Assembly (NCBI GenBank): GCA_041663045.1
Contig: JBAZRH010000001.1
Coordinates: 276,403 to 340,402, forward strand
Direction: 5' to 3'
Source of the DNA: Minisyncoccota bacterium
Lineage (GTDB): Bacteria; Patescibacteriota; Minisyncoccia; Phycocordibacterales; GWA1-40-21
Length of the DNA: 64,000 nt
Positions 1 through 64,000 of this stretch are shown here, one piece after another. Below the pieces are notes generated by a model. That model saw only the letters and a list, made by a program, of their open reading frames with translations. It was not told where the DNA came from and did no database searches. Positions within the stretch are counted from its first letter, which is position 1. Each line of letters begins with the position of its first letter. Position numbers and translations under genes: made by a program.

Positions 1-410
1 GTGGTGGTAGATACGACGATTTGCTCGATATATTCGGCAAAGAGAAAGTGCCGGCAGTCGGCTTTGGTATGGGAGACGTGGTGATCCGAGATGTATTGGA
101 AACATTTAAGCTTTTGCCAGAAATAAAAGCTGTCGCCGATTTATATATCTGCACATTCAATGATGATTCTATCGGCTATGCACAAGACTTGGCACAGAAA
201 TTGAGAAATAGCGGTCTCAAGGTTTCCGTAGATTATTCAAATAAAAAAGTTGGTGATCAAATAAAATACGCGGATAAAAATAAAATCCCTTATATTGTTT
301 GTATTGGAGATGAGGAAGTAAAGACTGGTAAATTGAAATTGAAAGAGCTAAAAACCGGAAACGAAGTCCAAACAACTGATTCTGATATTACCAAGGAAAT
401 GAAAAGATAA
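1..410 (+). CDS. hisS: Histidyl-tRNA synthetase, C-terminal part (5' end lies outside the window)
   Basis: Translation in the frame starting at nt 3 gives GGRYDDLLDIFGKEKVPAVGFGMGD, the class II aaRS motif 3 of HisRS, followed by an alpha/beta anticodon-binding domain. Confidence 0.8.
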   Translation, partial: GGRYDDLLDIFGKEKVPAVGFGMGDVVIRDVLETFKLLPEIKAVADLYICTFNDDSIGYAQDLAQKLRNSGLKVSVDYSNKKVGDQIKYADKNKIPYIVCIGDEEVKTGKLKLKELKTGNEVQTTDSDITKEMKR

Positions 411-417
411 TTAAATT

Positions 418-810
418 ATGATAATTGATCATGCAAACCTTTGGAAAGAAGGAAAATATATTGATATGTGGTCTGTCCCCCACGTCTTATGCGGGGTTAT
501 CTTTGCAGGCATATTAAATTGGCTTGGAATTGGTTTTTTGTCGAACCTAATCCTTTCTACGATAATAATGATCGGTTGGGAATTTTTTGAACTCTACGTT
601 TTAAATGTCCATGAATATATAACAAATAAAATAATGGATGTCGTAACAGGGCTTATCGGTTTTTTTATTATGTATTCATCAATATCAAGATATGGTATAA
701 AAGCTATGCTTCCTTGGCTAATAGTTACCATAATAATCTGGCTTATCTTGAATTATTGGGGTTTTTACGCCCACAAGACAAGAGTTGATAGTGAAAATAT
801 TGTATCATGA
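418..810 (+). CDS. Small polytopic membrane protein, function unknown
   Basis: 130 aa ORF with three to four hydrophobic helices. Its ATGA overlaps the next gene. Confidence 0.5.
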   Translation: MIIDHANLWKEGKYIDMWSVPHVLCGVIFAGILNWLGIGFLSNLILSTIIMIGWEFFELYVLNVHEYITNKIMDVVTGLIGFFIMYSSISRYGIKAMLPWLIVTIIIWLILNYWGFYAHKTRVDSENIVS

Positions 811-1379
811 GAAAAATAGTCTTTGACATTGAAACAGATGGAATAATCACAACCGTCGGCACAAAACAGGTCTTCCCAAATATGTATGTGGTTTGTATTT
901 ACGATTCATTGACCGACAAGTTTTCTAGCTATACAAAGGAGCAACTCAAAGATCTTTGGCCGATTTTGGAAAAAGCAGATCTGCTTATCGGCTACAATAG
1001 TGACAGTTTTGATATACCCATACTGAATAAATATTATTCCGGAGATTTGACCAAAATCGCAAGTCTGGATCTGCTTTCGGAGATCAAAAAGTCTATCGGC
1101 AGAAGAATCAAGCTCGATAATGTCGCTGAAGCGACACTCGGTAGAAATAAAACTGCTCACGGACTTCAAGCGACAGAGTGGTGGAAACAAGGCAAATATC
1201 AAGATGTTATAGACTATTGTATTGAAGATGTGAGAATTACAAAAGATATTTACGAATTTGCTCTGAAAAATGGTTTTCTAAAATACAAAGATATTAAGGA
1301 TATAAAAGAGATAAAGCTCGACACTTCAAAATGGCATGATAAGAAAGACTCCGCACTGACTTTTACATTGCCATTTTAA
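807..1379 (+). CDS. DEDD-family 3'-5' exonuclease (DnaQ-like / RNase H-like fold)
   Basis: Exo I motif FDIETDG, Exo II motif YNSDSFDIPIL and Exo III motif YCIEDV are present. Confidence 0.7.
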   Translation: MRKIVFDIETDGIITTVGTKQVFPNMYVVCIYDSLTDKFSSYTKEQLKDLWPILEKADLLIGYNSDSFDIPILNKYYSGDLTKIASLDLLSEIKKSIGRRIKLDNVAEATLGRNKTAHGLQATEWWKQGKYQDVIDYCIEDVRITKDIYEFALKNGFLKYKDIKDIKEIKLDTSKWHDKKDSALTFTLPF

Positions 1380-1404
1380 TGCTACTGTGCCATCCGGTGA
1401 ACGA

Positions 1405-1572
1405 AAACTTGCCTAAAATTTTTGCTAGGGGTGGCAACCTGTTCTTTTTGAAAAGACTTGGGAGGAGTGGCTGACGACGGACAGAGAAAAACTTTAGCAA
1501 AAGTTTTTCGTGCTTTTCAAAAAGAATAGGTTGACAGGACCCCGAGAAAATTTTAGGCAAGTCCGAGTGAGC
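1405..1572. repeat. Long imperfect palindromic intergenic repeat, family C copy 3
   Basis: Outer arms ttgcctaaaattt / aaattttaggcaa and inner arms aacctgttctttttgaaaag / cttttcaaaaagaa. It is about 70% identical to the 25030-25207 element and ends in the motif gtccgagtgagc. Confidence 0.7.
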
Positions 1573-1574
1573 TT

Positions 1575-2570
1575 TTATTTAAGATATTTCTCCTTATTAG
1601 CCACATGCCCATCGTGCGTGACTGCATAATGCATAATGCCACTGCTATCAGCTAAGAAATATAAATACGGGGTCTTAATCGGAGTAATGGCGGCCTGTAT
1701 TGCCAAAAGTCCTGGATTTGAAATAGGGGTTGGTGGAAGACCTTTATTGGTATAAGAGTTATATGGTGAATCTATTTTTAAATCATCAAGTGTTAGCATC
1801 TTTGATGTCTTGCCATTTATATATTTAAAAGACACATCAACCTGTAAAGGCATTCCGAGAGAAATTCTCCTCCACAAAATACCAGCTATGGTGCGACGTG
1901 TTTCTATAGTCCTAGCTTCCCCTTCAAGAATAGATGCCATTTTGACGACATCAGAAAGCGGTTTACCGAAAGATTTAATCTCGGTATTAAGTGCTTTAAT
2001 CTTTTCATCGAAGTTTTCTATCATCATATCGACTACCTTATTTTCTTTCGTACCGGGAGCTATAAGATATGTGTCGGGGAAAAGATACCCTTCATATTTT
2101 GTAGCATATTTCAAGAATTCTTTTTTATCAAAAGTCTGTAAATTCTTATAAAGCAAGTCTGCTACTTGATAATTATTTAATCCTTCCGGAATAGTTATCC
2201 TCATTGGAGATATTTTTGTATCTCCATGTGCGAATCTCCACGCTAAAGCCACAACGTTTTGTGCATTCGGCATTGCATAATCCCCCTCTAGAATCCTAGA
2301 ATTACCTGAAATGACAAATACTAGCCCTTTAAATAAAAATTCTGATTTTATAATATGCTTCGAAGATAAATCGCTTGCAAGAGAAGAAAGTGTTTGCCCA
2401 ACCTTGAGGTCATAGATTAAACCTTTAGGAAAATCCCTCGGCGAAGAAAGAAAAGATATGTAAAAGATTATAAAAAAAAGAGCCACAACAGATCCAGTCA
2501 GAAATACAAGACGCCTCTTCAAGAGAGGGTCTTTGTAAAGTTTTATTTCTCTTAGAAAATCGTAATGCAT
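1575..2570 (-). CDS. mltG: Endolytic murein transglycosylase MltG (YceG family)
   Basis: N-terminal TM helix followed by the YceG-like domain, with the C-terminal motif YNSYTNKGLPPTPISNPG. Confidence 0.8.
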   Translation of the reverse strand: MHYDFLREIKLYKDPLLKRRLVFLTGSVVALFFIIFYISFLSSPRDFPKGLIYDLKVGQTLSSLASDLSSKHIIKSEFLFKGLVFVISGNSRILEGDYAMPNAQNVVALAWRFAHGDTKISPMRITIPEGLNNYQVADLLYKNLQTFDKKEFLKYATKYEGYLFPDTYLIAPGTKENKVVDMMIENFDEKIKALNTEIKSFGKPLSDVVKMASILEGEARTIETRRTIAGILWRRISLGMPLQVDVSFKYINGKTSKMLTLDDLKIDSPYNSYTNKGLPPTPISNPGLLAIQAAITPIKTPYLYFLADSSGIMHYAVTHDGHVANKEKYLK

Positions 2571-2572
2571 TT

Positions 2573-3853
2573 TTAAATCGGCAAGTTGGCTGGAGCTTCT
2601 GATTTCTTGGAAGGAACCCTAGTGAGTGTTGGTGTCTGCGAAACAATACCGCTTGGAAAATGAAACACTGTGGCGAGTTCTTCGGTGGTTAAGACAAAGG
2701 GCTTGGAACCACCGAGATGTTTATAAGGCCATTCAAAAAACGAACGAAGCTTGTATGCATGTAACAGATCTCTCTTTAATCGGCTTACTTTTCTGGCTTC
2801 CATAGCCTTTAGGAAAGGTAAAACAGTTAAGACATCCTTCCACACGTCACTTGTACCTGTATTATGACTTGTACCGAAACGATTTAAAAGATTTGAACCA
2901 TATTGCCTAAGACATCCTGTAAGACCACTAATATTTGCTGGGGTGAAAGAGGCTTTTTCTGCGATATAGACACTTCTTATCATACAATCAAAAGCCATTT
3001 TCCCTTTACTTCTCTCTAGAGCTGCAATTATTTCATTTTGACCCTTTGTAGGATTTGGAAATCTAAACTTATTTTCTTCATCTCCAGAGCCTTGCATAGC
3101 AGATTCTCTAACTTTCTTTATCTCTTTATCTATATCCTTTACCCACTCTCGTTCTTTCGTGAGCCTTCCATGAAAGAGTGTTTCTTCTTCATGCTTTTGA
3201 ATCAATATCTGCAACCAGGCGTATTCCCCTTTCTTTAAAGTACCCATATACTCAACAATCGGTGTCAAAGGGTCTATCTTGTATTCTTCCTCTTGATCTT
3301 TGTCTAAACCATAGTCAATGTAAGTTTTAATGGGATAAGCATCCGGTTTAGAAAGTCTATGTTGTCTTCCAAACATAGGGTACTTCTCTTCATCGAAAAA
3401 GACTTTATTAGTATAGTCTTCTTTTACCTCATATATTTCAATATTCGGATATTGCGCATAAAGCTGGGCTTCAATAATATTCTTAAATTTTGCTTGGCTC
3501 ATCCAAATATAGAAATGTACCGCCCCCCCCAAAGATACGATTTCACAACTAAAACAAGGTCTTGTTTTACCTTCTAAATAAGTCTGTGTAAGATTTTCAG
3601 ATCCTGCTCTTTGAAGGTATGTAAAAAAGATTTCCATAGCAGCGGGAGATTTCATAATTTCCTTAGGTAATTTGATCTCCAATAAACAGCTTTTCTGCTT
3701 TTCAATGAAGACTAATTTGATCCACCTAAATCGTAAAATCCAAAAAGCACAAAATAGCATAATGGGCATTGCTATAGGCAAGACAATAAGTATAACTTTA
3801 AAAGTTAGAGGGAAAAGTTTAGTACCTATGCCGTAAAAAAATGTGCTCCACAT
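2573..3853 (-). CDS. Membrane-anchored hypothetical protein (426 aa)
   Basis: Long ORF with an N-terminal TM helix, tightly linked upstream of mltG. I recognise no motif. Confidence 0.5.
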   Translation of the reverse strand: MWSTFFYGIGTKLFPLTFKVILIVLPIAMPIMLFCAFWILRFRWIKLVFIEKQKSCLLEIKLPKEIMKSPAAMEIFFTYLQRAGSENLTQTYLEGKTRPCFSCEIVSLGGAVHFYIWMSQAKFKNIIEAQLYAQYPNIEIYEVKEDYTNKVFFDEEKYPMFGRQHRLSKPDAYPIKTYIDYGLDKDQEEEYKIDPLTPIVEYMGTLKKGEYAWLQILIQKHEEETLFHGRLTKEREWVKDIDKEIKKVRESAMQGSGDEENKFRFPNPTKGQNEIIAALERSKGKMAFDCMIRSVYIAEKASFTPANISGLTGCLRQYGSNLLNRFGTSHNTGTSDVWKDVLTVLPFLKAMEARKVSRLKRDLLHAYKLRSFFEWPYKHLGGSKPFVLTTEELATVFHFPSGIVSQTPTLTRVPSKKSEAPANLPI

Positions 3854-3891
3854 TGTAAATATATTATAACAAAATATTAATACAAAAGAAA

Positions 3892-3930
3892 AGGGGGCGT
3901 CCGCCTGAAGCGGACGCCCCCTTTTCTTTT
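3892..3930. terminator. Bidirectional rho-independent terminator
   Basis: Hairpin gggggcgtccgc-ctgaag-gcggacgccccc flanked by A/T runs, lying between convergent genes. Confidence 0.8.
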
Positions 3931-3939
3931 AATTATCCT

Positions 3940-4974
3940 TTATTTTACTACCTCGTATTTTCCGTCTTTATTTTTCTTGAAATACTTCTTATTCTGCAGA
4001 TTGATAACTATCGTATTTTCCTTGACATATCTCTCTTTCAAAACTTTCTCTATAATCTCCTGCTTTGTAAGAGGGCCGCTTTTCTCCAGAATCTTCTTAA
4101 TAACATCTTTGACAACACCGCTCATATAACCCCATTCTGCAAGAGCATATAAACCTCTGCCTACAAGTACAAATCTAGGGTCTTTAATAAGTTCATTGTG
4201 AGTTGTGGCGACATGGGCTTTCTTATTAAATACTGTTGCTATGGCTTTTGCTACTTCTCTAAAGTGTATTGGTGAACCATGTTTCCTAATGACAAGATAT
4301 GCATAGTCTCTCATACCCTTTGTGCTAATATTTGGAGATTCTGATCTACCCCATTCACCCAAAGGGTTTTTTCCAACCTTCTTTGAAAGGGCAAGCCATC
4401 TTTTCGCGATTTCTTCTGATCTATATTGTTCAGCAACATCTTCCACATAACCCAAGAAAGATTTTATCATTTCTTGTTCTGTAACAAGTTCATTATCTTT
4501 CAAACTTTCATACAACTTCTTTAGAGAGTTGTGAATTTTATCTGCAAGTTGTTCGTCAATAAACCACCTGTGTTTAAAATCTTCGTCTTCCTTAATCTTC
4601 TTAAACGGATGTCCAACAACAAGAATAAAGTTCAAGTGGCTTTGAGTGCTTAGATCTTTCGAAACAAAATCGAGAAGATCTTGCTCCACAACTATTCCAC
4701 CGAGGTTATGAATAATCTTCTCTATTTCATCAAATGATGGTTTTTCGTCAGTATAGTTTTTAGATTTTCTTATGATGTTTAGAGCGTGATTTTCTATTTG
4801 TCTCACCCTTTCTCTTGTAATACCATAGGTCTTACCTATTGCATCTAGAGTCATCGGCTCAGGATTTTTCCCGAGACCATATCTCTTTGTAATAACGTCT
4901 CTTGATCTCTCTGGAAGAGCCAAAAGCAACTTCTTAGAAACCTGTTTCGGTTTAAAACTTATTGTTGTTGACAT
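3940..4974 (-). CDS. Sigma-70 region-4-like HTH protein with a C-terminal HARE-HTH-like winged helix
   Basis: RYGLGKNPEPMTLDAIGKTYGITRERVRQIENHAL is a region 4 HTH. The C-terminus (GSPIHFREVAKAI...YALAEWGY) resembles a HARE-HTH domain. The start is more likely the internal Met at 4974 than 5031. Confidence 0.6.
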   Translation of the reverse strand: MSTTISFKPKQVSKKLLLALPERSRDVITKRYGLGKNPEPMTLDAIGKTYGITRERVRQIENHALNIIRKSKNYTDEKPSFDEIEKIIHNLGGIVVEQDLLDFVSKDLSTQSHLNFILVVGHPFKKIKEDEDFKHRWFIDEQLADKIHNSLKKLYESLKDNELVTEQEMIKSFLGYVEDVAEQYRSEEIAKRWLALSKKVGKNPLGEWGRSESPNISTKGMRDYAYLVIRKHGSPIHFREVAKAIATVFNKKAHVATTHNELIKDPRFVLVGRGLYALAEWGYMSGVVKDVIKKILEKSGPLTKQEIIEKVLKERYVKENTIVINLQNKKYFKKNKDGKYEVVK

Positions 4975-5064
4975 GCTATTAATATTTATTAAAACTGATA
5001 TTGACGAATATCGTACAAAGCATACTATCACCGATGCAGAATAAAGTCAAATGGGTATTGACTT

Positions 5065-7935
5065 TTAAATTACAAAGTTGATTATTTTGTTTTTTACGAA
5101 GATAGTCTTCAGTATTTTCTGACCGGAGAGCCACTTGACTATATCTTGATTTGCTAATGCCTCCTTTCTAACATCTTCTTCGGAAACATCGCTTGACATG
5201 GGAAGCGTTGCTCGGACTTTACCATTTATTTGTACTACTATTTTCACTTTTGCTGATTTTATTTTGGCTTCATCATATTTTGGCCAAGGTTCCACTGCAA
5301 GAAGCTTTTTATTGCCAAGATTAGCCCATACTTCCTCGCACAAGTGCGGAGCAAATGGCGAAAGGATTTTGATAAAAGCCAGATAAGTTTCCTCATCAAT
5401 TTTTTCTTGAGCCTCTAAATGGTTTACAAATATCATCATCGCGGACACGGCGGTATTTGCATTAAACGATTCTATATCTTCCGTAACTTTTTTAATTGTC
5501 TTGTGTAAGAGTGATTGGGTGTCATTTGAATCAATAGTCTTGTCTGAGATTTTCTCCTGTAATTTCCAAACTCTTTCCAAAAATCTTCTTGAACCCACCA
5601 TACTATCTGTACTCCAAGAAATTTCCTGCTCAAAAGGCCCCATGAAGGATTCATAGATTCTCAAAGTATCGGCACCGACATTTTTCACTACTTCATCCGG
5701 ATTTACAACATTGCCATATCTCTTACCCATTTTCCTACCATCGGAACCAAGTATCATACCTTGATTGCGAAGCTGTTTGAAAGGTTCTTTTGTACTTACA
5801 ATACCGATATCATAAAGGAATTTATGCCAGAAACGAGCGTAGATAAGATGTCTTGTAGCATGCTCGGCCCCTCCAACATACATATCCACTGGAGACCAGT
5901 ATTTCTCTTTTTTGGGATCAATCAAAGCTTTACTATTCTTCGTATCCATATATCGGAGATAATACCAAGATGATCCTGCCCATTGAGGCATTGTATTTGT
6001 TTCCCTTTTCGCTTTTTCTCCGCATTTCGGACATTTTGTATTTACCCATTTTGAAATAGCAGCGAGAGGCGATTCTCCTGTGCCTGTCGGTTCATATGAC
6101 TTAACTTTTGGAAGCTTGAGTGGCAAATCTTTTTCTGGGACAGGGACAGCTCCGCATTTCTCACAATGCACCACGGGGATAGGCTCGCCCCAATATCTCT
6201 GTCTTGAGAAAACCCAATCTTGAAGTTTATAATTTTTCGTCATCTTTCCACCGGCAAATTCGGTAATCTCTTTCATTATTTCGGTATTTTTTTTGCCGTC
6301 AAATTTTCCAGAGTTTATCATCACGCCGTCATTTGTATAGGCTATATCTCCCTTTTCTAATCTCTCTAGCCAAATATCCATTTCTGCATGATTCAAAGTG
6401 CCGATAACTATATCTTTCACATTCATCCAAATCACTTCATGCTTTTCCTTCTCTTCCTCGGACATCTCATCTCTCTCTTCGTCTTTCAAATCAAAGCAAA
6501 TGGCGTTTGTATATGCAATTCTGTTTTCATCTTTATGCGCTGCAAAATATTCTGCACGGACTTGTCCACCCAAGACTTTTGGATTGACAAGGTTTTTATA
6601 ACCAGTCTCTTCCCAAGCCTCTCTTCTTGCTGCATCTATAATATTTTCACCTTCATCTACTCCTCCCATTGGAAAAGTCGTCCATGGTTGCTTTTTCCAT
6701 TTCAAGCAAATGATCTTACCGTCTTTAGGATTGCGAATAATTACATGCACGTTTCTCCTTTCAACACTTTTCTTTCCTGCGACTGGTGGATTTCTCTTAT
6801 CAATTCTCTCTGGGATAATCACCTCTTTTATCGGTAAATTATATTTCTTGGCAAAAGCAAAATCGCGGTCGTCGTGTGCGGGCACTGCCATCACGCAACC
6901 TGTACCATAGTTGGCTAAAACATAGTCTGCAATAAATACCGGCACTTTTTCGCCGTTGACTGGATTAATAGCTAATATTCCGCCGAGCTTCACGCCGGTC
7001 TTTTCTTTACCTTCGGCAGTTCTGTCTATTTCACTTTTATTTTTTATTTCTTTTCTGTATTTTTCTACTTCAGCCCAATTTGATATGTGAGATTTATATT
7101 CGTCTACTATCTTATGCTCTGGGGCAATGACGACATAAGATAAGCCAAATAAAGTGTCCGGTCTTGTTGTGAATACCTTTATTTCTCCGATCTCTTTCTT
7201 AAATCTTGAATCATGAATCTTGAATCCTATCTCTGAGCCTTCCGAACGCCCTATCCAATTCTTCTGAAGCTCTTTGATATGCGTAGGCCAATTCAGTGCA
7301 TCAAGATCGTCCAAAAGTCTATCGGCATAATCACGGATTTTGAGCACCCATTGTCGCATCGGTTTTTTTTCTATTGTCGTCCCGCATCTTTCACATTTAT
7401 CACCGTCCAGATCTTCATTTGCCAAACCGGTCTTACAAGATGGGCACCAATTTATCGGCTCATAACTTTCATAAGCCAAACCTTTTTTGAAAAGCTGTAA
7501 GAAAATCCATTGCGTCCATTTATAATACTTTGGATCAGTGGTATTTATCTCGCGAGACCAATCGTAATTCAAACCCATTATTGAAATCTGTTCTTTAAAT
7601 CTTTTTACATTTTTCTTTACGGCAATTTCGGGATTGATTTTCATCTTCATCGCGTACTGCTCCGCAGGCAAGCCAAAAGCGTCCCAGCCCATAGGGTGAA
7701 GCACATTAAAACCGTTCATCTTTTTGAATCTTGAGTAAATATCGGTAGCTATATATCCGCGAGGATGCCCAACATGAAGCCCTTCGCCAGATGGATATGG
7801 GAACATATCCAATACATAGAATTTCGGTTTATTCGAAGTATCTTCCGTCTTAAAGGTCTTTTTGTTTGCCCAAATTTTCTGCCATTTCTTTTCAATTTCT
7901 GAATGATTATAAATGTTTACCTTTTTTGATTTCAT
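5065..7935 (-). CDS. leuS: Leucyl-tRNA synthetase carrying an inserted Nudix hydrolase domain
   Basis: HVGH motif, TRPDT editing-domain motif, WVFSRQRYWG and a KMGKR (KMSKS-like) motif identify LeuRS. A roughly 140 aa insert (residues about 389-530) carries a perfect Nudix box, GGVDEGENIIDAARREAWEETGY. Confidence 0.9.
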   Translation of the reverse strand: MKSKKVNIYNHSEIEKKWQKIWANKKTFKTEDTSNKPKFYVLDMFPYPSGEGLHVGHPRGYIATDIYSRFKKMNGFNVLHPMGWDAFGLPAEQYAMKMKINPEIAVKKNVKRFKEQISIMGLNYDWSREINTTDPKYYKWTQWIFLQLFKKGLAYESYEPINWCPSCKTGLANEDLDGDKCERCGTTIEKKPMRQWVLKIRDYADRLLDDLDALNWPTHIKELQKNWIGRSEGSEIGFKIHDSRFKKEIGEIKVFTTRPDTLFGLSYVVIAPEHKIVDEYKSHISNWAEVEKYRKEIKNKSEIDRTAEGKEKTGVKLGGILAINPVNGEKVPVFIADYVLANYGTGCVMAVPAHDDRDFAFAKKYNLPIKEVIIPERIDKRNPPVAGKKSVERRNVHVIIRNPKDGKIICLKWKKQPWTTFPMGGVDEGENIIDAARREAWEETGYKNLVNPKVLGGQVRAEYFAAHKDENRIAYTNAICFDLKDEERDEMSEEEKEKHEVIWMNVKDIVIGTLNHAEMDIWLERLEKGDIAYTNDGVMINSGKFDGKKNTEIMKEITEFAGGKMTKNYKLQDWVFSRQRYWGEPIPVVHCEKCGAVPVPEKDLPLKLPKVKSYEPTGTGESPLAAISKWVNTKCPKCGEKAKRETNTMPQWAGSSWYYLRYMDTKNSKALIDPKKEKYWSPVDMYVGGAEHATRHLIYARFWHKFLYDIGIVSTKEPFKQLRNQGMILGSDGRKMGKRYGNVVNPDEVVKNVGADTLRIYESFMGPFEQEISWSTDSMVGSRRFLERVWKLQEKISDKTIDSNDTQSLLHKTIKKVTEDIESFNANTAVSAMMIFVNHLEAQEKIDEETYLAFIKILSPFAPHLCEEVWANLGNKKLLAVEPWPKYDEAKIKSAKVKIVVQINGKVRATLPMSSDVSEEDVRKEALANQDIVKWLSGQKILKTIFVKNKIINFVI

Positions 7936-8027
7936 CCTGAAATAATACAGTATAATATGATTTTACAAAAGTGCTTGACATTCCAAATATATTCTGTAAT
8001 ATTATAGATGGGAAGGAGTTCGTTGTT

Positions 8028-8204
8028 ATGAATGCAAATACACAAGAACTTGAGAATTTGTTCCGAGAAATCGCTGTGATACTCAGTACGAGTGTCGAGG
8101 CGGTAAAGGCTTTCTTTGCGGATGCAGAGAAAGTCAGTGATGAAGAATTGGTTAAATTGAAAAACAAAAGGAGGAAACGTCATGTACGAGATCACACTGC
8201 TTAG
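8028..8204 (+). CDS. Small hypothetical protein (58 aa)
   Basis: ATG preceded by GGAAGGAG. A TTGACA...TAATAT promoter lies upstream near 7973-8005. The C-terminus is basic. Confidence 0.4.
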   Translation: MNANTQELENLFREIAVILSTSVEAVKAFFADAEKVSDEELVKLKNKRRKRHVRDHTA

Positions 8205-8343
8205 GATCACAAAGTGGGGATTTGGATTCTTTGAAGTCGCCGAAGTAACGGAGGGGTCCAATAGGGCTTTCTTCTTTATATCAATCAACAGGGCGTACGG
8301 TCTTCAAGTCTGTCTCCTGTGGTTGAACAGGTATGAAAGATAG
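8182..8343 (+). CDS. Small hypothetical protein (53 aa), translationally coupled to the previous mini-ORF
   Basis: AAGGAGG sits 7 nt before the ATG. The ORF overlaps the 3' end of the upstream mini-ORF and is followed by a terminator. Confidence 0.4.
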   Translation: MYEITLLRITKWGFGFFEVAEVTEGSNRAFFFISINRAYGLQVCLLWLNRYER

Positions 8344-8350
8344 GCTGACT

Positions 8351-8386
8351 CAGCCGGCACAGATATAGTGCCGGCTGATTTTTATT
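8351..8386 (+). terminator. Rho-independent terminator
   Basis: cagccggcac-agatatag-gtgccggctg followed by TTTTTATT. Confidence 0.75.
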
Positions 8387-9440
8387 CCTCTATCTCCGGC
8401 TTCGATACCTCCAAAAGCTCAATATCCGATTCTTTTCCTGTAATTCTTACCACGTCTTTATCTATCTTTTTAAATTCTTTATTTGAATTATTGAAATGAT
8501 TTACAGTGGTCGCAAGAGCATTTCCAAGCTTGCCCTGATATTCTTCATAGCTTTTCAAATGTTTCTGTAAACCTTCCACATTTTTGCGAATCTCTTTTGC
8601 TGACTCCTCTATCTGCATCGCCTTGAGCCCTTGCAGAACGGTCTGCAGATATGCAAGGAATGATGTCGGCGAAACAATGATAACTTTATATTTATTGGCA
8701 GCTCTTTGTATCAGATTGTCCGTCTCTTCCGTTATCGCGCCTATCTTATTGACCAACAAATCATAATAAATCGCTTCATGCGGAATAAACATAAAAGCGA
8801 AGTCCATTGTCCCCTCTTTCGGACGAATATATTTTGAAGTCTCCTGAATACGCAATTTTAAATCATTTACAAAAGCCTTCTCCAATTTTTCTTTTTCTTG
8901 AGGATTCTGCTCCACGCTCAATTTATTATAATTTTCTAAAGAAAACTTTGAATCAACAGGAATTATTTTATCTTTTATAAAAACAGCTGCATCCACTATC
9001 TCGCCATTGGCAAATGCATATTGCATTTTATATTGTGTCGGCGCTAAAACATTTTGCAATAAAGTCTCCAAATAATATTCACCGAGAATTCCACGGTGCT
9101 TCGGATTCTTCAAAATATCCTGAAGCGATTGAAGCTGATCGGCAAAAGAGACAACTTGCTTATTAGTCTCATCTAGCTTGGTAAGACCCTGGGTAACATC
9201 GCGGATAAGCTTGGCTGACTCGCTGAATTGATTGCGGACTGATTCATTCATATGGCGGGTGGTCTCGCTCATCTTGGTATCTACTGTGCGATTGAGCTCA
9301 TTGATCTGCTCAAGGATAAGCTTGAGGCCAATATCTTCGCCTTTCTGCTCAACCTTGCCAGCACCTCTTATGGACACAATAAGCCAAACAAGTAGCGCGA
9401 TAATTATTACAAATAAGATAACTAAAATTGTTGATGGCAT
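8382..9440 (-). CDS. rmuC: DNA recombination protein RmuC
   Basis: N-terminal TM helix, a long coiled coil, and the RmuC C-terminal region (GEYYLETLL...IVDAAVFIKD...IPVDSKF). Confidence 0.8.
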   Translation of the reverse strand: MPSTILVILFVIIIALLVWLIVSIRGAGKVEQKGEDIGLKLILEQINELNRTVDTKMSETTRHMNESVRNQFSESAKLIRDVTQGLTKLDETNKQVVSFADQLQSLQDILKNPKHRGILGEYYLETLLQNVLAPTQYKMQYAFANGEIVDAAVFIKDKIIPVDSKFSLENYNKLSVEQNPQEKEKLEKAFVNDLKLRIQETSKYIRPKEGTMDFAFMFIPHEAIYYDLLVNKIGAITEETDNLIQRAANKYKVIIVSPTSFLAYLQTVLQGLKAMQIEESAKEIRKNVEGLQKHLKSYEEYQGKLGNALATTVNHFNNSNKEFKKIDKDVVRITGKESDIELLEVSKPEIEE

Positions 9441-9485
9441 ACAAGTATTATATCATTCGTGGCTAAAAATAAAAAATGTGATAAT

Positions 9486-9947
9486 ATGTCGAGTATGAGT
9501 ATACATAAAATAATTAAAGACGGAATAAAAGAAGCGATGTTGAAAAAAGATGTATTAAGGCTTACGGTGCTTCGCGGAGTATCTTCTGCCTTTACAAACG
9601 AAATAATCGCAAAAGACATAAAAGGAGATGAATTGGGAGATGAAGAAGCTCTTGCAGTTATACGAAGACTCGTAAAACAGAGAAAAGACTCTATCGAACA
9701 ATTTACAAAAGGTGGCAGACCAGAGCTTGCAAAAGCTGAAGAAGCCGAGATGAAAATACTTGAAGCTTTCTTGCCACAAATGATGAGTGAGGATGAAGTG
9801 AGAAAAGTTGTGGAAGCGAAAATCGCTTCTGCCGGAAATGTGGATAAAACAAAAATCGGACAATTTATCGGCTCCGTGATGAAAGAACTTAAGGGGAAGG
9901 CGGATGGAGCAGTGGTGAAAAAGGTTGTTGAGGAATTGGTGAAATAA
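9486..9947 (+). CDS. yqeY: GatB/YqeY domain protein
   Basis: YqeY-like helical domain (LTVLRGVSSAFTNEII...ELAKAEEAEMKILEAFLP). An upstream GTG at 9459 is possible, but the ATG at 9486 is more likely. Confidence 0.7.
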   Translation: MSSMSIHKIIKDGIKEAMLKKDVLRLTVLRGVSSAFTNEIIAKDIKGDELGDEEALAVIRRLVKQRKDSIEQFTKGGRPELAKAEEAEMKILEAFLPQMMSEDEVRKVVEAKIASAGNVDKTKIGQFIGSVMKELKGKADGAVVKKVVEELVK

Positions 9948-10070
9948 AAGCTCCCTCCCATCACTATTTTCCACCAGTGTGCCTTCATCCCGAAGAAAAT
10001 CATAATCGCTGTTCTATACGAAAAATCCCAGAGTCGCTCCCGCACCTCCCGCCCGTGAGGTTTTTCTGTT
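9948..10070. repeat. Intergenic repeat, family B copy 1
   Basis: Shares ccattttc(c/t)caccagtgtgccttca...gaaaatcat..tcgctgttctatacgaaaaatc with 42128-42320 and, inverted, 53500-53645. Confidence 0.75.
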
Positions 10071-10094
10071 CAATTCCTTGATATGTTTTGTGGT

Positions 10095-10124
10095 TTGACA
10101 ATCGATATACGACTCTGGTATAAT
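10095..10124 (+). promoter_or_regulatory. Near-consensus sigma-70-type promoter
   Basis: TTGACA - 18 nt - TATAAT. A GGAGGA RBS and the ATG at 10172 follow. Confidence 0.7.
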
Positions 10125-10171
10125 ACACCCAGACAAGTTTTCCTGGTTTTCAAAGTGATCGGAGGATTATT

Positions 10172-10417
10172 ATGGGAAGAAAAAGGAAATGGACAGATGA
10201 GGAGCTGATAAAAGAGGCTGGCAGATTGTTCCGAAAAGGAAAGCCCGCGTTTGACGCCGTGAAAGCTGTATTCAATAAGCATGGCATATTCAACCGAGAG
10301 AGGTTTCGTAGAATCCGCCAAGCGATACTTGGTCAGCCTACTGAGCCACACCGGGAGCAACCGCCCCAAGACGATCGCAAGCCGTGGTATTTAGATGAAC
10401 GAACCGGCATGGCCTGA
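10172..10417 (+). CDS. Small basic hypothetical protein (81 aa)
   Basis: Strong promoter, RBS and downstream terminator. GC is noticeably higher than in neighbouring genes. Confidence 0.55.
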   Translation: MGRKRKWTDEELIKEAGRLFRKGKPAFDAVKAVFNKHGIFNRERFRRIRQAILGQPTEPHREQPPQDDRKPWYLDERTGMA

Positions 10418-10428
10418 TCAGCACCTCG

Positions 10429-10461
10429 AACACCCCCGCCTACTACGGGGGTGTTTTTTTA
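10429..10461 (+). terminator. Rho-independent terminator
   Basis: cacccccgcc-tacta-cgggggtg followed by TTTTTTT. Confidence 0.8.
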
Positions 10462-10574
10462 TTTATGTGACCTCACGGGGAATCGGTCACGAGTATTTTT
10501 CTGCTGAAAAATCTCGCTACCCCGCCTCGCGCCGTCACGCTCCGGCTTTCGATTCCCCTGGACTTAAATAAAAA

Positions 10575-10606
10575 TCACCAGCGAATAATGCTGGCGATTT
10601 TTATTT
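10575..10606. terminator. Bidirectional terminator downstream of tRNA-Glu
   Basis: caccagcg-aataat-gctggcg, with a T-run on both strands. Confidence 0.65.
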
Positions 10607-10609
10607 ATG

Positions 10610-10681
10610 TGACCCTACAGAGAATCGAACTCTGATTACAGCCTTGAGAAGGCCGTGTCCTAACCGTTAGACGATAGGGCC
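10610..10681 (-). tRNA. tRNA-Glu (anticodon CTC)
   Basis: The reverse complement GGCCCTATCGTCTAACGGTTAGGACACGGCCTTCTCAAGGCTGTAATCAGAGTTCGATTCTCTGTAGGGTCA folds as a cloverleaf with a TTCGATT T-loop. The anticodon loop is TTCTCAA. No CCA is encoded. Confidence 0.85.
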
Positions 10682-10797
10682 AATATTAAATTGTTTAAAC
10701 TAAAATCTCGAACCCTGAATTTACCTTCTTACAGAAGCCGTATACCTATTCTGTTTTATATTTCGCTTCACTCATATAAAACCATCATAGGTCTTTC

Positions 10798-10950
10798 ATT
10801 TGGGTCCCTTGCCCAAATTTCAACCTCTCGAAGGCCGTGTCCTAGTCACAAGTCAAAGTCTGCTGACTTTGCTTGCGACCCCCTCTCGTGCCGTCGCACT
10901 CCGATCTTGCGGTTGGGTCCCACCCCAACCTCACGTTAGACGATGAGGCC
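10798..10950 (-). pseudogene. Degenerate tRNA-Glu-like pseudogene with a roughly 93 nt insertion in the D-loop
   Basis: The reverse complement begins GGCCTCATCGTCTAACG and ends TAGGACACGGCCTTCGAGAGGTTG, homologous to the tRNA-Glu 5' half and anticodon arm. The T-arm and acceptor 3' half are replaced by a tttgggtccc...gggacccaaa hairpin that also occurs inside the repeat at 63645-63735. Confidence 0.55.
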
Positions 10951-11009
10951 AAAAATCAGCGGGCATTTTGCGAAACAAAACGCCCGTCTCATATTTTTAT
11001 AACATAATA

Positions 11010-12305
11010 TTATCTTTTTTTCCACTCTTCCTCCTGCCTCACAAGTAGTTCTTCTGCTTTTTCTGGTTCTGCCATCACTTCCTCTACAGTTCGTTCCATA
11101 CGAGTTGATTGCGAGCCTTTTATAAGTATAATATCACCCTCCCTTAATATATCCTGCAAGGCTGTACCGGCTTCAACAGAATTGTCAAATTGAAAGACGT
11201 TTAATTCACCAAGACCATTGTCAAGAGCTCCTTCAGCAATCCTCCTCGATCTCACTCCAACAGTCATTAAAATATCTGAGGATTCTGCAACAAGCTTTCC
11301 TGCCTCATAATGTTCTTCTGTTGAGTGTTTACCAAGCTCCATCATATCTGCAAGAACGGCAATTTTTCTGGCTTTTGTCTTAATATCTTTTAGAGCTTTG
11401 AGAGCCGAGTGTAGTGCTACGGGTGATGAGTTGTAAGTATCATCTAAAATTGTCGTATTCTTTATTCCTAGTAATATCCTCATTCTACCCTTCGGCGATT
11501 CGTGTTTTAAAAGTCCTTCACCAGCTTTAACAAGATTCACATCTTGTGAAAGACCAACAGAGATAGCAGCCAAAGATGAATAAATACTCTGCATACCAAG
11601 TGAATATTTTATAATTATTGGTACAGAATTGTTTAAATATCCCACTTTGAAAATCATGCCATCTGGCGTTCTCGTCTTCTCTTCATAATGTATTTCGATA
11701 TTTGACGCTTTAATATCGGCATCACCCAAAAGACCGTACTTTAAAATCCTAGTATTTGCCCTCTGTGTCATTTTCATAGCGTCAACATCATCAGCGTTTG
11801 CAATTAACACCCCGTCATATTTCAGAGCATCTACTAAATACCATTTCTCCTTTATTATTTCATCTCTATTTTTAAAGAACTCAATATGAACAGGAATTTG
11901 TGCAAATCTTGTCAGAACTACTACATCTGGGCGAAGCCACTTCGATATGTTCTTAATATCTCCTGGCCTATCTGCACCAACTTCGAGTATAAGCCATTCT
12001 GGGTAACTCTGTCTCCAGATTATCAATCTTAAACCTTCCCAAATATTATTAAGCCATTTAAAAGGGTTGCTCCAAGCGTTCGGACACCCGAGTATCGTAA
12101 GTGGAATACCAATGTCACTATTAAAACTCTTTTCACTTTTTCTAACGTAAAATGATCCGGACATTACTGAAAAAATAGCGTCTTTTGTGGACGTTTTCCC
12201 AACACTCCCAGTAACCGCCACTACTTTAGGGTTGTATTTCTTCAGGACAAGTCTTGATTCAAATTGAATTATCTTCGTAATTATTTTCTTGAAAATTGAT
12301 TTCAT
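11010..12305 (-). CDS. murF: UDP-MurNAc-tripeptide--D-Ala-D-Ala ligase MurF
   Basis: Mur ligase P-loop AVTGSVGKTSTKD, middle and C-terminal Mur ligase domains, and dcw cluster context. Confidence 0.85.
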   Translation of the reverse strand: MKSIFKKIITKIIQFESRLVLKKYNPKVVAVTGSVGKTSTKDAIFSVMSGSFYVRKSEKSFNSDIGIPLTILGCPNAWSNPFKWLNNIWEGLRLIIWRQSYPEWLILEVGADRPGDIKNISKWLRPDVVVLTRFAQIPVHIEFFKNRDEIIKEKWYLVDALKYDGVLIANADDVDAMKMTQRANTRILKYGLLGDADIKASNIEIHYEEKTRTPDGMIFKVGYLNNSVPIIIKYSLGMQSIYSSLAAISVGLSQDVNLVKAGEGLLKHESPKGRMRILLGIKNTTILDDTYNSSPVALHSALKALKDIKTKARKIAVLADMMELGKHSTEEHYEAGKLVAESSDILMTVGVRSRRIAEGALDNGLGELNVFQFDNSVEAGTALQDILREGDIILIKGSQSTRMERTVEEVMAEPEKAEELLVRQEEEWKKR

Positions 12306-12359
12306 GTTTTTATATTAGCATATCGAGAGTACAAATGACAAAAATGTTTTTATCTTATT

Positions 12360-14099
12360 CTATCTATCTGGCGGTATCTCATAATAATTTATTAAATATT
12401 TTGCAATATCAAAAAAAGGTTTAGAAAGAGTATTTGAAGCAAAATCTATATTTTGAGGTTCGATTGTATATAAAAATACTAAAAATCTTGGATTATATGC
12501 CGGGAAATATCCGAAAAAAGAATGCAAAAATCTGTCTGGATAGTAACCTCCACCATCTTTGGCTGATCTTGCTATCTGTGCAGTACCTGTCTTTGCAGCA
12601 ACGCTATAGTGTTCAATTTTATATTGTCCTTGTATTAAGGCCGTGTCTACCAAGTTTACAAGCATTCTCGTAATCTCTTCTGATGTTCCTTTACTTATTA
12701 TTTGTTGCGCTTCATCTATATAAGAGACTTTCTTAGATAATCCAACCTTATAATCGATCCTCGATACGACGTGCGGGGTAATGAGTTTGCCACCATTCGC
12801 TAACACAGAAAAAGCTCTTGTTGCAGCAATAGGTGTCATAGAAAAACCCTGCCCAAAGGAAGCGTTCGCAAACTCTATTTGTTTTGAACTGCTTAGATTA
12901 GATGTGAGATTGTCTATATTTCCTGCCGACTCACCAGGTAAATCTATACCGGTCTCTGTACCTATACCAAACCTTTTGAAATAATCCAAAAACTTCTGTC
13001 TGCCCATGCTTTGCATAACAAAAGTAGCACCAGTATTCATTGAGTGATTCAACACATCTTGCATACTTGTTTTACCTCTGCTTTTTTTATCAACATTGTA
13101 AACCTTATAGCCGTCTAATTCGATAAAACCATAATCCGTAAATGTTGTTTTTGCACTTATAACGCCAGAATCAAAACCGGAAGCCATAGTAATCGCCTTT
13201 ATTACTGATCCTAATTCGTAAGAATCACTTACAAGTGGATTTGAAAAAACGCCAACATCTTTTTCTTTACTAAAATCATTTAAATTAAACTCTGGATATA
13301 CCCCCATAGCATATATTTCTCCAGTTTTGGGGTCTATTACTATTCCGCCGGTGATTTTCGAATTCCATTTCTTTGTAGTCTGACTAAGTGCATTTTCAAG
13401 ATACCCTTCTACTTCAGGATTTATGGTAGTAATAATATCGCCTTCTCTTTGTGAATCTTGTATAAAATTCTTATTTATATTTGAAAATATTTCGGCAAAT
13501 ACGTTTACATAAATATCACCGCCATCTCTGACTAGAGTATCATTATAGTATTTCTCTAGACCATATCTTCCCTCGAGAGCATCACCGACATCATTATACC
13601 CAACAAAACCAGTAAGACGAGCGGCAAGACTTTCTCCAGGATAATATCTCCATTTTTCTTTTTGAATAATAAGGCCTGTAATCTTCTCTGCATCGATCTT
13701 CTTTACTATTTCTTCTGGAACCTTTCTCGCTATCTCTTCATATGGATCATTCTTCTTTAACATTTTAGAGTAGAAAACGGCAGGGTCTAAAGTAAGATAT
13801 TGAGAGAGCGTCTTATAAACCAGATCTCCATCTAAAATCAACTTTGGACTGACTGCTACTGTATATCCGGTCTTTAATGTCGCGGCAGATACAAGTGATC
13901 CATCTTTTGTTTGAAAAAATATGCTTCCCCTATCAAAAACATTGTTAGATACTGTCGTATATTGTCTATCGGCTTTTTCTAAAAAAATATCACCGTTTAC
14001 AATTTGCAGAAAATACAGTCTAACAGTTAGTAATATAGAAAAAAGAATTATCAGAATAAAGATAAACCTAACCCTTAATGAGAAACTACTTGTTTTCAT
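12360..14099 (-). CDS. ftsI: Penicillin-binding protein FtsI (PBP3-type transpeptidase)
   Basis: N-terminal TM helix, PBP dimerisation domain, and the GSVIK (SxxK), SMN (SxN) and KTGTA (KTG) motifs. Positioned between ftsL and murF. Confidence 0.85.
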   Translation of the reverse strand: MKTSSFSLRVRFIFILIILFSILLTVRLYFLQIVNGDIFLEKADRQYTTVSNNVFDRGSIFFQTKDGSLVSAATLKTGYTVAVSPKLILDGDLVYKTLSQYLTLDPAVFYSKMLKKNDPYEEIARKVPEEIVKKIDAEKITGLIIQKEKWRYYPGESLAARLTGFVGYNDVGDALEGRYGLEKYYNDTLVRDGGDIYVNVFAEIFSNINKNFIQDSQREGDIITTINPEVEGYLENALSQTTKKWNSKITGGIVIDPKTGEIYAMGVYPEFNLNDFSKEKDVGVFSNPLVSDSYELGSVIKAITMASGFDSGVISAKTTFTDYGFIELDGYKVYNVDKKSRGKTSMQDVLNHSMNTGATFVMQSMGRQKFLDYFKRFGIGTETGIDLPGESAGNIDNLTSNLSSSKQIEFANASFGQGFSMTPIAATRAFSVLANGGKLITPHVVSRIDYKVGLSKKVSYIDEAQQIISKGTSEEITRMLVNLVDTALIQGQYKIEHYSVAAKTGTAQIARSAKDGGGYYPDRFLHSFFGYFPAYNPRFLVFLYTIEPQNIDFASNTLSKPFFDIAKYLINYYEIPPDR

Positions 14100-14424
14100 T
14101 TGTAGACAAAGATAGGCCGTTTGAAGATGGTTTAAGAGCCAAGAATTTCTGGTTTTTTATAGCAATAAAACCTTTGGATACAGCCAGATCCATTGTTATA
14201 GCGTTTTTAGCATTTAGATAGTTAAATTCTGCAGAATTTATACTTGAATTCAATACAGAAACGTCTTTTTCAAGCCTTTCTGTCTTAATGGAATTCATAA
14301 CAACACCATAAACCAAAATTATGTATGAAGCCAAGAGAGATACAAATACTGAGAGAAGAATTCTTGTGACGTTTTTCTCCCCGTATGTGAATTTTCCTAT
14401 TTGGTTTTTAATTGCTTTTGTCAT
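14086..14424 (-). CDS. ftsL: Cell division protein FtsL-like
   Basis: Small bitopic protein between rsmH and ftsI, with a single TM helix and a coiled-coil periplasmic tail. Confidence 0.6.
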   Translation of the reverse strand: MTKAIKNQIGKFTYGEKNVTRILLSVFVSLLASYIILVYGVVMNSIKTERLEKDVSVLNSSINSAEFNYLNAKNAITMDLAVSKGFIAIKNQKFLALKPSSNGLSLSTNENK

Positions 14425-15311
14425 ACTATTTTTTCAATAACTCTAAGTTTTGCACTTCTCGATCTTGGATTTTCGTGTATCTCCCTTTCACTTGGAACAA
14501 TTGGTTTTTTGTTTATAAGTCTCCCTTCTCCTATTTTTGACTTATCTCTGAAAAAATTTTTAACTTCTCTGTCTTCAACGCTGTGAAAAGAAATTATCCC
14601 TATACGTCCGCCGTTATTTAACAGTGTCCATCCTTTTTGCATACCTTCTTTCAGAGCACTGATTTCATCATTTACTGCTATTCTCAAAGCCTGAAAAGTT
14701 TTTGTAGCAAAATGTATTTTTCCTCTCTTGTATGCTGCGGGTACTGCTCTTTTGATTATCTCTACAAGGTCAACTGTTGTCTTTATCGGCTTTTCTTTTC
14801 TTGCCTCGACAACTTCCCTCGCAATTCTTCTAGAATATCTTTCATCCGAGTAAGCGTAGATAATGTCCGCTATTGTCTCTTCGCTCCAGTTGTTTAGAAT
14901 TATCTCGGCGGTTACGCTTTCACCTTCTCCCTCAGAAAATGTCATAAGGAGGGGTTCGTTATTTCTTAAGGTAAAGCCCCTGCCGGATGCATCAAGTTGA
15001 TCGGATGATAGTCCAAGATCAAGGAGAATCGCATCTACCGAAGAGACACCGACAGAGCTTAAAACCGAATCAATCTTTCTGTAATCAGATAAGACAAGAT
15101 CAAACTTGCAGCCAATCTTTGAAAGACTTGCTTCTGCCCTTCTTATTGCCCCCATATCTCTATCCGTAGCGATAACGCGCACCTTTCCACCAAACTCTGA
15201 ACAAACTTTTGCACAGTGACCAGCTCCTCCAAGAGTACCGTCAAAAAACACGGCCCCTGGTTTAAGATTAAGATTTTCTATAGCTTCATTTAAAAGAACT
15301 GTCTTGTGCAT
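14421..15311 (-). CDS. rsmH: 16S rRNA (cytosine1402-N4)-methyltransferase RsmH (MraW)
   Basis: FFDGTLGGAGH SAM-binding start and full-length MraW homology. Follows mraZ. Confidence 0.9.
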   Translation of the reverse strand: MHKTVLLNEAIENLNLKPGAVFFDGTLGGAGHCAKVCSEFGGKVRVIATDRDMGAIRRAEASLSKIGCKFDLVLSDYRKIDSVLSSVGVSSVDAILLDLGLSSDQLDASGRGFTLRNNEPLLMTFSEGEGESVTAEIILNNWSEETIADIIYAYSDERYSRRIAREVVEARKEKPIKTTVDLVEIIKRAVPAAYKRGKIHFATKTFQALRIAVNDEISALKEGMQKGWTLLNNGGRIGIISFHSVEDREVKNFFRDKSKIGEGRLINKKPIVPSEREIHENPRSRSAKLRVIEKIV

Positions 15312-15315
15312 GGCT

Positions 15316-15750
15316 TTACAGAGCCCCGGCCTGACCTAATTTCTCTGCTAATTGATCGGCCCTTTTCTCCACAACACCCTTGTATTCTTTCCAGGATTCT
15401 TCATTCCAGATTTCAACTCTATCCTGAACACCGACAACTGATACTTTATTCTTAAGATTTGCTCTTGCGACTAAAAATTCCGGTAATAGTATTCTTCCGA
15501 TAGTATCTACTTCCACTTCTGTCGCACTTCCAAACATATATCTGTTGAAGCTTCTGTTGTCCGCTTGAAGCATTGAGAAATCGGAAAGTCTTTCTGAGAT
15601 TTTCTTCCACTGTGCAAAAGTAAATATCCAGAGACAATTATCAAGTCCGGCAGTAATAATAATCTTCCTTCCCATCTCTTTGCGAAATTTCACTGGGAGA
15701 GAGACTCTTTTCTTATCGTCTAGTGTATGTATGTATTCGCCAATTAACAT
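15316..15750 (-). CDS. mraZ: Transcriptional regulator MraZ
   Basis: Tandem MraZ domains (DDKKRVSLP / GRILLP). First gene of the dcw cluster. Confidence 0.85.
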   Translation of the reverse strand: MLIGEYIHTLDDKKRVSLPVKFRKEMGRKIIITAGLDNCLWIFTFAQWKKISERLSDFSMLQADNRSFNRYMFGSATEVEVDTIGRILLPEFLVARANLKNKVSVVGVQDRVEIWNEESWKEYKGVVEKRADQLAEKLGQAGAL

Positions 15751-16021
15751 AAGAATTCTATTATTAGTTTAAGGAAGACTTAATAAAATCTCTCACTTTT
15801 TATTTTATCCCACTTCTTCCCACTTATGCTGTATTTTATAGCACTTAGTCCCACCAAGCAACACCTAGACTGTTGATAAGTTCAAATACAAAAATCCATC
15901 CTTATCTACCAATGGTGGATTTGACATATCGCAGAGATAGGACTAGTATAAAAAATGGAAAATACATGTATACACTCGTGTGGGTGCACTTGTATAGCGA
16001 TGTTGTTTGAAGGAGGTAAAG

Positions 16022-16438
16022 ATGAACAATAAAGACCTTGATTGGAGAGAGATTGTCAGAATAATTGTAGCTATGGTGGCGGTCATTGGAACTGTGGCAA
16101 TCGTCGTAAGTGCTAGTATAAACGTACAACACAAACACGGCCACGACGAAGACACTCGAACGAAAATACCCTTTCATTCTGACCTCAAGTCGGAAATGAT
16201 TTATGGAGGGGTTATCAACACGAGTATCAAGAAATCTCAACAGATCGTCAGGTTTGGTAATAAATTATTGGTTGAGCTCGTCGAATACGACATAACAAAT
16301 GCGAGGTTTACACCAGTCGGTACACGGAGATATTTGTTAAAACTTGATGACTATATCCCCAACATCGGCGAATATGCTCTCGCTATCAAAACACCAAGTG
16401 GGATTAAACTTGTTAAGTATAACCCGCCAAAACCTTAG
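16022..16438 (+). CDS. Membrane-anchored hypothetical protein
   Basis: AGGAGG RBS before the ATG at 16022. A TTGACA-N17-TAGTAT promoter lies near 15935. N-terminal TM helix, then a terminator. Confidence 0.55.
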   Translation: MNNKDLDWREIVRIIVAMVAVIGTVAIVVSASINVQHKHGHDEDTRTKIPFHSDLKSEMIYGGVINTSIKKSQQIVRFGNKLLVELVEYDITNARFTPVGTRRYLLKLDDYIPNIGEYALAIKTPSGIKLVKYNPPKP

Positions 16439-16454
16439 TCATCTGGCCATATAA

Positions 16455-16500
16455 AGCCGCCCGCGAAGGACTCTTGCGGGCGGCTATCTTTATTTATCGA
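16455..16500 (+). terminator. Rho-independent terminator
   Basis: gccgcccgcgaaggactcttgcgggcggc followed by TATCTTTATTT. Confidence 0.8.
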
Positions 16501-16503
16501 ATA

Positions 16504-17151
16504 TTATTTTCCTGTTCTAACACATCTTGTCGCTGCGGCTCCACCTGCTGGTTGATGATAAACACTTCCATCAGAAAAAAGTACTATGAATTTGTCCCCT
16601 CTGTATCCTGCTGGAGATGTATAAGTCCAATACGGGCCTTCTGTTGTATTTGGAAAAAAGGTTTTATTTATAGCTGGATCAAAAGAGCCAGTGTCTACAA
16701 TGGAGCTAAGTTCTTTAAGAGTAGGCATTCTCCATTCCTTACTATTTCCACCCAAATTTAATCTCTCACATTCAGATCTGGCTTTAGACCATTCCCGAAG
16801 AGCGGCACTTCCAGAAGTACATTTACTGCCTGACATACCTTGAACACATTTTGCCCAGATAAGACCAGTATAATTATCTGTTATAGTGTTATCGCCATTA
16901 TCTTTATAGTTAGTTGGTGATTCAGGTGGTATACCCCTAGCTAATTGAGTAATTGTGGATGTGGCAATTGGCGTTGTAGATGTTGCTATTTTAATAGTTG
17001 AGAGACCAACCGTCCCGAATTTGCCTGAAAGAAATTCCGCGAGATTCTCTTTCAAAACATGTTTATAAGAGACTCTATCAAAAACAACGAATGAAAAAAG
17101 TAAAACTGCAACAAAAGAGAGTATCAATGTCTTTTTATTTTCTTCTATCAT
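16504..17151 (-). CDS. Secreted DUF1566 (Lcl C-terminal domain-like) protein
   Basis: N-terminal TM or signal sequence. The C-terminal DUF1566-type signature is ITDNYTGLIWAK...WRMPTLKEL. Confidence 0.6.
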   Translation of the reverse strand: MIEENKKTLILSFVAVLLFSFVVFDRVSYKHVLKENLAEFLSGKFGTVGLSTIKIATSTTPIATSTITQLARGIPPESPTNYKDNGDNTITDNYTGLIWAKCVQGMSGSKCTSGSAALREWSKARSECERLNLGGNSKEWRMPTLKELSSIVDTGSFDPAINKTFFPNTTEGPYWTYTSPAGYRGDKFIVLFSDGSVYHQPAGGAAATRCVRTGK

Positions 17152-17179
17152 ACTGGTCTAATTAATAATTACTAGTAAA

Positions 17180-18637
17180 TTATCCCTTTCGTTTCATAAA
17201 TGGAAATATCTGACATTCCCTAATCGGCTTGTCCGACAAGAAACTAAAAAGCCTTTCAGAAAAACCGAAACCAAAAGTCGGTGGCATACCGTATTCAAGT
17301 GCTTCGACAAATTCTCCGTCCATCATCTGCGCTTCTTCATCTCCAGTTTCTCGAAGCTTGGCTTGTCCCTCAAATCTCTCCATCTGATCGAGCGGATCAT
17401 TGAGCTCGCTGAAACCCTTACCCATTTCAGAACCAGCAAGGATAACTTGGAACCTTTCTACAAGATCAGGATTTTTTTCCATTCTTTTTGCAAGCGGTTC
17501 CATCATCACCGGCACATTTATAAGGAATCCTGGACCGCCAATTTGCTTCCTGCAATATTTCCACAAACTATCTATCGCTCTGTTTTTATTAAAACCTTTT
17601 TTGTCATATTCGATTTTCAAATCCTGTATTTTGTTTTCCATATCTTTGAGAGATGCGGACAAAATATCCACTTTCGTTATTTTCTTTATTGTATCGACAT
17701 AATCATATCTTTCCCATTTACCACCAAGATCTATGTCAAAGCCTCTTACTTTAAATTTCAGTGTACCAAAAGTCTCCGTGACAATATATTTATACATTTC
17801 TTCTATGAATTTCATGCCGATTTCATAATCTGAATATGCCCAATAAAATTCCATATGCATATAATCTTGCAAGTGTTCTGCATCAGCACCTTCGTTTCTA
17901 AAGATTCTACCTATTTCAAAAACCTTTGGAAAACCCGCAACCATAAGACGTTTGAGCCAAAGCTCCGGTGAAATTCTCAAGTATACGTCTGTATCATAAG
18001 CATTATAATGCGTAATAAACGGCCTTGCATCCGCTCCACCCGCCGTATTCTCAAGAATAGGTGTATCCACTTCCATAAAATTTCTCTCTAGAAGAAAGTC
18101 CCTCGTTGATTTCCAAAACTTCGATCTCTTCACAACCATATCTTTCACTTCCGGATTCGACAGTATATCCAAATATCTTTTTCTTAATCTTTCTTCTTCA
18201 TCTTGAAGACCGTGCCATTTCTCCGGCAAAGGTCTCAAACTTTTCGTAAGCATTTTCCATTCCTCTACCTTAATGGTTTTTTCGCCCTTTTTTGTAATAA
18301 AAAGTGTTCCGGAAACTTCCACAAAATCTCCTATATCCGCAGTATTTTGAAATAGATCAAAAGCACTTGCGTCCATCTCATCTTTCTTGAGAAGTCCTTG
18401 AAAAAGTGCAGTGCCATCATTTATATTGAAAAACATTAAACCACCTTGACCTCTTATGGCTATAATCCTACCCACCAGGTAGATTTTTCCTTTCTTAGAG
18501 ATATTTTCAAAGTCTTTTATAACTTCAGATAGATAGAAATCTCTTTTACTCTTTGCAGGGTAAGGGTTTATACCCCTGGCCTGAAGCACCTTCATCTTCT
18601 CTATTCTCGTATTTCTAAGTTCTTCAAAAGAAGCCAT
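17180..18637 (-). CDS. lysS: Lysyl-tRNA synthetase (class II)
   Basis: N-terminal OB-fold anticodon-binding domain plus a class II catalytic core with motifs 1-3 (FRNEG..., GGxxR). Confidence 0.9.
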   Translation of the reverse strand: MASFEELRNTRIEKMKVLQARGINPYPAKSKRDFYLSEVIKDFENISKKGKIYLVGRIIAIRGQGGLMFFNINDGTALFQGLLKKDEMDASAFDLFQNTADIGDFVEVSGTLFITKKGEKTIKVEEWKMLTKSLRPLPEKWHGLQDEEERLRKRYLDILSNPEVKDMVVKRSKFWKSTRDFLLERNFMEVDTPILENTAGGADARPFITHYNAYDTDVYLRISPELWLKRLMVAGFPKVFEIGRIFRNEGADAEHLQDYMHMEFYWAYSDYEIGMKFIEEMYKYIVTETFGTLKFKVRGFDIDLGGKWERYDYVDTIKKITKVDILSASLKDMENKIQDLKIEYDKKGFNKNRAIDSLWKYCRKQIGGPGFLINVPVMMEPLAKRMEKNPDLVERFQVILAGSEMGKGFSELNDPLDQMERFEGQAKLRETGDEEAQMMDGEFVEALEYGMPPTFGFGFSERLFSFLSDKPIRECQIFPFMKRKG

Positions 18638-18649
18638 TTTAAGTATAAA

Positions 18650-19114
18650 TTATTTTATGTCTATAACTCTATATTTTTGAACGCCAGACGGAGCATTAAA
18701 ACTGAAATTCTCTCCCTTCTTCTTTCCAAGTACTGATGCACCTATCGGCGATCTGTTGGATATTTTACCAGCAGACATATCAGACTCGGCTGACCCTACT
18801 ATCATAAAGGTTCTTTTTGCACCGCCGTCTTTTTCTACAGTAACGGTACTGCCTATAACAGCGTGGTCTCCGTGTTTGTCTTCAACAACCGTCGCATTTT
18901 TCAATATTTGATCTAATTTAGAGATTCTCTCTTCAACGCTTGCTTGTAGAGCTCTTGCTTCGTGATATTCGGCATTTTCCGAAAGGTCTCCCAAACCTCT
19001 GGCATAGTCTAAAGACTCTGCGACTTCTTTCCTCTTTACATTTTTAAGATCTTTAAGTTCAGTCACCAATTCACTATATTTCTGCTTCGTAAGATACTCT
19101 CTTTTTTCTTCCAT
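18650..19114 (-). CDS. greA: Transcription elongation factor GreA
   Basis: Coiled-coil N-terminal domain with an FKBP-like C-terminal domain. 154 aa. Confidence 0.85.
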   Translation of the reverse strand: MEEKREYLTKQKYSELVTELKDLKNVKRKEVAESLDYARGLGDLSENAEYHEARALQASVEERISKLDQILKNATVVEDKHGDHAVIGSTVTVEKDGGAKRTFMIVGSAESDMSAGKISNRSPIGASVLGKKKGENFSFNAPSGVQKYRVIDIK

Positions 19115-19187
19115 ATTTAAAAAGGCTTAAAATAATAATTCAGTGGTTATTCTAACATATTAAAGCTAGAAATCAAAAGATTTACTA

Positions 19188-20894
19188 CTATTGTAAATAC
19201 TCCGGCCGATTCGCATAAATCCATTCAAAAATCTGTCGCATCGGATAAACGCCTCCGTAAGTCGTATGTACCGGACCCTTTTCCATTATTAAAGCAAAAG
19301 CATATTTTGGTTTTTCATAAGGGAAGAAACCGATAACCCAAGCATTTATAAATTGCTTCTGCGAACCAAGTTCGGCTGTTCCGGTTTTTGCACCAAGTGA
19401 AAATTCTGGGAATTGAAGTCCTGTGGCAGTTCCCCCAGCATCCACTGCCATTTTCATACCCTCACGAGCGACTTGAAAATAACCTGAATCGATAGGTATT
19501 GTCTGAGATTCCCCTCCCTCCCCACCAAATATTATGGTTGGCTCCAAAAGCTTGCCTCCGTTTGCAATGCTAGCCACAGCACGTACTGTCTGTATCGGAG
19601 AAACTTGGAAGCCATATTGCCCAATAGATGTATGATACGTATCTCCGATCCTCCAATCATCTCCATTAAAATTTACTGCTTTCCACGCTGGATCAGGAAG
19701 GGTTCCTTGAGTTCCATTGAAAAAACCGTTCGGTAATGCCGAGCCAAAACCAAACATTTGCATATATTTTTTAATATTATCTATTCCGAGGCCCTTCTGA
19801 TTTTCATAGCCTCCACCAATTTCATAGAAATATACATCGGAGGAAACAGCCAGGGCTTCCCTCATATCTACATATCCATGAGCCTTCCAGTCTTTGAAGA
19901 CGGACGGCTTCGATGGGTCATACTGATTTGGTAAAGAAATAGAGCCTGTACTTAAAATATTGTCATATTGACCTATAATTTTTTCCGCTAGAGCCGCTAC
20001 CGCCATGAATGGTTTAACAATAGATCCAGGAGTATAAAGACCGTCCACTATTCTATCTAGAAATGGATTATCTTTATCTTTTATATATCTGTTTATCTTT
20101 GTGTTATCCTTCCCATCTGTCAAAACCTGTTGATTATATTCAGGATAGCTAACGAGCGAAAGTATTTCACCAGTATTAACATCCATTATCACAGCTGCAC
20201 CACCTGTATATCCTGCGGTCAGAGCTATGTTTGAAATTATTGCATACATTGCATTGGATAAGTCAGAGTCAACAGATAACTTTATATCCTTCCCGTCTTC
20301 TGGTGGCCTTAAAACACTCTCGGATTGTGTTTTACCAAGTGCGTTTATCTCAAGAATTTTCAAACCATTTTCACCAGAAAGTTCCGTATTGTAGAATTTT
20401 TCAACACCATCTTTTCCAATAAAAGTGTCACTATAATAAAAACCGTACTTATCCTTTGACGGGTATTTCAAATATCCGACTATATGTGATAGGCCCGATA
20501 TTGTTTCATATTTTCTTAATGCAAATTCCGGATTATTTTCATCAAAGACATTCCATGCAAGTTTCTTATTGTTTTTATCCAAGATCACCCCGCGCTTTGC
20601 AAAAATAAGTGTATGCCTTAGTCTATTATTTTCACTCCTATCAAAATACTCAGGCCCCATTGAGACCTGTAGATACCAAGACCTCCAAAAAAATGACAGA
20701 AAAATAATCACAAAGACTATACCGAGAAAGAAAAACGTTCTTATAGAAATTGGTTTTTCTATTCTCCCCTCAAATTGATGAACATCAAAATTTGGCAAGT
20801 TTTCTGAGTCAATAAAAATCTCATCAGGATCAATATCTTTTGTCCTATTCTTATAAGAATCTTTTTTAAAAAGTTTTTTTATATTCCTATACAT
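19188..20894 (-). CDS. mrdA: Penicillin-binding protein 2 (elongasome transpeptidase, MrdA-like)
   Basis: GSIVKPF (SxxK), SSD (SxN) and KTGTAE (KTG) motifs. Lies immediately downstream of mreB-mreC-mreD. Confidence 0.8.
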   Translation of the reverse strand: MYRNIKKLFKKDSYKNRTKDIDPDEIFIDSENLPNFDVHQFEGRIEKPISIRTFFFLGIVFVIIFLSFFWRSWYLQVSMGPEYFDRSENNRLRHTLIFAKRGVILDKNNKKLAWNVFDENNPEFALRKYETISGLSHIVGYLKYPSKDKYGFYYSDTFIGKDGVEKFYNTELSGENGLKILEINALGKTQSESVLRPPEDGKDIKLSVDSDLSNAMYAIISNIALTAGYTGGAAVIMDVNTGEILSLVSYPEYNQQVLTDGKDNTKINRYIKDKDNPFLDRIVDGLYTPGSIVKPFMAVAALAEKIIGQYDNILSTGSISLPNQYDPSKPSVFKDWKAHGYVDMREALAVSSDVYFYEIGGGYENQKGLGIDNIKKYMQMFGFGSALPNGFFNGTQGTLPDPAWKAVNFNGDDWRIGDTYHTSIGQYGFQVSPIQTVRAVASIANGGKLLEPTIIFGGEGGESQTIPIDSGYFQVAREGMKMAVDAGGTATGLQFPEFSLGAKTGTAELGSQKQFINAWVIGFFPYEKPKYAFALIMEKGPVHTTYGGVYPMRQIFEWIYANRPEYLQ

Positions 20895-20913
20895 GATCTT
20901 CTCTGACCGAACC

Positions 20914-21180
20914 CTACTCCCGAGAATAGAATTTTAACACTGTTTTTAATTTAAGAGAAATTAAAAACAAAATCAAAAATATTATCGTGAAAACGAACGG
21001 AAAATTAAAACCAAAAATATTTCCACTTCCATAAATCCTATCTATAAGATAAGCAAATATAACCCCTTCCAAAAAATCTGTAAAGAAAAATGTTAAGACA
21101 AAAAGAAAGATGGCTGTAATATATGGTGGAAATAAGAAGACAAAAATCAAAGCAAAGATATCAAGGATTACTCTTAACAT
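20914..21180 (-). CDS. mreD: Rod shape-determining protein MreD-like
   Basis: 88 aa polytopic membrane protein positioned between mreC and the PBP2 gene. Confidence 0.5.
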   Translation of the reverse strand: MLRVILDIFALIFVFLFPPYITAIFLFVLTFFFTDFLEGVIFAYLIDRIYGSGNIFGFNFPFVFTIIFLILFLISLKLKTVLKFYSRE

Positions 21181-21181
21181 T

Positions 21182-21994
21182 TCATTTTTTATTATTCGGA
21201 ATCAAGATTTCTACCCATTTTAGCTCTAAAACATTTATTGGGCTTTTAAACAAGACTGTCTGAAATGAGTCAGCCTCTTTATATTCCACCTTTTCAACTA
21301 TACCAAAAATATTTGGAGAAATGGAGGGGATCACCACATCGTCACCTTCTTTAATATCTATCTCCCTTGGGAGCTCAATCTTAAAATTTCCTCCCCCTAT
21401 ACCGACAGCTTCTTTTAAAACATTGTTTGAGCCAACCAAGACTAGAACTTTCTCATCTGGTGAAGAATAGAGTATTACTTTTGAAGAGTTTGCATAGACC
21501 TCTGACACTCTGCCGATAAAGATATTGCCATCTGCAGAGACTTTGTCTCCAACCACTACACCAGCATCTGTACCGATATCTACGATCAAGGTGTCATATG
21601 GTGAGAAAGATGGCTTAACTAAAATACTCGCCAAGACAGCCTTTGAATAAATACTTTTCCTACCAAGTAGGTCTTTTAGATCAGTGTTTTCTTGAATTAA
21701 GATTCTATTCAATTCTGTGTCTTTTTTACCTTTTGTCATTTCACTTTGAAGCAACTGATTTTCTGCTATGAGAGCAGATTTCGACTTCAACCTCTCAAGG
21801 CTATTTGAGAAAAAAGAATTGAGGCTTGATCCAACTTTCCAAAAAGGTTTCCCTACCCAGAAAAGAATTGCTCTGGCTGATAATGTACTAAATGTAAAAA
21901 TGACGAGGAAAAACAAGACTATGACAATAAGCCACAGTCTTTTTCTGTTCCTTGAGTTATTAAAACTATTTCTTTGGGGGTAATTCGTCCTCAT
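21182..21994 (-). CDS. mreC: Rod shape-determining protein MreC
   Basis: N-terminal TM helix, a coiled coil, and two beta-rich MreC domains. Confidence 0.8.
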   Translation of the reverse strand: MRTNYPQRNSFNNSRNRKRLWLIVIVLFFLVIFTFSTLSARAILFWVGKPFWKVGSSLNSFFSNSLERLKSKSALIAENQLLQSEMTKGKKDTELNRILIQENTDLKDLLGRKSIYSKAVLASILVKPSFSPYDTLIVDIGTDAGVVVGDKVSADGNIFIGRVSEVYANSSKVILYSSPDEKVLVLVGSNNVLKEAVGIGGGNFKIELPREIDIKEGDDVVIPSISPNIFGIVEKVEYKEADSFQTVLFKSPINVLELKWVEILIPNNKK

Positions 21995-23036
21995 TTTGTA
22001 TCAAAACTTCTCTATATTCATCAATGTTTTCAAGAATAATACCAGCTCCCCTTGCTACTGCTGTAAGCGGGTCGTCAGCAATCCTAACCGGTATTTTTAG
22101 ATATTCTGTTAAAAGTGTATCTAGACCCTTAATGAGTGCACCTCCTCCAAAAAGATAAATACCTCTCTGCATAATATCGGAAAGAATCTCCGGTGGGGTT
22201 GTCTCAAGCACTTCCTTTGTACCCTCTACAAGTGCTTCTATAGAAGAAGACATAGCTTCACGGACATCACCGTCTGTAATAATAACTTCTCTCGGTAGAC
22301 CAGTAATAAGGTCTCGTCCTTTTATAGAAGTCTCCATTGATTCATTTGGTACAACAGCTCCGATAGCAATTTTTACATTTTCTGCAGTTTTTTCCCCGAT
22401 CAATATTTTAAATTCACTTCTGATATAAGAGATAATGTCGTTGTTTAGCTTGTCTCCCGCTATTCGAAGATTTTTTGATCTTACAATACCAGAAAGCGAA
22501 ATTACTGCGATATCAGATGTTCCCCCGCCAATATCTATAACCATATTCCCAACTGGTGATTTTATCGGCAGACGGATTCCTATTGCTCCAGCCATTGGCT
22601 CTTCTACTATATGTACCTCGCGAGCTCCAGCGTTTCTAGTGGCGTCTTTTACCGCTCTTATTTCAACGTTTGTAACACCGGAGGGTACTCCAACTACTAC
22701 ACGTGGGCCAAGCATTTTGGGAGAGATTTCTTCAGCCTTTCTGATAAGATGAGCTATCATTTCTTCTGTAACTTCAAAATCTGAAATCACTCCGTCTACA
22801 AGCGGTCTTACAGCAACAATGTGTGCCGGTGTCCTACCGAGCATTTCTTTGGCTTGAGTACCGACAGCCACCACACGTCCCGTCTTTTGATTCATAGCTA
22901 CCACGGATGGCTCATTTATCACGATACCTTTCCCTGCAAGATACACCAAGGTATTTGCTGTACCCAAATCAATCCCAATATCATTGGAAAATCGTCTATA
23001 TAGTTTTCTTTTTGTGTCTTCAATATACTTAAACAT
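21966..23036 (-). CDS. mreB: Rod shape-determining protein MreB
   Basis: IGIDLGTANTLVY phosphate-1 motif with full actin-fold homology. Likely start is MFKYIEDT at 23036; the ORF-track extension to 23096 is probably spurious. Confidence 0.9.
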   Translation of the reverse strand: MFKYIEDTKRKLYRRFSNDIGIDLGTANTLVYLAGKGIVINEPSVVAMNQKTGRVVAVGTQAKEMLGRTPAHIVAVRPLVDGVISDFEVTEEMIAHLIRKAEEISPKMLGPRVVVGVPSGVTNVEIRAVKDATRNAGAREVHIVEEPMAGAIGIRLPIKSPVGNMVIDIGGGTSDIAVISLSGIVRSKNLRIAGDKLNNDIISYIRSEFKILIGEKTAENVKIAIGAVVPNESMETSIKGRDLITGLPREVIITDGDVREAMSSSIEALVEGTKEVLETTPPEILSDIMQRGIYLFGGGALIKGLDTLLTEYLKIPVRIADDPLTAVARGAGIILENIDEYREVLIQNEDELPPKK

Positions 23037-23126
23037 GATTGATTTTTTATGAGCAAAGCGAATTTTAAAAATCATCACCCTGTGAAATGCCGACACCGAC
23101 GGCGTATTTCACTCTGGTATTTCGCC

Positions 23127-24383
23127 TTACTTGTAATTTTCTATAAACTTAAAAACATCTTTCTCTTTCAATATCGACACTTTTCCACTCTTTCTTTCTT
23201 TTATTTCAAATTCGCCTTTTTCAATACCTTTTTCACTTACTACTATTCTCAATGGTATTCCTATAAGATCCGAATCATTGAACTTCTCTCCGGCACGGGC
23301 ATCTCTATCATCATATAACACCTCTATACCTATTTTTGCAAGTGTCTCATAAAGTGCTTCGGCAGTTTCCTTAACTTTTTTATTTTCTGATACAAGCTCT
23401 ATAAGATGCACCTTGAATGGCGCGATAGACACCGGCCAGACGATTCCTTTGTCATCGGACATTATTTCTACGATAGTCCCCATCGTCCTACTTGGACCAA
23501 ACCCGTAACAACCCATGAAGACTGGTTTTTTATCACCTTCTTCATTCACATAGTCCAATCCCAACGGCTCAGAGAATTTAAAACCGAGTTTAAATATATT
23601 TCCTACCTCTGATGATTTTTTTTCTACCAGTTTTTTATTACCGCATTCTGGGCAAGCCTTGAGCTCATCGGACAGTTCTTTGTTTACAGCAACTTTGCAT
23701 TTATCACAACAATAAATAGTATCCTCGCCATTGGGAGTTAGGGTTTGAAATTCATGTGAATATTTACTGAATGTACCTCCTTTTGCATAAGTAAAATAAG
23801 TTATATCACCAATACCGAGTCTACTAAATATTTTCTCGTAAGCTTCTTTAACCTTACCATAAAATATTTCATGTTCTTTTTCATCGATAGAAAAAGAGTA
23901 CATGTCTTTCATTAGAAATTCTCTGCCTCGCATTATCCCGCTCTTTGCTCTTGCTTCATTCCTAAACTTCGTCTGTATTTGATATGGGTAAACTGGTAAA
24001 TCTTTGTACGATCTTATATGGTTTTTTAAAAGTGTTGTCAGAGGCTCTTCGTGTGTAGCACCAAGACCAAGCTCCGTGCCATTGTTTAATTTTGTCTTAA
24101 ACCAGATACCCATCACTTCATCGCTCCATCTGCCTGTCTTTTCCCACGAACCTTTGTCTTGCAATGCAGAAAGCAATAATTCCTGACCACCTATAGCATT
24201 TAGTTCATCTCTTATAATATTGCAAATATTGTTGAGGACTTTCAAACCAAGCGGTAGATAGTCATAAACTCCGGCCATTTCTTTATTTATAAATCCGGCA
24301 CGAATCAGGAGATTTGCATTTTTTGATACTTCGTCTTTAGGACCCTCTTTGCGGGTCTTACTTAGCAACTTTGATTGTCTCAT
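23127..24383 (-). CDS. proS: Prolyl-tRNA synthetase (compact form lacking an editing domain)
   Basis: MRQSKLLSKTRKE...YDYLPLGLKVL N-terminus, class II core, a zinc ribbon CDKC...CPEC, and a C-terminal anticodon-binding domain. Confidence 0.85.
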   Translation of the reverse strand: MRQSKLLSKTRKEGPKDEVSKNANLLIRAGFINKEMAGVYDYLPLGLKVLNNICNIIRDELNAIGGQELLLSALQDKGSWEKTGRWSDEVMGIWFKTKLNNGTELGLGATHEEPLTTLLKNHIRSYKDLPVYPYQIQTKFRNEARAKSGIMRGREFLMKDMYSFSIDEKEHEIFYGKVKEAYEKIFSRLGIGDITYFTYAKGGTFSKYSHEFQTLTPNGEDTIYCCDKCKVAVNKELSDELKACPECGNKKLVEKKSSEVGNIFKLGFKFSEPLGLDYVNEEGDKKPVFMGCYGFGPSRTMGTIVEIMSDDKGIVWPVSIAPFKVHLIELVSENKKVKETAEALYETLAKIGIEVLYDDRDARAGEKFNDSDLIGIPLRIVVSEKGIEKGEFEIKERKSGKVSILKEKDVFKFIENYK

Positions 24384-24422
24384 ATGGTAAATACTACATT
24401 AATTTGAGCCAAAACAAAACAC

Positions 24423-24451
24423 TTGACTTTTGCAGTTGTGGTGATAGAATC
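24423..24451 (+). promoter_or_regulatory. Sigma-70-type promoter for the mini-ORF operon
   Basis: TTGACT - 17 nt - TAGAAT. Confidence 0.55.
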
Positions 24452-24475
24452 ATCCTCAGAAAAAAGGATGTATTT

Positions 24476-24574
24476 ATGAATTTCAATTTGACTCTGGCTG
24501 TCATAGTGGCGGTAGTGATCGTATTGTGGATGTTGGCAACTCACAAGGAAAAGCAACGGAGTAGAAAGAAATGA
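24476..24574 (+). CDS. Mini-protein 1 (32 aa, single TM helix, basic C-terminal tail)
   Basis: MNFNLTLAVIVAVVIVLWMLATHKEKQRSRKK. Its stop overlaps the next ATG (ATGA). Confidence 0.45.
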   Translation: MNFNLTLAVIVAVVIVLWMLATHKEKQRSRKK

Positions 24575-24720
24575 AAACGCTAGCTCCTACTATCCTGATA
24601 TTGGGTTATGTGATAGTTAGCATCCTCACCATCGTGACAGTACGATTTGGTCTCGCTTTGCGTATTGAATACGCAGTGATGAGGTTTGTCAAACGCTGGA
24701 ATAAAAAGGAGAAAAAATGA
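24571..24720 (+). CDS. Mini-protein 2 (49 aa, single TM helix)
   Basis: MKTLAPTILILGYVIVSILTIVTVRFGLALRIEYAVMRFVKRWNKKEKK, with ATGA overlap at both ends. Confidence 0.45.
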   Translation: MKTLAPTILILGYVIVSILTIVTVRFGLALRIEYAVMRFVKRWNKKEKK

Positions 24721-24878
24721 AATGGTCAGAATTGAGCACAGCAGAACATGCCCTCATAATCACGGTCGGATTTATCATCTTGTCTGTGATTGGGTCTTGG
24801 CTTATCCGCAAAATCCCTTTCATAAAAGAACATGAGGACAAGGTCGACGGGAGGACTGAAGAAATCGATGGGTCGTGA
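24717..24878 (+). CDS. Mini-protein 3 (53 aa, single TM helix, acidic tail)
   Basis: MKWSELSTAEHALIITVGFIILSVIGSWLIRKIPFIKEHEDKVDGRTEEIDGS. A terminator follows. Confidence 0.45.
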   Translation: MKWSELSTAEHALIITVGFIILSVIGSWLIRKIPFIKEHEDKVDGRTEEIDGS

Positions 24879-24892
24879 AGAACAACTCATTA

Positions 24893-24929
24893 GACGGCGC
24901 GAACAAGAGTTCGCGCCGTATTTTTTTAT
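24893..24929 (+). terminator. Rho-independent terminator
   Basis: gacggcgcgaacaagagttcgcgccgt followed by ATTTTTTTATT. Confidence 0.8.
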
Positions 24930-25029
24930 TAAACACGTTTGTAAGCGACCGAAGCCCCGCCATTTTCTCACCATTGCCGAAAGCTCCCTCCACCCACTTT
25001 CTCTACGATCTAGCGGACTCTGTAAGTTA

Positions 25030-25207
25030 GCGAGCGAGGATTTATAAATATCTTTGCTAGGGGTGGCGAGCCTGCCCCTTTTGAAATGCCTTGGGAGCGC
25101 GACGGCGCGAGCACGAGGAATTTTCTAGCAAGAAAATATCCGTGCATTTCAAAAGGGGCAGGTCGACAGGACCCCGTGAAAATATTTATCAAAACCCGAG
25201 CGAGTTT
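25030..25207. repeat. Long palindromic intergenic repeat, family C copy 1
   Basis: tttgctaggggtggcgagcctgcccctttt...aaaaggggcaggtcgacaggacccc with the central gcgcgacggcgcgagca. Flanked by agcgagcgagg and cccgagcgag. Confidence 0.75.
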
Positions 25208-26302
25208 TTAATGAATCAACTTCAAAATATCCTTATAAGTAATAAAAATCATCAGGCCGATAAGCAGTGCAAAACCGATTCCATTGGCCCAATTGGCTAT
25301 CGCCGGTTTTATTTTCCTTCTGAAGACTGCTTCTATGAAAACGAATAAAACTCTTCCACCATCAAGCGCCGGAAATGGCACTGCATTTAATACGGCCAAG
25401 TTTATAGAAATAAGAGCAATGAATCCGAGAAGATATGACGCGCCGAGATTCCTCGCCTGTCCCACCATTCCCGCTATTCCCACAGGACCTGAAATTTGCG
25501 ATATTAAACCTTTTTCACCTGTGAAAGCCCCGGCAATAAATTTCCACATACCGACAGCGACGACTTTTATTTCAAGGATGGTAAGTTTGACCCCCTCCCA
25601 AAAAGAGCTGAAAAATCCGAGCTTAAGAGTCCCCGCAAAATCCATTGCTATACCTATAGCCTTTTTACCTTCTGTTATCCCTGCAATCGGGACGATGTTC
25701 ACACTACTCGTAGATACACCTCTTTTTATCTCTAAATTCACAGCCGCTACACTTTCCGAAATAATTTTCTGAATTTGTTCTATCTTAGGGTTTGCCAGAT
25801 TCTGCTTATCTCCAGAAATATTTATAATAAAATCCCCTTCTTTGAGACCTGCTCTTTCTGCTGGAGATCTTTCGGCGACAGAGATTATAATCACACCTGC
25901 GTCTTTTATTTTACTTGCGTAACTATCACTCACAGAAGTAAGCATTCCAAGATTGAAAGAAATTGAAATCAAAATCCAAGCAAAGACAATATTTAAAAAT
26001 ATTCCTGATAGGAGGACTACAATTTGCTTCCATTTTGAAGCATTTACAAAGCTTCTGGCAGAATCGGCACCTTTCATAGATTCTTCGTTCGGATCCTCAC
26101 CAAATATCTTTACATAACCTCCGAAGGGGATAAGGTTCAAAGCGTATTTTGTCTCACCTCTCTGCCAGCCAAAGACTTTTGGCGGAAAGCCAATGGCGAA
26201 TTCATCTACTCGAATACCAAACATCTTCGCAGAGATAAAATGCCCAAGCTCGTGGACAAAGACGAGAACCGCAAGAATTATTAAAAAAAGTAATATGGTC
26301 AT
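25208..26302 (-). CDS. rseP: Site-2 protease RseP (M50 zinc metalloprotease with PDZ domain)
   Basis: HELGH zinc motif in TM1, a PDZ domain, and a C-terminal LDGG motif. Confidence 0.85.
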   Translation of the reverse strand: MTILLFLIILAVLVFVHELGHFISAKMFGIRVDEFAIGFPPKVFGWQRGETKYALNLIPFGGYVKIFGEDPNEESMKGADSARSFVNASKWKQIVVLLSGIFLNIVFAWILISISFNLGMLTSVSDSYASKIKDAGVIIISVAERSPAERAGLKEGDFIINISGDKQNLANPKIEQIQKIISESVAAVNLEIKRGVSTSSVNIVPIAGITEGKKAIGIAMDFAGTLKLGFFSSFWEGVKLTILEIKVVAVGMWKFIAGAFTGEKGLISQISGPVGIAGMVGQARNLGASYLLGFIALISINLAVLNAVPFPALDGGRVLFVFIEAVFRRKIKPAIANWANGIGFALLIGLMIFITYKDILKLIH

Positions 26303-26307
26303 GTTTT

Positions 26308-26486
26308 AAAAAGTTGAGGATTTGTAATTTGTTGTGTCCGCAGGCTCCTTTTCTGGTGCGATGTGGTGTAATTTTGCGAGAAGTAATCTTTGAGCAAAAG
26401 TATACCACATCGCAAGCCGCCGAGGATTAGGAAATTTTTCGGCTGGGAAAAATTTCTGCACAACAAATTGTAAATCCTCAACCTTG
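26308..26486. repeat. Long near-perfect palindromic repeat, family A copy 1
   Basis: aaagttgaggatttgtaatttgttgtgtccgcagg...ggtgcgatgtggtgtaattttgcgagaagtaatctttgagcaaaagtataccacatcgcaagcc...ctgcacaacaaattgtaaatcctcaacc. Confidence 0.8.
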
Positions 26487-26487
26487 C

Positions 26488-27039
26488 TTATGAATTAATC
26501 TCTTTCTCCTTCTTCTCCAAAATCACCTCTAGGGCTTTACTACCTTCATCGATAATCTTCTGCATCTCATTCTTAAATCTAAATTTATCATCTTCGCCCA
26601 TTCCGCCTTTCTTTTCCTTTTCCTGAATATCATTCCAAACTTCATCTCTTATCCCTCTCAGGGTCTTTCTCGCATCCTCAAGCTTAGTCTTTGCCGTCTT
26701 TATAATCATCTCCCTTCTCTCTGATGTAAGCTCCGGGAAAAATACTCTGACACCTTTGTCATCCACCGCGACAGATACTCCAAGATTTGCTGATATTATC
26801 GCCTTCTCAATCGCTTTCGCCTGTGACTTGTCCCAAGGGGAAATACGGATGACCCTCGCATCTTCAATGGAAATTCCCGCAACCTGATTGATCGCCATCT
26901 TTGTGCCGTAAGACTCCACTTGCACCCCGTCCAAAATCGCTGGGCTAGCAATCCCTGTCCTGATGCCCATATATTCTTTCTTTAGCCATTCTTCAACTCC
27001 TTTGGCTTTCTCTTTCAAAACCTTAAAATCGTAATTCAT
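26488..27039 (-). CDS. frr: Ribosome recycling factor
   Basis: Full-length Frr homology (GIRTGIASPAILDGVQVESYG...). Confidence 0.9.
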   Translation of the reverse strand: MNYDFKVLKEKAKGVEEWLKKEYMGIRTGIASPAILDGVQVESYGTKMAINQVAGISIEDARVIRISPWDKSQAKAIEKAIISANLGVSVAVDDKGVRVFFPELTSERREMIIKTAKTKLEDARKTLRGIRDEVWNDIQEKEKKGGMGEDDKFRFKNEMQKIIDEGSKALEVILEKKEKEINS

Positions 27040-27087
27040 ATATTTATTATGTTATTGTATTATATCAAAAAATCTACTAAATAAAAA

Positions 27088-27122
27088 CTCGGCCAACTAA
27101 TCAGCCGGCCGAGGTTTTTTGA
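27088..27122. terminator. Bidirectional rho-independent terminator
   Basis: ctcggcc-aactaatcag-cggccgag flanked by A-runs and T-runs. Confidence 0.7.
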
Positions 27123-27131
27123 TTCACTGAA

Positions 27132-27386
27132 CTACATGTGATCGCAGACCTTTAGGTTCTGCCACTTAACGTCGCCATCTGCACGAGCGTGCGCTTCACA
27201 CAGGACGATGACTAACATCTTCGCTGGTAGCAGACTACTTTTCTTCTGCTGAGAAATGCGCTTTTTGTGTTTCTCGAGTACACGACACATCGCCAACTCC
27301 AAATCATGAATGATCATTTTGCGATTCTTCACAATCAAGCTTCTGTGTTTTTTATATAGCTCTTGCTTATCACTCTCGCTTTTCAT
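27132..27386 (-). CDS. Hypothetical protein (84 aa), higher GC
   Basis: ORF with an upstream TTGACT-N16-TAATAT promoter on the minus strand and a downstream terminator. No homology recognised. Confidence 0.4.
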   Translation of the reverse strand: MKSESDKQELYKKHRSLIVKNRKMIIHDLELAMCRVLEKHKKRISQQKKSSLLPAKMLVIVLCEAHARADGDVKWQNLKVCDHM

Positions 27387-27541
27387 GTATGTTCCCCTTC
27401 TGTTTGAGTTAGACAGATTACATTAGTTCTTCTGATTCAGATATTATAACATTTGTTATAAAAGTCAATTTGCTTCCTTGACCGGGCAAATACAATCCTA
27501 CCTTTACTGTATTTTCTTCACTAGCAACTAGAACCTAGCAC

Positions 27542-28228
27542 CTAAAAACTTGGTATGGTGAGTGCCACATACTCTATAAGCATTTTGAGAGATGGTGATT
27601 GCTCGCTAGAGTATTGTCTCACTTTTTCTAGAGATTCCAGCACTCGCACAGTATTTTTGTCTTTCAAATTTGCCTTTTTTGCAATTTCAGATTCTAAGGC
27701 ATTGAAAAATTTAACAACCTGAATTTTACTTTCTTCTTCATCAGAAATACTTTCAGCAAGCTTTTTCACTGCATCCATTCTTTCGCCCACGGACATTTTT
27801 AAAAAGCTTTTTGCATTTATTTTACTCAAAGCCGTGACACTTTCATGCTCCACTATCATAAGGCGTGACCTTAGTGTCGGAATAAGTCCGTTTGCTGAAG
27901 GAATAATTATAAAAAAGTGTGTGCCACCGACTGGCTCTTCAAAAAACTTGAGCATTGCATTTTGCGCCTTCTCCGTAATAAAATTCGCCTGCAAAACAAA
28001 AATCTTTTTATCTGAAACTGTCGGGCGATTGTAATGAAGCTCTTTTAGCGTGCGACTATCTTCCGTATCCATCGTGTCATATTCACCATACCAAAAATCA
28101 GGATTGCTATGTATTGAAAATTTAAGTTCCTTTTCAAAAAACTTCTCCAATTCCAAAATCACCTGCTCCGCCTCGCCGACAATGCAATATGCGTGATGTA
28201 AATTTTTGCCTTGGGTGAAAAGATTCAT
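27542..28228 (-). CDS. holB: DNA polymerase III delta' subunit-like clamp-loader protein
   Basis: Short AAA+-like fold (CIVGEAEQVILE..., FFEEP..., IPTLRSR) typical of compact delta' proteins. Confidence 0.6.
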   Translation of the reverse strand: MNLFTQGKNLHHAYCIVGEAEQVILELEKFFEKELKFSIHSNPDFWYGEYDTMDTEDSRTLKELHYNRPTVSDKKIFVLQANFITEKAQNAMLKFFEEPVGGTHFFIIIPSANGLIPTLRSRLMIVEHESVTALSKINAKSFLKMSVGERMDAVKKLAESISDEEESKIQVVKFFNALESEIAKKANLKDKNTVRVLESLEKVRQYSSEQSPSLKMLIEYVALTIPSF

Positions 28229-28321
28229 AGATACATCATAATATAAAAATTAGGTAAAAGAAAACCGCCTCTGCAAGCGCTTAGTTTTCTTTCCGCTTGC
28301 GGACGGTTTCACCAGTTGTCA

Positions 28322-28576
28322 TTACACCAATGGTGGTAGTTGTTTTTTTCTACAATCAAACGCGGCCCATAATGCAACGTAGCCAAAAATCACCATGACT
28401 GTCATGGTCGCACATCCATGAATTTTCTTCATGGCCGCGATCTTATAACCAAAAATCAAATATGCTGTAATGCCGGCCAAAACGTACGAAACAATGAAGG
28501 CAAACAGAGGGCTCAAAACAACCCAAACCAAGACGGCCATTATCATACAGAGCCAGGCCATAATATTTTCTTTCAT
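28322..28576 (-). CDS. Small membrane protein, function unknown
   Basis: 84 aa with three hydrophobic helices. Confidence 0.4.
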   Translation of the reverse strand: MKENIMAWLCMIMAVLVWVVLSPLFAFIVSYVLAGITAYLIFGYKIAAMKKIHGCATMTVMVIFGYVALWAAFDCRKKQLPPLV

Positions 28577-28730
28577 ATTTCTCTCCTTCTTACCAACATT
28601 CGCTTAATTGGCTTTTTAGGCCAAAGTTGTGAGTTAAGCGATAAACTCAAAGTCAAAATCAAAGAACTACTCTAGTATGATAGCATACTTGAGTATAAAA
28701 GTCAAGCATTTGGGTGATTTTGTTAGCTAA

Positions 28731-28888
28731 ACAGCCGAAAGACGGCTTTAGAAAGCCATTTTTCGGCTAGGCGAGCGAGTCGGGTGCTTTTAAAAAGCAT
28801 TGCACAGCGCGACGGCGCGAGCATAGCAAAAAGCCAGCAGGCTTTTATGCGCGGTTTTTAAAAGCACCCGATGAGCGAGCCGTCTTGA
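28731..28888. repeat. Long palindromic intergenic repeat, family C copy 2
   Basis: cagccgaaagacggc...gagcgagccgtcttg outer arms, gggtgcttttaaaaagc / gcggtttttaaaagcaccc inner arms, and the same central gcgcgacggcgcgagca as 25030-25207. Confidence 0.75.
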
Positions 28889-28893
28889 ATTCG

Positions 28894-29907
28894 TTATCTC
28901 TTCGAAATAATACTCTTCTTGTAAGTATCCAAGTGTTCTAACGCAATCCCCGTCCCTTTTGCCACACAGTAAAGAGGATCTTTTGCCACAACAGCTTTCA
29001 CACCAGTGCGTCTGAAAACAAGCTCGGCGAGATTGCGAAGCATTGAAGAACCACCGGTCATAATAATCCCTTTATCAATAATATCGGCAGCGAGCTCCGG
29101 CGGAGTCTCCTGCAATACATCTTTTATCGCTTTTATCATATCTTTGAGTTCTTTGGCGATAGCTTTTACTATTTCATTGGTCTTTATTTCCGTCGAGCGA
29201 GGAAGTCCTGTAAGAAAATCTCTTCCTTTTATAATAAGCGAAAGCTCTTCCTCTACCGGCACAGCACTACCTATTTTTATTTTAATATCTTCTGCAGTTT
29301 TATCTCCTATCGCCAAGTTGAATGTTTTTTTAATATAATCAGCAATCGCAGCATCTATTTTATTGCCCGCACATTTTACAGAAGTTGAAGAGACAATCCC
29401 TCCAAGAGAAATCACGGCGACATCTGTCGTCCCTCCTCCGATATCCACCACCATATGTCCCATCGGCTCATATATAGGAATACCTGCGCCGATAGCTGCA
29501 AGAATCGGCTCTTTCACGACATAAGCATTTTTGGCCCCAGCACGGATAGCCGCTTCCACCACAGCTCTTCTCTCTGTAGATGTAATACCAGCCGGCACAG
29601 AGACCATCACTTCTGGTTTAAAAATATTCCATTTGCCGAGAGCTTTGTCTATAAAATATCGAAGCATCGCTTCGGTCACACGATAGTCGGCGATCACACC
29701 ATCTCTCATCGGACGATATGCAATAATACTATCCGGTGTCTTACCTATCATATTTTTCGCTTTCACACCTACGGCAAGGATTTTATTGTCTTGTTCAGAT
29801 ACAGCGACAACAGACGGCTCAAAAAGGACAACACCTTTCCCCGGCACAAATACGAGAGTATTCGCGGTTCCCAAATCTATACCTAATTTTCTGGTGAAAA
29901 TGGACAT
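28894..29907 (-). CDS. mreB: Second MreB/Mbl-like actin homolog
   Basis: LGIDLGTANTLVF plus the full actin fold. A paralog of the 21966-23036 gene. Confidence 0.85.
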   Translation of the reverse strand: MSIFTRKLGIDLGTANTLVFVPGKGVVLFEPSVVAVSEQDNKILAVGVKAKNMIGKTPDSIIAYRPMRDGVIADYRVTEAMLRYFIDKALGKWNIFKPEVMVSVPAGITSTERRAVVEAAIRAGAKNAYVVKEPILAAIGAGIPIYEPMGHMVVDIGGGTTDVAVISLGGIVSSTSVKCAGNKIDAAIADYIKKTFNLAIGDKTAEDIKIKIGSAVPVEEELSLIIKGRDFLTGLPRSTEIKTNEIVKAIAKELKDMIKAIKDVLQETPPELAADIIDKGIIMTGGSSMLRNLAELVFRRTGVKAVVAKDPLYCVAKGTGIALEHLDTYKKSIISKR

Positions 29908-29972
29908 GCGTTTAGTTATTCATATACTAGCTCTTTTTGGGCTTTTTGCAAATGAAAATTAAATTAGGTGTT

Positions 29973-30002
29973 TTGATTTATTTATAGCATATATGCTATA
30001 AT
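29973..30002 (+). promoter_or_regulatory. Promoter with an embedded perfect 20-bp palindrome (candidate operator for the downstream XRE-HTH)
   Basis: TTGATT - 18 nt - TATAAT. The palindrome TTATAGCATATATGCTATAA (29982-30001) overlaps the -10 element. The ATG at 30009 lies about 7 nt past the -10, giving a leaderless or near-leaderless mRNA. Confidence 0.6.
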
Positions 30003-30008
30003 ATTTTT

Positions 30009-31514
30009 ATGAAAAACAAGCTATCAGAAATCGGCAAGCTCATCACCGAGCTTCGTGAGAGACGCGGTATCACACAATCGGCTTTTGCTGAAAAGCTTGG
30101 CACAACACAAAGCGTAATCGCCCGCATAGAAAGCGGTGAGCAAAATCTAACCACAGAAATGCTTGAGAAAATCGGCGAAGCGCTAAATAAAGAAATCTTT
30201 ACAATATCGAAAGGTGCGATGAATCTTGAAATAGAAGGCGGACACAAACTCTCCGGCTCGGTGATTACAAAAACATCCAAAAACGGTGCGATGGGTATTA
30301 TCTCCGCTTCCCTACTAAACAAAGGTAAAACACTTTTAAAAAATGTGCCAAAAATTGAGGAAGTTTACAGAATGGTAGAAATCTTGGAAAGCATCGGTGT
30401 ATCTATCAGGTGGATTGGAGATGATCTGGAAATCGAGGTCAAGAAAATTGATCTCAAAAAGATAAATAAAGAATCCGCCGAGAAAACCAGAAGTATTATT
30501 ATGCTCATCGGCTCACTTTCACACTTTTTCAAGAAGTTTTCCCTACCACAATCCGGCGGATGCAAGCTCGGCTCGAGGACTGTCACCCCGCATTTTTTCG
30601 CCCTTGAGAATTTCGGTGTAAATATAGTCGCGAAATCAAAAAGTTATGAAATTTCGGCAAGTAAACTTAAGCCCGCAGAATTCGCCCTTTATGAAAGTGG
30701 AGATACCGTCACGGAAAACGCCATAATGACCGCCGCCCTTATCCCAGGGAAATCCGTCATCAAATTCGCCTCCGCCAATTATATGGTGCAAGATCTGTGC
30801 TTTTTCTTGGAAGGGCTTGGTGTAAAAATAGAAGGTATCGGTACGACCACCCTCACTGTGCATGGCGTATCGGAAATAAATAAAAATATTACATACTACC
30901 TCGCCGAAGATCCGATCGACTCAATGTTTTTCATAGCCACAGCAATACTCACAAATTCCTCTATAAAAATAGAACGCTGCCCGATAGATTTTCTTGAAAT
31001 AGAATTGCTAAAACTCAAAAAGATGGGCTTTAAATATAAATTATCAAAAGTCTATAAAGCACTGAACGGTAAGACGAATCTTGTAGACATCACCACTTCC
31101 CCTTCCCGACTCACAGCACTTACCGATAAAATAGAAGCGAGGCCCTTTCCTGGGCTCAATATCGACAACCTGCCTTTCTTCGCAGTCATCGCCACACAAG
31201 CCGTCGGGCAAACTCTCATACACGATTGGGTTTATGAAAAAAGAGCGATTCACTACAAGGAGCTAGACAAGCTCGGTGCCGATACTATTCTCGCCGACCC
31301 GCATAGATTTTATGTAAATGGAAAGACAGATTTGCGACCGACAGAAATAATCTGCCCGCCAGCTCTCCGCCCCGCCGCGATTATTTTGATAGGAATGCTT
31401 GGTGCAAAAGGCAGATCGATTTTGCGAAATGTTTACAGCATAAATCGCGGATATGAAGACATTGTGAAGAGGCTGAATGGTTTGGGAGCGAAGATAAAGA
31501 TGTTGAGGGATTAG
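30009..31514 (+). CDS. murA: XRE-family HTH domain fused to UDP-GlcNAc 1-carboxyvinyltransferase (MurA)
   Basis: The N-terminal 65 aa are an XRE HTH (LRERRGITQSAFAEKLGTTQSVIARIESGEQNLT). The remainder is MurA, with GGHKLSGSVITKTSKNGAMGII, catalytic Cys in GGCKLGSRTVTPH, and C-terminal INRGYEDIVKRLNGLGAKI. Confidence 0.8.
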   Translation: MKNKLSEIGKLITELRERRGITQSAFAEKLGTTQSVIARIESGEQNLTTEMLEKIGEALNKEIFTISKGAMNLEIEGGHKLSGSVITKTSKNGAMGIISASLLNKGKTLLKNVPKIEEVYRMVEILESIGVSIRWIGDDLEIEVKKIDLKKINKESAEKTRSIIMLIGSLSHFFKKFSLPQSGGCKLGSRTVTPHFFALENFGVNIVAKSKSYEISASKLKPAEFALYESGDTVTENAIMTAALIPGKSVIKFASANYMVQDLCFFLEGLGVKIEGIGTTTLTVHGVSEINKNITYYLAEDPIDSMFFIATAILTNSSIKIERCPIDFLEIELLKLKKMGFKYKLSKVYKALNGKTNLVDITTSPSRLTALTDKIEARPFPGLNIDNLPFFAVIATQAVGQTLIHDWVYEKRAIHYKELDKLGADTILADPHRFYVNGKTDLRPTEIICPPALRPAAIILIGMLGAKGRSILRNVYSINRGYEDIVKRLNGLGAKIKMLRD

Positions 31515-31567
31515 AAATGGACAGACGGCGCGTTGCTCGTCTGTCCATAAACAGATGGTCATGTGTT

Positions 31568-31738
31568 TTACTTCTGTGTCAGCCACTCCAAAAACTTTTC
31601 GAAACATTTGACACATATGTGATACTTCTTCACTTCACGACTTGGCGAATCATCCGCCAGTGTTTGGGGTGGAGAAAAAGCTAGACCACCGTAAGCATGC
31701 AGTTCCTCGCCACATTTGTCGCATTTCGGCTTTATCAT
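31568..31738 (-). CDS. Small zinc-ribbon protein (56 aa)
   Basis: MIKPKCDKCGEEL...HICVKCFEKF carries two CxxC pairs. AAGGAG sits 8 nt upstream of the ATG. Not in the ORF track because it is under 60 aa. Confidence 0.45.
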   Translation of the reverse strand: MIKPKCDKCGEELHAYGGLAFSPPQTLADDSPSREVKKYHICVKCFEKFLEWLTQK

Positions 31739-32056
31739 TTTCTGCTCCTTTCTACTCTATTTTAGAATATAGCATCAACCTTTTTCAAAGTAAAGAATTA
31801 AAGTGCAGGTGGCTTTTTTTATTAAAAATGATAGTATCAAAGACCTCTGGGGTGATAGATTAAAGCTATTCAGATTGTCGCGACGGGCACCTCCGATGGT
31901 GCTGGATCTCAAGTGCCAAGTATGTCTTTTTTGGCCACGAATCCTTAATGTGTCGCAAGTGGGAGAAGCTGTAATCCACCTAGACACTGATAACTATCAC
32001 CCTGGGGACCAACCTTGCCCGTGCATTGTGCGCGGGCTTTTCTTTTGCAGGCAAGT

Positions 32057-32085
32057 TTGACAAGAATAATCAGATATGCTAGTAT
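32057..32085 (+). promoter_or_regulatory. Sigma-70-type promoter
   Basis: TTGACA - 17 nt - TAGTAT, about 280 nt upstream of the priA-like ATG. Confidence 0.55.
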
Positions 32086-32361
32086 ATAAAGTAGATAAGT
32101 CGGTGCCTCAATGAATGGGTGTCATTGGGGGCTGAACCCGAACATACCCGAAGTCAAGCTGGGTGCACTTCCATCCCAAACTCAAAAACAGAGTCTAAAG
32201 GAAGCGCAATTGGGAATCAAAGCTGACAACCGTCTTGCATACTATTTTATTTATAATGGAGTGTAGGCGGTTTTTCTTTGGGTGAATTCTGGTGGGCCGA
32301 TTTTTCAACCTCGTTCTGACGGGTTGAAAAATCGGCCCCAATCTGTCATTATGTAACAATA

Positions 32362-34287
32362 ATGAGAGCCCTGGAAGTTATACCCATTTCAAGAGGAATT
32401 TCAAAAGAGACTCTTTCGTATTTTACAGGGAGCGATATTTCTGTAGGTGCTATTGTAAAAGTCCCCCTGAGGAAAAGAGTTATCCCCGCCCTCGTCATCT
32501 CTGTAAGAGAAGTTGAAGATATCAAAAGTGAAATCAAAAGGTCTCCCTTCCCACTGCGAAAAGTTGAAAAGATGAAATCTTTCCACCTGCTTTCAAAAGA
32601 GTTTGTGGAAGCTTCACAAAAAGTCGCAGATTATTATGCCGGTTCCACTGGAGCGGTACTTAGCTCTATCATACCGAAAGTGATTTTCGAAAATGCCGAG
32701 AAAATAAAAGTTCCGCAAGAAATCTCAAATACTGATACAAATATCACCTCTGCAGAAAAATTCGTCATACAATCAAATGACGAAGACAGATACGCACACT
32801 ATAAAAGTATAATCAGGGAAGAGTTTGCCAAAGATTCCTCTGTCTTTTTCTGTTTGCCGACAATTCAAGATATTAAGAAAGCGGTGGAGAAGCTTCAAAA
32901 AGGTATAGAAAAGTATACTTTTATCCTCCACTCCTCCATGGGCAAAAAAGAAATGCTAGAAACGATAAACAAAATACTTGCCGAAGATCATCCTCTTCTC
33001 ATAGTTGCGACTGGTGGTTTTCTCTCGATTCCAAAGACAAAGATAAGCACGATTATTCTCGACAAAGAGAATTCCCGCGCATATAAAACACAAGTCAGAC
33101 CATATATTGATATTAGAAATTTCGCCGAAACACTTGCAAGTAAGATGAGGGCAAAAATAATCTTCGGTGATCTGCTTTTGCGAACAGAAACAATCTGGCG
33201 TTATAAAAATGCTGAACTAGTAGAAATAGCCTCTCTTAAATTTCGTTCGCTTACCACCTCATCTCAAGAGATTGTAGATATGCGATACAAAAAAGAAGAC
33301 ACGGAACCTATCACCCCCTCCAAGCCCGAAGTAAAAAAAGAATTCAAGGTCTTTAGCCCAGAACTTGAAAATAAAATAAAAGAGAGTATAGAAAACAACG
33401 AACATATGTTTATCTTTACTGCTCGTCGTGGTCTCTCGCCTTCCACTCTTTGCGCCGACTGCGGAAATATAGTTAAATGTAATTCCTGCGGAGCACACAA
33501 CGTTCTTCATAAGTCGCCGGCAGAAAATTTCTTTTTGTGTCACAAGTGCGGAGAAAGAAGAAGCGCTTTAGAAAAATGCTCAAACTGTGGTGGTTGGCGA
33601 TTGACTACTCTTGGAATCGGCTCAGAATTGGTGGAAGAAAAGCTAAAAGAAATGTGTCCGAATGCTAAAGTAGTCAGAATTGATTCAGATATGACACCAA
33701 CACATAAGAAAGCAGAAATCGCAGCTGAGAAATTTTATAATTCCCCACAAAGTATTCTCATCGGTACAGAGATGGCACTTCTATATCTTACAGAAAAGAT
33801 AGAAAACTCTGCCGTGGTTTCTATAGATTCTTTTTTCTCTATTCCGGATTTTAGAATAAACGAGAGAATCTTAAACATCCTACTCAAAATGCGGGCAATC
33901 ACTGACAGAAAACTCATAATACAAACTCGCGATGCAACACAGAAAGTCTTTGAATACGCTATCAAAGGAAATCTCGTAGATTTTTATAGAGATGAGTTGG
34001 AAGACAGAAAGGTTCTTCGTTACCCACCTTTTTCAAATCTTATAAAGATTTCAATACTTGGTGCCAAGAATGAAGTGGTGCCTTTTGTGGAGAATTTCCA
34101 AAAAGAAATAGATCCGTATGAAATAGACGTCTTCCCAGCTTTTATACCACAAGCCAAAAACAGATATAGCGTAAATGGAATTATAAAGATACCTCAAGGT
34201 GAATGGCCAAATTCAAAACTTATAGAAAAATTAAAAGCTCTCCCACCAAATTTCTCAGTAAATGTGGATCCAGACTCTCTCATTTAA
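32362..34287 (+). CDS. priA: Primosomal protein N' (PriA) homolog with degenerate ATPase motifs
   Basis: N-terminal 3'-DNA-binding-like region, RecA-like lobes, and a Cys-rich region (CADCGNIVKCNSCGAH...CHKCGE...CSNCGG). Walker A is replaced by QSNDEDRY, and DEEH becomes DKEN. Confidence 0.75.
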   Translation: MRALEVIPISRGISKETLSYFTGSDISVGAIVKVPLRKRVIPALVISVREVEDIKSEIKRSPFPLRKVEKMKSFHLLSKEFVEASQKVADYYAGSTGAVLSSIIPKVIFENAEKIKVPQEISNTDTNITSAEKFVIQSNDEDRYAHYKSIIREEFAKDSSVFFCLPTIQDIKKAVEKLQKGIEKYTFILHSSMGKKEMLETINKILAEDHPLLIVATGGFLSIPKTKISTIILDKENSRAYKTQVRPYIDIRNFAETLASKMRAKIIFGDLLLRTETIWRYKNAELVEIASLKFRSLTTSSQEIVDMRYKKEDTEPITPSKPEVKKEFKVFSPELENKIKESIENNEHMFIFTARRGLSPSTLCADCGNIVKCNSCGAHNVLHKSPAENFFLCHKCGERRSALEKCSNCGGWRLTTLGIGSELVEEKLKEMCPNAKVVRIDSDMTPTHKKAEIAAEKFYNSPQSILIGTEMALLYLTEKIENSAVVSIDSFFSIPDFRINERILNILLKMRAITDRKLIIQTRDATQKVFEYAIKGNLVDFYRDELEDRKVLRYPPFSNLIKISILGAKNEVVPFVENFQKEIDPYEIDVFPAFIPQAKNRYSVNGIIKIPQGEWPNSKLIEKLKALPPNFSVNVDPDSLI

Positions 34288-35101
34288 AATCGTAATGAAC
34301 CTTATTTCCATATCGTAAGTCTATATGTTTTATTTTTGAGAGGAAAGTCTTGTCGGTTTTAATATCGCCGCTGTCTATAAGCGCTTTCAAATTTCTAAGA
34401 GAAACATTAAAATCTTGTTTATCATTTATATTTATTTTACCTCCATCAAACAAATAAATTTCATATTCCCCTTCTGGAAGAGACAACACTCCAACAGGAT
34501 TTATATTTAAATTATAGATACCTTTGAATAAACTAGATAGTTCTGTAAAAACTCTCTCATCCAGAAAATTGGTTCCGATTATATTTGTACCACTGTGCCC
34601 ACCAAGATATTTTGGAAACGGATTACCGAAGAAAATCGGCGCATCGGAGAAAATTATTCCGTTTTTATCTATAAAATAACAGTCGTTAGATGTGATACTT
34701 CCGCCATCGCACCAAAGAGCAAATACGGATCTCTCCACCACATAAATATTTATACCTTGAACTCCACTGATACCTACCCTTATACTTTCTATTTTCTTCA
34801 AATTATCCAACAGAGTCTCTTCTATCCCGAATCTTGGTAAAAAGATTTGATTGTCTCTATTCAAGACAAATAAATACTTCTTAGAGAGTATATTTTTTAC
34901 GATATTTACTATCTCTTCTGAAGAGACCGTGGAGTTTCCGCTTACAGAAATATCCTTTATCCTGAAATCGGGATAATATGAACATATTGAAATAAAGATA
35001 AAGAGCACAAAAAGAAAAGCTAGGAAGGAAAGAAGTTTAAAGAAGAAATTCTTTCTTCTCTTCGAGTTTAAAGACAAACCAATGTTGGATCTAAAAGGCA
35101 T
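34280..35101 (-). CDS. ftsQ: Cell division protein FtsQ/DivIB-like (POTRA domain)
   Basis: N-terminal TM helix, a POTRA-like domain (DISVSGNSTVSSEEI), and a C-terminal beta domain. Confidence 0.55.
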   Translation of the reverse strand: MPFRSNIGLSLNSKRRKNFFFKLLSFLAFLFVLFIFISICSYYPDFRIKDISVSGNSTVSSEEIVNIVKNILSKKYLFVLNRDNQIFLPRFGIEETLLDNLKKIESIRVGISGVQGINIYVVERSVFALWCDGGSITSNDCYFIDKNGIIFSDAPIFFGNPFPKYLGGHSGTNIIGTNFLDERVFTELSSLFKGIYNLNINPVGVLSLPEGEYEIYLFDGGKININDKQDFNVSLRNLKALIDSGDIKTDKTFLSKIKHIDLRYGNKVHYDFK

Positions 35102-35144
35102 TTATGTAAATATTATATATCATAGATGAATTAAAAGCATTATA

Positions 35145-35176
35145 AAAAAGCCGCGCCCGAAGGGCGCGGCTTTTGT
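35145..35176. terminator. Bidirectional terminator
   Basis: aaaagccgcgcccgaagggcgcggctttt. Confidence 0.8.
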
Positions 35177-35187
35177 ATTTGTCTTTC

Positions 35188-36456
35188 TTACTTTTTCCCG
35201 ATAAATTCCTTCCCGCCCATATATTTTCTCAACACTTCAGGAATCTTGATAGTGCCATCTGCTTGTTGATAGTTTTCAACAATACATGAAAGTAGTCTTG
35301 GAGTTGCAGCCGCAGTACAATTTAGAGAGTGCGTAACGAGTTTTTTACCACCTTCATCATATCTAATATTAAATCTTCTTGTCTGAAAATCATGGTAATA
35401 AGATGCACTAGAAAGCTCTCTGTAGGTATTTGCAAATGGGAACCAAGCTTCCGTATCGTATTGTTTTACCTTACTCTGACCCAAATCACCCCCACATATA
35501 AGCAATCTTCTGTAAGGCAAACCTAATGACTCAATGAATTGTTCAAAATTTCTGTTTATTTCCTCGTGGAGTTTTGCTGATTCTGCATGATCTGCTTTAC
35601 AGATTATTAACTGCTCAAGCTTGAAAAATTCATGGACACGAATCAAGCCTCTAGTATCTTTACTGTAGCTTCCCGCCTCCCTTCTATAACATGGTGAAAA
35701 AGCTAAATATCTTTTTGGCAATTCTTCACTTTTCAAGATTTCTCCGGAGTGATATGCCATCATAGGGACTTCGGCGGTACCTGACAAAAAGTCGTCATCT
35801 TGCGTTTTAAATAAATCTTCAGAGTCTCTTGGTAAATGTCCTGTGCCATAGAAATGCTCTTTCTTTACAATCGCCGGAGCGATAAAAGGGTTGAACGATC
35901 TACTACCAAAGAACTCTCTGGCATAGTTCCAAATAGCCCAAGTTAGATTTGCACCATCATTTTTCAAGAAATATCCTCTAAACCCGTGTGTTTTTGTGCC
36001 GCGTTCAAAATCAACCATATCGAGCTTTAGCATCAATTCTGCATGATCTTTTATTTTAAAATCAAATACTGGTTTTTCTCCCCAAAGACATGCTTCAACG
36101 TTTTCTGTTTCATCCTTGCCTTCTGGCACAGAAACATCCGGGACATTCGGCACCGCAAGCATTTGAACCTGCCAGTTTTTCATAATCTCTTTCAACTGCT
36201 CTTCTTCTTTCTGTAATCCTTCTTTCAACTTTTTCATTTCAGATAAAAGCTCGGCTTTTGCGCCAGCATCAGCAAGTTGCGGTAATCTCAAAGAGACGGC
36301 GTTCTGCTCGGCTCTCTTCGTCTCAATAGCGGAAAGAAGCTCTTTACGTTTGTCGTCGAGTTTTAGAAGCTCGGTAGGATCAAACTTCAAATGCTTTTTC
36401 CTCGCCGCCTCTATGATGAGGTCTTTATTGTCTCTTATGAATTTTATGTCTAACAT
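35188..36456 (-). CDS. serS: Seryl-tRNA synthetase
   Basis: N-terminal coiled-coil tRNA-binding arm plus a class II core. 422 aa. Confidence 0.9.
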   Translation of the reverse strand: MLDIKFIRDNKDLIIEAARKKHLKFDPTELLKLDDKRKELLSAIETKRAEQNAVSLRLPQLADAGAKAELLSEMKKLKEGLQKEEEQLKEIMKNWQVQMLAVPNVPDVSVPEGKDETENVEACLWGEKPVFDFKIKDHAELMLKLDMVDFERGTKTHGFRGYFLKNDGANLTWAIWNYAREFFGSRSFNPFIAPAIVKKEHFYGTGHLPRDSEDLFKTQDDDFLSGTAEVPMMAYHSGEILKSEELPKRYLAFSPCYRREAGSYSKDTRGLIRVHEFFKLEQLIICKADHAESAKLHEEINRNFEQFIESLGLPYRRLLICGGDLGQSKVKQYDTEAWFPFANTYRELSSASYYHDFQTRRFNIRYDEGGKKLVTHSLNCTAAATPRLLSCIVENYQQADGTIKIPEVLRKYMGGKEFIGKK

Positions 36457-36522
36457 ATTTTTAAAATTAAATTGAAAAAAGTAATTAATTAACAGTTTTC
36501 TTATTTATTATAGTATCAATAA

Positions 36523-37413
36523 ATGGTAAAATCAGCAATGATGCTAAAAGATTTTGAAATGGACACACTCACCGGCGATGAAATACCCGAAATGCTTCGA
36601 GAAATACCCGATGCACCGAAGAAACTCTACATTCAAGGTAAATTGCCCGGTCCAAATACCAAACTTCTCTGTGTTGTCGGCTCACGCAAATACACACCTT
36701 ATGGAAAAGAAGCCTGTGAAAAGTTGATTGCCGGACTTCGTGGTTATGATATCGCTATTGTCTCTGGCCTTGCGCTTGGCATAGATAGTGTCGCACACAG
36801 ATCAGCACTTGAGGCTGGCTTGAAGACAATCGCTGTCCCAGGATCAGGCCTCGATGAATCCGTCCTCTATCCACATACGCATAAAAAACTCGCGGAAGAT
36901 ATTTTGGAAGCGGGCGGAGCGACGCTTTCTGAATTTGAACCGAAATTTCGTGCAGTGTATTACAGTTTCCCTCAAAGAAATAGAATTATGGCGGGATTTT
37001 CTCACGCCACGCTTGTCATAGAAGCAGAAATAAAATCCGGCACACTTATCACCTCCAAATTTGCAACAGAATACAATAGAGATGTCCTCGCACTCCCCGG
37101 CTCAATATTTTCCAAAAATTCCGACGGACCACACATGCTCATTCGCCTCGGTGCGACACCTATTCGCACAAGCACAGATATTTTGGAAGCACTTGGATTT
37201 AATATTGATGAGGAACCTCAAAATCTGGAGCTCAAATATGCCGACTGTTCAGACGAAGAGCTTCTCGTTATCAAAATCCTTTCCGAACCAATGTCAAAAG
37301 ACGACCTTTTCCGCACCCTCAAAATGCCTGTCTCAAAAGCCAACGCTGTGATTTCAATAATGGAGATTAAGGGGTTGATAAAGGAGAGTTTGGGGGAGGT
37401 TAGGTTGACATAA
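36523..37413 (+). CDS. dprA: DNA processing protein DprA (Smf)
   Basis: Rossmann-like DprA domain (VVGSRKYTPYGKEA...IVSGLALGIDSVAHR) with a C-terminal winged helix. Confidence 0.85.
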   Translation: MVKSAMMLKDFEMDTLTGDEIPEMLREIPDAPKKLYIQGKLPGPNTKLLCVVGSRKYTPYGKEACEKLIAGLRGYDIAIVSGLALGIDSVAHRSALEAGLKTIAVPGSGLDESVLYPHTHKKLAEDILEAGGATLSEFEPKFRAVYYSFPQRNRIMAGFSHATLVIEAEIKSGTLITSKFATEYNRDVLALPGSIFSKNSDGPHMLIRLGATPIRTSTDILEALGFNIDEEPQNLELKYADCSDEELLVIKILSEPMSKDDLFRTLKMPVSKANAVISIMEIKGLIKESLGEVRLT

Positions 37414-37441
37414 TCTCTGAAAGTACTAATATCTCTCTTAC

Positions 37442-37696
37442 GGAAAAGAGCAACGATTGGCTATGAGGCAGATACCTTAGCTGCCCGATCATCGGCCTAA
37501 AACCGAAGACGGAAGGACTCGAAGCCTTCAATCGAGTTATAATCAGACGATACTCCGTAGCATAGCTGGGAGACAATGAAGTTGTGCTCTGGCACAATGG
37601 AGTCAACAGTGAAATACCAGTGGGTGATCAATCTGATTATAACTGCTCTTTTCCCCATTTCGCGCCGTGAACACATCTGTGTCACGGCGCTATTTT
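37442..37696 (+). ncRNA. Candidate structured ncRNA of unknown class, with closing helix and intrinsic terminator
   Basis: ggaaaagagca (37442-37452) pairs with tgctcttttcc (37643-37653), enclosing about 190 nt. A terminator gcgccgtgaacacatctgtgtcacggcgc plus T-run follows directly. No ORF. Confidence 0.35.
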
Positions 37697-37748
37697 TTAT
37701 ACAAAAATTTGCTAAAAGTTGAAATATGGTATATTAGTATCAAATAAT

Positions 37749-39950
37749 ATGAAATTATTAATCGTTGAGTCTCCGTCAAAAGCGAAGACAATAGAAAAAT
37801 ATTTGGAGGGTGCTTATACAGTAAAGGCGAGTGTGGGGCATATTCGTGATTTGCCAAAAAGCAATAAAAAGGCCATTGATATTGAAGGTGGTTTTATTCC
37901 CTTTTATGAAATCAGTCCTGGAAAAGAAAAAGTCGTTGCTGAAATAAAAAGTTTGGCAAAGCGAGCAGACGAAGTACTGCTCGCAACCGACCCTGACCGA
38001 GAAGGAGAAGCGATCGCATGGCATATCAAAGAAGCTGTTGGGCTCAAAAATCCAAAAAGGATTTGTTTTTATGAAATTACAAAAGAGGCGATAAAAGAGG
38101 CGTTGCAAAATCCTCGTGAAATAGATGAGAATCTACGAAAGGCACAGGAAGCAAGGCGTGTGCTAGACAGACTTGTCGGCTATGACCTTTCCGGCCTTAT
38201 TTGGAAAAAAGTGCGATATGGGCTTTCTGCCGGACGCGTTCAATCCCCCGCTCTTCGTATAATAATGGAGCGAGAAAGAGAAATCCGCGTATTCAAGCCA
38301 GAACAATTCTGGGTCTTGGAAGCTGATGTAAAAGTAAAGACGGGTGAACAAGTCACTTTATCTTGTGAAGATGAACCGCGAGATATTAAAATCGTCGAGA
38401 AAATCCTTGAACTTGGCAATAAAGAGCCTTGGACTGTAAAAAGTGTCACGGAAACAGAAGCCAAGAGAAGCTCAAGAGCACCATTTACAACATCCACACT
38501 TCAGCAGACTGCAAGCACTCGCCTCGGATACGCGCCATCAAAGACAATGAGCATAGCCCAGAAGCTTTATGAAGCCGGTCTTATTACATATATGAGAACA
38601 GACAGCACAAATATGAGCGCAGTGGCACAAGATCAAATCGCTACACTTGTAAATAAAAAATACGGAGCGAATTACGCGGAGAGAAAAGTCTATGCAACAA
38701 AAAGCAAAAACGCCCAGGAAGCACACGAGGCTATTCGTCCTACCCACGCAGAAAATGAAATCGAAGGATATACCGACGAGCAAAAAAGGCTTTACAGACT
38801 TATTTGGCAGAGAGCTGTCTCTTCGCAGATGGCTGATGCAAAAATATTGAGGACAAAGATCGTGGCACAGATTGGTGATGGCAAAGAAGCCACGAAAAAT
38901 GGAGTACCAACTCGTGGTGAACTTCCTGGCTTTTCTGCAAATGGTTCTCGCACTCTTTTTGACGGCTGGCTAAAAGCAGACCCAGAAGCCCGTGGAGAAG
39001 ATGTTGAATTGCCGACTATAAAAGCTCTTGAGCCTTTGAAACTTTTGGACTTGAGAAGTCAGGAAAAGTTTACCGAACCACCAGGCAGATATACAGAAGC
39101 GGGCCTTATAAAAGAACTTGAGAAAAGAGGTATCGGCAGACCTTCTACATACGCTTCTATTATGAGGACTATCGAAGATCGGGGTTATGTGCAGAAGCAA
39201 AACAAAACTCTCATGCCGACAGATACTGGAGAAGTGGTCAGCGATTTCCTTGAGAAAAACTTCCCTACTTATATCAGCGACACTTTCACAGCCGAAATGG
39301 AAGACGAGCTTGATGATATTTCAAATGGGAAAAGAGAATATACAAAAACCTTGAAAGATTTCTATGGTCCTTTCAAAAAAGATGTGAGGTCAAAAGATAA
39401 AATAGAAAAGACGAACAATCTTGGCGAGGCTGATCCTAGTATCAAATGTCCAAAATGTAATGGGCCGATGGTTATCAAACTTTCGAAGACAGGTAGGTTC
39501 TTGAGCTGTAAGAATTTTCCAGACTGTCTTGGTGCTAGAAAGATAACTGGCGAAGAACTTGAAGGGCCAAAAGAAACCGGTGAGAAATGCCCTGAATGTA
39601 AAGACGGTAAACTCATGGAGCGTGATGGTAAATTCGGCAGATTTATCGCTTGTTCAAATTATCCAAAATGCAAATTTATCAAAAAGGATGCCGAGCTTGA
39701 AAGACAAAACTCTACTGGCGTAGCTTGCCCAGTTTGTAAGACAGGTATGATGACAGAAAGACGCGGACGCTTCGGCCTATTCTATAGCTGTTCAAATTAT
39801 CCAAAGTGCAAAAATGCCATAAAAGCCAAGCCAACTGGCAATCTCTGCCCTACCTGTGGCGCCCTTATGATGCTCGGCACCAAAACCATACCTGAGCGTT
39901 GCAGTAATAAAGCCTGTGCAAATCATAATCCGCATAAATTAGGAAAGTAG
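37749..39950 (+). CDS. topA: DNA topoisomerase I with C-terminal zinc ribbons
   Basis: MKLLIVESPSKAKTI Toprim start, catalytic Tyr region, and four C-terminal Cys4 zinc ribbons. Confidence 0.9.
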   Translation: MKLLIVESPSKAKTIEKYLEGAYTVKASVGHIRDLPKSNKKAIDIEGGFIPFYEISPGKEKVVAEIKSLAKRADEVLLATDPDREGEAIAWHIKEAVGLKNPKRICFYEITKEAIKEALQNPREIDENLRKAQEARRVLDRLVGYDLSGLIWKKVRYGLSAGRVQSPALRIIMEREREIRVFKPEQFWVLEADVKVKTGEQVTLSCEDEPRDIKIVEKILELGNKEPWTVKSVTETEAKRSSRAPFTTSTLQQTASTRLGYAPSKTMSIAQKLYEAGLITYMRTDSTNMSAVAQDQIATLVNKKYGANYAERKVYATKSKNAQEAHEAIRPTHAENEIEGYTDEQKRLYRLIWQRAVSSQMADAKILRTKIVAQIGDGKEATKNGVPTRGELPGFSANGSRTLFDGWLKADPEARGEDVELPTIKALEPLKLLDLRSQEKFTEPPGRYTEAGLIKELEKRGIGRPSTYASIMRTIEDRGYVQKQNKTLMPTDTGEVVSDFLEKNFPTYISDTFTAEMEDELDDISNGKREYTKTLKDFYGPFKKDVRSKDKIEKTNNLGEADPSIKCPKCNGPMVIKLSKTGRFLSCKNFPDCLGARKITGEELEGPKETGEKCPECKDGKLMERDGKFGRFIACSNYPKCKFIKKDAELERQNSTGVACPVCKTGMMTERRGRFGLFYSCSNYPKCKNAIKAKPTGNLCPTCGALMMLGTKTIPERCSNKACANHNPHKLGK

Positions 39951-39982
39951 CTACTTAGTCTGTAGATTTTTAGGAAATACAA

Positions 39983-40030
39983 ACACATAGGGTTTTTGCT
40001 CCGCAAAAACCCTATGTGTATTTATTCTTA
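39983..40030 (+). terminator. Rho-independent terminator
   Basis: acacatagggtttttgc-tccg-caaaaaccctatgtgt followed by a T-rich run. Confidence 0.8.
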
Positions 40031-40048
40031 ATATGCTATTATTTATAT

Positions 40049-40591
40049 ATGCAAAATAACGGATCAAAAATCTTTGTCGGAATGTTAGTGATGACAAAAT
40101 TGAAATTGTTTGAAAATTCACCAGAAGAACTTGTAGCTATACTACAAAGAAGAGGTAAGATAGAATCAGAAAATGGAAAAGGATTTAAATGGCAGAAATT
40201 TTCTGGCTTATGTGAAGTAACATCGTATGGAAAAGCAGAAGAGGGAGAAAGTTGGGAACAAGCATTAGAAAGAGAGATGAATGAAGAGTTGGGAAATGAA
40301 GTTGCTACTGCGATCTTAAAATCTGAGAGAAAGATAATACATAAAATAACCGAGGATGACGGGGATGAGGTCACGGTTTGTGTATGTCTCTTACCAGCAG
40401 ATTTTCTAAACAAGCTTAAATTAGAAGTCTCTACTGGTGGTATCGAAATAATAACAAGGGGTGATTTAAATAAAGTTAAATATTTCAGATTTGGGACATT
40501 AGAAAACATAACATCTACAGATCTAAACGAAATAATAATAACAACACTACCGATTGAGAAATTGAAAGAATCCTTTGAAATATTTGGATAA
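40049..40591 (+). CDS. Nudix hydrolase
   Basis: Nudix box GKAEEGESWEQALEREMNEELGN. The start is uncertain (40016, 40049 or 40079). Confidence 0.65.
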   Translation: MQNNGSKIFVGMLVMTKLKLFENSPEELVAILQRRGKIESENGKGFKWQKFSGLCEVTSYGKAEEGESWEQALEREMNEELGNEVATAILKSERKIIHKITEDDGDEVTVCVCLLPADFLNKLKLEVSTGGIEIITRGDLNKVKYFRFGTLENITSTDLNEIIITTLPIEKLKESFEIFG

Positions 40592-40609
40592 TTCAGATAC
40601 TATATACAG

Positions 40610-42127
40610 ATGCCATATGAAGATATAATTTCATTGATGGACTCACCATCGAAAGATGATGTAGCGCTTATAAAAAAAGCAACAACTTTTGCTGAAGAAG
40701 CACATAAGGACATAAAGAGAAAATCTGGTGAACCTTATTTCAACCATGTCTTTGAGACAGCTAAAACTCTAGCAAGCTTCAAGACTGACTCTGCAACGAT
40801 AGCTGCAGGGCTTTTACATGATTCAATAGAAGATGGTGTGGCGACAGAAGAAGAAATAAAGAAAGGATTTGGAGATGAAATACTCTTTTTAGTAAACGGG
40901 GTTACAAAGCTTGGAAAAGTAAAGTATCGAGGAGCGGAAAGACATATAGAAAGCTTGAGGAAATTCATGGTGGCAATGTCACAAGATATTCGAGTACTCA
41001 TCATTCGTCTTGCCGACCGTCTTCATAATATGAAGACTTTACAATATGTCCGACCCGACAAACAAAAGAGAATTGCCCTTGAAACTCTCGAGATTTACGC
41101 ACCACTCGCCTACCGTCTTTCTATAAGGAAACTTTCACGTGAGCTTGAAGACCTCTCGTTTGAATATGTAAGCCCAGAGGAATATGATGGTACAGTAGTT
41201 CTCTTAAAACAAAAGAAAGACGAGACCTTACCACGATTGGAGAAATTTATAAAATCTGTAAAGAAAGCCCTAGCTAAGGAAAGAATGACAAATATAAAAA
41301 CAGACTATAGGCAGAAAGGAATATATAGTCTCTTTCAAAAACTCAAATCTAAAGGAAACGATATAGAAAAGGTCTATGATATATTGGCGTTGCGTGTAAT
41401 GCTACCCGATGTCCAAGATTGCTATAAAGCTCTCGGAATAATACACGGTGTGTGGAGACCGCTTCCAGGAAGAATAAAAGATTATATAGCGTTTCCAAAA
41501 CCAAACGGCTATCAAAGCTTGCATACTACAGTTTTCACTGGTGACGGTTCAGTAGTAGAAGTACAGATAAGAACGGAAGAAATGCACAGAAATGCTGAAT
41601 TCGGTATCGCCTCTCATATTTCATACAAAGATAGTCACAAAAATGGGAACAAAAGTTCTGATATTGATTGGTTTAGACAATTTCTACCAAGGACTATTAA
41701 TTTTGCAAAGGTAAATAAATTAAATAATAAAAAAGAAATGCCAGAGTGGATTACAGAACTTGCTGATTCTCAAGATGGAATAAAGACTAGTGGAGAAAGA
41801 GAGGAATTCTTAGAAGATCTAAAGGCCGACTTCTTCTGTCAAAGGATTTTTGTGTTTACACCAAAAGGAGAGGTAGTAGATTTGCCTACTGGTTCATCTA
41901 CTCTTGATTTCGCATATGCGATTCATTCTGACGTAGGGGACCACGCAAGTGGAGCGAAGATAAATGGCAAACTCGTAGCCATGAAAACAGAATTAAATAA
42001 TGGTGATATTGTAGAGATTAGCACAAGTAAATCTAGTAAACCAAGTTCCAAATGGTTGGAAATTGTAAAGACGAATATGGCGAAAAGACATATTAATAAT
42101 TATTTGGAGAAGCAGAAGAAAAAATAA
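40610..42127 (+). CDS. rel: Short bifunctional RelA/SpoT-homolog (HD hydrolase + synthetase + TGS domains)
   Basis: HD motif HDSIED, synthetase region (RIKDYIAFPKPNGYQSLHTTV) and a TGS domain. No ACT domain. Confidence 0.85.
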   Translation: MPYEDIISLMDSPSKDDVALIKKATTFAEEAHKDIKRKSGEPYFNHVFETAKTLASFKTDSATIAAGLLHDSIEDGVATEEEIKKGFGDEILFLVNGVTKLGKVKYRGAERHIESLRKFMVAMSQDIRVLIIRLADRLHNMKTLQYVRPDKQKRIALETLEIYAPLAYRLSIRKLSRELEDLSFEYVSPEEYDGTVVLLKQKKDETLPRLEKFIKSVKKALAKERMTNIKTDYRQKGIYSLFQKLKSKGNDIEKVYDILALRVMLPDVQDCYKALGIIHGVWRPLPGRIKDYIAFPKPNGYQSLHTTVFTGDGSVVEVQIRTEEMHRNAEFGIASHISYKDSHKNGNKSSDIDWFRQFLPRTINFAKVNKLNNKKEMPEWITELADSQDGIKTSGEREEFLEDLKADFFCQRIFVFTPKGEVVDLPTGSSTLDFAYAIHSDVGDHASGAKINGKLVAMKTELNNGDIVEISTSKSSKPSSKWLEIVKTNMAKRHINNYLEKQKKK

Positions 42128-42320
42128 ACTCCCTCCGCCCCGCCATTTTCTCACCAGTGTGCCTTCACCCCAAAGAAAATCATAGTCGCTGTTCTATACG
42201 AAAAATCAAGAACTCGCCACATCAGAATGTGTCTCAAACAACTTGATTTTTCTAAACAGCTCTTTGATTTTACTTGGGGTTCTCGGCAATGGTGAGAAAA
42301 TGGCGGGGCTTCGGTCAACA
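42128..42320. repeat. Intergenic repeat, family B copy 2 (long palindromic form)
   Basis: ccgccccgccattttctcaccagtg...caatggtgagaaaatggcggggcttcgg arms. Its core matches 9948-10070 and, inverted, 53500-53645. Confidence 0.8.
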
Positions 42321-42336
42321 GTTGACTCCACAAAAA

Positions 42337-43323
42337 CTAAAGCGAGAAGTTTTTCACCGAATACATATCCTCATTTTCTTCATCGGCTTTCTTTTCTTCC
42401 GCACTTCTATCATCTATCGGCGCCTCCTCCACAACAGGCTTTATCTCCCCCACTTCTGTAATATGTTTATTGAGCAATTCATCCACCTTCCTCTTTTTCT
42501 GATTTTCCACCATATCAAGTATGGCGCGTAAATCTTCATTTGAGAAAAAGTCTATAGTAATCTTCCCTCCGTTTTGCCCCTTTTCTATATGAACTCTCGT
42601 ACCAAGAGAATCTGTGAATTTCTGTTCGAGTGATGTAATTTCAGGATCGATAATAATTTCTTTCTTCCTTGCTTTATCAAAAGCGATTTTTCTGGCAATA
42701 AGTTCGGCATCGCGCACTGTCATCTTCTTATAAAGAATTTCTTTAAATAAAGTCTCCTGTTCGTCTTTCCTGTCCAAAAGCATAAGAAGTGGGCGTGTAT
42801 GTCCCTCGCTTATTTTTCCTTCCCTAAGGGCCAAAAGCATATGCTGTGGCAACAGTAATATACGAAGGCTATTAGATACATATTCCCTACTCTTGCCCAT
42901 TTTCTGGGCAATCTGGATATGTTTAAGACCAAATTGATCTGCAAGCTGTCTAAATGCTTCGGCTCTATCCACAGCGTTCAAATCTTCTCTTTGGAGGTTT
43001 TCAATGATAGCGAGTTCAAGCTTCATCAGATCTGATTCGTCTTTTGAACGAATAACTACAGGTACTTGAGGAATACCCGCGATCTTTGATGCGCGAAGTC
43101 TGCGTTCACCGGAGATAAGCTCATACTCAACCAAAATACCATCTTCTTTAACTATTTCATTTCTTGTGACAACAAGGGGCTGGAGAACACCATATTGCTT
43201 AATAGATTCAGCAAGGTCTTTGAGCTTAAGTTCGTCAAACTCCTTTCTTGGTTGATACGGGTTCGGCTTTATTTTATCTGTCTCAACCCAAAATATTGAA
43301 TCGCTAAAAAACTGTGATGACAT
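42337..43323 (-). CDS. parB: Chromosome partitioning protein ParB
   Basis: ParB box GERRLRASKIAGIPQVPVVI, an HTH and a C-terminal dimerisation domain. Likely start is MSSQFFSD at 43323; the longer ORF extension would overlap tRNA-Leu. Confidence 0.85.
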   Translation of the reverse strand: MSSQFFSDSIFWVETDKIKPNPYQPRKEFDELKLKDLAESIKQYGVLQPLVVTRNEIVKEDGILVEYELISGERRLRASKIAGIPQVPVVIRSKDESDLMKLELAIIENLQREDLNAVDRAEAFRQLADQFGLKHIQIAQKMGKSREYVSNSLRILLLPQHMLLALREGKISEGHTRPLLMLLDRKDEQETLFKEILYKKMTVRDAELIARKIAFDKARKKEIIIDPEITSLEQKFTDSLGTRVHIEKGQNGGKITIDFFSNEDLRAILDMVENQKKRKVDELLNKHITEVGEIKPVVEEAPIDDRSAEEKKADEENEDMYSVKNFSL

Positions 43324-43401
43324 AATTGATATTATTTTAGCACATAAAAAGAATCTATTAAAATTGATTTTTGTGTATAAATTGTGTAGTATTTGGGTGA
43401 T

Positions 43402-43485
43402 GCCGGAGTGGCGGAATTGGTAGACGCGCACGACTCAAAATCGTGTTTCGAAAGGGGTGAGGGTTCGAGTCCCTCCTCCGGCACA
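43402..43485 (+). tRNA. tRNA-Leu (anticodon CAA), long variable arm
   Basis: GCCGGAGTGGCGGAATTGGTAGACGCGCACGACTCAAAATCGTG...GGGTTCGAGTCCCTCCTCCGGCA. The anticodon loop is CTCAAAA. Confidence 0.85.
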
Positions 43486-43802
43486 TGAATTATATCTTCA
43501 TAGGACTTATGGTGTTAGTTGCTATTATAGAGACCGTGGGAGATATTCTGTTTAAATTTTGGGCAATACAAAATAAAAATTTATTTTTAATCTCCGGTGT
43601 TCTCCTGTATGTAATTGCCACCATAATCTTTGCTTTTTCTTTAAGATATGAAGCCTTATCAAAAGCAATATCAATATTTTCAATCATGACTTTAATTCTT
43701 GTTGTACTTGCAGGCTTTTTTATATTTAAAGAAAATGTAACCATTATACAAAAGATTGGAATCTTGTTGGGGATAATAAGTATTGTGTTAATTGAGATAT
43801 GA
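43485..43802 (+). CDS. Small four-TM transporter-like protein (SMR/EamA-like)
   Basis: 105 aa with four hydrophobic helices. Confidence 0.5.
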   Translation: MNYIFIGLMVLVAIIETVGDILFKFWAIQNKNLFLISGVLLYVIATIIFAFSLRYEALSKAISIFSIMTLILVVLAGFFIFKENVTIIQKIGILLGIISIVLIEI

Positions 43803-44692
43803 AAAAGAAAATCTTAGTCATCCTCGGCCCTACTGCCACAGGCAAAAGCGATATTGCTGTAAAGCTCGCACAGATTTTTAATGGAGAGATAATCGGTGCC
43901 GACTCAAGACAGGTTTACAAAGAATTAAATCTAGCATCCGGAAAAATCACTAAAAAAGAAATGGGTGGTATTAAACACTATCTTCTTGACGTCGCCGATT
44001 TGAATAACGATTTCAGTGTCGCTATTTTCAAAGACCTCACTGTAAAAGCTATAAATGAAATCTGGGCAAAAGGTAAAGTACCGATAATCTGCGGTGGTAC
44101 CGGTTTTTATATTGAATCAATAGTAAAAAATATTTCCATGCCGGAAGTTCCGGCTAATAAAGAATTGAGAGGAAAGCTTTCTAAAAAGAGTACAATGGAG
44201 CTTTTTGAAATACTTTCTAAACTCGATCCAAAGAGAGCAGAAAAAATAGATAAAAATAATCCTGTCCGTCTCATAAGGGCAATTGAAATAGCAATAAAAC
44301 TTGGCAATATCCCACAAAATACAATGGGCGAACCTATTGCAGATTTTATACAAATCGGACTTGATTTACCAGACAATATTTTAAAAGAAAAAATATTGAA
44401 AAGAATAAATGATAGATTGAATGTCGGAATGATTGAAGAAATTGAAGATATTTTAAAAAGTGGTATTAGAGAAAAAAAACTCTCTTCACTCGGGCTTGAG
44501 CCACGCCATATTTTGAGATTTCTAAAAAAAGAGGTGACAAAAGAACAGATGATTGCCGATCTATTCAAAGACACTTGGGCTTTTGCAAAAAGGCAAAGGA
44601 CTTGGTTTAAACGAGACAAGGATATAAAATGGTTTAAAAAAGAGGAAAAAGATATCGAGAAAATTGCTGATTCTATAAAAGAGAGGTTATAA
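43799..44692 (+). CDS. miaA: tRNA dimethylallyltransferase MiaA
   Basis: P-loop ILGPTATGKSD plus the DSRQVYK motif. Confidence 0.9.
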   Translation: MKKKILVILGPTATGKSDIAVKLAQIFNGEIIGADSRQVYKELNLASGKITKKEMGGIKHYLLDVADLNNDFSVAIFKDLTVKAINEIWAKGKVPIICGGTGFYIESIVKNISMPEVPANKELRGKLSKKSTMELFEILSKLDPKRAEKIDKNNPVRLIRAIEIAIKLGNIPQNTMGEPIADFIQIGLDLPDNILKEKILKRINDRLNVGMIEEIEDILKSGIREKKLSSLGLEPRHILRFLKKEVTKEQMIADLFKDTWAFAKRQRTWFKRDKDIKWFKKEEKDIEKIADSIKERL

Positions 44693-44696
44693 TTTG

Positions 44697-44767
44697 CGGG
44701 CGATGGAGGAATCGGACCTCCGACAGCGGTTTTGGAGACCGCAGTTATACCACTTAACTAATCGCCC
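44697..44767 (-). tRNA. tRNA-Trp (anticodon CCA)
   Basis: The reverse complement GGGCGATTAGTTAAGTGGTATAACTGCGGTCTCCAAAACCGCTGTCGGAGGTCCGATTCCTCCATCGCCCG has the anticodon loop CTCCAAA. Confidence 0.85.
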
Positions 44768-44803
44768 GTGGTTAAACAAATATAACATAAAATTTCAAAA
44801 TGA

Positions 44804-44830
44804 AAAACCACCGCAAGGTGGTTTTTCTGA
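44804..44830. terminator. Bidirectional terminator downstream of rpmG
   Basis: aaaaaccaccgcaaggtggttttt. Confidence 0.75.
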
Positions 44831-44859
44831 TTCTGTATACTGAATACTTATACCATATA

Positions 44860-45018
44860 TTACTTCTTGATTTCCTTGTGTGGGGTATTCTTTTTGCACC
44901 ATTTACACCACTTCTTGAGCTCGATTTTGCGCTCAACTTTCTTCTTGTTTTTCCTGCTCCAGTAATTTACTCTTTTACAGTCTTTACAGGCAAGTTTTAT
45001 CAATTGATCTTGTGACAT
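44860..45018 (-). CDS. rpmG: 50S ribosomal protein L33 (zinc-ribbon type)
   Basis: MSQDQLIKLACKDCKRVNYWSRKNKKKVERKIELKKWCKWCKKNTPHKEIKK has the C4 L33 pattern and the ELKK(Y/W)C motif. Absent from the ORF track (52 aa). It overlaps a spurious plus-strand ORF at 44800-45015. Confidence 0.75.
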   Translation of the reverse strand: MSQDQLIKLACKDCKRVNYWSRKNKKKVERKIELKKWCKWCKKNTPHKEIKK

Positions 45019-45074
45019 AATATTATTATTTAAGTCAGCAAAGTATAGCCCAAAATGTCGAAAAAAGCAAATGA

Positions 45075-46751
45075 TTAGAGTTCGCTCGTATCCGGCACAA
45101 TCGGTCTGACTTTCCAGAACTTTTTGTGTAGGGTCTTGATGGTCTCTTCAAGCTCCACGCTTCCAAGTAATTTAAGCACTATAATACAGGCAATAATACC
45201 CATTATTCCAGAGAATAATCCTTGCAACAGAATGCCGAAAAAAGTATTTATATTTAAAATATCATCGAAAAGATTTAGACCGAGATAAGCTACAGCTCCC
45301 ATTATCACGGAAGCGGAAAAACTTTGAAAGAGAGTATTGAAAAGTGTCTTTGAAAAATCTTTGAATGCGCGTCCAAACATAGTCCAAAGCATTATGCAGT
45401 TTAATATTTGTGCCAGAGAAAAACCAAGGCCAAGCATAAGTACATTTGTACCAGAAAGATCATCGACCCTGAATAAATGTTCAGTGAAATATCTAAACAT
45501 TGGGAAAATATCAAAAAGCTTTACAAATACATATGAAAAGACAATCGTAAATATTCCAGTTGCAAGACTCGTATATAAAGATTTGCCTGTATTCCCTGTC
45601 GCATAAAAACCTCTAATAAAAAGCAAGACGAGTGCTTGAGCAACCACGGAAACTGAAAAGATTGCAAGTGTCGCTGCAGTGAGCTTGGTATCAGACCAGT
45701 CAAAATTCCCTGCTCCATAAATTGTCCTGACTATCTGTGCACGAAGGACGATAAAAAGGACGCTGACCGGAATAGACCAAAAGAGAATATGTCTTGCTCC
45801 AGTAATAATATGTGAAATAAACTCCTCTCTTTGACCATTTGTAAATAACCTAGCAAGTGTTGGAAATGCTGCTATGGAATAGCTGACACCTATAATAGTA
45901 AGGGGTACAGATTGAAGATTTATCGCAAAGTTAAAAATAGAAATAGATCCGTCTTTCATAAAAGAAGCAATACCCAAAAGTGCGATAATAGAAATCTGTG
46001 TCATACCGAGAGTAATTGTCCTCGGAATAGAAATTATTATAATTTTCTTAATTGACTGAAAATCAAAATATATAGGCCATGGTTTAAAAAGACAGCTCGC
46101 GAATACAAAAGGAAGTTGTATAGCAAGATGCATAATAGCGCCGATAATTACCCCATAAGCAAGGCCATAAATACCAAAAATTGGATACAAAAATATGACT
46201 CCGGCAATAATACCTATATTGTAAAAAAGTGGACTTAAAGCATAAACCAAAAATCTTTTGCCTACTTGGGTAATACTCGCTAAGAAGTTTGAGATGCCGA
46301 GAAGAATCGGTGAAAGGAGCAGAATCCTCGTCATAGTTATAAGTTCTGGAAAGAGATTCTTATCCATACCGCTAAATATGTGCGGTGCAATATATGGTAT
46401 TAAAATGTAAGCGATGATGCTGACTAAAATTATTAAAATAAAGAAAAATGAGAAAATACTATTTATAAATTTCTTTCCTTCTTCTCTATCCTTATCAAGT
46501 CTTTCTGTGATAAATGGGACGAGCACAGATATTGATACGAGAGACGCTACTGTGACAAAGATAAAATCCGGAATTCTGAAAGATGAATAATAGACATCAA
46601 GAGTCGTACTTGCACCAAAAGTTGAAGCAAATATCCTATCACGAAATAGTGCTAGGATTTGAGATAGAAGAGCAAAAATACCAAGCAAATAAGCAGCCTC
46701 GTGCAAGCCGTTTATCTCTTTATAAAAAATACTGAAAAACTTTTTAACCAC
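45075..46751 (-). CDS. murJ: Lipid II flippase MurJ (MviN)
   Basis: 558 aa, 14 predicted TM helices, MurJ/MviN-like N-terminal region. Confidence 0.75.
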   Translation of the reverse strand: MVKKFFSIFYKEINGLHEAAYLLGIFALLSQILALFRDRIFASTFGASTTLDVYYSSFRIPDFIFVTVASLVSISVLVPFITERLDKDREEGKKFINSIFSFFFILIILVSIIAYILIPYIAPHIFSGMDKNLFPELITMTRILLLSPILLGISNFLASITQVGKRFLVYALSPLFYNIGIIAGVIFLYPIFGIYGLAYGVIIGAIMHLAIQLPFVFASCLFKPWPIYFDFQSIKKIIIISIPRTITLGMTQISIIALLGIASFMKDGSISIFNFAINLQSVPLTIIGVSYSIAAFPTLARLFTNGQREEFISHIITGARHILFWSIPVSVLFIVLRAQIVRTIYGAGNFDWSDTKLTAATLAIFSVSVVAQALVLLFIRGFYATGNTGKSLYTSLATGIFTIVFSYVFVKLFDIFPMFRYFTEHLFRVDDLSGTNVLMLGLGFSLAQILNCIMLWTMFGRAFKDFSKTLFNTLFQSFSASVIMGAVAYLGLNLFDDILNINTFFGILLQGLFSGIMGIIACIIVLKLLGSVELEETIKTLHKKFWKVRPIVPDTSEL

Positions 46752-46815
46752 GCTATTTTTGTTTTATTCGTATAGTATACAAGAGAAAGGCTTAAAATAA
46801 AATGTTAATAATGAG

Positions 46816-46848
46816 AAAGGGGCGCGCCTTACGGCGCGCCCCCTCCAT
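46816..46848 (-). terminator. Terminator following rnpB
   Basis: ggggcgcgcc-ttac-ggcgcgcccc. On the minus strand it is followed by TTTCTCATTATT. Confidence 0.6.
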
Positions 46849-47203
46849 AACCTTTATACCTATAAGCCGAATTCTGTCTCCTACTTTTTACAGTAAGTAG
46901 ACGGTCATCTATCTGGGCTACTGATTACTCAGTCGCTCAAGCGGCGCTCCAAGCATCAAATGGTGCTCGGCACGGCCTTGCACAGAGGTAAGGATTTTGT
47001 CGTTGCACTTCTGCGTCTCCGCAAAATTATTCCCGAAGGAATCCTAGCCTTTCGGCATCGGCGTCACTGTTCGCACCTCTTAGATTGCTCTAGACGGGCG
47101 TTACCCGCTACCCAAATCCATCCGCCCGAAGGCGTACGCTGTGTTCGGACTTTCCTCCAGCTATTTGCATAGCCAGCGACCATCCAATACAAAGGCAAAA
47201 TAA
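46848..47203 (-). ncRNA. rnpB: RNase P RNA (bacterial type)
   Basis: The reverse complement contains GGAGGAAAGTCCGAACAC (the P4 5' strand GGAAAGUCCG), GGGTAACGCCCG, AGATAGATGACCGTCTAC and the 3' region GACAGAATTCGGCTTATAGG (P4 3' strand ACAGAAnnCGGCUUA). A TTGCAT-N17-TATACT promoter sits upstream on the minus strand. Local GC is about 50%. Confidence 0.85.
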
Positions 47204-47366
47204 GTATACAATGGGCTATAAAATAATGCAAGTATCGCCTTGACTTTACTATCATAATATGATAGCATACTAAACGGAAAGTCAGGAGGATTAGTGATTA
47301 CTAACTCCCCCATTGACAATTGAATATGCGGTCAAAAAGGCGCTAATTTGCGCGAAAGGTTTGGAC

Positions 47367-48509
47367 ATGAAAATAAAATTGATTGTTGGATACTTGATAG
47401 CAAATGCTATCTTGCTCCTCATTGGGCTGGGACTAATTCTTTTTAAGGTCTCGGTTGATGTAGAGAATCGTTTCAACTTAGGGTTCATTATCATCTCTCT
47501 GCAGATGGTATATTTCGCCCTCAGTTGTAAGATCATCGGGCCGAGAATAAAGGCCGTGCTGGTCTTTCTGGGAAATCCGGTGTATGAGGTTAGTTCTGGT
47601 TTTGCTTTTGTACCATTCTTGTTTTCCTGGCTAGAAAAAATGCCAGGAACAGTGATACAGATGCAAATACCCGGAGAACCAGAGATGATTGACAGAAGTG
47701 GGGATGATAAGAAAAAACTGTCTCCCGGAATGGTTCGACCAATCCGTATCACGACTGGTTTTGCGGCAGTGGCAATTAAAAACTTCCCTGCTGACAAGAA
47801 AATCATCATGGACGATCCGTTGCAGAAGCGTATGACCCTAGAAGTCACGGGGTACATACGTATGAAAGTTAAAAACGCAGTTGAATACCTCAAGAACCTT
47901 GGAAGTATTGAACAATTGGAAAAACAGGTCCGAGATACTTTTGAGGCCACAATGAATGTGGAGTTCGGAAGACGAACCCCAGGCTTGATCACAACACACC
48001 TGAAAGAAGTTAATAAGGCTCTGTTGCGAGAAATGAAAAGAATTGTGGAAAAACCTGGATGGGGACTTGAGGTAGAGAGTGTAGGACTTTTGGAAAGGGA
48101 TATCACCCACCAGCTCAACACGGCACTTCGTGATGCCTCAATGGCTGATGTAATGATTCAGACAGCTGAGTCCCAAAAACAACAGGCAATCAGAAAGGCT
48201 GAGGGTGAAAGACAGAAGAGGATTCTGGAAGGTCAGGGGGATGGCTTGGCAGAGCAGTCTGTACTAGAAGGACGTGCTAAAGGACTCGAGAAGTGGGTTG
48301 ATCTGGCGAAAACCAGAGAAGGCTTAATCACCTTACAAATTCAGCTCGCAAATGAAACTGTGCAGAAGGCGAAGTACAGTATCCTTGAGCCTGGATTAGC
48401 TGGTCTTGCGGCGGGAGTCCAACACACATTGCAACAAATCGGTGCAGCAGGTGGTACATCAAAAACCCCTGTAACGCCAGCTAAAAAGGGCGGAGGAGGT
48501 AATCCATGA
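47367..48509 (+). CDS. SPFH/band-7 (stomatin/flotillin/HflKC-like) membrane protein
   Basis: N-terminal TM helix, SPFH domain, and a coiled-coil region rich in Q/E/K/A (ESQKQQAIRKAEGERQKRILEGQG). GC is higher than genome background. The ORF-track start at 47313 is also possible. Confidence 0.7.
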   Translation: MKIKLIVGYLIANAILLLIGLGLILFKVSVDVENRFNLGFIIISLQMVYFALSCKIIGPRIKAVLVFLGNPVYEVSSGFAFVPFLFSWLEKMPGTVIQMQIPGEPEMIDRSGDDKKKLSPGMVRPIRITTGFAAVAIKNFPADKKIIMDDPLQKRMTLEVTGYIRMKVKNAVEYLKNLGSIEQLEKQVRDTFEATMNVEFGRRTPGLITTHLKEVNKALLREMKRIVEKPGWGLEVESVGLLERDITHQLNTALRDASMADVMIQTAESQKQQAIRKAEGERQKRILEGQGDGLAEQSVLEGRAKGLEKWVDLAKTREGLITLQIQLANETVQKAKYSILEPGLAGLAAGVQHTLQQIGAAGGTSKTPVTPAKKGGGGNP

Positions 48510-49096
48510 CCATAATAAGTTATGGAGTAATTGCATTGGTCATAGGTGTAATATCTATACCGGTGGCCATTGCGATAGAAGCCAAAAAGTCTCGCCTGCA
48601 GGGCAATAAGACTGCTGGCAATAAACTAACACCTATCTCGAAGACGATCTTGATAGCAGGATCGGTGTTGGGCCTTTTGATTGGAGGAATCTTCATCAAA
48701 AACTTAACATCGAAATCTGCGACTGAGGTCGCTAAAGTCCGTGTCAAAGCGCCGAGAGAAATCCGGTGGGAGATGTGGTGGGTCAAGAATCCTCTACAGC
48801 CAGGAAGAAACCCGGATATAGTAAGTGCCAGATTCAGGGTTGAAATGACCAGAGATGATGAGCAGGTATTTGAATTCACCCAGTTCTACCAAGATTGGGG
48901 GAAAGAGAAGACCTCTCATTTTTACTGGGACAAGAAAGTAAACTGTGAATACGGCATCTGGGAAGAAGCTTCCACAGGAGTGAAGGGGCGCTGGTATTTG
49001 AAGAAAATCCCCGGAGAGAAAAATATGTACTCCGGCGGAATGTCCAGTATGGATGAAAAGGACGATTGGGCGCCGTTCTTCCTTTCTGGGAAATGA
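48506..49096 (+). CDS. Membrane protein co-transcribed with the SPFH gene (2 TM helices plus a Trp-rich soluble domain)
   Basis: ATGA overlap with the SPFH gene. No recognisable NfeD OB-fold. Confidence 0.55.
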   Translation: MTIISYGVIALVIGVISIPVAIAIEAKKSRLQGNKTAGNKLTPISKTILIAGSVLGLLIGGIFIKNLTSKSATEVAKVRVKAPREIRWEMWWVKNPLQPGRNPDIVSARFRVEMTRDDEQVFEFTQFYQDWGKEKTSHFYWDKKVNCEYGIWEEASTGVKGRWYLKKIPGEKNMYSGGMSSMDEKDDWAPFFLSGK

Positions 49097-49109
49097 CCGT
49101 GTGTTCGCA

Positions 49110-49170
49110 AGAGCGAGGTGGGAGGGATAGGCATGCAAATGCTGATTCCTTCTCCCCCGCTCTTTTTTTT
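49110..49170 (+). terminator. Rho-independent terminator
   Basis: agagcgaggtgggag...ctcccccgctct followed by TTTTTTTT. Confidence 0.7.
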
Positions 49171-49180
49171 ATACTCAAAT

Positions 49181-49212
49181 CAAAACCGAGCGACTTAAGT
49201 CGCTCGGTTTTG
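49181..49212. terminator. Bidirectional terminator
   Basis: aaaaccgagcgacttaagtcgctcggtttt. Confidence 0.75.
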
Positions 49213-49223
49213 ATTTTATAAAT

Positions 49224-49520
49224 TTACAGACCAAATGTTCCCATTACTAGGTTTATTATTCCTTTCACCGAAAGCATAATAAACATCCCTATTACCCCAT
49301 AAAGCATATGCATTCCGCCCTCTGCTCTTTTTTCTGCACTTTCTGCATTCTTTACGAATCCATATACTCCGTAAAGAAAAACTACAAGTGCCCAAATAAA
49401 CAACAAATATATCGCTGGATTTAGTATTTCAGCTTTGATCTTTGAAAACATTGAGTCAAAACTGGTACCTTCACCAGACATCACATTTGCCGCATAGACT
49501 TTGGTGAACAGAAAATTCAT
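49224..49520 (-). CDS. VirB2/TrbC-pilin-like double-TM mini-protein, paralog 5
   Basis: Two hydrophobic helices separated by the charged loop KNAESAEKRAEGG. Shares the YGVYGFVK and MLYGVIGMFIMLSVKGIINLV signatures with the four upstream paralogs. Confidence 0.55.
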   Translation of the reverse strand: MNFLFTKVYAANVMSGEGTSFDSMFSKIKAEILNPAIYLLFIWALVVFLYGVYGFVKNAESAEKRAEGGMHMLYGVIGMFIMLSVKGIINLVMGTFGL

Positions 49521-49526
49521 TTATTG

Positions 49527-49895
49527 TTAGTAGGTTATAGGTACAATATTTTGAATGCCCGCATCTAATGCACTGGCGCCACGTGTGTTGAAAGTTGATT
49601 GCAAGATATTTACCAATCCCCAGACAGAAACCATGACAAAGATACCAACTATACCATAGATAATCTGTGTCTTTGCAGTTTTCTTTTTGTCTTCATCTCC
49701 AGCAATAGTGTACTGAAAAACCTCCCAAATAAAATAAACAACGGCGATTGCTATAAATAGCGGAACAAGCATAGACAATATTCTAGCTGCCCAAACGATT
49801 AAGCCACTCAATCCCTGACCTGTTGTATATGTTACCTGAGCCAAAGCCATAACTGGCAAAGCAAATGTAACTCCGACTGCTAATACTTTTTTCAT
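49527..49895 (-). CDS. VirB2/TrbC-pilin-like double-TM mini-protein, paralog 4
   Basis: Sec signal peptide (MKKVLAVGVTFALPVMALA), TM1, loop AGDEDKKKTAKTQ, and TM2 IIYGIVGIFVMVSVWGLVNILQSTF. Confidence 0.55.
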   Translation of the reverse strand: MKKVLAVGVTFALPVMALAQVTYTTGQGLSGLIVWAARILSMLVPLFIAIAVVYFIWEVFQYTIAGDEDKKKTAKTQIIYGIVGIFVMVSVWGLVNILQSTFNTRGASALDAGIQNIVPITY

Positions 49896-49995
49896 AATTA
49901 AACTAATTAATAAACTAATAATTCCTAAAAATGACGACCATTTTTAATTAACACTATAATTATAAACCAATCCAGTAAATAGGCAAATGGGTTAT

Positions 49996-50397
49996 CTACA
50001 GCTTTGGGATATTGATATCCGAATTACCAAGCTTAAATGTGTTTTGCAATACCGATACCAATCCCCAGACAGAGACCATGACAAAGATACCAATAATGCC
50101 CCAAAGGATAAACTCCCTACCTGATTGTTTGTCATCACCTTCAGCCCTAATAAACTTAAATACTCCATAAAGAAATACAACAACAGCAAGGGCGACCAAT
50201 AGATATACAACGGGTTTTAATATTCCACCGATAATTATATTATTAATTAATTCTTTAAAATTATGCGGACTAGAAACAGAAGACGTGCCGGCAGCAAAAG
50301 TAGCTGTACTAGAGAGAAAAAGCACTCCCAACACTACCGAAGACAATATATGACTTATCAATTTGGTTTTATTTTTCATCTTATTATTTTGCCACAT
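49996..50397 (-). CDS. VirB2/TrbC-pilin-like double-TM mini-protein, paralog 3
   Basis: Signal peptide, TM1 VFLYGVFKFIRAEGDDKQ, and TM2 ILWGIIGIFVMVSVWGLVSVLQNTF. An alternative start lies at 50379. Confidence 0.55.
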   Translation of the reverse strand: MWQNNKMKNKTKLISHILSSVVLGVLFLSSTATFAAGTSSVSSPHNFKELINNIIIGGILKPVVYLLVALAVVVFLYGVFKFIRAEGDDKQSGREFILWGIIGIFVMVSVWGLVSVLQNTFKLGNSDINIPKL

Positions 50398-50725
50398 TAT
50401 TAATTGTACCAGTAACTATATTTGCTATAAGTTGTGAACCGAGCAAGATAACAATACCAATAATCGTCCATTTAAATGTATCCTTTGCTTTTGTTATCTC
50501 CCCAGGATTACCGCGAGCATCTACAAATAGATATCCAGCATATATTAAAAACATAATACAAATTACAGAACCAATCTCTATTACTACATTTAGGAAACTT
50601 TTTACAGTTCCAATTAAACTATCACTTTTAAGTGGGTTTGTGATTGTTTGACCGTGGGAAATTAATGGTATCAACAAAAGTGAGAAGAGAAAGATCGATG
50701 TGAGATTTATTAAAATTTTTTTCAT
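50384..50725 (-). CDS. VirB2/TrbC-pilin-like double-TM mini-protein, paralog 2
   Basis: Signal peptide, TM1 MFLIYAGYLFVDARGNPGE, and TM2 WTIIGIVILLGSQLIANIV. Confidence 0.5.
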   Translation of the reverse strand: MKKILINLTSIFLFSLLLIPLISHGQTITNPLKSDSLIGTVKSFLNVVIEIGSVICIMFLIYAGYLFVDARGNPGEITKAKDTFKWTIIGIVILLGSQLIANIVTGTINNVAK

Positions 50726-50751
50726 ATGATTATTCTAATTAATATATTATT

Positions 50752-51171
50752 TTATTTCAAGAATTTCAAATAAAGTGAGCTATCCTTGGTCAACCCCTTT
50801 ACTATAGCATATACGATAACCCAGGCACACAACAAAAAGAACAGTCCATAAACACTCTTTTTAAACATTGCCAGAGCTCTTTCCCTTTCTCCAGAATTGT
50901 TTGGATTCAACAAAATTCTCCCCCCTGCAATCGCAAAAGTAACAGTAGCAATAGTCGCAGAAATGCCGATAACCCACTTTATAAAGTTGTCTATCATACT
51001 AACAAAAGCATCAAAATCACATGGGCACTCTGGACTACCATCACATCCGATTATTCCTCCTAACATAACACATTCTATTGGTACAGATTTCGAAGCCGCC
51101 AAGGAGATGGCTGGTACAACAAATATTACTATCGCCAATACACAAAATAGAACTTTCAAATTAAATTTCAT
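50752..51171 (-). CDS. VirB2/TrbC-pilin-like double-TM mini-protein, paralog 1 (Cys-rich N-terminal region)
   Basis: Signal peptide, a CxxxxxxxCxxxxxCxC segment, then TM1, the loop NPNNSGERERA, and TM2. Confidence 0.5.
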   Translation of the reverse strand: MKFNLKVLFCVLAIVIFVVPAISLAASKSVPIECVMLGGIIGCDGSPECPCDFDAFVSMIDNFIKWVIGISATIATVTFAIAGGRILLNPNNSGERERALAMFKKSVYGLFFLLCAWVIVYAIVKGLTKDSSLYLKFLK

Positions 51172-51178
51172 ATATAAA

Positions 51179-52477
51179 TTATAACAAATAATCTAACTCT
51201 TGGCTTGCTTTCTTCAATGAGTCTAGCGTCTTTGATCTGCCTGTTGTAATGTCATTTATCATGTTTTGAAATATCTGACTTGTCTTTACACTGTCTGGAT
51301 CAAGCCAACCTTTTGATATAAGAGCTGAATTATAGAAGATGGTTTGGGATAGATCGGCTGTGCCAGCAGAAATAGTATCTCTCCTCGCTGGAGAATAGCT
51401 AGTAAATCGCAAAAAGACAGAGGATACATCCGGCCCAGTAAGGGTTGATATTGTAGTATAGGCTTGCGCTATGTTTTTAGAGCTATTCAGAATAGCAAAA
51501 CCTTGAATATCTCCGTAGGTGGTCTTTGTCTTTGTATCAACCACTTGTGGTAACATGGCAACATCAAAATTCAGGTTTGGATTCTTAGCTCTAAGATCTG
51601 GAAGTTCAGACGCTTTGCCGAAATATAAAGCTAAATCCCCACTTAAGAACAGCTGTTTATCCGATACCAAAGCACTATTCCAAGAATAAACTGATTTCTT
51701 AGGATTTGAATAATCGGTATAAAAATTTAATGCTTGTTCTACAGGAGACAAAACACCAGCTTCGAGATTACCAGAATTTGATATTAGTGAACTATTTAGT
51801 TTGGTGCCGTCAGATTGAACGATTTTATTACCGGTCTGCATTATCAGTGCGCTTATTATCTCTTTTGCATTGTTTATATTATTAAATCCCCCAAAAGCAA
51901 CGGCACTCTGTAATATGTTGGCATTGGTATCACTTTTTGAAAACTTACTAGCTAAAAGTGGAATTTCAGACCATTTAGTTGGTGGCGTGGCTATTCCTGC
52001 TCCAGAAAAGATATCTTTATTCCAATACATGACAAGAGGGTCTACAAAAAATGGTAAGGCGGTTATTCCACTCGATGTAATATATAAATTACTTTCTTGC
52101 ACAAAAGTATCACTAAATATCCTCTCTGATAAAATTTGAGGGGAAATCAGAGAAATCTTATCAGAATATCTTATTATTAAATCGCTCGGTAATAAGACTA
52201 CGTCTGGACCTTTCCCACTTGCGATCGCCTCAATAAGGGATTGATCAAGAATAGACCGCTCTTTCTGTGTATATTTTATATTCAATTCTATATTTAAATC
52301 CTGTCTAATTTTACTTAAGAGATTGTTAAATATATTTTGATCAACTGAACCCCAAATAGATATTTCAGCATTGTTTGTTTTGCTATTATTGACTTTATAA
52401 GATGCAAATATTACGAGTCCAAGAATTATAAAAAAACCAAAGATCGAAAGAAGTATTATTTGAAAGCTGTTTTTCAT
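51179..52477 (-). CDS. Membrane-anchored extracellular solute-binding protein (ABC-type, family 1) without adjacent permease or ATPase genes
   Basis: N-terminal TM anchor followed by an SBP_bac_1-like fold (GPDVVLL..., ALPFFVDPLVMYWNKD...). Confidence 0.6.
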   Translation of the reverse strand: MKNSFQIILLSIFGFFIILGLVIFASYKVNNSKTNNAEISIWGSVDQNIFNNLLSKIRQDLNIELNIKYTQKERSILDQSLIEAIASGKGPDVVLLPSDLIIRYSDKISLISPQILSERIFSDTFVQESNLYITSSGITALPFFVDPLVMYWNKDIFSGAGIATPPTKWSEIPLLASKFSKSDTNANILQSAVAFGGFNNINNAKEIISALIMQTGNKIVQSDGTKLNSSLISNSGNLEAGVLSPVEQALNFYTDYSNPKKSVYSWNSALVSDKQLFLSGDLALYFGKASELPDLRAKNPNLNFDVAMLPQVVDTKTKTTYGDIQGFAILNSSKNIAQAYTTISTLTGPDVSSVFLRFTSYSPARRDTISAGTADLSQTIFYNSALISKGWLDPDSVKTSQIFQNMINDITTGRSKTLDSLKKASQELDYLL

Positions 52478-52478
52478 A

Positions 52479-53003
52479 TTATTTTCTAAAGATTATTCCG
52501 TAATGATTTGCACCTGCGGAGATTTCTCTATCAATTACAAAGCCATGTTTTTTAAAAAGTTCTAATGCCCTTTCTTTTGATAGGACATCTTTGGATTGTG
52601 GACCAATACCACCAAAAGAACTAAGCCAGTCTATAAGAAGAATCCTACCGCCCTTTTTGAGAATTCTTCTGGTCTCCAGAATAACATTATCTTTTTGCTC
52701 AAGTTGGAAAAGAATATTCGCCATTATTGCTGAATCTATAGAAGACTCGCGGAGTTTTGTACCGCCCAAGTGTTCCAAGTCTGCCCAAACAATATCTATA
52801 TTTTTAAGATGCCTAAGATTAGCTTCTTTTTTGAGTTTTTGAAGAAGATCTTTTTGAACGTCCACAGCATAAACTCTGCCGTTTTCTCCTACAGCTTCAG
52901 CTGCAGCAAAAGAATAATACCCTGCGCCGGAACCAAGGTCGGCAACATAAGTACCCTTCCCCAAACTAAATTGTCCTATATTTTTTTCAGGATCGGAAAA
53001 CAT
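52479..53003 (-). CDS. Class I SAM-dependent methyltransferase
   Basis: Motif I VADLGSGAGYYS, the acidic-loop residue in VYAVDV, and motif IV IDWL. Confidence 0.7.
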   Translation of the reverse strand: MFSDPEKNIGQFSLGKGTYVADLGSGAGYYSFAAAEAVGENGRVYAVDVQKDLLQKLKKEANLRHLKNIDIVWADLEHLGGTKLRESSIDSAIMANILFQLEQKDNVILETRRILKKGGRILLIDWLSSFGGIGPQSKDVLSKERALELFKKHGFVIDREISAGANHYGIIFRK

Positions 53004-53149
53004 GATTGATTTTTAAGGAGTGAAATGACTATAAAAATCATCACCCTGCGAAATGGAGTTTGCTTTGGCAAACGACATATTTCACTGGGGTCTATTTCAC
53101 TTGGTTAATTATATCATAATAAAATACTGACAAGTAGGGCGGGTGTGGA

Positions 53150-53312
53150 GAAAAAGCTCATTCACATCCCCGCTTTTCTGTGCAGAAATTTTCCCCAGCC
53201 GGAAAATTTCCTAATCCTCGGCGGCTTGCGCTGTGGTATACTTTTACTCGAAGATTACTTCTCGCAAAATTACACCACATCGCACCAGAAAAGGAGCCTA
53301 CGGACACAGAAA
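53150..53312. repeat. Family A repeat copy 3 (inverted orientation)
   Basis: Reverse complement of the 26308-26486 and 61520-61757 cores: ctgtgcagaaattttccccagccggaaaatttcctaatcctcggcggcttgcgctgtggtatactttt...ctcgcaaaattacaccacatcgcacc...ggacacag. Confidence 0.8.
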
Positions 53313-53499
53313 AATGGGGACGTTCATTCGCTTACAGCAGAAAAATACGGCTTTGTAAAGCCATACTTCATAAGCGAGCGAGATTCTCAATTTTCTAGCA
53401 TTGCCGAGAACCCGTGATAGAAGCAGTGTTCACTCTTATATTAGCTTCCTCGGCTCGGAAATGAAAAAGGAATTTTCATTTCTCTCGCTCTACGTCGCT

Positions 53500-53645
53500 A
53501 ATAAATCAAGGAGATGTTTAGAAAAATCAAGTTGTTTGAGACACATTCTGATGTGGCGAGTTCTTGATTTTTCGTTAAGAACATCGACTATGATTTGACT
53601 CTGGTGAAGGCACACTGCTAGAAAATTGAGAATCGAGCGAGCGTT
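53500..53645. repeat. Family B repeat copy 3 (inverted orientation)
   Basis: gagacacattctgatgtggcgagttcttgatttttcg is the reverse complement of the 42190-42230 segment. Ends with gaatcgagcgagcg. Confidence 0.8.
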
Positions 53646-56116
53646 TAAATCAAGGTTACCGACGCAATACTATCCCCTTCTCTTAATTTCATAACTCTCA
53701 CACCCTGCGTCTGCCTACCGAGCGAAGGAATTTCTTTGACCGCCACGCGTATGACCTGACTCTTTTTTGAAATAGTTGCGATTTCGTCTTCGCCGTCTGT
53801 GACGACTTTTGCGGAAATAATCTCCCCCGTTTTTGGTGTAACTTTCATGGTCTTGATACCAGACCCGCCTCTCTTTTGCACTTTATATTCTTTGAGTGGA
53901 GTTTTCTTTCCATAACCGTTTGAGCTCACCACGAGAAGCTCCGGATTCTGCATTGTTTTTGAAATAATGGCTGTACCGACGACAGTATCCCCTTTTCCAA
54001 GCTTTACACCACGGACACCAGAAGCATTCCTGCCCATAACGCGAATATCTTTATCTTTGAATCTGATAGATTGCCCTTTCGATGTGGCGATTATCGCCTC
54101 GTCGCCGTCATTCATAAAGAGCGCCGACTGAAGCTCATCTCCTGCATCTAGAGTGATGGCTATCAAGCCGTTTCTACGAACGTCTTTGAAGTTTTCTGCA
54201 TCCACCCTCTTTGCCGTACCGTTTTTCGTCACAAAGATAAGTGAGAGTTTCAAATTCTTCATCGCCTTTGGCATAGCAAGGACAGAAGTGATTTTCTCCT
54301 CACCAGAAATCGCCAAGTAGTTTACAATCGCCTTGCCTTTTGTCGCTCTCTTACCTTCTGGCAATTCATACATTTTTATTTGATACGCCTTTCCTTTGTC
54401 TGTGAAGAAGAGAATATCATTGTGTGTAGAAGCAGTAATAAAATGAGTAATAAAATCTTCATCTTTTGTATCAAGGTCCACCACTCCCACCCCACCCCTC
54501 TTCTGCTTTCTGTATTCGTCTGGGTTTGTCCTCTTTACATATCCGCCAGCAGTAAGGACGAGCATACTTTCTTCGTCTGCTATCAAATCTTCATCTGAAA
54601 GTGTCTGTACTCCGCCTTTTATAACTTTTGTCCTTCTCTCATCGCCGTATTTGGCTTTGATTTCAAGAAGCTCGGACTTAACTATTTCGAGAATTCTCTT
54701 TGTCTTTGCCAAAATATCTTTCAAATCTTTTATAAGGGCCTGCACGGCAGAAAGCTCATCTTCGATTTTCTTTCTCTCAAGTCCGGCGAGCTTCTGCAAA
54801 CGCATTTCAAGAATGGCATTGGCTTGGATTTCCGAAAACTTAAATACTTTCATGAGCTGTGCACGAGCGTCATCTACGTCTTTTGATTTCTTTATAAGTT
54901 TGATGATTTCGTCTATATGATCAAGCGCCTTTTTCAAACCAAGCAAAATATGCTCTCTCGCCTCGGCCTTTTTCAAATCAAATTCTGTCCTCCTTTTTAC
55001 GACAATCTTTCTATGATCTATGAATTCTTCCAGGAAAGAAAGGAGTGAAAGTGTCTTCGGTACGCCGTCTACAAGAGCGACAAGGTTGAAGTGAAATGTC
55101 TCCTCGAGCTGTGTATGTTTATACAAATAATTCAAAACGCTTTGTGGCTGAGCGCCATTTTTGAGGTCAACGACAATACGGATGTCTTTTGCAGACTCAT
55201 CACGCAAACCCCTTATACCTTCTATTTTCTTTTCACGGACAAGCTCGGCGATAGCGATGATAAGCTCGGCTTTGTTGACCCTATAAGGTATCGAGGTGAT
55301 TATTATCTGAAATTGACCTTTTTTGTCTTCTACTATTTCGGCATGACCTCTCGTCACCACCCCTCCTCTACCTGTGGAATATGCGTGGTTGATATCTGTT
55401 TGATTGTAAATCATCCCGCCTGTCGGAAAATCTGGCCCTTTTATAAATTTCAAAAGGTCTTCAGTGGTAGCATCTTCATTGTCTGCCAAGTGAATAGTTG
55501 CATCGATCACCTCTCCAAGGTTGTGCGGGGGGATATTCGTCGCCATACCGACAGCAATACCGAGAGTTCCGTTTAACAAAAGGTTCGGCACACCGGCTGG
55601 AAGGACGGTTGGTTCTTTTTTGGTATTGTCATAGTTGGGCTTCCAATCAACGGTTTCTTTTTCCAAATCTTTCAGCATTTCACCGGCGATTTTTGACATC
55701 TTCGCCTCGGTGTATCTCATAGCGGCGGCTGAATCGCCGTCTATGTTTCCAAAGTTTCCCTGACCGATAATATGCGGATATCTAAGTGAGAAATCCTGTG
55801 CCATTTTGACCATAGAATCATAGACAGCAACATCGCCGTGCGGGTGATAATTTCCAAGTACTTCTCCGACCACAGCGGAAGATTTCCTTGTCCTTGCACC
55901 TGCGGTAAGGTTCATTTGGCCCATGGCATAAAGGATTCTTCTATGCACTGGTTTCAAACCATCGCGGACATCGGGAAGGGCGCGGTCTGTGATGACAGAC
56001 ATGGCATAGTCGATAAATGACTCTTTCATTTCGGTCGTAATGCTTCTGTCGGAAAGAGCTCTATGCTCTATTTTTACAGCTTCCTCTCCATTTCCTTCTG
56101 ATTTGTTTTTCGCCAT
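53645..56116 (-). CDS. gyrA: DNA gyrase subunit A
   Basis: [14 protein letters not shown], the active-site Tyr region, and C-terminal beta-pinwheel repeats. Confidence 0.9.
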
Positions 56117-56118
56117 GA

Positions 56119-56346
56119 CTATTTATTAAAAATTTCTACAAAATTATCTTTCAATTCTTTCATCTGTCCTGAATCAAATATTGATTTTCTAATTTCTGGA
56201 CTATCAACAATGTTAATCAAATTATTTAAGACAAGTGCAAATATTACCACAATCAAAGTGATAACGACAGCGCTTGTAAAGGCAAAAACTCTCTTTTTTC
56301 TTTCTGGCATTTTCTCTATCTTTGAAAGAAAAGACATAATTTTCAC
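56119..56346 (-). CDS. Small single-TM protein
   Basis: 75 aa with one TM helix, immediately upstream of gyrA. Confidence 0.4.
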
Positions 56347-56985
56347 TTACAAATTTGCAGAAAGAACCACCACCTCGCCCTGTTTGCCATCCAAATCCTT
56401 CTTCTTGATTGTCAGCTTGTCTATCGGTTTTACATTTTCTTCACCCGCTGCTTTCAGATATTTCTTCAAACCATCTTTTTGTCCGACATCCCCATAATGC
56501 ATCGGTATGATTATCTTCGGCTCGATTTCCACAGAAAGCTTTTCTGCTTTCACTGCATCAAGTACACCGTCGTCGCCCACGGGCAAGAAGAGAATATCGA
56601 CATCACCAAGTGCTTCTTTGACTTCGCTTGAAAGATTGATATCGGAAAGCGTGCCAAGGAAACAAAGATTCATATTTTCAAGAGTGACGGAATAAATAGT
56701 GTTGATGCGTTCTTTGCCGGCATAAGAAGATTTCGAACCAAAACCTTTTATGAAAATTTCTTTGACTTCGTATTCGCCCGGACCGGAAATGACAAAAGGG
56801 TCCTTGCCATTGTAAGAGAGGTTTTCTGTGCCATTCATATCCGGGTGATTGACGCTCACAAGTGCAATATCAGCAAAAAAACGTGTCGGCTTAAACTTTG
56901 ATTCTTTTGAAATCGGATTAAAAGCGAGGGTTGTGTCGCCAAACTGAACTTTAAAAAATTCCACCCCTTGATAAGTGATAATCAT
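56347..56985 (-). CDS. MBL-fold metallo-hydrolase-like protein (degenerate His motif)
   Basis: UPF0173-like beta-lactamase fold. LVSVNHPDMNG replaces the canonical HxHxDH. Confidence 0.55.
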   Translation of the reverse strand: MIITYQGVEFFKVQFGDTTLAFNPISKESKFKPTRFFADIALVSVNHPDMNGTENLSYNGKDPFVISGPGEYEVKEIFIKGFGSKSSYAGKERINTIYSVTLENMNLCFLGTLSDINLSSEVKEALGDVDILFLPVGDDGVLDAVKAEKLSVEIEPKIIIPMHYGDVGQKDGLKKYLKAAGEENVKPIDKLTIKKKDLDGKQGEVVVLSANL

Positions 56986-57019
56986 GGGTTAATTATAGCA
57001 AATTCCGACCGATTCGGCA

Positions 57020-57255
57020 ATACAAAAAAAGCTCCCTCGCATTTCCTTTTTGGTGCACACGTCAAATTTCCCTGCGAGGAATTTGCGCTCCCTCTCGGCC
57101 TCTCTCGTCCGCCTGATTACAGGCGAACGCCATGCCCGCTCGGCCTGCGAGAGTCACCAAAAAAGAAAACGCTCGGTCGCTAACATAAAAAAATCCCAAC
57201 AAAAAACCACACGAGTGGAGGAAACTTTTCCTCTCAACTCGCGTGGTATCACTCG
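57020..57255 (-). ncRNA. Candidate GC-rich structured small RNA or 3'-UTR element between two intrinsic terminators
   Basis: On the minus strand, a hairpin ccacacgagtggagg...cctctcaactcgcgtgg plus TTTTTTG comes first. A roughly 170 nt GC-rich segment follows, with the stems ctctcgcaggccgag/ctcggcctctctcg and cgcctgattacaggcg. It ends with cctcgca...tgcgagg plus TTTTTTT. Confidence 0.3.
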
Positions 57256-57274
57256 CCAACCCTGACTCACCCAC

Positions 57275-57706
57275 TTACTTGAGCAGAATCGCTGTGCAGA
57301 CGAAGTGTTCGCCTTCACTGCCATCGATTTCAACCGAATCCGTGAGGGTTTCGACGGCTTTCGTCTGCTTTTTGTCATCATCACTCATCTGGTCGAATAC
57401 TTCCCCAATGTCTGGCTTGAGGAAGAAGCGAGAAGACGATTTGACAAGAAAACGAATTCGTTTGAACTCCTTTAAACCATCGACGAGTTCGTCGGGCTTG
57501 AAGTCGAACGTGTGCGATATACCCCGAGGGTTCTTGCGGATTTTTTCCATCGTATCTTTGTCTGCCGTATAGTAGCCCACAACACTTCCTTTCCCTTTGT
57601 GGGTTTCAGACACGATGAGAATTCTGCTAAGTAACTCGCGAATCTCATCAGATGACGTCCTTTTGTAGTTGCTGTACAGAACTTTCGTATCTATTTTATT
57701 TCCCAT
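57275..57706 (-). CDS. Hypothetical protein (143 aa), higher GC
   Basis: ORF with a downstream terminator. No motif recognised. Confidence 0.5.
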   Translation of the reverse strand: MGNKIDTKVLYSNYKRTSSDEIRELLSRILIVSETHKGKGSVVGYYTADKDTMEKIRKNPRGISHTFDFKPDELVDGLKEFKRIRFLVKSSSRFFLKPDIGEVFDQMSDDDKKQTKAVETLTDSVEIDGSEGEHFVCTAILLK

Positions 57707-58059
57707 GATTATTCTCCTTCTTCTTGATTTTATTACTGGTATTTACCAGTGTGGACTTCCGTTTGAGATGTTAGCATAGTTTAAACTTTTTGTCAAGCAT
57801 TTACTTTCCCATATCTTCGTGTATTATTCTTTCTGTTAATAGCAGTCGTGCAAAGAGATAACCTCGATCATCGGAAAATTCAAGATTACGGAAGATGAAC
57901 GAAACTTTTTGAGCGAACAATTTATTTGTCCGCTAGTGAGCGGATTTTCTTGTCCCGAGTGAAAATCAACGGATTAGAAGAAAAAATAAAATAACCGATT
58001 GAAAATTAAATAGAATTTAAAACAGGTCTCTATTTTTAAATTTTCTTTTCGGGATTATT

Positions 58060-59181
58060 ATGGCAAAAGAAATAAAGAAAGTTGCGATTGCAGATGTAGA
58101 GATTTCTGCCGAAGCAAAAGCAAAGAAAGATAGTTTGATGGGTAAGCTTTTCAATGATGTCAAAAATCCTCCATCGGAAGGAGAAGTCGTGGAAGGTAAA
58201 GTTATCGGAGTTGAAAAGTCTAGAGTTTATGTTGACCTACAACCATTTGGTTCAGGTCTTATTTATGGTAAGGAATTCATCACCGCAAGAGATGTTATCA
58301 AGAAGCTTAATATCGGCGACATCGTCTCCGCAAAAATAGTAGACGTAAATGGAAGAGACGGTTATATAGAGCTTTCTTTGAAAGAAGCTCGCCAGGCCCT
58401 TATCTGGGATGAAGCCGAAAAAGCTATCAAGAGCAAAATCGTATTTGAAATTCCGGTCAAGGAAGCCAACAAAGGCGGACTTATGCTTGAATGGCAAGGT
58501 ATTACAGGATTCTTACCAGCATCACAGCTCAAAGCCGAACACTATCCAAAAATAGTAGACGGGGACAAAGACAAAATTCTTGATGAATTGAAAAAACTCG
58601 TCGGGCAGAAGATTTCTGTCGCGATAATTACTGCCACTCCAAAAGAAGGCAAACTTATTTTCTCCGAGAAAAACATTGAAAAGAAAGAAAAGCAGAAAAT
58701 GGCCGACAAATACAAAGTCGGAGATATTCTGGATGGAGAGATTACCGGCACGGTAGACTTCGGTGTCTTCGTGAAGCTTGAAGATGGTCTAGAAGGACTT
58801 GTGCATATTTCAGAAATCGACTGGGCGCTTGTAGATGATCCAAGAGCAATGTTTAAACAGGGAGATAAAGTCAAAGTAAAAGTTATAGATGTGAAAGACG
58901 GAAAAGTTTCGCTTTCTATCAAAGCTTTGAAGACAAACCCTTGGGTTGAGGCGGAGAAGAAATATAAAAAGGGCGATATGGTGGAAGCTGTTGTCATCAA
59001 ATTCAACAAATATGGCGCACTTGCAAGTATTGAAGAGGGTGTCGCTGGACTTGTGCATATTTCAGATTTCGGTTCAGAAAATAAAATGAAAGAAAAGATT
59101 AGCTTGGGTAAAAACTACACGTTCAAGATAAATCTCTTTGAAGCAAAGGGACAGAAGATGGGGTTGAGTTTTGTTAAATAA
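58060..59181 (+). CDS. rpsA: 30S ribosomal protein S1 (four S1 domains)
   Basis: Repeated S1 OB-fold signatures (GxV.G.V..I...G.FV). Confidence 0.85.
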   Translation: MAKEIKKVAIADVEISAEAKAKKDSLMGKLFNDVKNPPSEGEVVEGKVIGVEKSRVYVDLQPFGSGLIYGKEFITARDVIKKLNIGDIVSAKIVDVNGRDGYIELSLKEARQALIWDEAEKAIKSKIVFEIPVKEANKGGLMLEWQGITGFLPASQLKAEHYPKIVDGDKDKILDELKKLVGQKISVAIITATPKEGKLIFSEKNIEKKEKQKMADKYKVGDILDGEITGTVDFGVFVKLEDGLEGLVHISEIDWALVDDPRAMFKQGDKVKVKVIDVKDGKVSLSIKALKTNPWVEAEKKYKKGDMVEAVVIKFNKYGALASIEEGVAGLVHISDFGSENKMKEKISLGKNYTFKINLFEAKGQKMGLSFVK

Positions 59182-59307
59182 AAGCTCGCTCGGATATCCA
59201 ATTTTGAGACCCGCATTCCGCCATGGGCGGATGATCCCTCTCCCGCCGTCGCGGTCCGTAACTCTCAAAATTAAATATCCTCGCTCGTTTACTTGCAGAC
59301 AAATTCA

Positions 59308-59340
59308 CAGAGGGGGTTCGCTTTGCGAACCCCCTCTTTG
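59308..59340 (+). terminator. Rho-independent terminator after rpsA
   Basis: cagagggggttcg-cttt-gcgaaccccctcttt. Confidence 0.75.
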
Positions 59341-59379
59341 GATTACGGAGGTCGAACCTCCGTAAAACATTTTCTGCAT

Positions 59380-59414
59380 AAAAAAGCGGCGCTGAGCATA
59401 CAGCGCCGCTTACC
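59380..59414 (-). terminator. Terminator for the minus-strand gene at 59430-60143
   Basis: On the minus strand, ggtaagcggcgctgtatgctcagcgccgc is followed by TTTTTTAT. Confidence 0.75.
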
Positions 59415-59429
59415 AAAATCAAGATAGCT

Positions 59430-60143
59430 TCAAGTTTGGATTTCCTTGGCCAAGAAACGCCACGTCTTACAGTGATTCTCTTTCATCCAAAGCTCCGATA
59501 TATTGTCAGAACAATGAATTGTGCGTTTGTTAACACAGAATCCGACTTGACCTATAGGGGTGGTCCCGTCCTGTTCAGTGCTTACTTCCTCTCTCTTGAA
59601 ACTAAGTGCCGCCCTATCCCACTCACCAGTTTCTGGATTAGCAGTAAGTGCTTTGATAGACATTCTATCCACCAATTCTGGGTATCTTCTGATAAATCCC
59701 AATACTTCGACGGGAGTTAGGAATGCTAGATTATTCTCATCGATATATAGGACTACATCCCCGTAAGACATAACCTGATCTTCTGGTGGAAAAATCTTGT
59801 AGACAACCTCTTCGATAACACAGTCGTCACTAGGACTATCCCCCTTAAGTTCCCCTAAGAGCTTATTCTGATTTATGCCAGGATGCACAAAGCCACGTAC
59901 TTTTTTCAATTCTCCGACAAGGAAGTCGGGTGTATCGCAGTGATTTATATCCACTATGTATACACCATCTCCGAATGGATTCGGATCACCTCGTAGGAAA
60001 CGTTTGAAAGCGTTCCCCCAGAAGCGAGCATTTTTGTTACCACTCAACCTTTCGAGAAGGTCAATGATCACACCGAAAAAGTTTTCCGGTAGACCACCAA
60101 GCATCTCAACTATCTTACCGAGCATGTCAGATTTTTTAGACAT
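59430..60143 (-). CDS. Hypothetical protein (237 aa), higher GC
   Basis: Long ORF with its own terminator. No motif recognised. Confidence 0.5.
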   Translation of the reverse strand: MSKKSDMLGKIVEMLGGLPENFFGVIIDLLERLSGNKNARFWGNAFKRFLRGDPNPFGDGVYIVDINHCDTPDFLVGELKKVRGFVHPGINQNKLLGELKGDSPSDDCVIEEVVYKIFPPEDQVMSYGDVVLYIDENNLAFLTPVEVLGFIRRYPELVDRMSIKALTANPETGEWDRAALSFKREEVSTEQDGTTPIGQVGFCVNKRTIHCSDNISELWMKENHCKTWRFLAKEIQT

Positions 60144-60254
60144 GGTCAGCTCCTTTTCTTTTTTACAGAACTTACCGAGTAATCAGCCCTTCTCCGCACA
60201 CGCGAATCAGAGATGATTTCCTTTGTATTTCTATCACTTTGTATACAAAAGTCA

Positions 60255-60297
60255 AATGGGCGGGGTTTGCCTTCGGCAAACCCCGCCCATTTTGTAT
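60255..60297. terminator. Bidirectional terminator
   Basis: aaatgggcggggtttgccttcggcaaaccccgcccatttt. Confidence 0.8.
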
Positions 60298-60301
60298 TTC
60301 A

Positions 60302-60898
60302 CTAGAAACTATTCACAAACCCCGTCGCTATCTCCCTCCCATCTTTCACAAGAATCTCCAAACCTTCGGCGGCTTTTTTCGCGAGCTTTTTAAATGTGAT
60401 CTGTTCGGCTGGTTTAAACTTTCCAAGAATCAAGTCCACTACAGCTTTTTCGCCTTGCGGTTTCTTTATTTTCCCACTTCCAGTTGCTGGTGAAATCCCA
60501 ACTCTCAATCTGATAAACGCTTCGGTCTTTATGGCTTTTACTATTGATACTACTCCCCTATGCCCTCCGGCACTTTTATTAAATGACATTTTTATTTTAC
60601 CAAAAGGAATATCGAGATCGTCGTGTATTACCACAAGTGTCTCTGCAGACTTTTTGCTTTTTATAATAGGTCCGACAGCATTTCCGCTTTTGTTCATAAA
60701 AGTATTCGGCTTTATAAGCATGACGGTATTTTTTCCAACCTTTTCTTTTGCAACGAGAGAATTTAATTTCTTATCCTCTTTCCATTCTTCGACTCCGACA
60801 AGCTTGGCAAAAGCATCGATGACCATAGCCCCTGTATTATGCCTTGTCCATTCATATTCTTGTCCAGGATTCCCAAGACCAACGATTGTGTAATTCAT
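60302..60898 (-). CDS. pth: Peptidyl-tRNA hydrolase
   Basis: VGLGNPGQEY...HNTG signature N-terminus, full length. Confidence 0.9.
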   Translation of the reverse strand: MNYTIVGLGNPGQEYEWTRHNTGAMVIDAFAKLVGVEEWKEDKKLNSLVAKEKVGKNTVMLIKPNTFMNKSGNAVGPIIKSKKSAETLVVIHDDLDIPFGKIKMSFNKSAGGHRGVVSIVKAIKTEAFIRLRVGISPATGSGKIKKPQGEKAVVDLILGKFKPAEQITFKKLAKKAAEGLEILVKDGREIATGFVNSF

Positions 60899-61145
60899 AC
60901 TAATAGTGTAATGCTAAAGACTGAAAAAGTAAAATACTAAAAATTAGTCCGAAAATATAGCTAAAGATAGACTTACTTTGTCGCCCCCAAACTGCTTGAC
61001 AATAAGGACAGATGGGTGTATACTACTAAACAGGAGTATTGGGGTGTAAATGGCTTGTCGCTGTTCATCTTTGATACAAATGATATTTGAAAACGGGTAT
61101 CGCTACCCTTTGGCTAAAAAGCCGTTAGTGAATTTGGAGGAAAAA

Positions 61146-61448
61146 ATGGATAAGATGCTCAAAATGATGTTATTTTTTGTACTTGGGTCCGTCCTGAGTT
61201 TCTGGGGTTTTCATATCGTCTTTGAAGAAAGTATGCACTACGCTTTTTTCGAGACTATAGTCATAGGGATGTTTATACTTGCAAATGACAGTATAACAAA
61301 AAAGGCAACGGTGGATAGAGAGTCTTCGCGTGCATTATACTACTCATTGTGGTTGGTCTTTATAACTACCATGGTTCCATTACGGATAGGGGTCTATTGC
61401 GGTATTATTGACAATGCAAGTGCTTTCGTCTTTAAGATCGTGCCGTGA
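61146..61448 (+). CDS. Small membrane protein
   Basis: GGAGG RBS 6 nt before the ATG at 61146. Three TM helices. A terminator follows. Confidence 0.5.
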   Translation: MDKMLKMMLFFVLGSVLSFWGFHIVFEESMHYAFFETIVIGMFILANDSITKKATVDRESSRALYYSLWLVFITTMVPLRIGVYCGIIDNASAFVFKIVP

Positions 61449-61460
61449 GTAAATCGGTTT

Positions 61461-61498
61461 GTCGCCACCCCGCTTTTATAGGGGGTGGCGATTTTTTT
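61461..61498 (+). terminator. Rho-independent terminator
   Basis: tcgccaccccgcttttatagggggtggcga followed by TTTTTTTAT. Confidence 0.8.
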
Positions 61499-61519
61499 AT
61501 TTCCATTTTCTACTCCCTA

Positions 61520-61757
61520 TTCGTAAGCGAGCGAGACTTGTGATTTTTGAGCATTACATGCTTTAATCTATTTCATGAGCGAGCGAGTATTCCGATTTTG
61601 TTGTGTCCGCAGGCGAGCTTGCATGGTGCGATGTGGTGTAATTTTGCGAGAAGTAATCTTCGAGCAAAAGTATACCACATCGCAAGCCGCCGAGGATTAG
61701 GAAATTTTTCGGCTGGGGAAAATTTCTGCACAACAAAATTGGGATACGAGCGAGCTA
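61520..61757. repeat. Family A repeat copy 2
   Basis: About 95% identical to the 26320-26475 core. Flanked by three CGAGCGAG motifs (61523, 61577, 61746). Confidence 0.8.
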
Positions 61758-61796
61758 TTTGTGTCAAACCCCTTTCCGTATTATAATGCCCTTTAC

Positions 61797-62384
61797 ATGA
61801 AAAAATTCGTCAAAGAAACCCTCGGCGTGGTAATCCTATCCGTAATAATCGTTCTCCCCGTCCGCATATTCATAGCCCAGCCATTTATCGTTTCTGGAGC
61901 ATCTATGGATAATTCTTTTGCCGGCGGTAACTATTTAATAATAGATGAGCTTTCATATAGATTTGAAGCCCCAAAAAGGGGTGATGTTATTGTTTTTAAA
62001 GTGCCAGAAGAAGCCCTCGTACTTTCTCACTATGCATTAGACAAGACTGTATTTTTTATCAAAAGAGTTATCGGCCTTCCGGGTGAGACAATAGAAATAG
62101 ATGGCGATAAAGTTACAATCTTTAATACAGAAAATCCAAAAGGTCTTGTACTTAGTGAGCCTTACGTTTATATAGACAAGCTCTCCCCTTACTACACGGT
62201 TGTAAATAAAAAAATCACCCTTGGTGCAGACGAATATTTTGTTATGGGAGACAATCGCCACAACAGCTCCGATTCAAGATTCTGGGGTACACTGAAAAAG
62301 GAAAATATAAAAGGCCGAGCATTTGTCCGTCTTTTCCCTTTCACACAGATATCACTTTTCCCAGGAGAATATAATCAATATTAA
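61797..62384 (+). CDS. lepB: Signal peptidase I (S26)
   Basis: SGASMDNSF (catalytic Ser), the VKRVIGLPGE motif, and GDNRHNSSDSRFWG. A TATAAT at 61779-61784 lies about 12 nt before the ATG, so the mRNA may be leaderless. The ORF-track start at 61761 is less likely. Confidence 0.85.
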   Translation: MKKFVKETLGVVILSVIIVLPVRIFIAQPFIVSGASMDNSFAGGNYLIIDELSYRFEAPKRGDVIVFKVPEEALVLSHYALDKTVFFIKRVIGLPGETIEIDGDKVTIFNTENPKGLVLSEPYVYIDKLSPYYTVVNKKITLGADEYFVMGDNRHNSSDSRFWGTLKKENIKGRAFVRLFPFTQISLFPGEYNQY

Positions 62385-62385
62385 T

Positions 62386-63582
62386 ATGACAAAACAGAAA
62401 AAAACGAGAAGGGTGGCTGAATCAAAATTTATAAACTTTACACCAATAGACAAAGCTGTTGAAGCTGCGATTTATTATGGCTTTACACCGACAAAACACC
62501 CTAAGGCAAATAAAGAAGATCTTGTAAGGATTTCTGCATTAAAAGAAAGTTGGGCCAAAAGCTGCGCCGAAATGCCTTGGGTTTTCTCTACAGAATTTGC
62601 TGAAGAAAGAGCTGCGTTTTTGAGAGAATATTTTGAACAAAGCATGAATATACTCCCCCAGCCAGTAATGCTCGTCTATGAAAGCGAAACAGGAAAAGAA
62701 AGAGGGAAAAATTCTTTCAATCTTGAAGTTGTAGGTACACCAAAGAGTATTGCCGAAGCCCTTCTTATAAAAACAGCTGTAGCCATACTCGAAGATAATG
62801 GCTATAAGAATCTTTCAATAGAAATCAATAGTATTGGTGACAAAGAATCTTTAAATAAATTTGCAAGAGAGCTTACAAACTACTACAAGAAAAATATAAA
62901 TGAGCTCTCTCCTCATTGCAGGCAAAATTTTAAGAAAGATGCCTTTTATGTTCTCAATTGTGATAAGTGTGAGTGTACAAAGTTAAAAGAAGGGGCACCC
63001 ACTTCTGTGGGATGTCTTTCTGATGAGAGCCGGGTACAATTTAAAGAAGTCTTTGAATATATTGAGACAATGGGAATACCTTTTAAGATAAATAACTGCC
63101 TTGTACCAGATAGAAAGTATTGTTCACAGACTATCTTTGAAATTAAAGATAATGAAAGTGAAGATGCCCTAGCTATCGGCTTTAGATACGACGGGCTTGC
63201 ACAGAAAATCGGTCACAAGAAAGATTTACCTGGAGTTGGATTAAAAGTCTTCCTTAAGAAAAAGTCTACTATTAAAAAAGTCTCAAAACTTAATAAACCC
63301 ACTGCTTTCTATGTGCAACTTGGCGATGATGCAAAACATAAAAGTTTGGAAGTAATAGAGGCTCTTAGAAAAGAAAAAATATTTATTTATCATATGCTTG
63401 GAAGGGATAAATTTGGTAGCCAGTTTGCACTTGTAGAAAAGTCTAAGGTCCCTTATGTGATTATTATGGGCAAAAAAGAATCGCTGGAAAACTCCGTGAT
63501 GATAAGAGAAAATGCCACGAGAACACAAGAGACCATCAAAATAAGTGATTTAGCAAAGTATTTGAAGAAACTTAAGGCCTAA
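62386..63582 (+). CDS. HisRS-like class II aaRS paralog (catalytic-like core plus anticodon-binding domain; degenerate motif 2)
   Basis: HisRS-like insertion region, IGFRYDGLAQKIG (motif-3-like), and a C-terminal class II anticodon-binding domain. Motif 2 arginines are not conserved (YESETGKERGKNSFNLEVVG). Confidence 0.6.
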   Translation: MTKQKKTRRVAESKFINFTPIDKAVEAAIYYGFTPTKHPKANKEDLVRISALKESWAKSCAEMPWVFSTEFAEERAAFLREYFEQSMNILPQPVMLVYESETGKERGKNSFNLEVVGTPKSIAEALLIKTAVAILEDNGYKNLSIEINSIGDKESLNKFARELTNYYKKNINELSPHCRQNFKKDAFYVLNCDKCECTKLKEGAPTSVGCLSDESRVQFKEVFEYIETMGIPFKINNCLVPDRKYCSQTIFEIKDNESEDALAIGFRYDGLAQKIGHKKDLPGVGLKVFLKKKSTIKKVSKLNKPTAFYVQLGDDAKHKSLEVIEALRKEKIFIYHMLGRDKFGSQFALVEKSKVPYVIIMGKKESLENSVMIRENATRTQETIKISDLAKYLKKLKA

Positions 63583-63855
63583 AAGCTCGCTCATATCACT
63601 ATTTTCCTGTGCAGAAATTTTCCCCAGCCGAAAAATTTCCTAACTCCTTACAGGAGCAGTACACCTTTCACATTTTGAGTACAAAACGTTCAAGGTCTTT
63701 TATTTGGGTCCCTTACCCAAATCTCAACTCGGCGGCTTGCGCTGTGGTATACTTTTGCTCGTGAATACACTTCGCAAAATTACACCACATCGCACCGCAC
63801 AAGCTCGCCTGCGGACACAGGAAAATAGTAATATTCGCTCGCTTATCGCTTGCAT
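63583..63855. repeat. Family A repeat copy 4 (inverted) interrupted by a roughly 90 bp insertion
   Basis: The arms match 53150-53312. The insertion (about 63645-63735) contains tttgggtcccttacccaaat, shared with the pseudo-tRNA region at 10798-10820. Confidence 0.75.
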
Positions 63856-63887
63856 TCTTCTATGTAAAGTGTTATCATCTCCCCCTG

Positions 63888-64000
63888 TATGGCAACAAAC
63901 ATCGAAGTAGAAAAAAATAGTAGTGAAAGCAATGCAAGTCTTCTCAGAAGATTTACTAAAAAAGTGCAAGGTTCTGGAGTATTACCAAGAGTAAGATCTA
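63888..64000 (+). CDS. rpsU: 30S ribosomal protein S21, N-terminal part (continues past the window)
   Basis: MATNIEVEKNSSESNASLLRRFTKKVQGSGVLPRVRS matches the S21 LRRFKR..GVL..VR signature. No stop codon within the window. Confidence 0.55.

Follow-up and report, generated by a model that had tools for sequence, protein, structure and literature searches.

A helix-turn-helix–MurA fusion and the palindrome in its promoter: a candidate autorepressing enzyme of peptidoglycan synthesis

The locus described here raises the question of why an enzyme of cell-wall synthesis would carry a DNA-binding domain, and whether that domain acts on the palindrome found in the promoter of its own gene. MurA, the target of fosfomycin, catalyzes the committed step of peptidoglycan synthesis, and how cells adjust the amount of it is, to our knowledge, worked out for no more than a handful of model Firmicutes and Proteobacteria. 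Known controls of MurA are feedback inhibition by UDP-MurNAc in E. coli and, in Firmicutes, ClpCP proteolysis of MurAA via ReoM/IreB and PASTA kinases. These controls act on activity or stability via other proteins, whereas the fusion considered here would place a transcriptional loop inside the enzyme itself. The link between PASTA kinases and MurAA control is treated in PMC12077105. In the open-access literature searched, we found no paper describing the HTH-MurA fusion, its helix-turn-helix (HTH) domain or its operator.

Domain structure of the fused protein

Within the window (the whole 64,000-nt stretch of DNA that was analyzed), a single forward-strand ORF at 30009–31514 encodes 501 aa plus a stop codon. 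Pfam finds two domains in this one ORF, HTH_3 at aa 14–63 (E 1.5e-14) and EPSP_synthase (PF00275) at aa 76–489 (E 2.4e-42), which bears out the XRE-HTH–MurA fusion proposed in a preliminary description of this DNA. We drew the XRE/Cro-C1-type HTH domain at aa 1–63 (30009–30197), in keeping with the N-terminal HTH of about 65 aa given there. It is followed by a short linker, flexible by prediction, at aa 64–71 (30198–30221; AF2 pLDDT below 50 at residues 65–68), and by a MurA (UDP-GlcNAc 1-carboxyvinyltransferase) domain at aa 72–501 (30222–31511), assigned from NF006873 and from MurA chains in the PDB. The isolated HTH (aa 1–70) is of HTH_3 type, with 57.7 bits against PF01381. The AF2 model of the protein, a monomer that carries no information on dimers or on docking of the HTH, has a mean pLDDT of 88.9 with a confident MurA fold, and places four helices in the HTH part, all within aa 2–58 (2–18, 23–30, 34–41, and 49–58). 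The recognition region reads GTTQSVIARIESGEQN, and residues Q34, S35, R39, E41, G43, Q45, and N46 of the HTH are invariant among 72 homologues.

The enzyme part falls within the EPSP-synthase/MurA group, its 309.8 bits for the MurA subfamily profile NF006873 (NCBIfam) exceeding the cut-off of 297, and its closest PDB matches are all MurA chains (E 9e-51 and weaker). Scores were below the cut-offs of the TIGR01072 equivalog (308.1 vs. 392.7 bits) and of the canonical-MurA profile NF009470 (214.4 vs. 552 bits), and identity to E. coli MurA is about 25% in our alignment. Judging from the sub-threshold equivalog scores and this low identity, the window enzyme belongs to a divergent MurA clade. When residues were checked against E. 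coli MurA in the same alignment, eight out of eight were kept: K22, N23, R91, C115, R120, D305, R371, and R397 in E. coli numbering, corresponding in the same order to K91, N92, R161, C185, R190, D386, R454, and R480 of the window protein. The catalytic Cys that had been reported as retained in GGCKLGSRTVTPH is Cys185 (codon 30561–30563), which indeed aligns with E. coli Cys115. By these residues, the MurA domain is catalytically complete.

A palindrome within a probably leaderless promoter

A promoter scan placed a -35-like hexamer, TTGATT, at 29973–29978 and an extended -10 element, TGcTATAAT, at 29994–30002 (TG at 29994–29995, TATAAT at 29997–30002), both on the forward strand and together giving 10 of 12 matches in the arrangement TTGATT-18 nt-TGcTATAAT. 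The spacer of this promoter is filled by a perfect 20-bp palindrome read from the sequence, TTATAGCATATATGCTATAA (29982–30001), which we propose as the operator and which contains a conserved 16-bp core, ATAGCATATATGCTAT (29984–29999). Its right arm overlaps the -10 element, as previously noted, so that the gene has at its own promoter the palindromic operator-like site looked for in the XRE family, extending from -27 to -8 across the spacer, the extended -10 TG and half of TATAAT. The palindrome indeed comes shortly before the start codon, at a distance of 7 nt rather than the 8 nt first given; likewise, the ATG (30009) closely follows the -10 element, with exactly 6 nt (ATTTTT) between them instead of about 7, and without a Shine-Dalgarno sequence.

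Considered within the window alone, the palindrome has weak significance: among 200 first-order Markov simulations of 64 kb, 15 produced a perfect palindrome of at least 20 bp at some position. As such a palindrome is not rare in a stretch of this length, we do not rest the case on in-window statistics; the real significance of the palindrome comes from its conservation, as assessed by the sequence comparisons below. The site at 29982–30001 is the sole one scoring at least 12/13 in the 64-kb window. A second candidate operator at 50804, with three mismatches, was rejected, being located inside a T4SS-pilin-like ORF and within chance expectation. Scans for Rfam families and tRNAs in the region 28000–33000 found nothing.

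Because the ATG follows the -10 element after only 6 nt and no Shine-Dalgarno sequence is present, the mRNA is probably leaderless, as had been proposed. Both features recur among the relatives, with 6–9 nt between the -10 element and the ATG in most lineages and no Shine-Dalgarno sequence, and published dRNA-seq data (PMC4895711, Supplementary Dataset 2) record S. coelicolor SCO5998 (murA2) as leaderless. SCO5998 has 1530 nt and encodes 509 aa, which is the length of the fused Streptomyces proteins, and acnA is reported as its neighbor, just as the fused gene is divergent to acnA in two of the loci (L055 and L045). Given its 509-aa length and acnA adjacency, SCO5998 is probably the counterpart of the fused gene. 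The fused Streptomyces proteins are 52–53% identical to the window protein over the full length, the palindrome has its Streptomyces counterpart in ATCTCATATCTGAGAT, and two loci (L045 and L049) each have an additional site between acnA and murA2. Since Streptomyces also has a canonical MurA, SCO2949 (PMC12161575), the fused MurA is the second MurA throughout that genus, whereas in Paceibacteria the fused gene is, we infer, probably the sole murA.

Conservation and loss of the fusion and its palindrome

Both Pfam domains are present in 110 of the best 120 database relatives (70–93% identical), all of which are MurA proteins of the window protein's clade; the homologue search suggested earlier thus recovered the same fusion. 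A genome scan gave 583 confirmed relatives, and in the 80 loci kept from these, full-length fused copies were found in Paceibacteria, Saccharibacteria, and Doudnabacteria, as well as in the actinomycetes Streptomyces, Kitasatospora, Nocardioides, Actinopolymorpha, and Marinitenerispora. Nonomuraea also has an HTH-MurA fusion, and one Streptomyces protein cluster alone comprises 4,337 members. With one-ORF fusions recurring across hundreds of species genomes in two phyla, the comparison indicates that the HTH-MurA fusion is real and old. The family is not peculiar to the window genome and is already in the databases under routine names, where thousands of entries bear only the name "UDP-N-acetylglucosamine 1-carboxyvinyltransferase" or only "helix-turn-helix domain-containing protein," although the proteins combine the two.

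In 61 of 86 loci, the fused gene is closely preceded by a palindrome fitting ATnnCATATnTGnnAT, with a threshold of at least 12/13 within 130 nt of the gene's start; the commonest end point of these sites is 11–12 nt before the ATG. Absence of conservation of the fusion and palindrome in related genomes had been named as an outcome that would overturn the initial interpretation, and these counts (110/120 relatives and 61/86 loci) speak to the contrary. Elsewhere in 613,756 bases of related loci there were four further sites scoring at least 12/13, of which one reflects a mis-assigned start, one heads an operon, and the other two share an intergenic region with a first site. About a quarter of the fused loci fell below the threshold, and most of these have degenerate versions when inspected by eye; one (L002, 78% identical) has a different 12-bp palindrome, TATAAGCTTATA, instead. 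Since the right arm doubles as the extended -10 element, part of the conservation of the palindrome is promoter conservation. The operator argument therefore stands, on the aligned sites, on the left arm and on the covariation of the arms, which keep their complementarity as AG/CT in the window and L005, AT/AT in Saccharibacteria and L085, and CT/AG in Actinomycetota. No simple recognition code relating A/N of the recognition helix to the variable operator positions was evident: the Actinomycetota and the distant paralogue P0230 have the recognition helix NRIE in common, and their palindrome arms differ.

The HTH and the palindrome are also lost together. In six loci with unfused close relatives, no site scoring at least 11/13 was found anywhere, and the proteins are 81–85% identical to the query in five of them (L081, L207, L208, L209, and L210) and 66% identical in the sixth (L018); all six keep the mreB-murA-priA synteny. 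Where the upstream sequence of HTH-less relatives was read, only the promoter arm is kept, as TGTTATACT or TGCTATAAT. In addition, a relative with a degenerate HTH (P0125; 21% identical, no Pfam match) is without the site. Across the loci compared, the HTH and the palindrome are thus conserved together and lost together.

The opposite kind of loss was seen in seven distant fused paralogues (P0129, P0130, P0138, P0143, P0147, P0201, and P0230), which are without the Cys115 loop and have also lost R91, R371, or both. Their HTHs are 45–61% identical to that of the window protein and their MurA parts 29–42%; the MurA fold and D305 are retained. In 6/6 of these dead paralogues examined, the palindrome is present at their own or their operon's promoter, and their neighbors are a canonical murA-murB pair or murB, mur ligase, ddl, and NTP-transferase genes. 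In locus L084, the palindrome stands at the start of an operon of NUDIX, NTP_transferase, and HTH-murA genes. This pattern indicates that regulator function outlives catalysis in the distant paralogues, and some distant fused proteins in the databases are probably not enzymes at all. Enzyme-only and regulator-only relatives thereby provide a natural experiment that separates the two functions.

Proposed autoregulation and competing explanations

On the evidence above, we consider it likely that the window gene encodes an autorepressing bifunctional enzyme-repressor of the BirA or PutA type. An N-terminal HTH of 63 residues would be tethered by the short flexible linker to a C-terminal MurA of 430 residues, and two copies of the protein would bind the palindrome half-sites ATAGCATA|TATGCTAT. 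As the palindrome covers the spacer, the extended -10 TG, and half of TATAAT, the bound dimer would exclude RNA polymerase, and if the mRNA is leaderless there would be no 5′ UTR for post-transcriptional control. In this way, the enzyme committing UDP-GlcNAc to peptidoglycan would be under negative autoregulation. A further layer is probable, in which MurA-bound UDP-GlcNAc, PEP, or UDP-MurNAc sets DNA binding, as in BirA and PutA. We infer that the HTH bound to the palindrome is the fused one, that its binding brings about repression, that the protein acts as a dimer, and that a ligand exerts control. MurA enzymes are generally regarded as monomeric, which is a point against dimerization on a palindromic site. 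As a separate observation, the dead paralogues keep the MurA fold and D305 along with the HTH and palindrome, a hint toward ligand control.

Several known proteins combine enzyme and repressor in one polypeptide. BirA of E. coli, which is both biotin protein ligase and repressor of the bio operon, has an N-terminal HTH on a metabolic enzyme and, as we propose for the fusion, occupies in dimeric form a palindromic operator that overlaps promoter elements, and its enzyme reports the state of the pathway straight to transcription. However, the HTH of BirA is winged and its target is the bio operon, not the gene for BirA, whereas the fusion has an XRE HTH and its own leaderless promoter as the presumed target; the corepressor of BirA, biotinyl-AMP, and dimerization driven by it are proven. 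PutA (proline dehydrogenase with a ribbon-helix-helix) and NadR (HTH with NMN adenylyltransferase) are likewise "trigger enzymes," and PutA acts at the put control region to repress its own gene, which resembles the autoregulation proposed here. These two differ from the fusion in their DNA-binding folds, pathways, and switches, that of PutA being redox state and membrane binding, and none of PutA, NadR, and BirA acts in peptidoglycan synthesis. The window gene has the marks of a trigger enzyme, namely an enzyme that looks active, a DNA-binding domain on the same polypeptide chain, and an operator-like site in a promoter of the same pathway.

The strongest competing explanation, which we regard as unlikely, is that the protein is in the first place a metabolite-sensing transcription factor, with the MurA fold as its sensor, a wider cell-wall regulon, and a catalysis that is secondary or shared. 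Such a role would fit the dead fused paralogues, which keep the HTH and palindrome beside or among the cell-wall genes listed above, as well as the palindrome that heads the L084 operon, the second site between acnA and murA2 in L045 and L049, and the presence in Streptomyces of the canonical MurA SCO2949 (PMC12161575). On the other hand, the window protein retains all the catalytic residues checked, and its best 120 relatives are all MurA of the same clade, 110 of them fused. Moreover, the 64-kb window holds no other copy of the palindrome, the match at 50804 being inside a pilin-like ORF, and all sites in the 614 kb of related loci adjoin the fused gene or its operon. For the family as a whole, we put forward more tentatively, and with rather less than even confidence, that a widespread XRE transcription-factor family has taken over the MurA fold as its ligand sensor. 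On this equally tentative reading, the family would range from bifunctional enzyme-repressors (the window gene and probably the Streptomyces MurA2) to pure pseudo-enzyme regulators, the latter including the paralogues next to murA-murB, mur ligase, and ddl genes. If so, transcription of cell-wall precursor genes would directly reflect the occupancy of the MurA fold by UDP-sugar or PEP, an undescribed mode of peptidoglycan control operating in CPR bacteria, which may be without the known MurA control circuits, and the relatives may mark a new class of UDP-sugar-responsive regulators.

We consider it improbable that a different XRE protein, with a gene of its own, binds the palindrome, or that the palindrome is a mere promoter variant, with the fused HTH doing something else. 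Part of the evidence does lean this way, since the right arm is the extended -10 element and stand-alone XRE antitoxins elsewhere use the identical site: the exact 16-mer ATAGCATATATGCTAT was also found in metagenome loci at XRE-antitoxin genes paired with Gp49-type toxins. The antitoxin HTH is 45% identical to the fused HTH over 49 residues, with a recognition helix of the form T-x-QSVI-x-R-x-E-x-G, and antitoxin sites at operon starts consist of TTGAC(N), the palindrome in the spacer, TATAnT, and then a short or absent leader. XRE antitoxins with Gp49/HigB-type toxins thus share with the window gene the HTH subfamily, the 16-mer and, where the site precedes the operon, a like promoter geometry, whereas in many toxin-antitoxin pairs the site lies where the toxin and antitoxin genes meet, and not ahead of the operon. 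The partner of the antitoxins is a separate toxin protein and that of the window HTH a fused enzyme; no Gp49 gene, as the adjacent toxin gene of a type II antitoxin, lies beside the window gene, and the Gp49 toxins are confined to unrelated metagenome loci. Among the at least 120 metagenome matches to the 16-mer that were listed, four are HTH-murA and about 45 belong to a repeat of high copy number that has no HTH gene close by; as a probe for a regulon, these matches were uninformative. What argues against a separate binder or a promoter variant is that the palindrome tracks an intact fused HTH and is gone where the HTH is lost or degenerate, that the window contains no other XRE gene, and that the left arm, which has no promoter role, nevertheless co-varies with the right arm.

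Still less credible is the view that the HTH is a RodZ-like protein-protein module tethering MurA to MreB, with the palindrome incidental. RodZ binds MreB through an XRE-like HTH, and mreB is the divergent neighbor of the window gene (28894–29907, reverse strand). The RodZ HTH is discussed in PMC9804626. However, the HTH of the window protein scored 14.8 bits against a cut-off of 24.6 for HTH_25, compared with 57.7 bits for HTH_3, and there is no membrane segment before MurA. The mreB-murA-priA synteny is limited to a close Paceibacteria clade; Saccharibacteria and Actinomycetota loci keep the fusion and palindrome without mreB adjacency, and unfused relatives still have mreB next door. The invariance of recognition-helix residues along with the DNA motif also opposes an MreB-binding role, and we rejected it. 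Finally, a sequencing or assembly frameshift joining a regulator gene to murA, which had been named at the outset as a possible undoing of the fusion, has practically no likelihood and is refuted by an identical protein recorded independently (NCBI MFA6227150.1, from a 428,695-bp contig) and by the same single ORF in 110 of the best 120 clusters and in cultured Streptomyces and Nocardioides genomes.

To return to the autorepressing enzyme that we favor, an operator-binding domain inside the enzyme would constitute a one-gene homeostat, which would be attractive for the tiny genomes of Patescibacteria. The hypothesis is testable at once in Streptomyces, which is open to genetic manipulation and in which SCO5998 has already been mapped as leaderless. 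Within the window there is no second MurA gene and no second XRE gene, and the other neighbor of the fused gene, besides mreB, is a 56-aa Cys-rich ORF with no Pfam match. Directly after the stop codon, we read from the sequence a hairpin with a 9-bp stem, GGACAGACG(10 nt)CGTCTGTCC (31519–31546), which may be a terminator common to murA and a convergent small ORF at 31568–31738.

Distribution and conservation of HTH-MurA proteins

The coding sequence at 30009-31514 (plus strand) encodes a 501-aa protein in which, as the preliminary description had proposed, an XRE-type HTH and a MurA enzyme share one ORF: Pfam assigned HTH_3 to residues 14-63 (E 1.5e-14) and EPSP_synthase to residues 76-489 (E 2.4e-42). 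Residues 72-499 matched the NCBIfam MurA subfamily NF006873 (309.8 bits vs a cut-off of 297), while the equivalog TIGR01072 was missed (308 vs 392.7), so the protein represents a divergent MurA clade. Its top PDB matches were all MurA enzymes, the first being 5ujs (E 9e-51, residues 64-500). The catalytic Cys described as retained is C185, equivalent to E. coli C115, and all eight residues examined were present in an alignment with E. coli MurA (K22, N23, R91, C115, R120, D305, R371 and R397 correspond to K91, N92, R161, C185, R190, D386, R454 and R480). An AlphaFold2 model built from an alignment of 72 homologues (mean pLDDT 88.9, pTM 0.82) comprised an N-terminal domain of four helices, a linker with pLDDT < 50 at residues 65-68, and a confident MurA fold except for the Cys loop (184-189), which had low confidence. 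This loop is mobile in solved MurA structures.

The fusion is real and widespread. An identical protein is present in NCBI (MFA6227150.1, from a 428,695-bp contig of a Candidatus Paceibacterota MAG), and both domains were found in 110 of the 120 top-ranking database clusters (70-93% identity). Looking for the same fusion in homologues had been suggested as a check; when one genome was scanned for each species, at least 583 relatives were confirmed, and 80 loci were kept. Among these, full-length fused copies occurred in Paceibacteria, Saccharibacteria and Doudnabacteria as well as in Streptomyces, Kitasatospora, Actinacidiphila, Nocardioides, Actinopolymorpha and Marinitenerispora, the copies from these last genera being 52-55% identical over residues 1-501. 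Nonomuraea carries the fusion too. A single Streptomyces cluster has 4,337 members, named "UDP-N-acetylglucosamine 1-carboxyvinyltransferase" or "helix-turn-helix domain-containing protein". HTH-MurA proteins are thus already in databases under routine names; the open-access papers searched described neither an HTH-MurA fusion nor DNA binding by MurA, nor any of the operator sequences reported here. The fused clade is common to Patescibacteria and Actinomycetota at 52-57% identity, with canonical MurA at ~30-38% (loci L001-L080). Because Saccharibacteria live on actinomycetotal hosts, horizontal transfer of the clade between the two groups is a possibility.

The promoter palindrome and transcript start

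A consensus promoter scan placed TTGATT at 29973-29978 and TATAAT at 29997-30002, 18 nt apart, with a TG two bases 5′ of the -10 element. The perfect 20-bp palindrome reported to overlap TATAAT is indeed present (TTATAGCATATATGCTATAA, 29982-30001), and from these positions it takes up the spacer and reaches into the extended -10. The palindrome alone is weak evidence, as 15 of 200 Markov simulations of 64 kb produced a perfect palindrome of at least 20 bp. In 86 loci (613,756 bases), each 16-mer was scored against ATnnCATATnTGnnAT plus the complementarity of two variable pairs (maximum 13). Non-conservation of the fusion and palindrome had been named as grounds for rejection; 61 of the 86 loci had a site scoring ≥12 in the 130 nt preceding the fused gene, its end most often 11-12 nt before the ATG. 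Elsewhere only four sites scored ≥12: one explained by a mis-assigned start (L014), one heading a NUDIX, NTP_transferase, HTH-murA operon (L084), and one additional site each in L045 and L049, between acnA and murA2. The 64-kb window contains exactly one such site. The core CATATnTG is nearly invariant, and the arms show compensatory changes: ATAGCATATATGCTAT (window, L005), ATATCATATATGATAT (Saccharibacteria, L085) and ATCTCATATCTGAGAT (Actinomycetota). Since the right arm also serves as the extended -10, it is the left arm and the covariation that carry the argument for an operator.

TATAAT is followed after 6 nt (ATTTTT) by the ATG with no Shine-Dalgarno sequence, in agreement with the leaderless transcript proposed earlier. 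In most lineages the -10 element and the ATG are 6-9 nt apart, for instance TATACT + 7 nt in L082, TAACCT or TACGGT + 6-7 nt in Streptomyces, and TGTTATACT + 6 nt in the unfused L081. The probable Streptomyces coelicolor counterpart, SCO5998 (murA2), is listed among genes with leaderless transcripts by dRNA-seq (Jeong et al., 2016; PMC4895711, Suppl. Dataset 2). Leaders of 20-56 nt in some relatives (L001, L003, L010, L011, L083) indicate that leaderlessness is common in the family yet not obligatory. A leaderless gene is unexceptional in this organism, whose genome has few Shine-Dalgarno motifs overall: one precedes 7/51 long ORFs, and a TATAAT-like hexamer lies 5-8 nt before the ATG in 7/51.

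We take murA2 to be the fused Streptomyces gene on the basis of length and synteny rather than direct sequence comparison: SCO5998 (6573186-6574715, 1530 nt) encodes 509 aa, the length of the fused Streptomyces proteins, and reportedly adjoins acnA (SCO5999; PMC12161575), and an aconitase gene is divergent to the fused gene in L055 and L045. The second operator-like site in two Streptomyces genomes, ATCTCATATCCGAGAT, lies 117 nt upstream of the main site (L045 2853-2868; L049 2854-2869). Upstream of the operator, Streptomyces loci have two further conserved inverted repeats (some 67 to 55 nt 5′ of the ATG in, e.g., L042, L050 and L055; also L034, L038-L041, L044, L048 and L074) that may be sites of other regulators: TGACGGnCCGTCA in a subset including L055 with its acnA neighbour, and TTGTTCGCATAGTAGTAGAACAA in a subset with other neighbours. 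A DmdR1 site has been predicted between SCO5998 and SCO5999 (PMC12161575).

Association of the site with the HTH

The mreB-murA-priA synteny of the window is kept in L081, L207, L208, L209, L210 and L018. The HTH is absent from the first five, whose proteins are 81-85% identical to the window protein; no site scoring ≥11 was found anywhere in these loci, and the promoter arm alone is left (TGTTATACT or TGCTATAAT). L018 (66% identical, HTH absent) likewise had no operator. As a prediction test, we added the loci of three related proteins. P0125, with an intact enzyme and a degenerate HTH (21% identical, no Pfam HTH match), had no operator (best score 9), and P0129 and P0201, with intact HTHs, had operators ATATCATATATGATAT and ATATCAGATATGATAT, respectively, at the start. 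The site therefore tracks the fused HTH, and the window holds no other XRE gene; both observations make it unlikely that a separate regulator binds the palindrome. In L207 (1246-1500) and L210 (1126-1500), an insertion bounded by the inverted repeat CCCGTTAGAGA / TCTCTAACGGG directly follows the old ATGAAT start of murA; in L210 an 88-aa GIY-YIG protein is encoded within it. The insertion resembles a small mobile element that has duplicated the start.

An exact-match metagenome scan for ATAGCATATATGCTAT gave at least 120 loci. Four of the 120 matches listed were HTH-murA genes, and at least 14 loci, with more seen by eye, were modules of an XRE gene and a toxin-like partner, two of three partners scanned being Gp49/HigB-type (PF05973; E 1.5e-19 and 3.3e-20). 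Over 49 residues, recognition helix included (GTKQSVISRLE vs GTTQSVIARIE), the HTH of the toxin-paired XRE protein (~96 aa) shares 45% identity and 71% similarity with that of the window protein. Before toxin-antitoxin operons the geometry is that of the window (e.g., L184: TTGACT, 17 nt with the palindrome, TATATT); other pairs have the site at the gene junction, across the stop codon of the toxin and as far as the antitoxin's ATG. Recurrence of a related HTH with an identical palindrome in an unrelated gene context supports the prediction that this HTH type recognizes ATAGCATATATGCTAT.

In about 45 of the 120 matches listed (L089-L206), ATAGCATATATGCTAT forms the middle of a high-copy repeat (...GACGGACAGAC...GCGCGCT[16-mer]CGCGCGCTAAAAA...), mostly from samples Ga0056131, Ga0056132, Ga0209681 and Ga0209788; no HTH gene was seen near it in these loci, and the repeat may come from a eukaryotic host genome. 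Another gene family, starting MSRNPEEPVYNRI, has two adjoining palindromes upstream, GTAGCATTAATGCAAC and ATAGCATATATGCTAT (L087, L099, L109, L112, L133, L154, L161, L173, L197).

Regulator-only relatives and a proposed feedback loop

Seven distant fused paralogues (P0129, P0130, P0138, P0143, P0147, P0201, P0230; 30-43% identical overall) lack the GGC(x)LGxR loop and R91, R371 or both, some also K22 or R397. The anchors flanking the lost loop align well, which makes it very unlikely that these proteins are enzymes. Conservation is higher in the HTH (45-61%) than in the MurA part (29-42%), and the operator is kept in 6/6 examined. The genes lie among cell-wall genes: next to a canonical murA-murB pair in divergent orientation, accompanied by ddl or a mur ligase (L082, L085/L086); between mur ligase genes (L213); beside murB and relA/spoT (L083); or in the NTP-transferase operon (L084). 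Together with the HTH-less relatives, they show bifunctional, enzyme-only and regulator-only forms in the family, as expected if the ancestral protein truly had two selected functions, and this suggests that the MurA fold acts as a sensor for the HTH. The canonical MurA beside two of these paralogues (L082 1058-2416, L085 1124-2440) has Gln at the R371 position and keeps K22, N23, R91, C115, R120, D305 and R397.

Sequence comparison gives strong support for placing HTH-MurA with the enzyme-repressor fusions. Relative to the presumed start, the operator covers -27 to -8; a dimer bound there would keep sigma-70 from contacting the extended -10, and we infer repression from this position. As its own repressor, the protein would hold MurA concentration steady. 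DNA binding may also be under ligand control by UDP-GlcNAc, PEP or UDP-MurNAc, which is plausible by analogy with BirA and PutA, and because regulator-only paralogues keep the fold and D305 and lose PEP-side residues. The proposed dimer on DNA would be formed by a protein whose enzyme domain is usually monomeric. A regulon wider than the gene itself is conceivable. A RodZ-like MreB tether was rejected (HTH_25 14.8 bits vs a cut-off of 24.6; mreB adjacent in one clade only). The autoregulation hypothesis is readily testable in Streptomyces.

Elsewhere in the window, 31740-32360 (~620 nt, between a small Cys-rich ORF at 31568-31738 and priA) contained no convincing ORF, tRNA or Rfam match; relatives have almost no gap there, or a 138-aa gene. 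Five tandem genes for small membrane proteins (49224-51171, minus strand) resemble an array of paralogous pilins belonging to a Patescibacteria type IV secretion system, with T4SS_pilin (PF18895) in 4/4 scanned (E 3e-11 to 2e-8) and a weak TrbC/VirB2 match in one. Just 3′ of the stop of minus-strand ORF 49224-49520, a perfect 40-bp palindrome, CAAATCAAAACCGAGCGACTTAAGTCGCTCGGTTTTGATTT(T) (49177-49216), looks like a terminator hairpin.

Follow-up and report, generated by a model that had tools for sequence, protein, structure and literature searches.

Family B is a genuine repeat, present as four copies or fragments in the window, by which we mean the whole 64-kb stretch of DNA analysed. Judged by its sequence, it is non-coding and represents one core type of a lineage-specific superfamily, sharing a closing helix with the families A, C and S. 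We consider it probable that Family B is a non-coding, hairpin-forming interspersed repeat, a MITE/REPIN-like non-autonomous mobile element of this superfamily in Paceibacteria (CPR). Hairpin repeats of this kind are ordinary, and it is the conserved stem base that is unusual.

The exact 13-mer CAGTGTGCCTTCA occurs three times in the window, at 9975 (+), 42155 (+) and 53605 (-). When the repeats of the window were compared, B2 and B3 had 94 nt in common at 95% identity and B1 and B2 had 86 nt at 80% identity, and the similarity between copies was far above chance. A preliminary description had proposed three copies; the repeat and its three sites were confirmed, and a fourth, partial copy had been missed. 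The copies, together with the genes flanking the intact one, are the following:

42129-42315, + strand: B2, the intact Family B element, a 187-nt rod hairpin occupying the whole convergent rel/parB spacer
42137-42155, + strand: left closing arm of B2, GCCCCGCCATTTTCTCACC, pairing perfectly with 42291-42309
42291-42309, + strand: right closing arm of B2, GGTGAGAAAATGGCGGGGC, the partner of 42137-42155
40610-42127, one flank of B2: rel (Pfam)
42337-43431, other flank of B2: parB, convergent with rel
9948 to about 10028, + strand: B1, the 5' half of a Family B element (base, left arm and 5' core) with the yqeY stop codon directly 5' and the right arm missing
53372-53644, - strand: B3, a full Family B element with a nested insert, starting directly past the gyrA stop codon
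53414-53502, + strand: the 89-nt insert within B3, holding a nested mini-element of about 60 nt
24947-24990, - strand: B4, a Family B stub (3' arm and right base, …GGTGAGAAAATGGCGGGGC TTCGGTCGCTTAC) just downstream of a complete C-type element, C1

The palindromic arms described for the copy beside rel proved exact, and the gene names yqeY and rel were correct. The first copy had been given as 9948-10070; its start is right, but only the 5' half is present, and its similarity to the other copies stops at CGAAAAATC. Its core is identical to that of B2 at 51 of 54 positions. The inverted copy had been placed at 53500-53645, upstream of gyrA. An inverted copy is indeed present, but it is longer, and the placement was wrong, as B3 lies downstream of and co-directional with gyrA (53645-56116, - strand). 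B3 has its own self-complementary set of arms (ATTCTCAATTTTCTAGC), and the mini-element nested in its insert, at roughly 53441-53501, has a 10-bp stem, an orientation opposite to that of B3 and the base motif CTCGGCTCG ... TCTCGCTCTAC. The arm of B4 is identical to that of B2. An independent Logan assembly (L001, sample SRR18595301) carries an identical rel followed by the first 57 nt of B2, where its contig ends within the repeat, so that the junction between rel and B2 is no artefact of the window.

Open reading frames do run across the copies and have a similar peptide stretch (FSYRTA.MIFFG.KAHW) in common, as had been noted before:

42151-42333, - strand: ORF over B2, 60 aa
53401-53598, + strand: ORF over B3, 65 aa
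9422-10045, - strand: ORF over B1, 207 aa, antisense through yqeY

These ORFs are the only point in favour of a small conserved protein encoded by the repeat, a reading that we regard as hardly credible. Substitutions between the copies are spread evenly over the codon positions in all six frames (3/4/4 in the frame originally considered), the copies differ by a frame-breaking 1-nt indel, a premature stop (MI*) interrupts B3, and neither starts nor stops of the ORFs are conserved. The 60-aa peptide had zero homologues among about 5.8 billion predicted proteins, and the 207-aa ORF is antisense to yqeY. Family B shows no synonymous excess, conserved frame or homologues, as a protein-coding gene family would. 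Peptide conservation accompanied by synonymous variation, which was to count against a non-coding repeat, was looked for and gave a negative result, so the non-coding interpretation survives, with the peptides a by-product of nucleotide identity. There was also no sign of the predicted mis-annotation as a conserved protein family.

Family B had further been called unrelated to the other repeat of the window. This did not hold, as Family B has the whole closing helix in common with families A, C and S. The window contains no fewer than 11 elements that are closed by one and the same helix, with cores of four kinds (A, B, C and S), and the superfamily makes up 3.1% of the window. The elements outside Family B, and the gyrA terminator, are as follows:

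53154-53333, + strand: A1, Family A, its closing helix built in the same way, with CTCATTCA/TTCATTCG as variant of the base
61577-61757, - strand: A2, Family A, followed by a solo right arm and base at 61520-61555
63583-63844, + strand: A3, Family A, directly after the hisS stop codon, with an unrelated insert of about 85 nt
26311-26484, - strand: A4, Family A, after frr, lacking the base motif
25027-25207, - strand: C1, C-type, directly after the rseP stop codon, its core including CTCGCGCCGTCGCGCTC
1395-1574, - strand: C2, C-type, occupying the spacer in which an exonuclease-like gene and yceG/mltG converge
59182-59290, + strand: S1, a small element separating the terminator of an S1-domain protein gene from its stop codon
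28769-28882, - strand: S2, a small element 12 nt past the mreB stop codon
57029-57182, + strand: S3, with the base variant CTCCCTCG/CTCGGTCG
53344-53370, - strand: intrinsic terminator hairpin of gyrA, TATGGCTTT ACA AAGCCGTA and then TTTTT, flanked on its two sides by the right ends of B3 and A1

A1 thus faces the gyrA terminator hairpin with its right end from the side opposite B3. The closing helix reads 5'-AAGC[TC]GC[TC]G, 7-8 variable bp and ATTTTC on the left arm, and GAAAAT, the variable stretch and C[TC]GC[TC]GCTT-3' on the right. Its base is AAGCTCGCTCG ... CTCGCTCGCTTAC, and the 5' tag of the bottom strand is (G/A)TAAGCGAGCGAG. The inverted repeat that closes each element is 25-30 bp long; only the 11-nt base and ATTTTC are constant in it, while the 7-8 bp between them differ from copy to copy and stay complementary. 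Over 10 elements, 85% of the cells in this helix were paired, as against 59% after shuffling and about 44% with the partner slid. Sixteen of 19 pairs changed on both sides, which was reached by none of 500 shuffles. In the same 10 elements the eight mismatch positions of the TC/TC mismatches at the helix base, which are tandem G·A on the other strand, were invariant. What is kept at the base is pairing and not identity: B2 and S3 have CC on the left against GG on the right, and copy 2 of L006 has the reverse, GG on the left against CC. The elements are moreover mosaic: B2 and B3 are 97% identical at the apex and about 45% identical in the closing stem, both stems being self-complementary, and B1 has a stem that hardly differs from the A3 stem.

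B2 is predicted to fold as a single rod-like hairpin, with -87.9 kcal/mol as RNA (z = -11.6) and -54.2 kcal/mol as DNA (z = -11.2). The bottom strand gave the better fold in 11 of 11 elements, also in the three that are oriented opposite to the neighbouring genes. The defects of the closing helix, read on the top strand, comprise 15 A·C against 5 G·T, and the top strand contains 27.7% C and 18.9% G, the reverse of the bias of the upstream genes. The difference between strands is partly compositional, as shuffled bottom-strand B2 was also about 8 kcal/mol better, and with DNA parameters the two strands of B2 differ by just 2 kcal/mol. The 3' flank of the bottom strand is T-rich (GCTTTTATTT, GTTTATTTTTT and similar). 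On that strand a T-run follows the B2 helix, but the adjoining helix base is mismatched. A consensus scan of 41900-42500, covering B2 and its surroundings, called no intrinsic terminator, neither in B2 nor in the sequence around it, and no promoter was found in or beside B2 in the same interval.

A co-directional stop codon precedes 9 of 12 elements, and 7 of 9 start within 0-1 nt of it. The elements sit between stop codon and terminator, or replace the terminator between convergent genes. The host belongs to the Paceibacteria (CPR), and relatives, with 64-88% identity in the flanking protein used for retrieval (GyrA or Rel), have the same gene order by synteny comparison. No element was present in these relatives at three orthologous sites: behind gyrA, behind the S1-domain gene and in the rel-parB spacer. 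The spacer after gyrA is 217 nt in the relative L002 versus 641 nt here, the stop codon of the S1-domain gene is followed directly by the terminator in relatives, and the rel-parB spacer of relatives is about 60 nt with a plain terminator versus 209 nt here. Since relatives with the same gene order have only a plain terminator at element sites, the copies are lineage-specific insertions. The base signature had four weak, chance-like matches in about 1 Mb of related loci, versus eight true elements in the 64-kb window, and BLAST of the elements against the rel loci of relatives gave no matches except fragments of the C-core and the A3 insert. A C-type element in another relative, L163, copies the 3' end of the adjacent tRNA-Trp gene. 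The C-type core (CTCGCGCCGTCGCGCTC) itself shows conservation across genera.

As a mobile element, Family B would work as follows. The conserved, mismatch-studded base of the helix may be the handle for a trans-acting enzyme encoded elsewhere in the genome, which would recognise the element in folded, single-stranded form, the bottom strand of the DNA being the most likely one. On that strand the mismatches would turn into tandem G·A in a 5'-CGAG-3' context and most stem defects into G·T wobbles, and the apical core would be cargo. As side effects, the element would be co-transcribed into 3' UTRs, and B2 would now stand in the rel/parB spacer at the site of a former bidirectional terminator. 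Cores and closing stems are shuffled between copies, and truncated and nested copies are present. A Pfam scan of the 38 ORFs of the window revealed no transposase, integrase or HUH gene. Three window-specific genes considered as transposase candidates (57275-57706, 59430-60143 and 61050-61448) had no Pfam match, and one of them is a membrane protein. Family B had zero matches in GTDB genomes, JGI metagenomes, IMG/VR, and phage and plasmid collections; because it is absent from every other genome, metagenome, virus, phage and plasmid collection searched, its movement is inferred and not observed.

Repeats of the MITE type include ERIC/IRU of enterobacteria, Correia/NEMIS of Neisseria and RUP/BOX of pneumococci. 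Like these, the present elements are non-coding, multi-copy sequences of 100-300 nt, built as long, imperfect palindromes able to fold at the RNA or DNA level. They too occupy intergenic regions, in most cases close behind a gene with which they are probably co-transcribed; some copies are truncated or nested, and related genomes differ in whether they have them. In classical MITEs the terminal inverted repeats are conserved in sequence and a target-site duplication is present (TA for ERIC and Correia). In contrast, the terminus-adjacent stem here varies yet stays complementary, the tandem mismatches are invariant and no duplication is seen; a cognate IS for the elements of the window is not known. 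A general description of MITE-type hairpin repeats transcribed in 3' UTRs is available (PMC3184786). REP and REPIN sequences, whose REP unit is 20-40 nt with a GTAG or CGTC tag, are mobilised by RAYT (Y1 HUH) transposases (PMC3733652). In common with them, the elements are palindromes, presumably recognised by structure, with a short conserved unpaired tag at the stem foot. They occur mainly downstream of genes and between convergent genes, form several sequence families per genome and are probably handled as single-stranded hairpins. Unlike REP, they have units of 110-270 nt with diverse apical cargo, and on the bottom strand both of their arms carry one motif at the foot, GTAAGC-GA-GC-GA-G. 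Hairpins of parvovirus/AAV termini contain (GAGC)n Rep-binding elements, repeats that are read by an HUH protein. A hairpin stem with tandem GAGC tetranucleotides near its base is common to both, which may serve as a lead. In AAV, however, GAGC is fully paired with GCTC, whereas both arms here carry GAGC on the same strand and form G·A mismatches, and the genetic context is entirely different.

Several further models were considered and rejected. The direct repeat CTCGCTCG is not a target-site duplication, as it is part of the helix and its variants (CC/GG, GG/CC and A8-T1') keep complementarity, not identity; for the same reason its left and right 8-mers do not form a lox/att-like recombination core with an 8-bp overlap. 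CTCGCTCG is absent from the empty sites of relatives, and its clusters in L174 and L175 were chance matches in DNA of 75% G+C. No consistent target-site duplication was found around the elements, the TA and TAA options misfitting the right flanks. Insertion into the loop of a native terminator was ruled out because the arm order is inside-out for such a model. Closing arms copied from the flanks, or guiding to them, were dismissed, since no arm recurs in the window and there were no consistent matches to the 40-nt flanks. Two matches to the base signature in viruses were coding sequence, not hairpins, and viral matches to a 16-mer of the C-core came from GC-rich contigs or coding sequence. In TIGR arrays, repeats of 8-12 nt alternate in tandem with spacers of 9 nt, next to a Tas gene with a Nop domain (PMC12045711). 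That architecture misfits elements that are single and dispersed, whose variable segments pair mutually and that have no Tas gene nearby. Rfam 15 gave no match at gathering score in the whole window, with only chance-level hits for B2 and C1 (E about 1 or more). Exact-protein look-ups of YqeY and ParB returned no match, probably owing to start codons that differ from the called genes, and literature searches on CPR repeats gave nothing relevant.

The tight placement of the elements (7 of 9 within 0-1 nt of a stop codon) and their strong structural conservation could point to a host function instead. The elements would then be a cis-acting RNA or terminator module of the host, in 3' UTRs or against convergent transcription, spread by duplication as something useful, and a long bottom-strand hairpin with a T-run abutting the upstream stop codon would stop antisense transcripts before they enter the gene. 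We judge this unlikely. It would account for the 9 of 12 elements that follow a co-directional stop codon, for the T-rich bottom-strand flank and the strong covariation of the helix, and for B2 and C2 filling convergent spacers that lack any further terminator, at sites that hold a plain bidirectional one in relatives. But a normal terminator follows several elements anyway (B3, S1, S2 and C1/B4), and A1, A2 and S3 are placed where neither flanking gene gives useful transcription. The stem is weakest exactly at the T-run, with its tandem mismatches, the terminator scan calls nothing in B2, and close relatives do without such elements. Truncated, nested and mosaic copies are, moreover, typical of selfish repeats. 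A terminator role is compatible with exaptation of a mobile element and is not fully exclusive of the explanation that we prefer. Independently transcribed small RNAs from the bottom strand would agree with its G-richness and better fold in all 11 elements and with a U-run after the hairpin, as in a small RNA with its own terminator. This is very improbable: no sigma-70-like promoter precedes any bottom-strand 5' end, no Rfam match was obtained, the apical domains are unrelated across families, and B3 and A1 stand back to back, their 5' ends separated by no more than about 30 nt and a terminator hairpin.

Integron attC sites (PMC2727003, PMC5027507), whose defining architecture is described in PMC2727003, also lie immediately 3' of an ORF in a fixed orientation. 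They are recognised via the folded bottom strand, which the bottom-strand bias of the elements resembles. Unpaired features that are conserved, stems that covary and a terminal structure that varies likewise recall attC, but neither the bias nor the invariant mismatches prove recombination. The elements might be ORF-less cassettes or scars, that is, structure-specific recombination sites whose folded bottom-strand hairpin serves a tyrosine recombinase. For this speak their position directly 3' of ORFs in the same orientation, their folding bias, and the invariant unpaired nucleotides between covarying pairs beneath a highly variable apical domain. We nevertheless consider it quite improbable, because the helix base lacks the R''/R' core sites (RYYYAAC/GTTRRRY boxes), the window has neither intI nor attI, and the elements form no cassette array and are dispersed among syntenic housekeeping genes. 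Returning to the mobile-element explanation, a more specific form of it, possible though rather doubtful, is that CPR bacteria have an undescribed, structure-specific system for mobilising DNA, which recognises the closing helix and can move any apical cargo. The recognition site would comprise two tandem G·A mismatches in CGAG context with two covarying G-C pairs between them, then a stem of free sequence and an A-tract, and the enzyme would recognise the bottom strand in its folded form, in the manner of IntI at attC or RAYT at REP. Unrelated cores (A, B, C, S and the 60-nt mini form) on one foot, and shuffled cores and stems, would follow if any cargo can be mobilised.

Genomes of CPR/Patescibacteria are generally regarded as small and streamlined. 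In this one, a single hairpin superfamily without counterpart in close relatives accounts for about 3% of the 64-kb stretch, suggesting that a mobile repeat spread in a recent burst. The foot, with its invariant mismatches and covarying neighbours, offers a compact and testable candidate structure, in DNA or RNA, for recognition by a protein, and the enzyme, if found, would be a further structure-specific system for recombination or transposition, in this case from a phylum so far unexplored. The elements create ORFs that gene callers could pick up, and they interrupt short-read assembly, as in the Logan contig that stops inside B2. They have also re-modelled the 3' ends of essential genes, among them gyrA, rel, mreB, hisS, frr and rseP.

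The 13-mer CAGTGTGCCTTCA occurred exactly at 9975 (+), 42155 (+) and 53605 (-), and a repeat finder aligned 42177-42270 with 53503-53596 (94 nt, 95% identical) and 9942-10027 with 42122-42207 (86 nt, 80% identical). The three loci proposed for Family B in the preliminary description were thus real, and a partial fourth copy was found in addition:

Ending near 10028, plus strand: B1, after yqeY, merely the 5' half
42129-42315: B2, in the rel/parB spacer, a near-perfect long palindrome
53644 down to 53372, minus strand: B3, directly 3' of the gyrA stop codon, in the same direction as gyrA, with an 89-nt insert
24947-24990, minus strand: B4, partial, keeping only the 3' arm and foot, both identical to those of B2

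Accordingly, B1 stops short of the end first given for it (10070), and B3 had been given too short a length and placed upstream of gyrA. The palindromic arms reported for B2, GCCCCGCCATTTTCTCACC and GGTGAGAAAATGGCGGGGC, are exactly complementary. B2 folds as a single rod, at -87.9 kcal/mol with RNA parameters compared to -42.6 for shuffles (z = -11.6), and at -54.2 kcal/mol with DNA parameters (z = -11.2). An independent Logan assembly (sample SRR18595301) carries an identical rel gene, and its contig breaks 57 nt into B2; assemblies tend to break at repeats.

ORFs with similar peptides (60, 65 and 207 aa) do lie over the copies, as had been noticed. In the copy alignment, substitutions showed no preference for any of the three codon positions in six of six frames (3/4/4 in the frame originally considered). 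B3 has a 1-nt indel relative to the other copies, with a stop following "MI"; neither the starts nor the ends of the ORFs are conserved; and a search of about 5.8 billion predicted proteins gave no relative of the 60-aa peptide. Family B is a genuine repeat and, as the even codon-position changes, the disrupted frame of B3 and the lack of protein relatives indicate, it is non-coding, in agreement with the preliminary description. No sign of the feared annotation as a "conserved hypothetical family" was found anywhere.

Family B had also been considered unrelated to the other repeat of the window, Family A (53154-53333, 61577-61757, 63583-63844 and 26311-26484; four copies 91-98% alike, with a branched core). 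Instead, at least 11 intergenic elements, named by core type (B2, B3, A1-A4, C1, C2 and S1-S3), were found to have one architecture; these 11 occupy 3.1% of the window (1,995 nt). Further members are the fragments B1 and B4, a solo right end and one nested mini-element. The left side reads (T)AAAAGC-TC-GC-TC-G, 7-8 variable nt, [A/C]TTTT[C/G], 3-5 nt and then the core; the right side is its mirror image, ending C-TC-GC-TC-GCTTAC. Family A shares this closing helix with Family B, A4 excepted, where the stem is present and the base (foot) motif absent. The cores are unrelated between families, branched in A and a rod in B. A motif (C/G)CGCCGTCGCG(C/G) is found in the cores of C and of two of the three S elements (S1 and S2, not S3), and takes the form GCGCCGTCGCGC in C1 and S2.

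An 8-nt direct repeat (CTCGCTCG at both ends) was rejected as such, since it is the foot of the closing helix, whose left G/C positions pair with the right ones and covary. A1 has A-T, T-A and A-T in place of the consensus G-C, C-G and G-C; B2 and S3 have left CC opposite right GG, and an element in the relative locus L006 has left GG opposite right CC, so that in the CC/GG and GG/CC variants pairing is kept and repeat identity is lost. The innermost foot pair of A3 is A-T. The four TC dinucleotides are always mismatched and invariant (T5, C6, T9 and C10, with partners T41, C42, T45 and C46). In an ungapped alignment of the 23 + 23 terminal nt of 10 elements, 85% of cells were paired, compared to 59% in column shuffles and about 44% with a slid partner, and 16 of 19 pairs changed on both sides; none of 500 shuffles reached the observed values. 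A strict scan for the foot signature returned 8 true elements in the window and 4 chance-like weak matches in about 1 Mb of related loci.

Stems and cores do not travel together. Identity between B2 and B3 is 97% at the apex (61/63), about 82% in the middle and only about 45% in closing stem and foot, despite which each closing stem is perfectly self-complementary. The B1 stem (CATCACTATTTTCC) is close to that of A3 (TATCACTATTTTCC), the cores being unrelated, and B2 and B4 carry the same stem at different loci. In two places the right arm and foot of one element lie behind another, complete one (B4 behind C1, the solo end behind A2), and nested within B3, in opposite orientation, is a mini-element of 60 nt that has a foot of its own. 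Such mixed stems and cores, with nested and tandem partial copies, show that modules were swapped between elements and that new copies landed on old ones. Judged from these sequences, the mosaic, nested and decayed copies point to a repeat family with past activity, not a single conserved functional site.

The genes of the window are housekeeping only (yqeY, rel, parB, miaA, gyrA, topA, dprA, serS, hisS, mreB/C, frr, rseP, murJ, pth, lepB and RNase P RNA), and GyrA is 82-88% identical to proteins from uncultured freshwater Paceibacteria/Patescibacteria MAGs. Relatives keep the gene order around gyrA and rel/parB, and at three orthologous sites they have no element. The spacer 3' of gyrA is 217 nt in the relative L002 and 641 nt in the window (B3, terminator and an A-family element). 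In relatives, the stop codon of the S1-domain gene is followed directly by a terminator; here element S1 stands between them. The convergent rel/parB spacer of relatives measures about 60 nt and holds a plain bidirectional terminator (in L169, AAAAAATGGGTTTTCGC-TTCG-GCGAAAACCCATTTTTTT). That of the window is 209 nt, 187 of which are filled by B2, and no other terminator or promoter was found in it. The absence from relatives indicates that the Family B, A and S copies at the compared sites are lineage-specific insertions. Three ORFs adjoining elements, 57275-57706 (-), 59430-60143 (-) and 61050-61448 (+), have no Pfam match, are missing from the otherwise syntenic region in 8/8 close relatives compared, and look like lineage-specific gene insertions.

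Nine of 12 elements lie 3' of a co-directional gene. The foot starts 0-1 nt past the stop codon in seven of these (TAA|AAGCTC...) and 6 and 12 nt past it in the remaining two. In every element having both, the intact right end (…GCTTAC) faces a nearby terminator hairpin at 9-31 nt, a rule that also holds for the three elements that do not follow a co-directional gene; one and the same hairpin stands between B3 and A1. This placement may come from a preference for terminators as targets (their A-tract or hairpin), or from a compact genome in which no other space is tolerated.

We call top (sense) the strand on which the left end reads AAGCTCGCTCG; the bottom (forward) strand is its complement, with the 5' end GTAAGCGAGCGAG. 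The bottom-strand fold was more stable in 11/11 elements, by 3.7 to 37.8 kcal/mol, and contained 64 G·U pairs compared to 12 on the top strand, although copies within one family are not independent in these counts. Shuffled bottom-strand B2 was also about 8 kcal/mol better, so composition explains part of the energy difference, and with DNA parameters the strands differed by only 2 kcal/mol. Defects of the ungapped closing helix were top-strand A·C (bottom G·T) 15 times and top-strand G·T 5 times. The top strand of the elements is richer in C (27.7%) than in G (18.9%), the reverse of what the upstream genes show on their sense strand (16.6% C, 23.2% G). Because three elements oriented against their neighbours keep the same bias, it is a property of the element and not a skew due to replication or transcription. 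Read on the bottom strand, the mismatches that never vary form two tandem 5'-GA-3'/3'-AG-5' pairs within a 5'-CGAG-3' context, which favours stable sheared G·A pairs in RNA and DNA alike. A bottom-strand bias could mark an sRNA. However, no promoter was found on this strand, and the bottom-strand 5' ends of B3 and A1 stand back to back, separated by just the terminator hairpin and about 30 nt. We therefore favour reading the bias as the trace of a folded single-stranded DNA stage.

What is established here are non-coding hairpin repeats, inserted in one lineage, with a covarying foot and invariant mismatches, shuffled as modules and left as truncated and nested copies. We propose that a trans-acting enzyme encoded outside the window would recognise the foot in its folded form, probably that of the bottom DNA strand, and move whatever apical cargo sits above it. 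Inserted elements would then be co-transcribed with the upstream gene, and those in the rel/parB and exonuclease/yceG spacers would take over the terminator's position. A scan of 38 window ORFs gave no candidate mobilising enzyme; nor was a target duplication found at the elements, or Family B in a second genome (GTDB genomes, JGI metagenomes, IMG/VR, and phage and plasmid collections).

In behaviour, the nearest known systems are transcribed MITE-type palindromes (ERIC, Correia, RUP; PMC3184786) and REP/REPIN (PMC3733652); in recognition logic, it is the integron attC (PMC2727003), with which the elements share the position after an ORF and the fixed orientation. Their bias towards bottom-strand folding, their invariant mismatches and their variable terminal structure also resemble attC, although these features do not prove recombination. 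However, they have neither the TSD of MITEs, nor the GTAG/CGTC tag or 20-40-nt unit of REPs, nor the RYYYAAC/GTTRRRY boxes or array of integrons, and no integrase lies in the window. As for the TIR sequence conserved in MITEs, the closing inverted repeats here (25-30 bp) are alike between copies only in the 11-nt base and ATTTTC. They had no Rfam match, and the TIGR arrays of CPR bacteria and phages were ruled out by their different, tandem architecture. The (GAGC)n foot is reminiscent of the Rep-binding element in AAV hairpins. Small hairpin-forming, mobile-looking elements in 3' regions are a well-known kind; what sets this variant apart is its closing helix, its modular cargo and its appearance as a burst in a CPR genome. 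It would be of greater interest should a new structure-specific enzyme turn out to act at the foot.

A core with CTCGCGCCGTCGCGCT(C) recurs in several Paceibacteria genera, and an A/T-rich hairpin (…TTTTTGCTAAAAA…) precedes most copies:

Window: 25027-25207 (-) and 28769-28882 (-)
L006: 805-930 (+) and 5625-5765 (-)
L010: 8448-8565
L012: 4715-4850 (-)
L046: 9835-9950
L163: 12650-12745

The long closing stem differs in each copy, the core strand is constant relative to the hairpin, and no Rfam match was found; on this comparison, the core may be an independent conserved structured element. In L163:12650-12870, one arm of the C-type element repeats 16 nt (GGCCCACGAGGATTCG) from the 3' end of the tRNA-Trp gene beside it, and the other arm is the complement of that copy, so that this end is directly repeated about 150 nt apart, resembling a miniature att-site duplication. 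In L165:1640-1900 (a relative 72% identical in Rel), the rel frame itself ends …AAAAGCTCGTTCGCAAAACATTTTAA, which is foot-like, and a fragment resembling the C-type hairpin sits 3' of the terminator. The C-core 16-mer also occurs in low-G+C IMG/VR contigs (L084, L089, L106, L125, L129, L138, L146), within a conserved stretch (…GGCCCGGACCAGG…CTCGCGCCGTCGCGCTCGCTCCGCTAATGACCTGATCCG) beside AGCTTGA-type tandem repeats; this stretch is apparently protein-coding sequence on the other strand.

The insert of A3 (63643-63727) is a further conserved segment (…ACACCTTTC.CATTTT…CAAGGTCTT…), also found at 10789-10824, adjoining tRNA-Glu, and in L168:12780-12860, from a relative 64% identical in Rel. The leader of a methyltransferase gene, 53004-53110 (-), has blocks GACCCCAG..AAATAT … GGGGTGATGATTTTTATAGTCA kept across relatives (L002:5290-5425; L004, downstream of gyrA) with a variable hairpin between them; it had no Rfam match at gathering score and could be a cis-regulatory RNA. 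RNase P RNA, 46847-47195 (-), is of bacterial class A (113.9 bits), a large part of P12-P14 being absent from the alignment. Finally, a stand-alone hairpin at 32285-32345 (+), GGCCGATTTTTCAAC-loop-GTTGAAAAATCGGCC, has neither foot motif nor core, and its stem follows the "G+C block + ATTTTTC" style also seen in the element arms.

Follow-up and report, generated by a model that had tools for sequence, protein, structure and literature searches.

Seven open reading frames, all on the minus strand, were confirmed in the region of interest within the 64-kb stretch of DNA analysed here (the window), and encode a class I SAM-dependent methyltransferase (MT), a solute-binding protein (SBP), and five pilin-like proteins (W1–W5) whose genes together span 49224–51171. 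The gene content described in a sequence-only reading of this DNA is therefore real, and none of the seven is a chance ORF, dozens of genomes carrying orthologues of each. The intergenic distances are operon-like, with 1 nt between MT and SBP, 7 nt between SBP and W1, and 6 nt between W4 and W5, and all gaps are of 1–26 nt apart from the region containing an internal promoter before the fourth pilin-like gene. An 18-bp palindromic hairpin (49177..49216, no strand assigned; -28.9 kcal/mol, z -9.95, a stability reached by none of 200 shuffled sequences) begins 8 nt past the W5 stop codon and separates the pilin operon from a convergent gene at 48506–49096, for both of which it is a probable bidirectional terminator.

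The MT (52479..53003, minus strand, 174 aa) is the first gene of the block and matches Methyltransf_31 (64.9 bits, E 8e-18); its closest relatives in NCBIfam and the PDB comprise arsenite or UbiE-type enzymes along with uncharacterised methyltransferases, and it is small and predicted to be cytoplasmic, with no hydrophobic segment. The SBP (51179..52477, minus strand, 432 aa) matches SBP_bac_1 (E 8.8e-17) and SBP_bac_8, and has a single hydrophobic segment (residues 1–30) forming an N-terminal anchor, in which no lipobox cysteine was found. An AF2 model of the SBP (pLDDT 90) has a CUT1/MalE oligosaccharide-binding fold, the best Foldseek matches being manno-, sophoro-, and malto-oligosaccharide SBPs (E ~1e-21), and many aromatic residues are invariant among its relatives, of which there are at least 554 in species-representative genomes. 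The suggestion that this SBP has no transporter partner holds, in that no ABC permease or ATPase is present among the ~50 ORFs scanned across the window, where every identified gene is housekeeping.

All five pilin-like proteins exceed the Pfam gathering cut-off for PF18895 T4SS_pilin (31.9–43.7 bits against 26.6), and the proposed membership of the VirB2/TrbC superfamily is borne out further by class 2, for which 58 of 68 orthologues of W2 match TrbC PF04956 (best E 9.6e-10). None of the window's own proteins reaches the PF04956 threshold (22.4 bits for W2, against 27.9), nor that of NF045849 (39.2 bits for W2, against 40). No prepilin family is among the Pfam and NCBIfam matches of W1–W5, as anticipated for proteins that are not type IV (PilA) pilins. 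The architecture described earlier is also as observed: a signal peptide-like N-terminal hydrophobic segment is present in W1–W4 and absent from W5, and then come two long hydrophobic helices with a short charged (K/R/D/E) loop between them, modelled by AF2 for W4 as a helical hairpin (residues 28–64 and 68–101, pLDDT 73.5). All classes are homologous to one another (hhalign probability 99.4–99.5%), and a class 3/4/5 profile matches a Firmicute (Pontibacillus) 'Mbov_0395 family pilin-like conjugal transfer protein' (hhalign 96.5%, E 9.4e-10), whose gene lies 4 kb from one for a VirB4-like ATPase. A PDB sequence search with the pilin profile ranked the pKM101 pilin TraM first (E 0.38), and no profile similarity to pCF10 PrgF was detected. 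In structure comparisons aimed at a VirB2 match, the two-helix hairpin matches generic hairpins only.

The five proteins correspond to five classes, each with a positional 1:1 orthologue in related genomes. W1 (50752..51171, minus strand, 139 aa; PF18895 40.7 bits) belongs to class 1, the first pilin gene in every array, and consists of a signal peptide, a two-cysteine loop (consensus LVPC-G-x6-C-x-F), and the two-helix hairpin. The two cysteines are nearly invariant across 64 class-1 orthologues, 62 of which match PF18895 and nine TrbC. W2 (50384..50725, minus strand, 113 aa; PF18895 43.7 bits) represents class 2, second in every array and, judged by profile matches, the canonical and most TrbC/VirB2-like member. 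For W3 (class 3, minus strand, PF18895 34.5 bits) the ORF extends to 50397, but a start at the second ATG (50379), giving 49996..50379 and 127 aa, is more likely because P0001, the NCBI protein deposited for this contig, has 127 aa and because a 14-nt overlap with W2 then vanishes. In class-3 orthologues a variable linker of low complexity connects the signal peptide to helix 1, and W3 shares a 68-nt stretch with W4 at 79% identity. W4 (49527..49895, minus strand, 122 aa; PF18895 41.8 bits) is of class 4, whose copy number varies from one to four per array. W5 (49224..49520, minus strand, 98 aa; PF18895 31.9 bits) has only two hydrophobic segments (31–56 and 69–94); it belongs to class 5, last in every array, in which the signal peptide is missing from nearly all of 52 orthologues, many having the N-terminus M..F..K(V/A)YA(A/Q). 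Its identity to one such orthologue (L002_5) is 80%.

A conserved internal promoter lies ahead of the class-4 gene, in a region that also includes its 5' leader (49896..49995, minus strand). The elements are TTGCCT (49986–49981) and TATAAT (49964–49959) separated by 16 nt, matching the sigma-70 consensus at 10 of 12 positions, followed by GGTCG (49939–49935) and a TTATTAG motif. Among 21 aligned lineages, 70% or more retain the TTG, TATAAT, GGTCG, and TTATTA columns, and the gap before the class-4 gene is the largest in most arrays (median ~100 nt).

We compared the block with 80 related Paceibacteria loci, counting adjacency where the sequence extends far enough, and conservation of the array, which had been proposed as a check, is extensive, with the class order 1-2-(3/4)n-5 fixed throughout. 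The five copies had been read as the outcome of diversifying selection, as a diversification or host-range array in which interchangeable major pilins would supply antigenic or host-surface variation; the same has been proposed for the VirB2 copies of Bartonella and Anaplasma and, tentatively, by Quinonero-Coronel et al. 2025. The low identity among W1–W5 (15–36% overall), the great differences between genomes in length and composition of the exposed N-terminal linkers, and the variable class 3/4 copy number (1 to 4) are in keeping with this. However, each copy is much closer to its positional orthologues (53–160 bits) than to any paralogue in the window (15–67 bits), the order is invariant, classes 1 and 5 have fixed structural differences (the Cys loop and the missing signal peptide), and the orthologue identities to the nearest genome (58–80%) track that of the adjacent SBP (70%), so that the pilins diverge at about the SBP rate. 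These observations do not support diversifying selection on the five genes, an unlikely explanation that could apply to the middle class 3/4 genes alone. The closer orthologues, fixed order, and SBP-like rate argue instead for specialised subunits of long standing, which are non-redundant and not freely diversifying.

Linkage within the block is similarly strong. Pilin genes come immediately after the SBP gene in all 57 loci whose downstream sequence is long enough (median gap 4 nt), and the MT is the gene just before the SBP in 74 of 77, with a 4-nt overlap in 19. It is conceivable that the pilins are T4SS pilins and that SBP and MT are unrelated neighbours, kept by inherited synteny in a slowly rearranging gyrA region. 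The linkage could in part reflect such general synteny, since 59 of 64 loci also retain gyrA and a Lactamase_B_3 gene upstream; in addition, the MT is conserved like a housekeeping enzyme (identities of 90/73/51%, far above those of SBP or pilins), and the saccharibacterial array described below lacks an SBP. Against this, the block is retained in five loci where the break falls between gyrA and MT, and the genes after class 5 vary between loci, whereas there are no breakpoints between SBP and pilins (0/57) and few between MT and SBP (3/77); the short gaps and common MT/SBP stop-start overlaps, and the shared evolutionary rate of SBP and pilins, also make coincidental neighbours quite improbable.

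Tandem VirB2-like pilin arrays are already known in Patescibacteria (Wang et al. 2023; Quinonero-Coronel et al. 2025). In Southlakia epibionticum (Saccharimonadia), six PF18895 genes (SEML1_0014–0019) lie within a T4SS cluster and are all essential (Wang et al. 2023, Cell; PMC10633639). Both this array and that in the window are chromosomal, in monoderm CPR hosts, and comprise five to six tandem, divergent PF18895 genes of ~100–185 aa, some also matching TrbC PF04956. Unlike the array in the MT-SBP block, that of S. epibionticum has neither SBP nor methyltransferase and adjoins VirB6-like and PrgI genes. Quinonero-Coronel et al. (2025, Microb Genom; PMC12102498) catalogue 441 VirB2-like arrays of 2–11 genes in 383 Patescibacteria assemblies, with a mean within-array identity of 25% and a stated greatest abundance in Microgenomatia and Saccharimonadia. 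These arrays are of the same kind and belong to the same Pfam family, but in the consulted part of their Table S3 the PF18895 matches are only for genes near virB4, and the text searched does not mention a virB4-distal Paceibacteria block with an SBP, positional orthology, or the internal promoter. To these arrays we add five conserved classes in fixed order, the class-2 link to TrbC, the leaderless class 5, the internal promoter, and the virB4-distal MT-SBP-pilin block, in which a Paceibacteria pilin array is linked to a sugar-binding surface protein and a methyltransferase and not to secretion-machine genes (80 loci and the 64-kb window).

The diderm pilins VirB2, TrbC, TraA, and TraM (PF04956) share the leader peptide, two hydrophobic helices, and short charged loop with the window proteins, and the class-2 orthologues match their profile directly. 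They are processed by cyclisation or acetylation, and are usually encoded by a single gene inside a virB/trb operon, followed by VirB3 and VirB4, rather than by a five-gene array. The Mbov_0395/MMCAP2_0565 family (NF045849) and PrgF of pCF10 are also small two-helix proteins, of MPF-FATA-type systems, and PrgF, like class 5, has no signal peptide; their genes are single-copy and adjoin VirB6, VirB3, and VirB4.

The five proteins are most likely the pilin set of a Paceibacteria T4SS, and with good though not full confidence we propose that the block is an operon encoding non-redundant pilin subunits of a Patescibacterial, monoderm-type (MPF-FATA-like) T4SS. Since the family is a known Patescibacterial T4SS pilin family, an uncharacterised small-protein secretion system, as once suggested, is unnecessary. 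VirB4, VirB6, and VirD4 are indeed not nearby, with none among the ~50 ORFs scanned in the window, and the 80 loci have no VirB4 closer than 10 kb to the block. That distance, the joining of the block to an SBP without permease or ATPase nearby, and the retained SBP fold with its invariant aromatics would suit a surface or uptake device working without VirB4, for example a hairpin oligomer acting as a membrane conduit for SBP-captured oligosaccharide, but this is very unlikely given the clear homology to T4SS-embedded pilins, the related Saccharimonadia and Microgenomatia arrays that adjoin virB4, the presence of VirB4 elsewhere in two relatives carrying the block, GCA_001821295.1 and GCA_007376805.1 (both listed as VirB4-positive, with none within 10 kb), and the lack of any precedent found for such a transporter.

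As T4SS pilins, each protein would form a two-helix hairpin in the cytoplasmic membrane, its charged loop cytoplasmic and both ends outside, classes 1–4 inserting with a cleavable Sec signal peptide and class 5 without one. A machine of the VirB4/VirB6 type, encoded at another place in the genome and assumed from relatives and the literature, would then extract the pilins and stack them into a helical tube with the charged loop facing the lumen, like VirB2, TraA, and PrgF pili; PrgF of pCF10 is reported to build its pilus on a pentamer of VirB6, and there too the charged loop lines the lumen (ter Beek et al. 2025 preprint). No pilus has been reported on any Patescibacterium in the literature drawn on here. 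In Paceibacteria co-cultures, T4SS pilins rank among the secreted proteins with the highest expression. Class 4 is the candidate major subunit because of its own conserved promoter and variable copy number, and the invariant single-copy classes 1 (with its Cys loop and variable exposed N-terminal region), 2 (TrbC-like), and 5 (leaderless) would be minor, initiating, or tip subunits.

The membrane-anchored SBP, apparently co-transcribed with the pilins, most likely acts at the same cell surface, where it might sense host glycans or serve as their receptor, or else capture oligosaccharide derived from the host. By analogy only, TraC/PrgZ of pCF10 is likewise an SBP that is carried by a monoderm T4SS element and has no permease of its own; this OppA-like, family-5 SBP feeds a chromosomal Opp permease. 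TraC/PrgZ is annotated as peptide pheromone-binding, whereas the window SBP has a family-1 oligosaccharide-type fold, and the two have no sequence relationship. Some homologues of the pilin-like proteins are already named 'pilin' by NCBI.

The window is part of the core chromosome of a Patescibacterium (NCBI locus tags on the source contig, WC631_01640-01650), with a GC content of 34-44%, and all of the identifiable genes among the approximately 50 ORFs scanned across the 64 kb are housekeeping genes. These include tRNA synthetases (LeuRS, LysRS/AsnRS-type, ProRS/ThrRS-type, SerRS and HisRS), TopA, GyrA, PriA, DprA, ParB, RelA and GreA, also MraZ, MraW, two PBP2, a Mur ligase, MurJ, two MreB, MreC and FtsQ, and RRF, Pth, RseP, LepB and MiaA, together with RNase P RNA and three tRNAs. 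Between gyrA (53645-56116), which forms the upstream flank, and a convergent pair downstream (an SPFH gene at 47313-48509 and an unknown gene at 48506-49096) are seven tightly packed minus-strand genes. They code for a SAM methyltransferase of 174 aa (52479-53003), a solute-binding protein (SBP) of 432 aa (51179-52477), and five small pilin-like proteins that we refer to in array order as W1 (50752-51171), W2 (50384-50725), W3 (49996-50379/50397), W4 (49527-49895) and W5 (49224-49520). From the methyltransferase through to W5 the intergenic gaps are 1, 7, 26, ~4, 100 and 6 nt. A perfect 18-bp hairpin lies just past the last stop codon (49177-49216; -28.9 kcal/mol, z -9.95); a generic promoter and terminator scan gave counts not above those of shuffled sequences, and overlooked this real hairpin because the T-run forms part of its stem. 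The gene array described in the sequence-only reading is confirmed, and its interpretation is supported in part.

All five small proteins match the Pfam T4SS_pilin family (PF18895) above its gathering threshold of 26.6 bits, with scores of 40.7, 43.7, 34.5, 41.8 and 31.9 bits for W1 to W5 respectively, and the VirB2-like identity that had been proposed for them is therefore correct. Orthologues in related genomes, sorted by array position into classes 1 to 5, behave similarly, as PF18895 is matched by 62/64 of class 1 and 67/68 of class 2. Matches to the TrbC/VirB2 family (PF04956, threshold 27.9 bits) are all sub-threshold for the window proteins (W2 22.4, W3 15.4 and W1 11.0 bits), and at E ≤0.01 this family is matched by 58 of the 68 class-2 orthologues (best E 9.6e-10) and by nine of the 64 in class 1. 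No window protein reaches the curated 40-bit cut-off of NF045849, the NCBIfam Mbov_0395 family, with W2 the closest at 39.2 bits and the others at 16.7-29.3 bits. Despite these scores, a relationship to the Mbov_0395 family is supported by profile alignment with hhalign, in which a Pontibacillus 'Mbov_0395 family pilin-like conjugal transfer protein' matches the class 3/4/5 profile with a probability of 96.5% (E 9.4e-10); the gene for this protein belongs to a T4SS cluster of monoderm type, and 4 kb separate it from a gene for a VirB4-like ATPase. A tblastn search of 72,556 plasmids gave a single weak match with W4 (E 0.6), informative only after the hhalign comparison, and no match with W2. 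Profile searches of PDB sequences placed pKM101 TraM at top rank for the class 3/4/5 profile, at E 0.38, and gave nothing useful for class 2, and hhalign found no similarity to pCF10 PrgF. The family is very large, a profile of the five proteins retrieving 56,977 cluster representatives at E ≤0.001 among 1.84 billion proteins, and the close homologues P0038 and P0107 are already titled 'pilin' at NCBI.

Holin and bacteriocin-immunity readings of these proteins have no family support in Pfam or NCBIfam at E values up to 1. A type IV (PilA) pilin can likewise be set aside, as had been argued from the sequence, since none of the five has an N_methyl match at E values up to 1 and the signal peptides at the N-termini are of the usual type I kind. 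Many database proteins, among P0241-P0383, carry 2-17 tandem T4SS_pilin domains in one polypeptide (P0255, at 1775 aa, has 17 matched stretches), and two-domain fusions are present inside the related arrays L007 (10001-10687) and L087 (12550-13281); these may be real 'polypilins' or gene-calling artefacts. Apparent first pilin genes of 560 aa at three loci are over-extended ORFs rather than adhesin fusions.

Hydropathy and an AF2 model give the VirB2-type layout of a leader, two transmembrane helices and a short charged loop. W1 to W4 each have a signal-peptide-like N-terminus, with leader ends of SLA/A, SHG/Q, TFA/A and ALA/Q respectively, after which come a pair of long hydrophobic helices and a loop rich in K, R, D and E, and W4 is modelled as a leader helix plus a hairpin of residues 28-64 and 68-101 (pLDDT 73.5). 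W5 consists of the two helices only with no leader, as is also the case for PrgF, and a signal peptide is missing from nearly all of the 52 class-5 orthologues. Many class-5 proteins (the W5 N-terminus is at 49491-49520, its orthologues are in L008-L087) start with a conserved short motif, M..F..K(V/A)YA(A/Q), which resembles a peptidase site of A-x-A type placed only ~10 residues into the protein. What varies in the pilins is the stretch that links signal peptide and helix 1: it can be just a few residues long or exceed 100 residues, with low-complexity or Cys-repeat sequence, which fits an N-terminus exposed as it is on known conjugative pili.

The same layout of gyrA, methyltransferase, SBP and five or six pilin genes is found in three other lineages (L002/L003, L004-L006 and L007). 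In an all-against-all BLASTP comparison each window pilin finds its best match at the same position of every other array (53-160 bits, 30-80% identity), and paralogues within the window reach just 15-67 bits. We extended this with the SBP, which has at least 554 matches in species-representative genomes; the best 80 of these (41-58% identical) were fetched and their downstream pilin genes classified. These 80 loci are titled Paceibacterota, Taylor-, Nomura-, Zambryskii-, Wolfebacteria and similar, and the commonest class orders are 1-2-3-4-5 (20 loci), 1-2-3-4-4-5 (10) and 1-2-4-4-5 (6). In arrays that do not run into the end of a contig, the first two places almost always belong to classes 1 and 2, in that order, and the last place to class 5; copy number varies solely in classes 3 and 4 of the middle, which are closely related and share a GI(V/I)GIFVMVSVWGLV helix. 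Class 1 is marked by a pair of near-invariant cysteines that precede helix 1 (consensus LVPC-G-x6-C-x-F), class 2 represents the canonical TrbC-like form, and all of the classes are mutually homologous, with profile-profile probabilities of 99.4-99.5%. A 68-nt stretch that encodes the shared helix is 79% identical at the nucleotide level between W4 (49588-49655) and W3 (50033-50100), and could reflect either strong constraint or past gene conversion between classes 3 and 4.

Diversifying selection had been suggested from the divergence of the five copies. Conservation of the array in related genomes does not bear out free diversification, and shows instead five fixed classes whose best matches are positional and whose order is kept across related loci. 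Identities to L002, L004 and L007 are 95, 87 and 65% for gyrA, 90, 73 and 51% for the methyltransferase, 70, 57 and 37% for the SBP, and 58-80, 42-58 and 28-40% for the pilins. The pilin identities parallel those of the SBP, and the pilins thus evolve like the neighbouring surface protein rather than hypervariably.

In most arrays the widest gap (median ~100 nt) is the one ahead of the class-4 gene that adjoins class 5, and alignment of this gap from 21 lineages shows a conserved TTG, a spacing of ~17 nt, and TATAAT. The window promoter has TTGCCT at 49986-49981 and TATAAT at 49964-49959. In the same 21 lineages a conserved GGTCG lies ~20 nt 3' of TATAAT, followed by a TTATTAG motif ahead of the ATG; the window GGTCG (49939-49935) is within the 49896-49995 gap, in the class-4 5' leader. 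Both motifs are kept in lineages, among L002, L004 and L009-L087, whose SBPs are just 41-70% identical, and are candidates for a regulator site, an RNA element or a translation signal. From the conservation of the promoter we infer a stronger transcription of class 4, along with class 5, and class 4 would be the major subunit.

The SBP matches SBP_bac_1 with 62.5 bits against a cut-off of 26, and its AF2 model (pLDDT 90) has the two-lobe periplasmic-binding fold, the closest structures by Foldseek (E ~1e-21) being CUT1 binders of manno-, sophoro- and malto-oligosaccharides. It has an N-terminal hydrophobic anchor with no lipobox, and many invariant aromatic residues that are consistent with a conserved glycan ligand. 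The lack of a permease or ATPase partner in the earlier description holds, with no BPD_transp_1 or ABC_tran match among the ORFs scanned in the window and no ABC permease or ATPase among the gene calls in the flanks of L002-L007. The linkage to the pilins is strict: the SBP gene leads directly into pilin genes at all 57 loci with at least 3.5 kb of downstream sequence (53 with four or more pilin genes), and the methyltransferase gene precedes it in 74/77, with a 4-nt overlap in 19. Upstream, gyrA is present at 59 of 64 loci, and the methyltransferase-SBP-pilin block is intact at the five without it; downstream neighbours vary, and include MurJ, SPFH and others. Rearrangement breakpoints thus respect the block. 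The methyltransferase is cytoplasmic, and because its closest relatives are uncharacterised or arsenite/UbiE-type enzymes, a role in phospholipid or pilin methylation is speculation. The searchable text of the literature, including Wang et al. 2023 (PMC10633639) and Quinonero-Coronel et al. 2025 (PMC12102498), yielded no mention of an SBP with such pilin arrays.

The gene family and this type of array are already known. Patescibacteria account for a substantial fraction of bacterial diversity, and their cells are attached to those of a host. In Southlakia epibionticum, six PF18895 genes (SEML1_0014-0019) are located inside the T4SS cluster and all are essential for epibiotic growth; this is the one species in which essentiality was tested, and it requires both the T4SS and its pilins (Wang et al. 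2023, PMC10633639). Quinonero-Coronel et al. (2025, PMC12102498) reported 441 VirB2-like arrays, each of 2-11 genes, from 383 assemblies of Patescibacteria, with a mean within-array identity of 25%, and suggested a role in host-range versatility. T4SS pilins are among the top-expressed secreted proteins of Paceibacteria parasitising methanogens (Kuroda et al. 2024), and a 2025 review regards the patescibacterial systems as the sole pilin-bearing T4SSs of monoderms. A December 2025 preprint describes pCF10 PrgF as a VirB2-like protein and models it as a pilus that stands on a pentamer of VirB6 and has its lumen lined by the charged loop. A 2024 perspective called the saccharibacterial T4SS 'completely unknown' in its role.

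No such machinery was found near the block. As the sequence-only reading had noted for VirB4, VirB6 and VirD4, there are no homologues of these or of VirB11 among the ~50 ORFs scanned in the window, and the 80 related loci have no VirB4-like gene in the 10 kb around the block, where the large ORFs code for DnaE, GyrB, PriA, HisRS, ParB, RelA and surface Ig/fn3 proteins. We assume that the source organism has VirB4, an assumption backed by two block-bearing genomes listed as VirB4-positive (L035, GCA_001821295.1, and L075, GCA_007376805.1; Table S1 of PMC12102498) and by the published count of 2,474 virB4 genes for 3,035 genomes (Quinonero-Coronel 2025, PMC12102498). In the part of Table S3 of that study examined, PF18895 is listed for virB4-near genes only, and consecutive T_virB2, PrgF and PrgF entries of the Nomurabacteria assembly GCA_000990275.1, ~240 genes from virB4, may represent a similar block that was entered as scattered hits. 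From these entries, virB4-distal arrays may be under-counted in the published 441.

Together, the five proteins probably constitute the pilin set of a Paceibacteria T4SS. The most likely pathway is that all five enter the membrane as hairpins whose loop faces the cytoplasm, classes 1-4 via Sec and signal peptidase I (61761-62384 codes for a LepB) and class 5 without a leader, and that a distal VirB4/VirB6 machine would extract the hairpins and polymerise them into a tube. We hypothesise a division of labour in which class 4 would provide the bulk subunit and classes 1, 2, 3 and 5 the initiating, adaptor or tip subunits, with the SBP acting at the same surface on a host-derived glycan; a role for the methyltransferase is similarly hypothetical. 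More tentative, and on balance doubtful, is the proposal that the block is a distinct virB4-unlinked surface module of Paceibacteria, in which the SBP is the dedicated partner of a heteromeric VirB2-like pilus, serving as a host-glycan receptor or trigger or in capture of host material, and the methyltransferase modifies a pilus component or bound lipid. If true, such a module would provide the first concrete molecular handle on host contact by the CPR T4SS. The five-class architecture, the internal promoter and the clade-wide coupling of methyltransferase and SBP away from virB4 appear to be undescribed. With the five ancient classes, the class-4 promoter and the co-encoded SBP, what was a loosely defined 'variable pilin array' becomes a testable model of a heteromeric pilus, and the SBP points to glycans as a candidate class of host ligand.

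The spacer between gyrA and the methyltransferase gene (53004-53644) is unusually long in the window, at 640 bp compared with 43-190 bp in relatives, and holds copies of two dispersed intergenic repeat families, other copies of which are at 9942-10027, 26328-26467, 42122-42270, 61575-61760 and 63581-63846. Family A (~140-170 nt, four copies, 85-98% identity) folds strongly (-58.9 kcal/mol, z -4.25), and family B is ~90-130 nt with three copies of 80-95% identity. Neither the spacer nor its repeat families have a match in Rfam, and the repeats could be MITE/REP-like elements or small RNA genes. Two of the window's other genes code for proteins with additional domains. The LeuRS (5065-7935, minus strand, 956 aa) has an unusual architecture with a NUDIX domain at residues 393-513 (E 7e-16), inserted after the editing domain, and a MurA/EPSP-synthase-family protein of 501 aa (30009-31514, plus strand) carries at its N-terminus a Cro/C1-type HTH_3 domain (residues 14-63, E 1.5e-14), by which an enzyme of cell-wall or shikimate type is fused to a DNA-binding domain.
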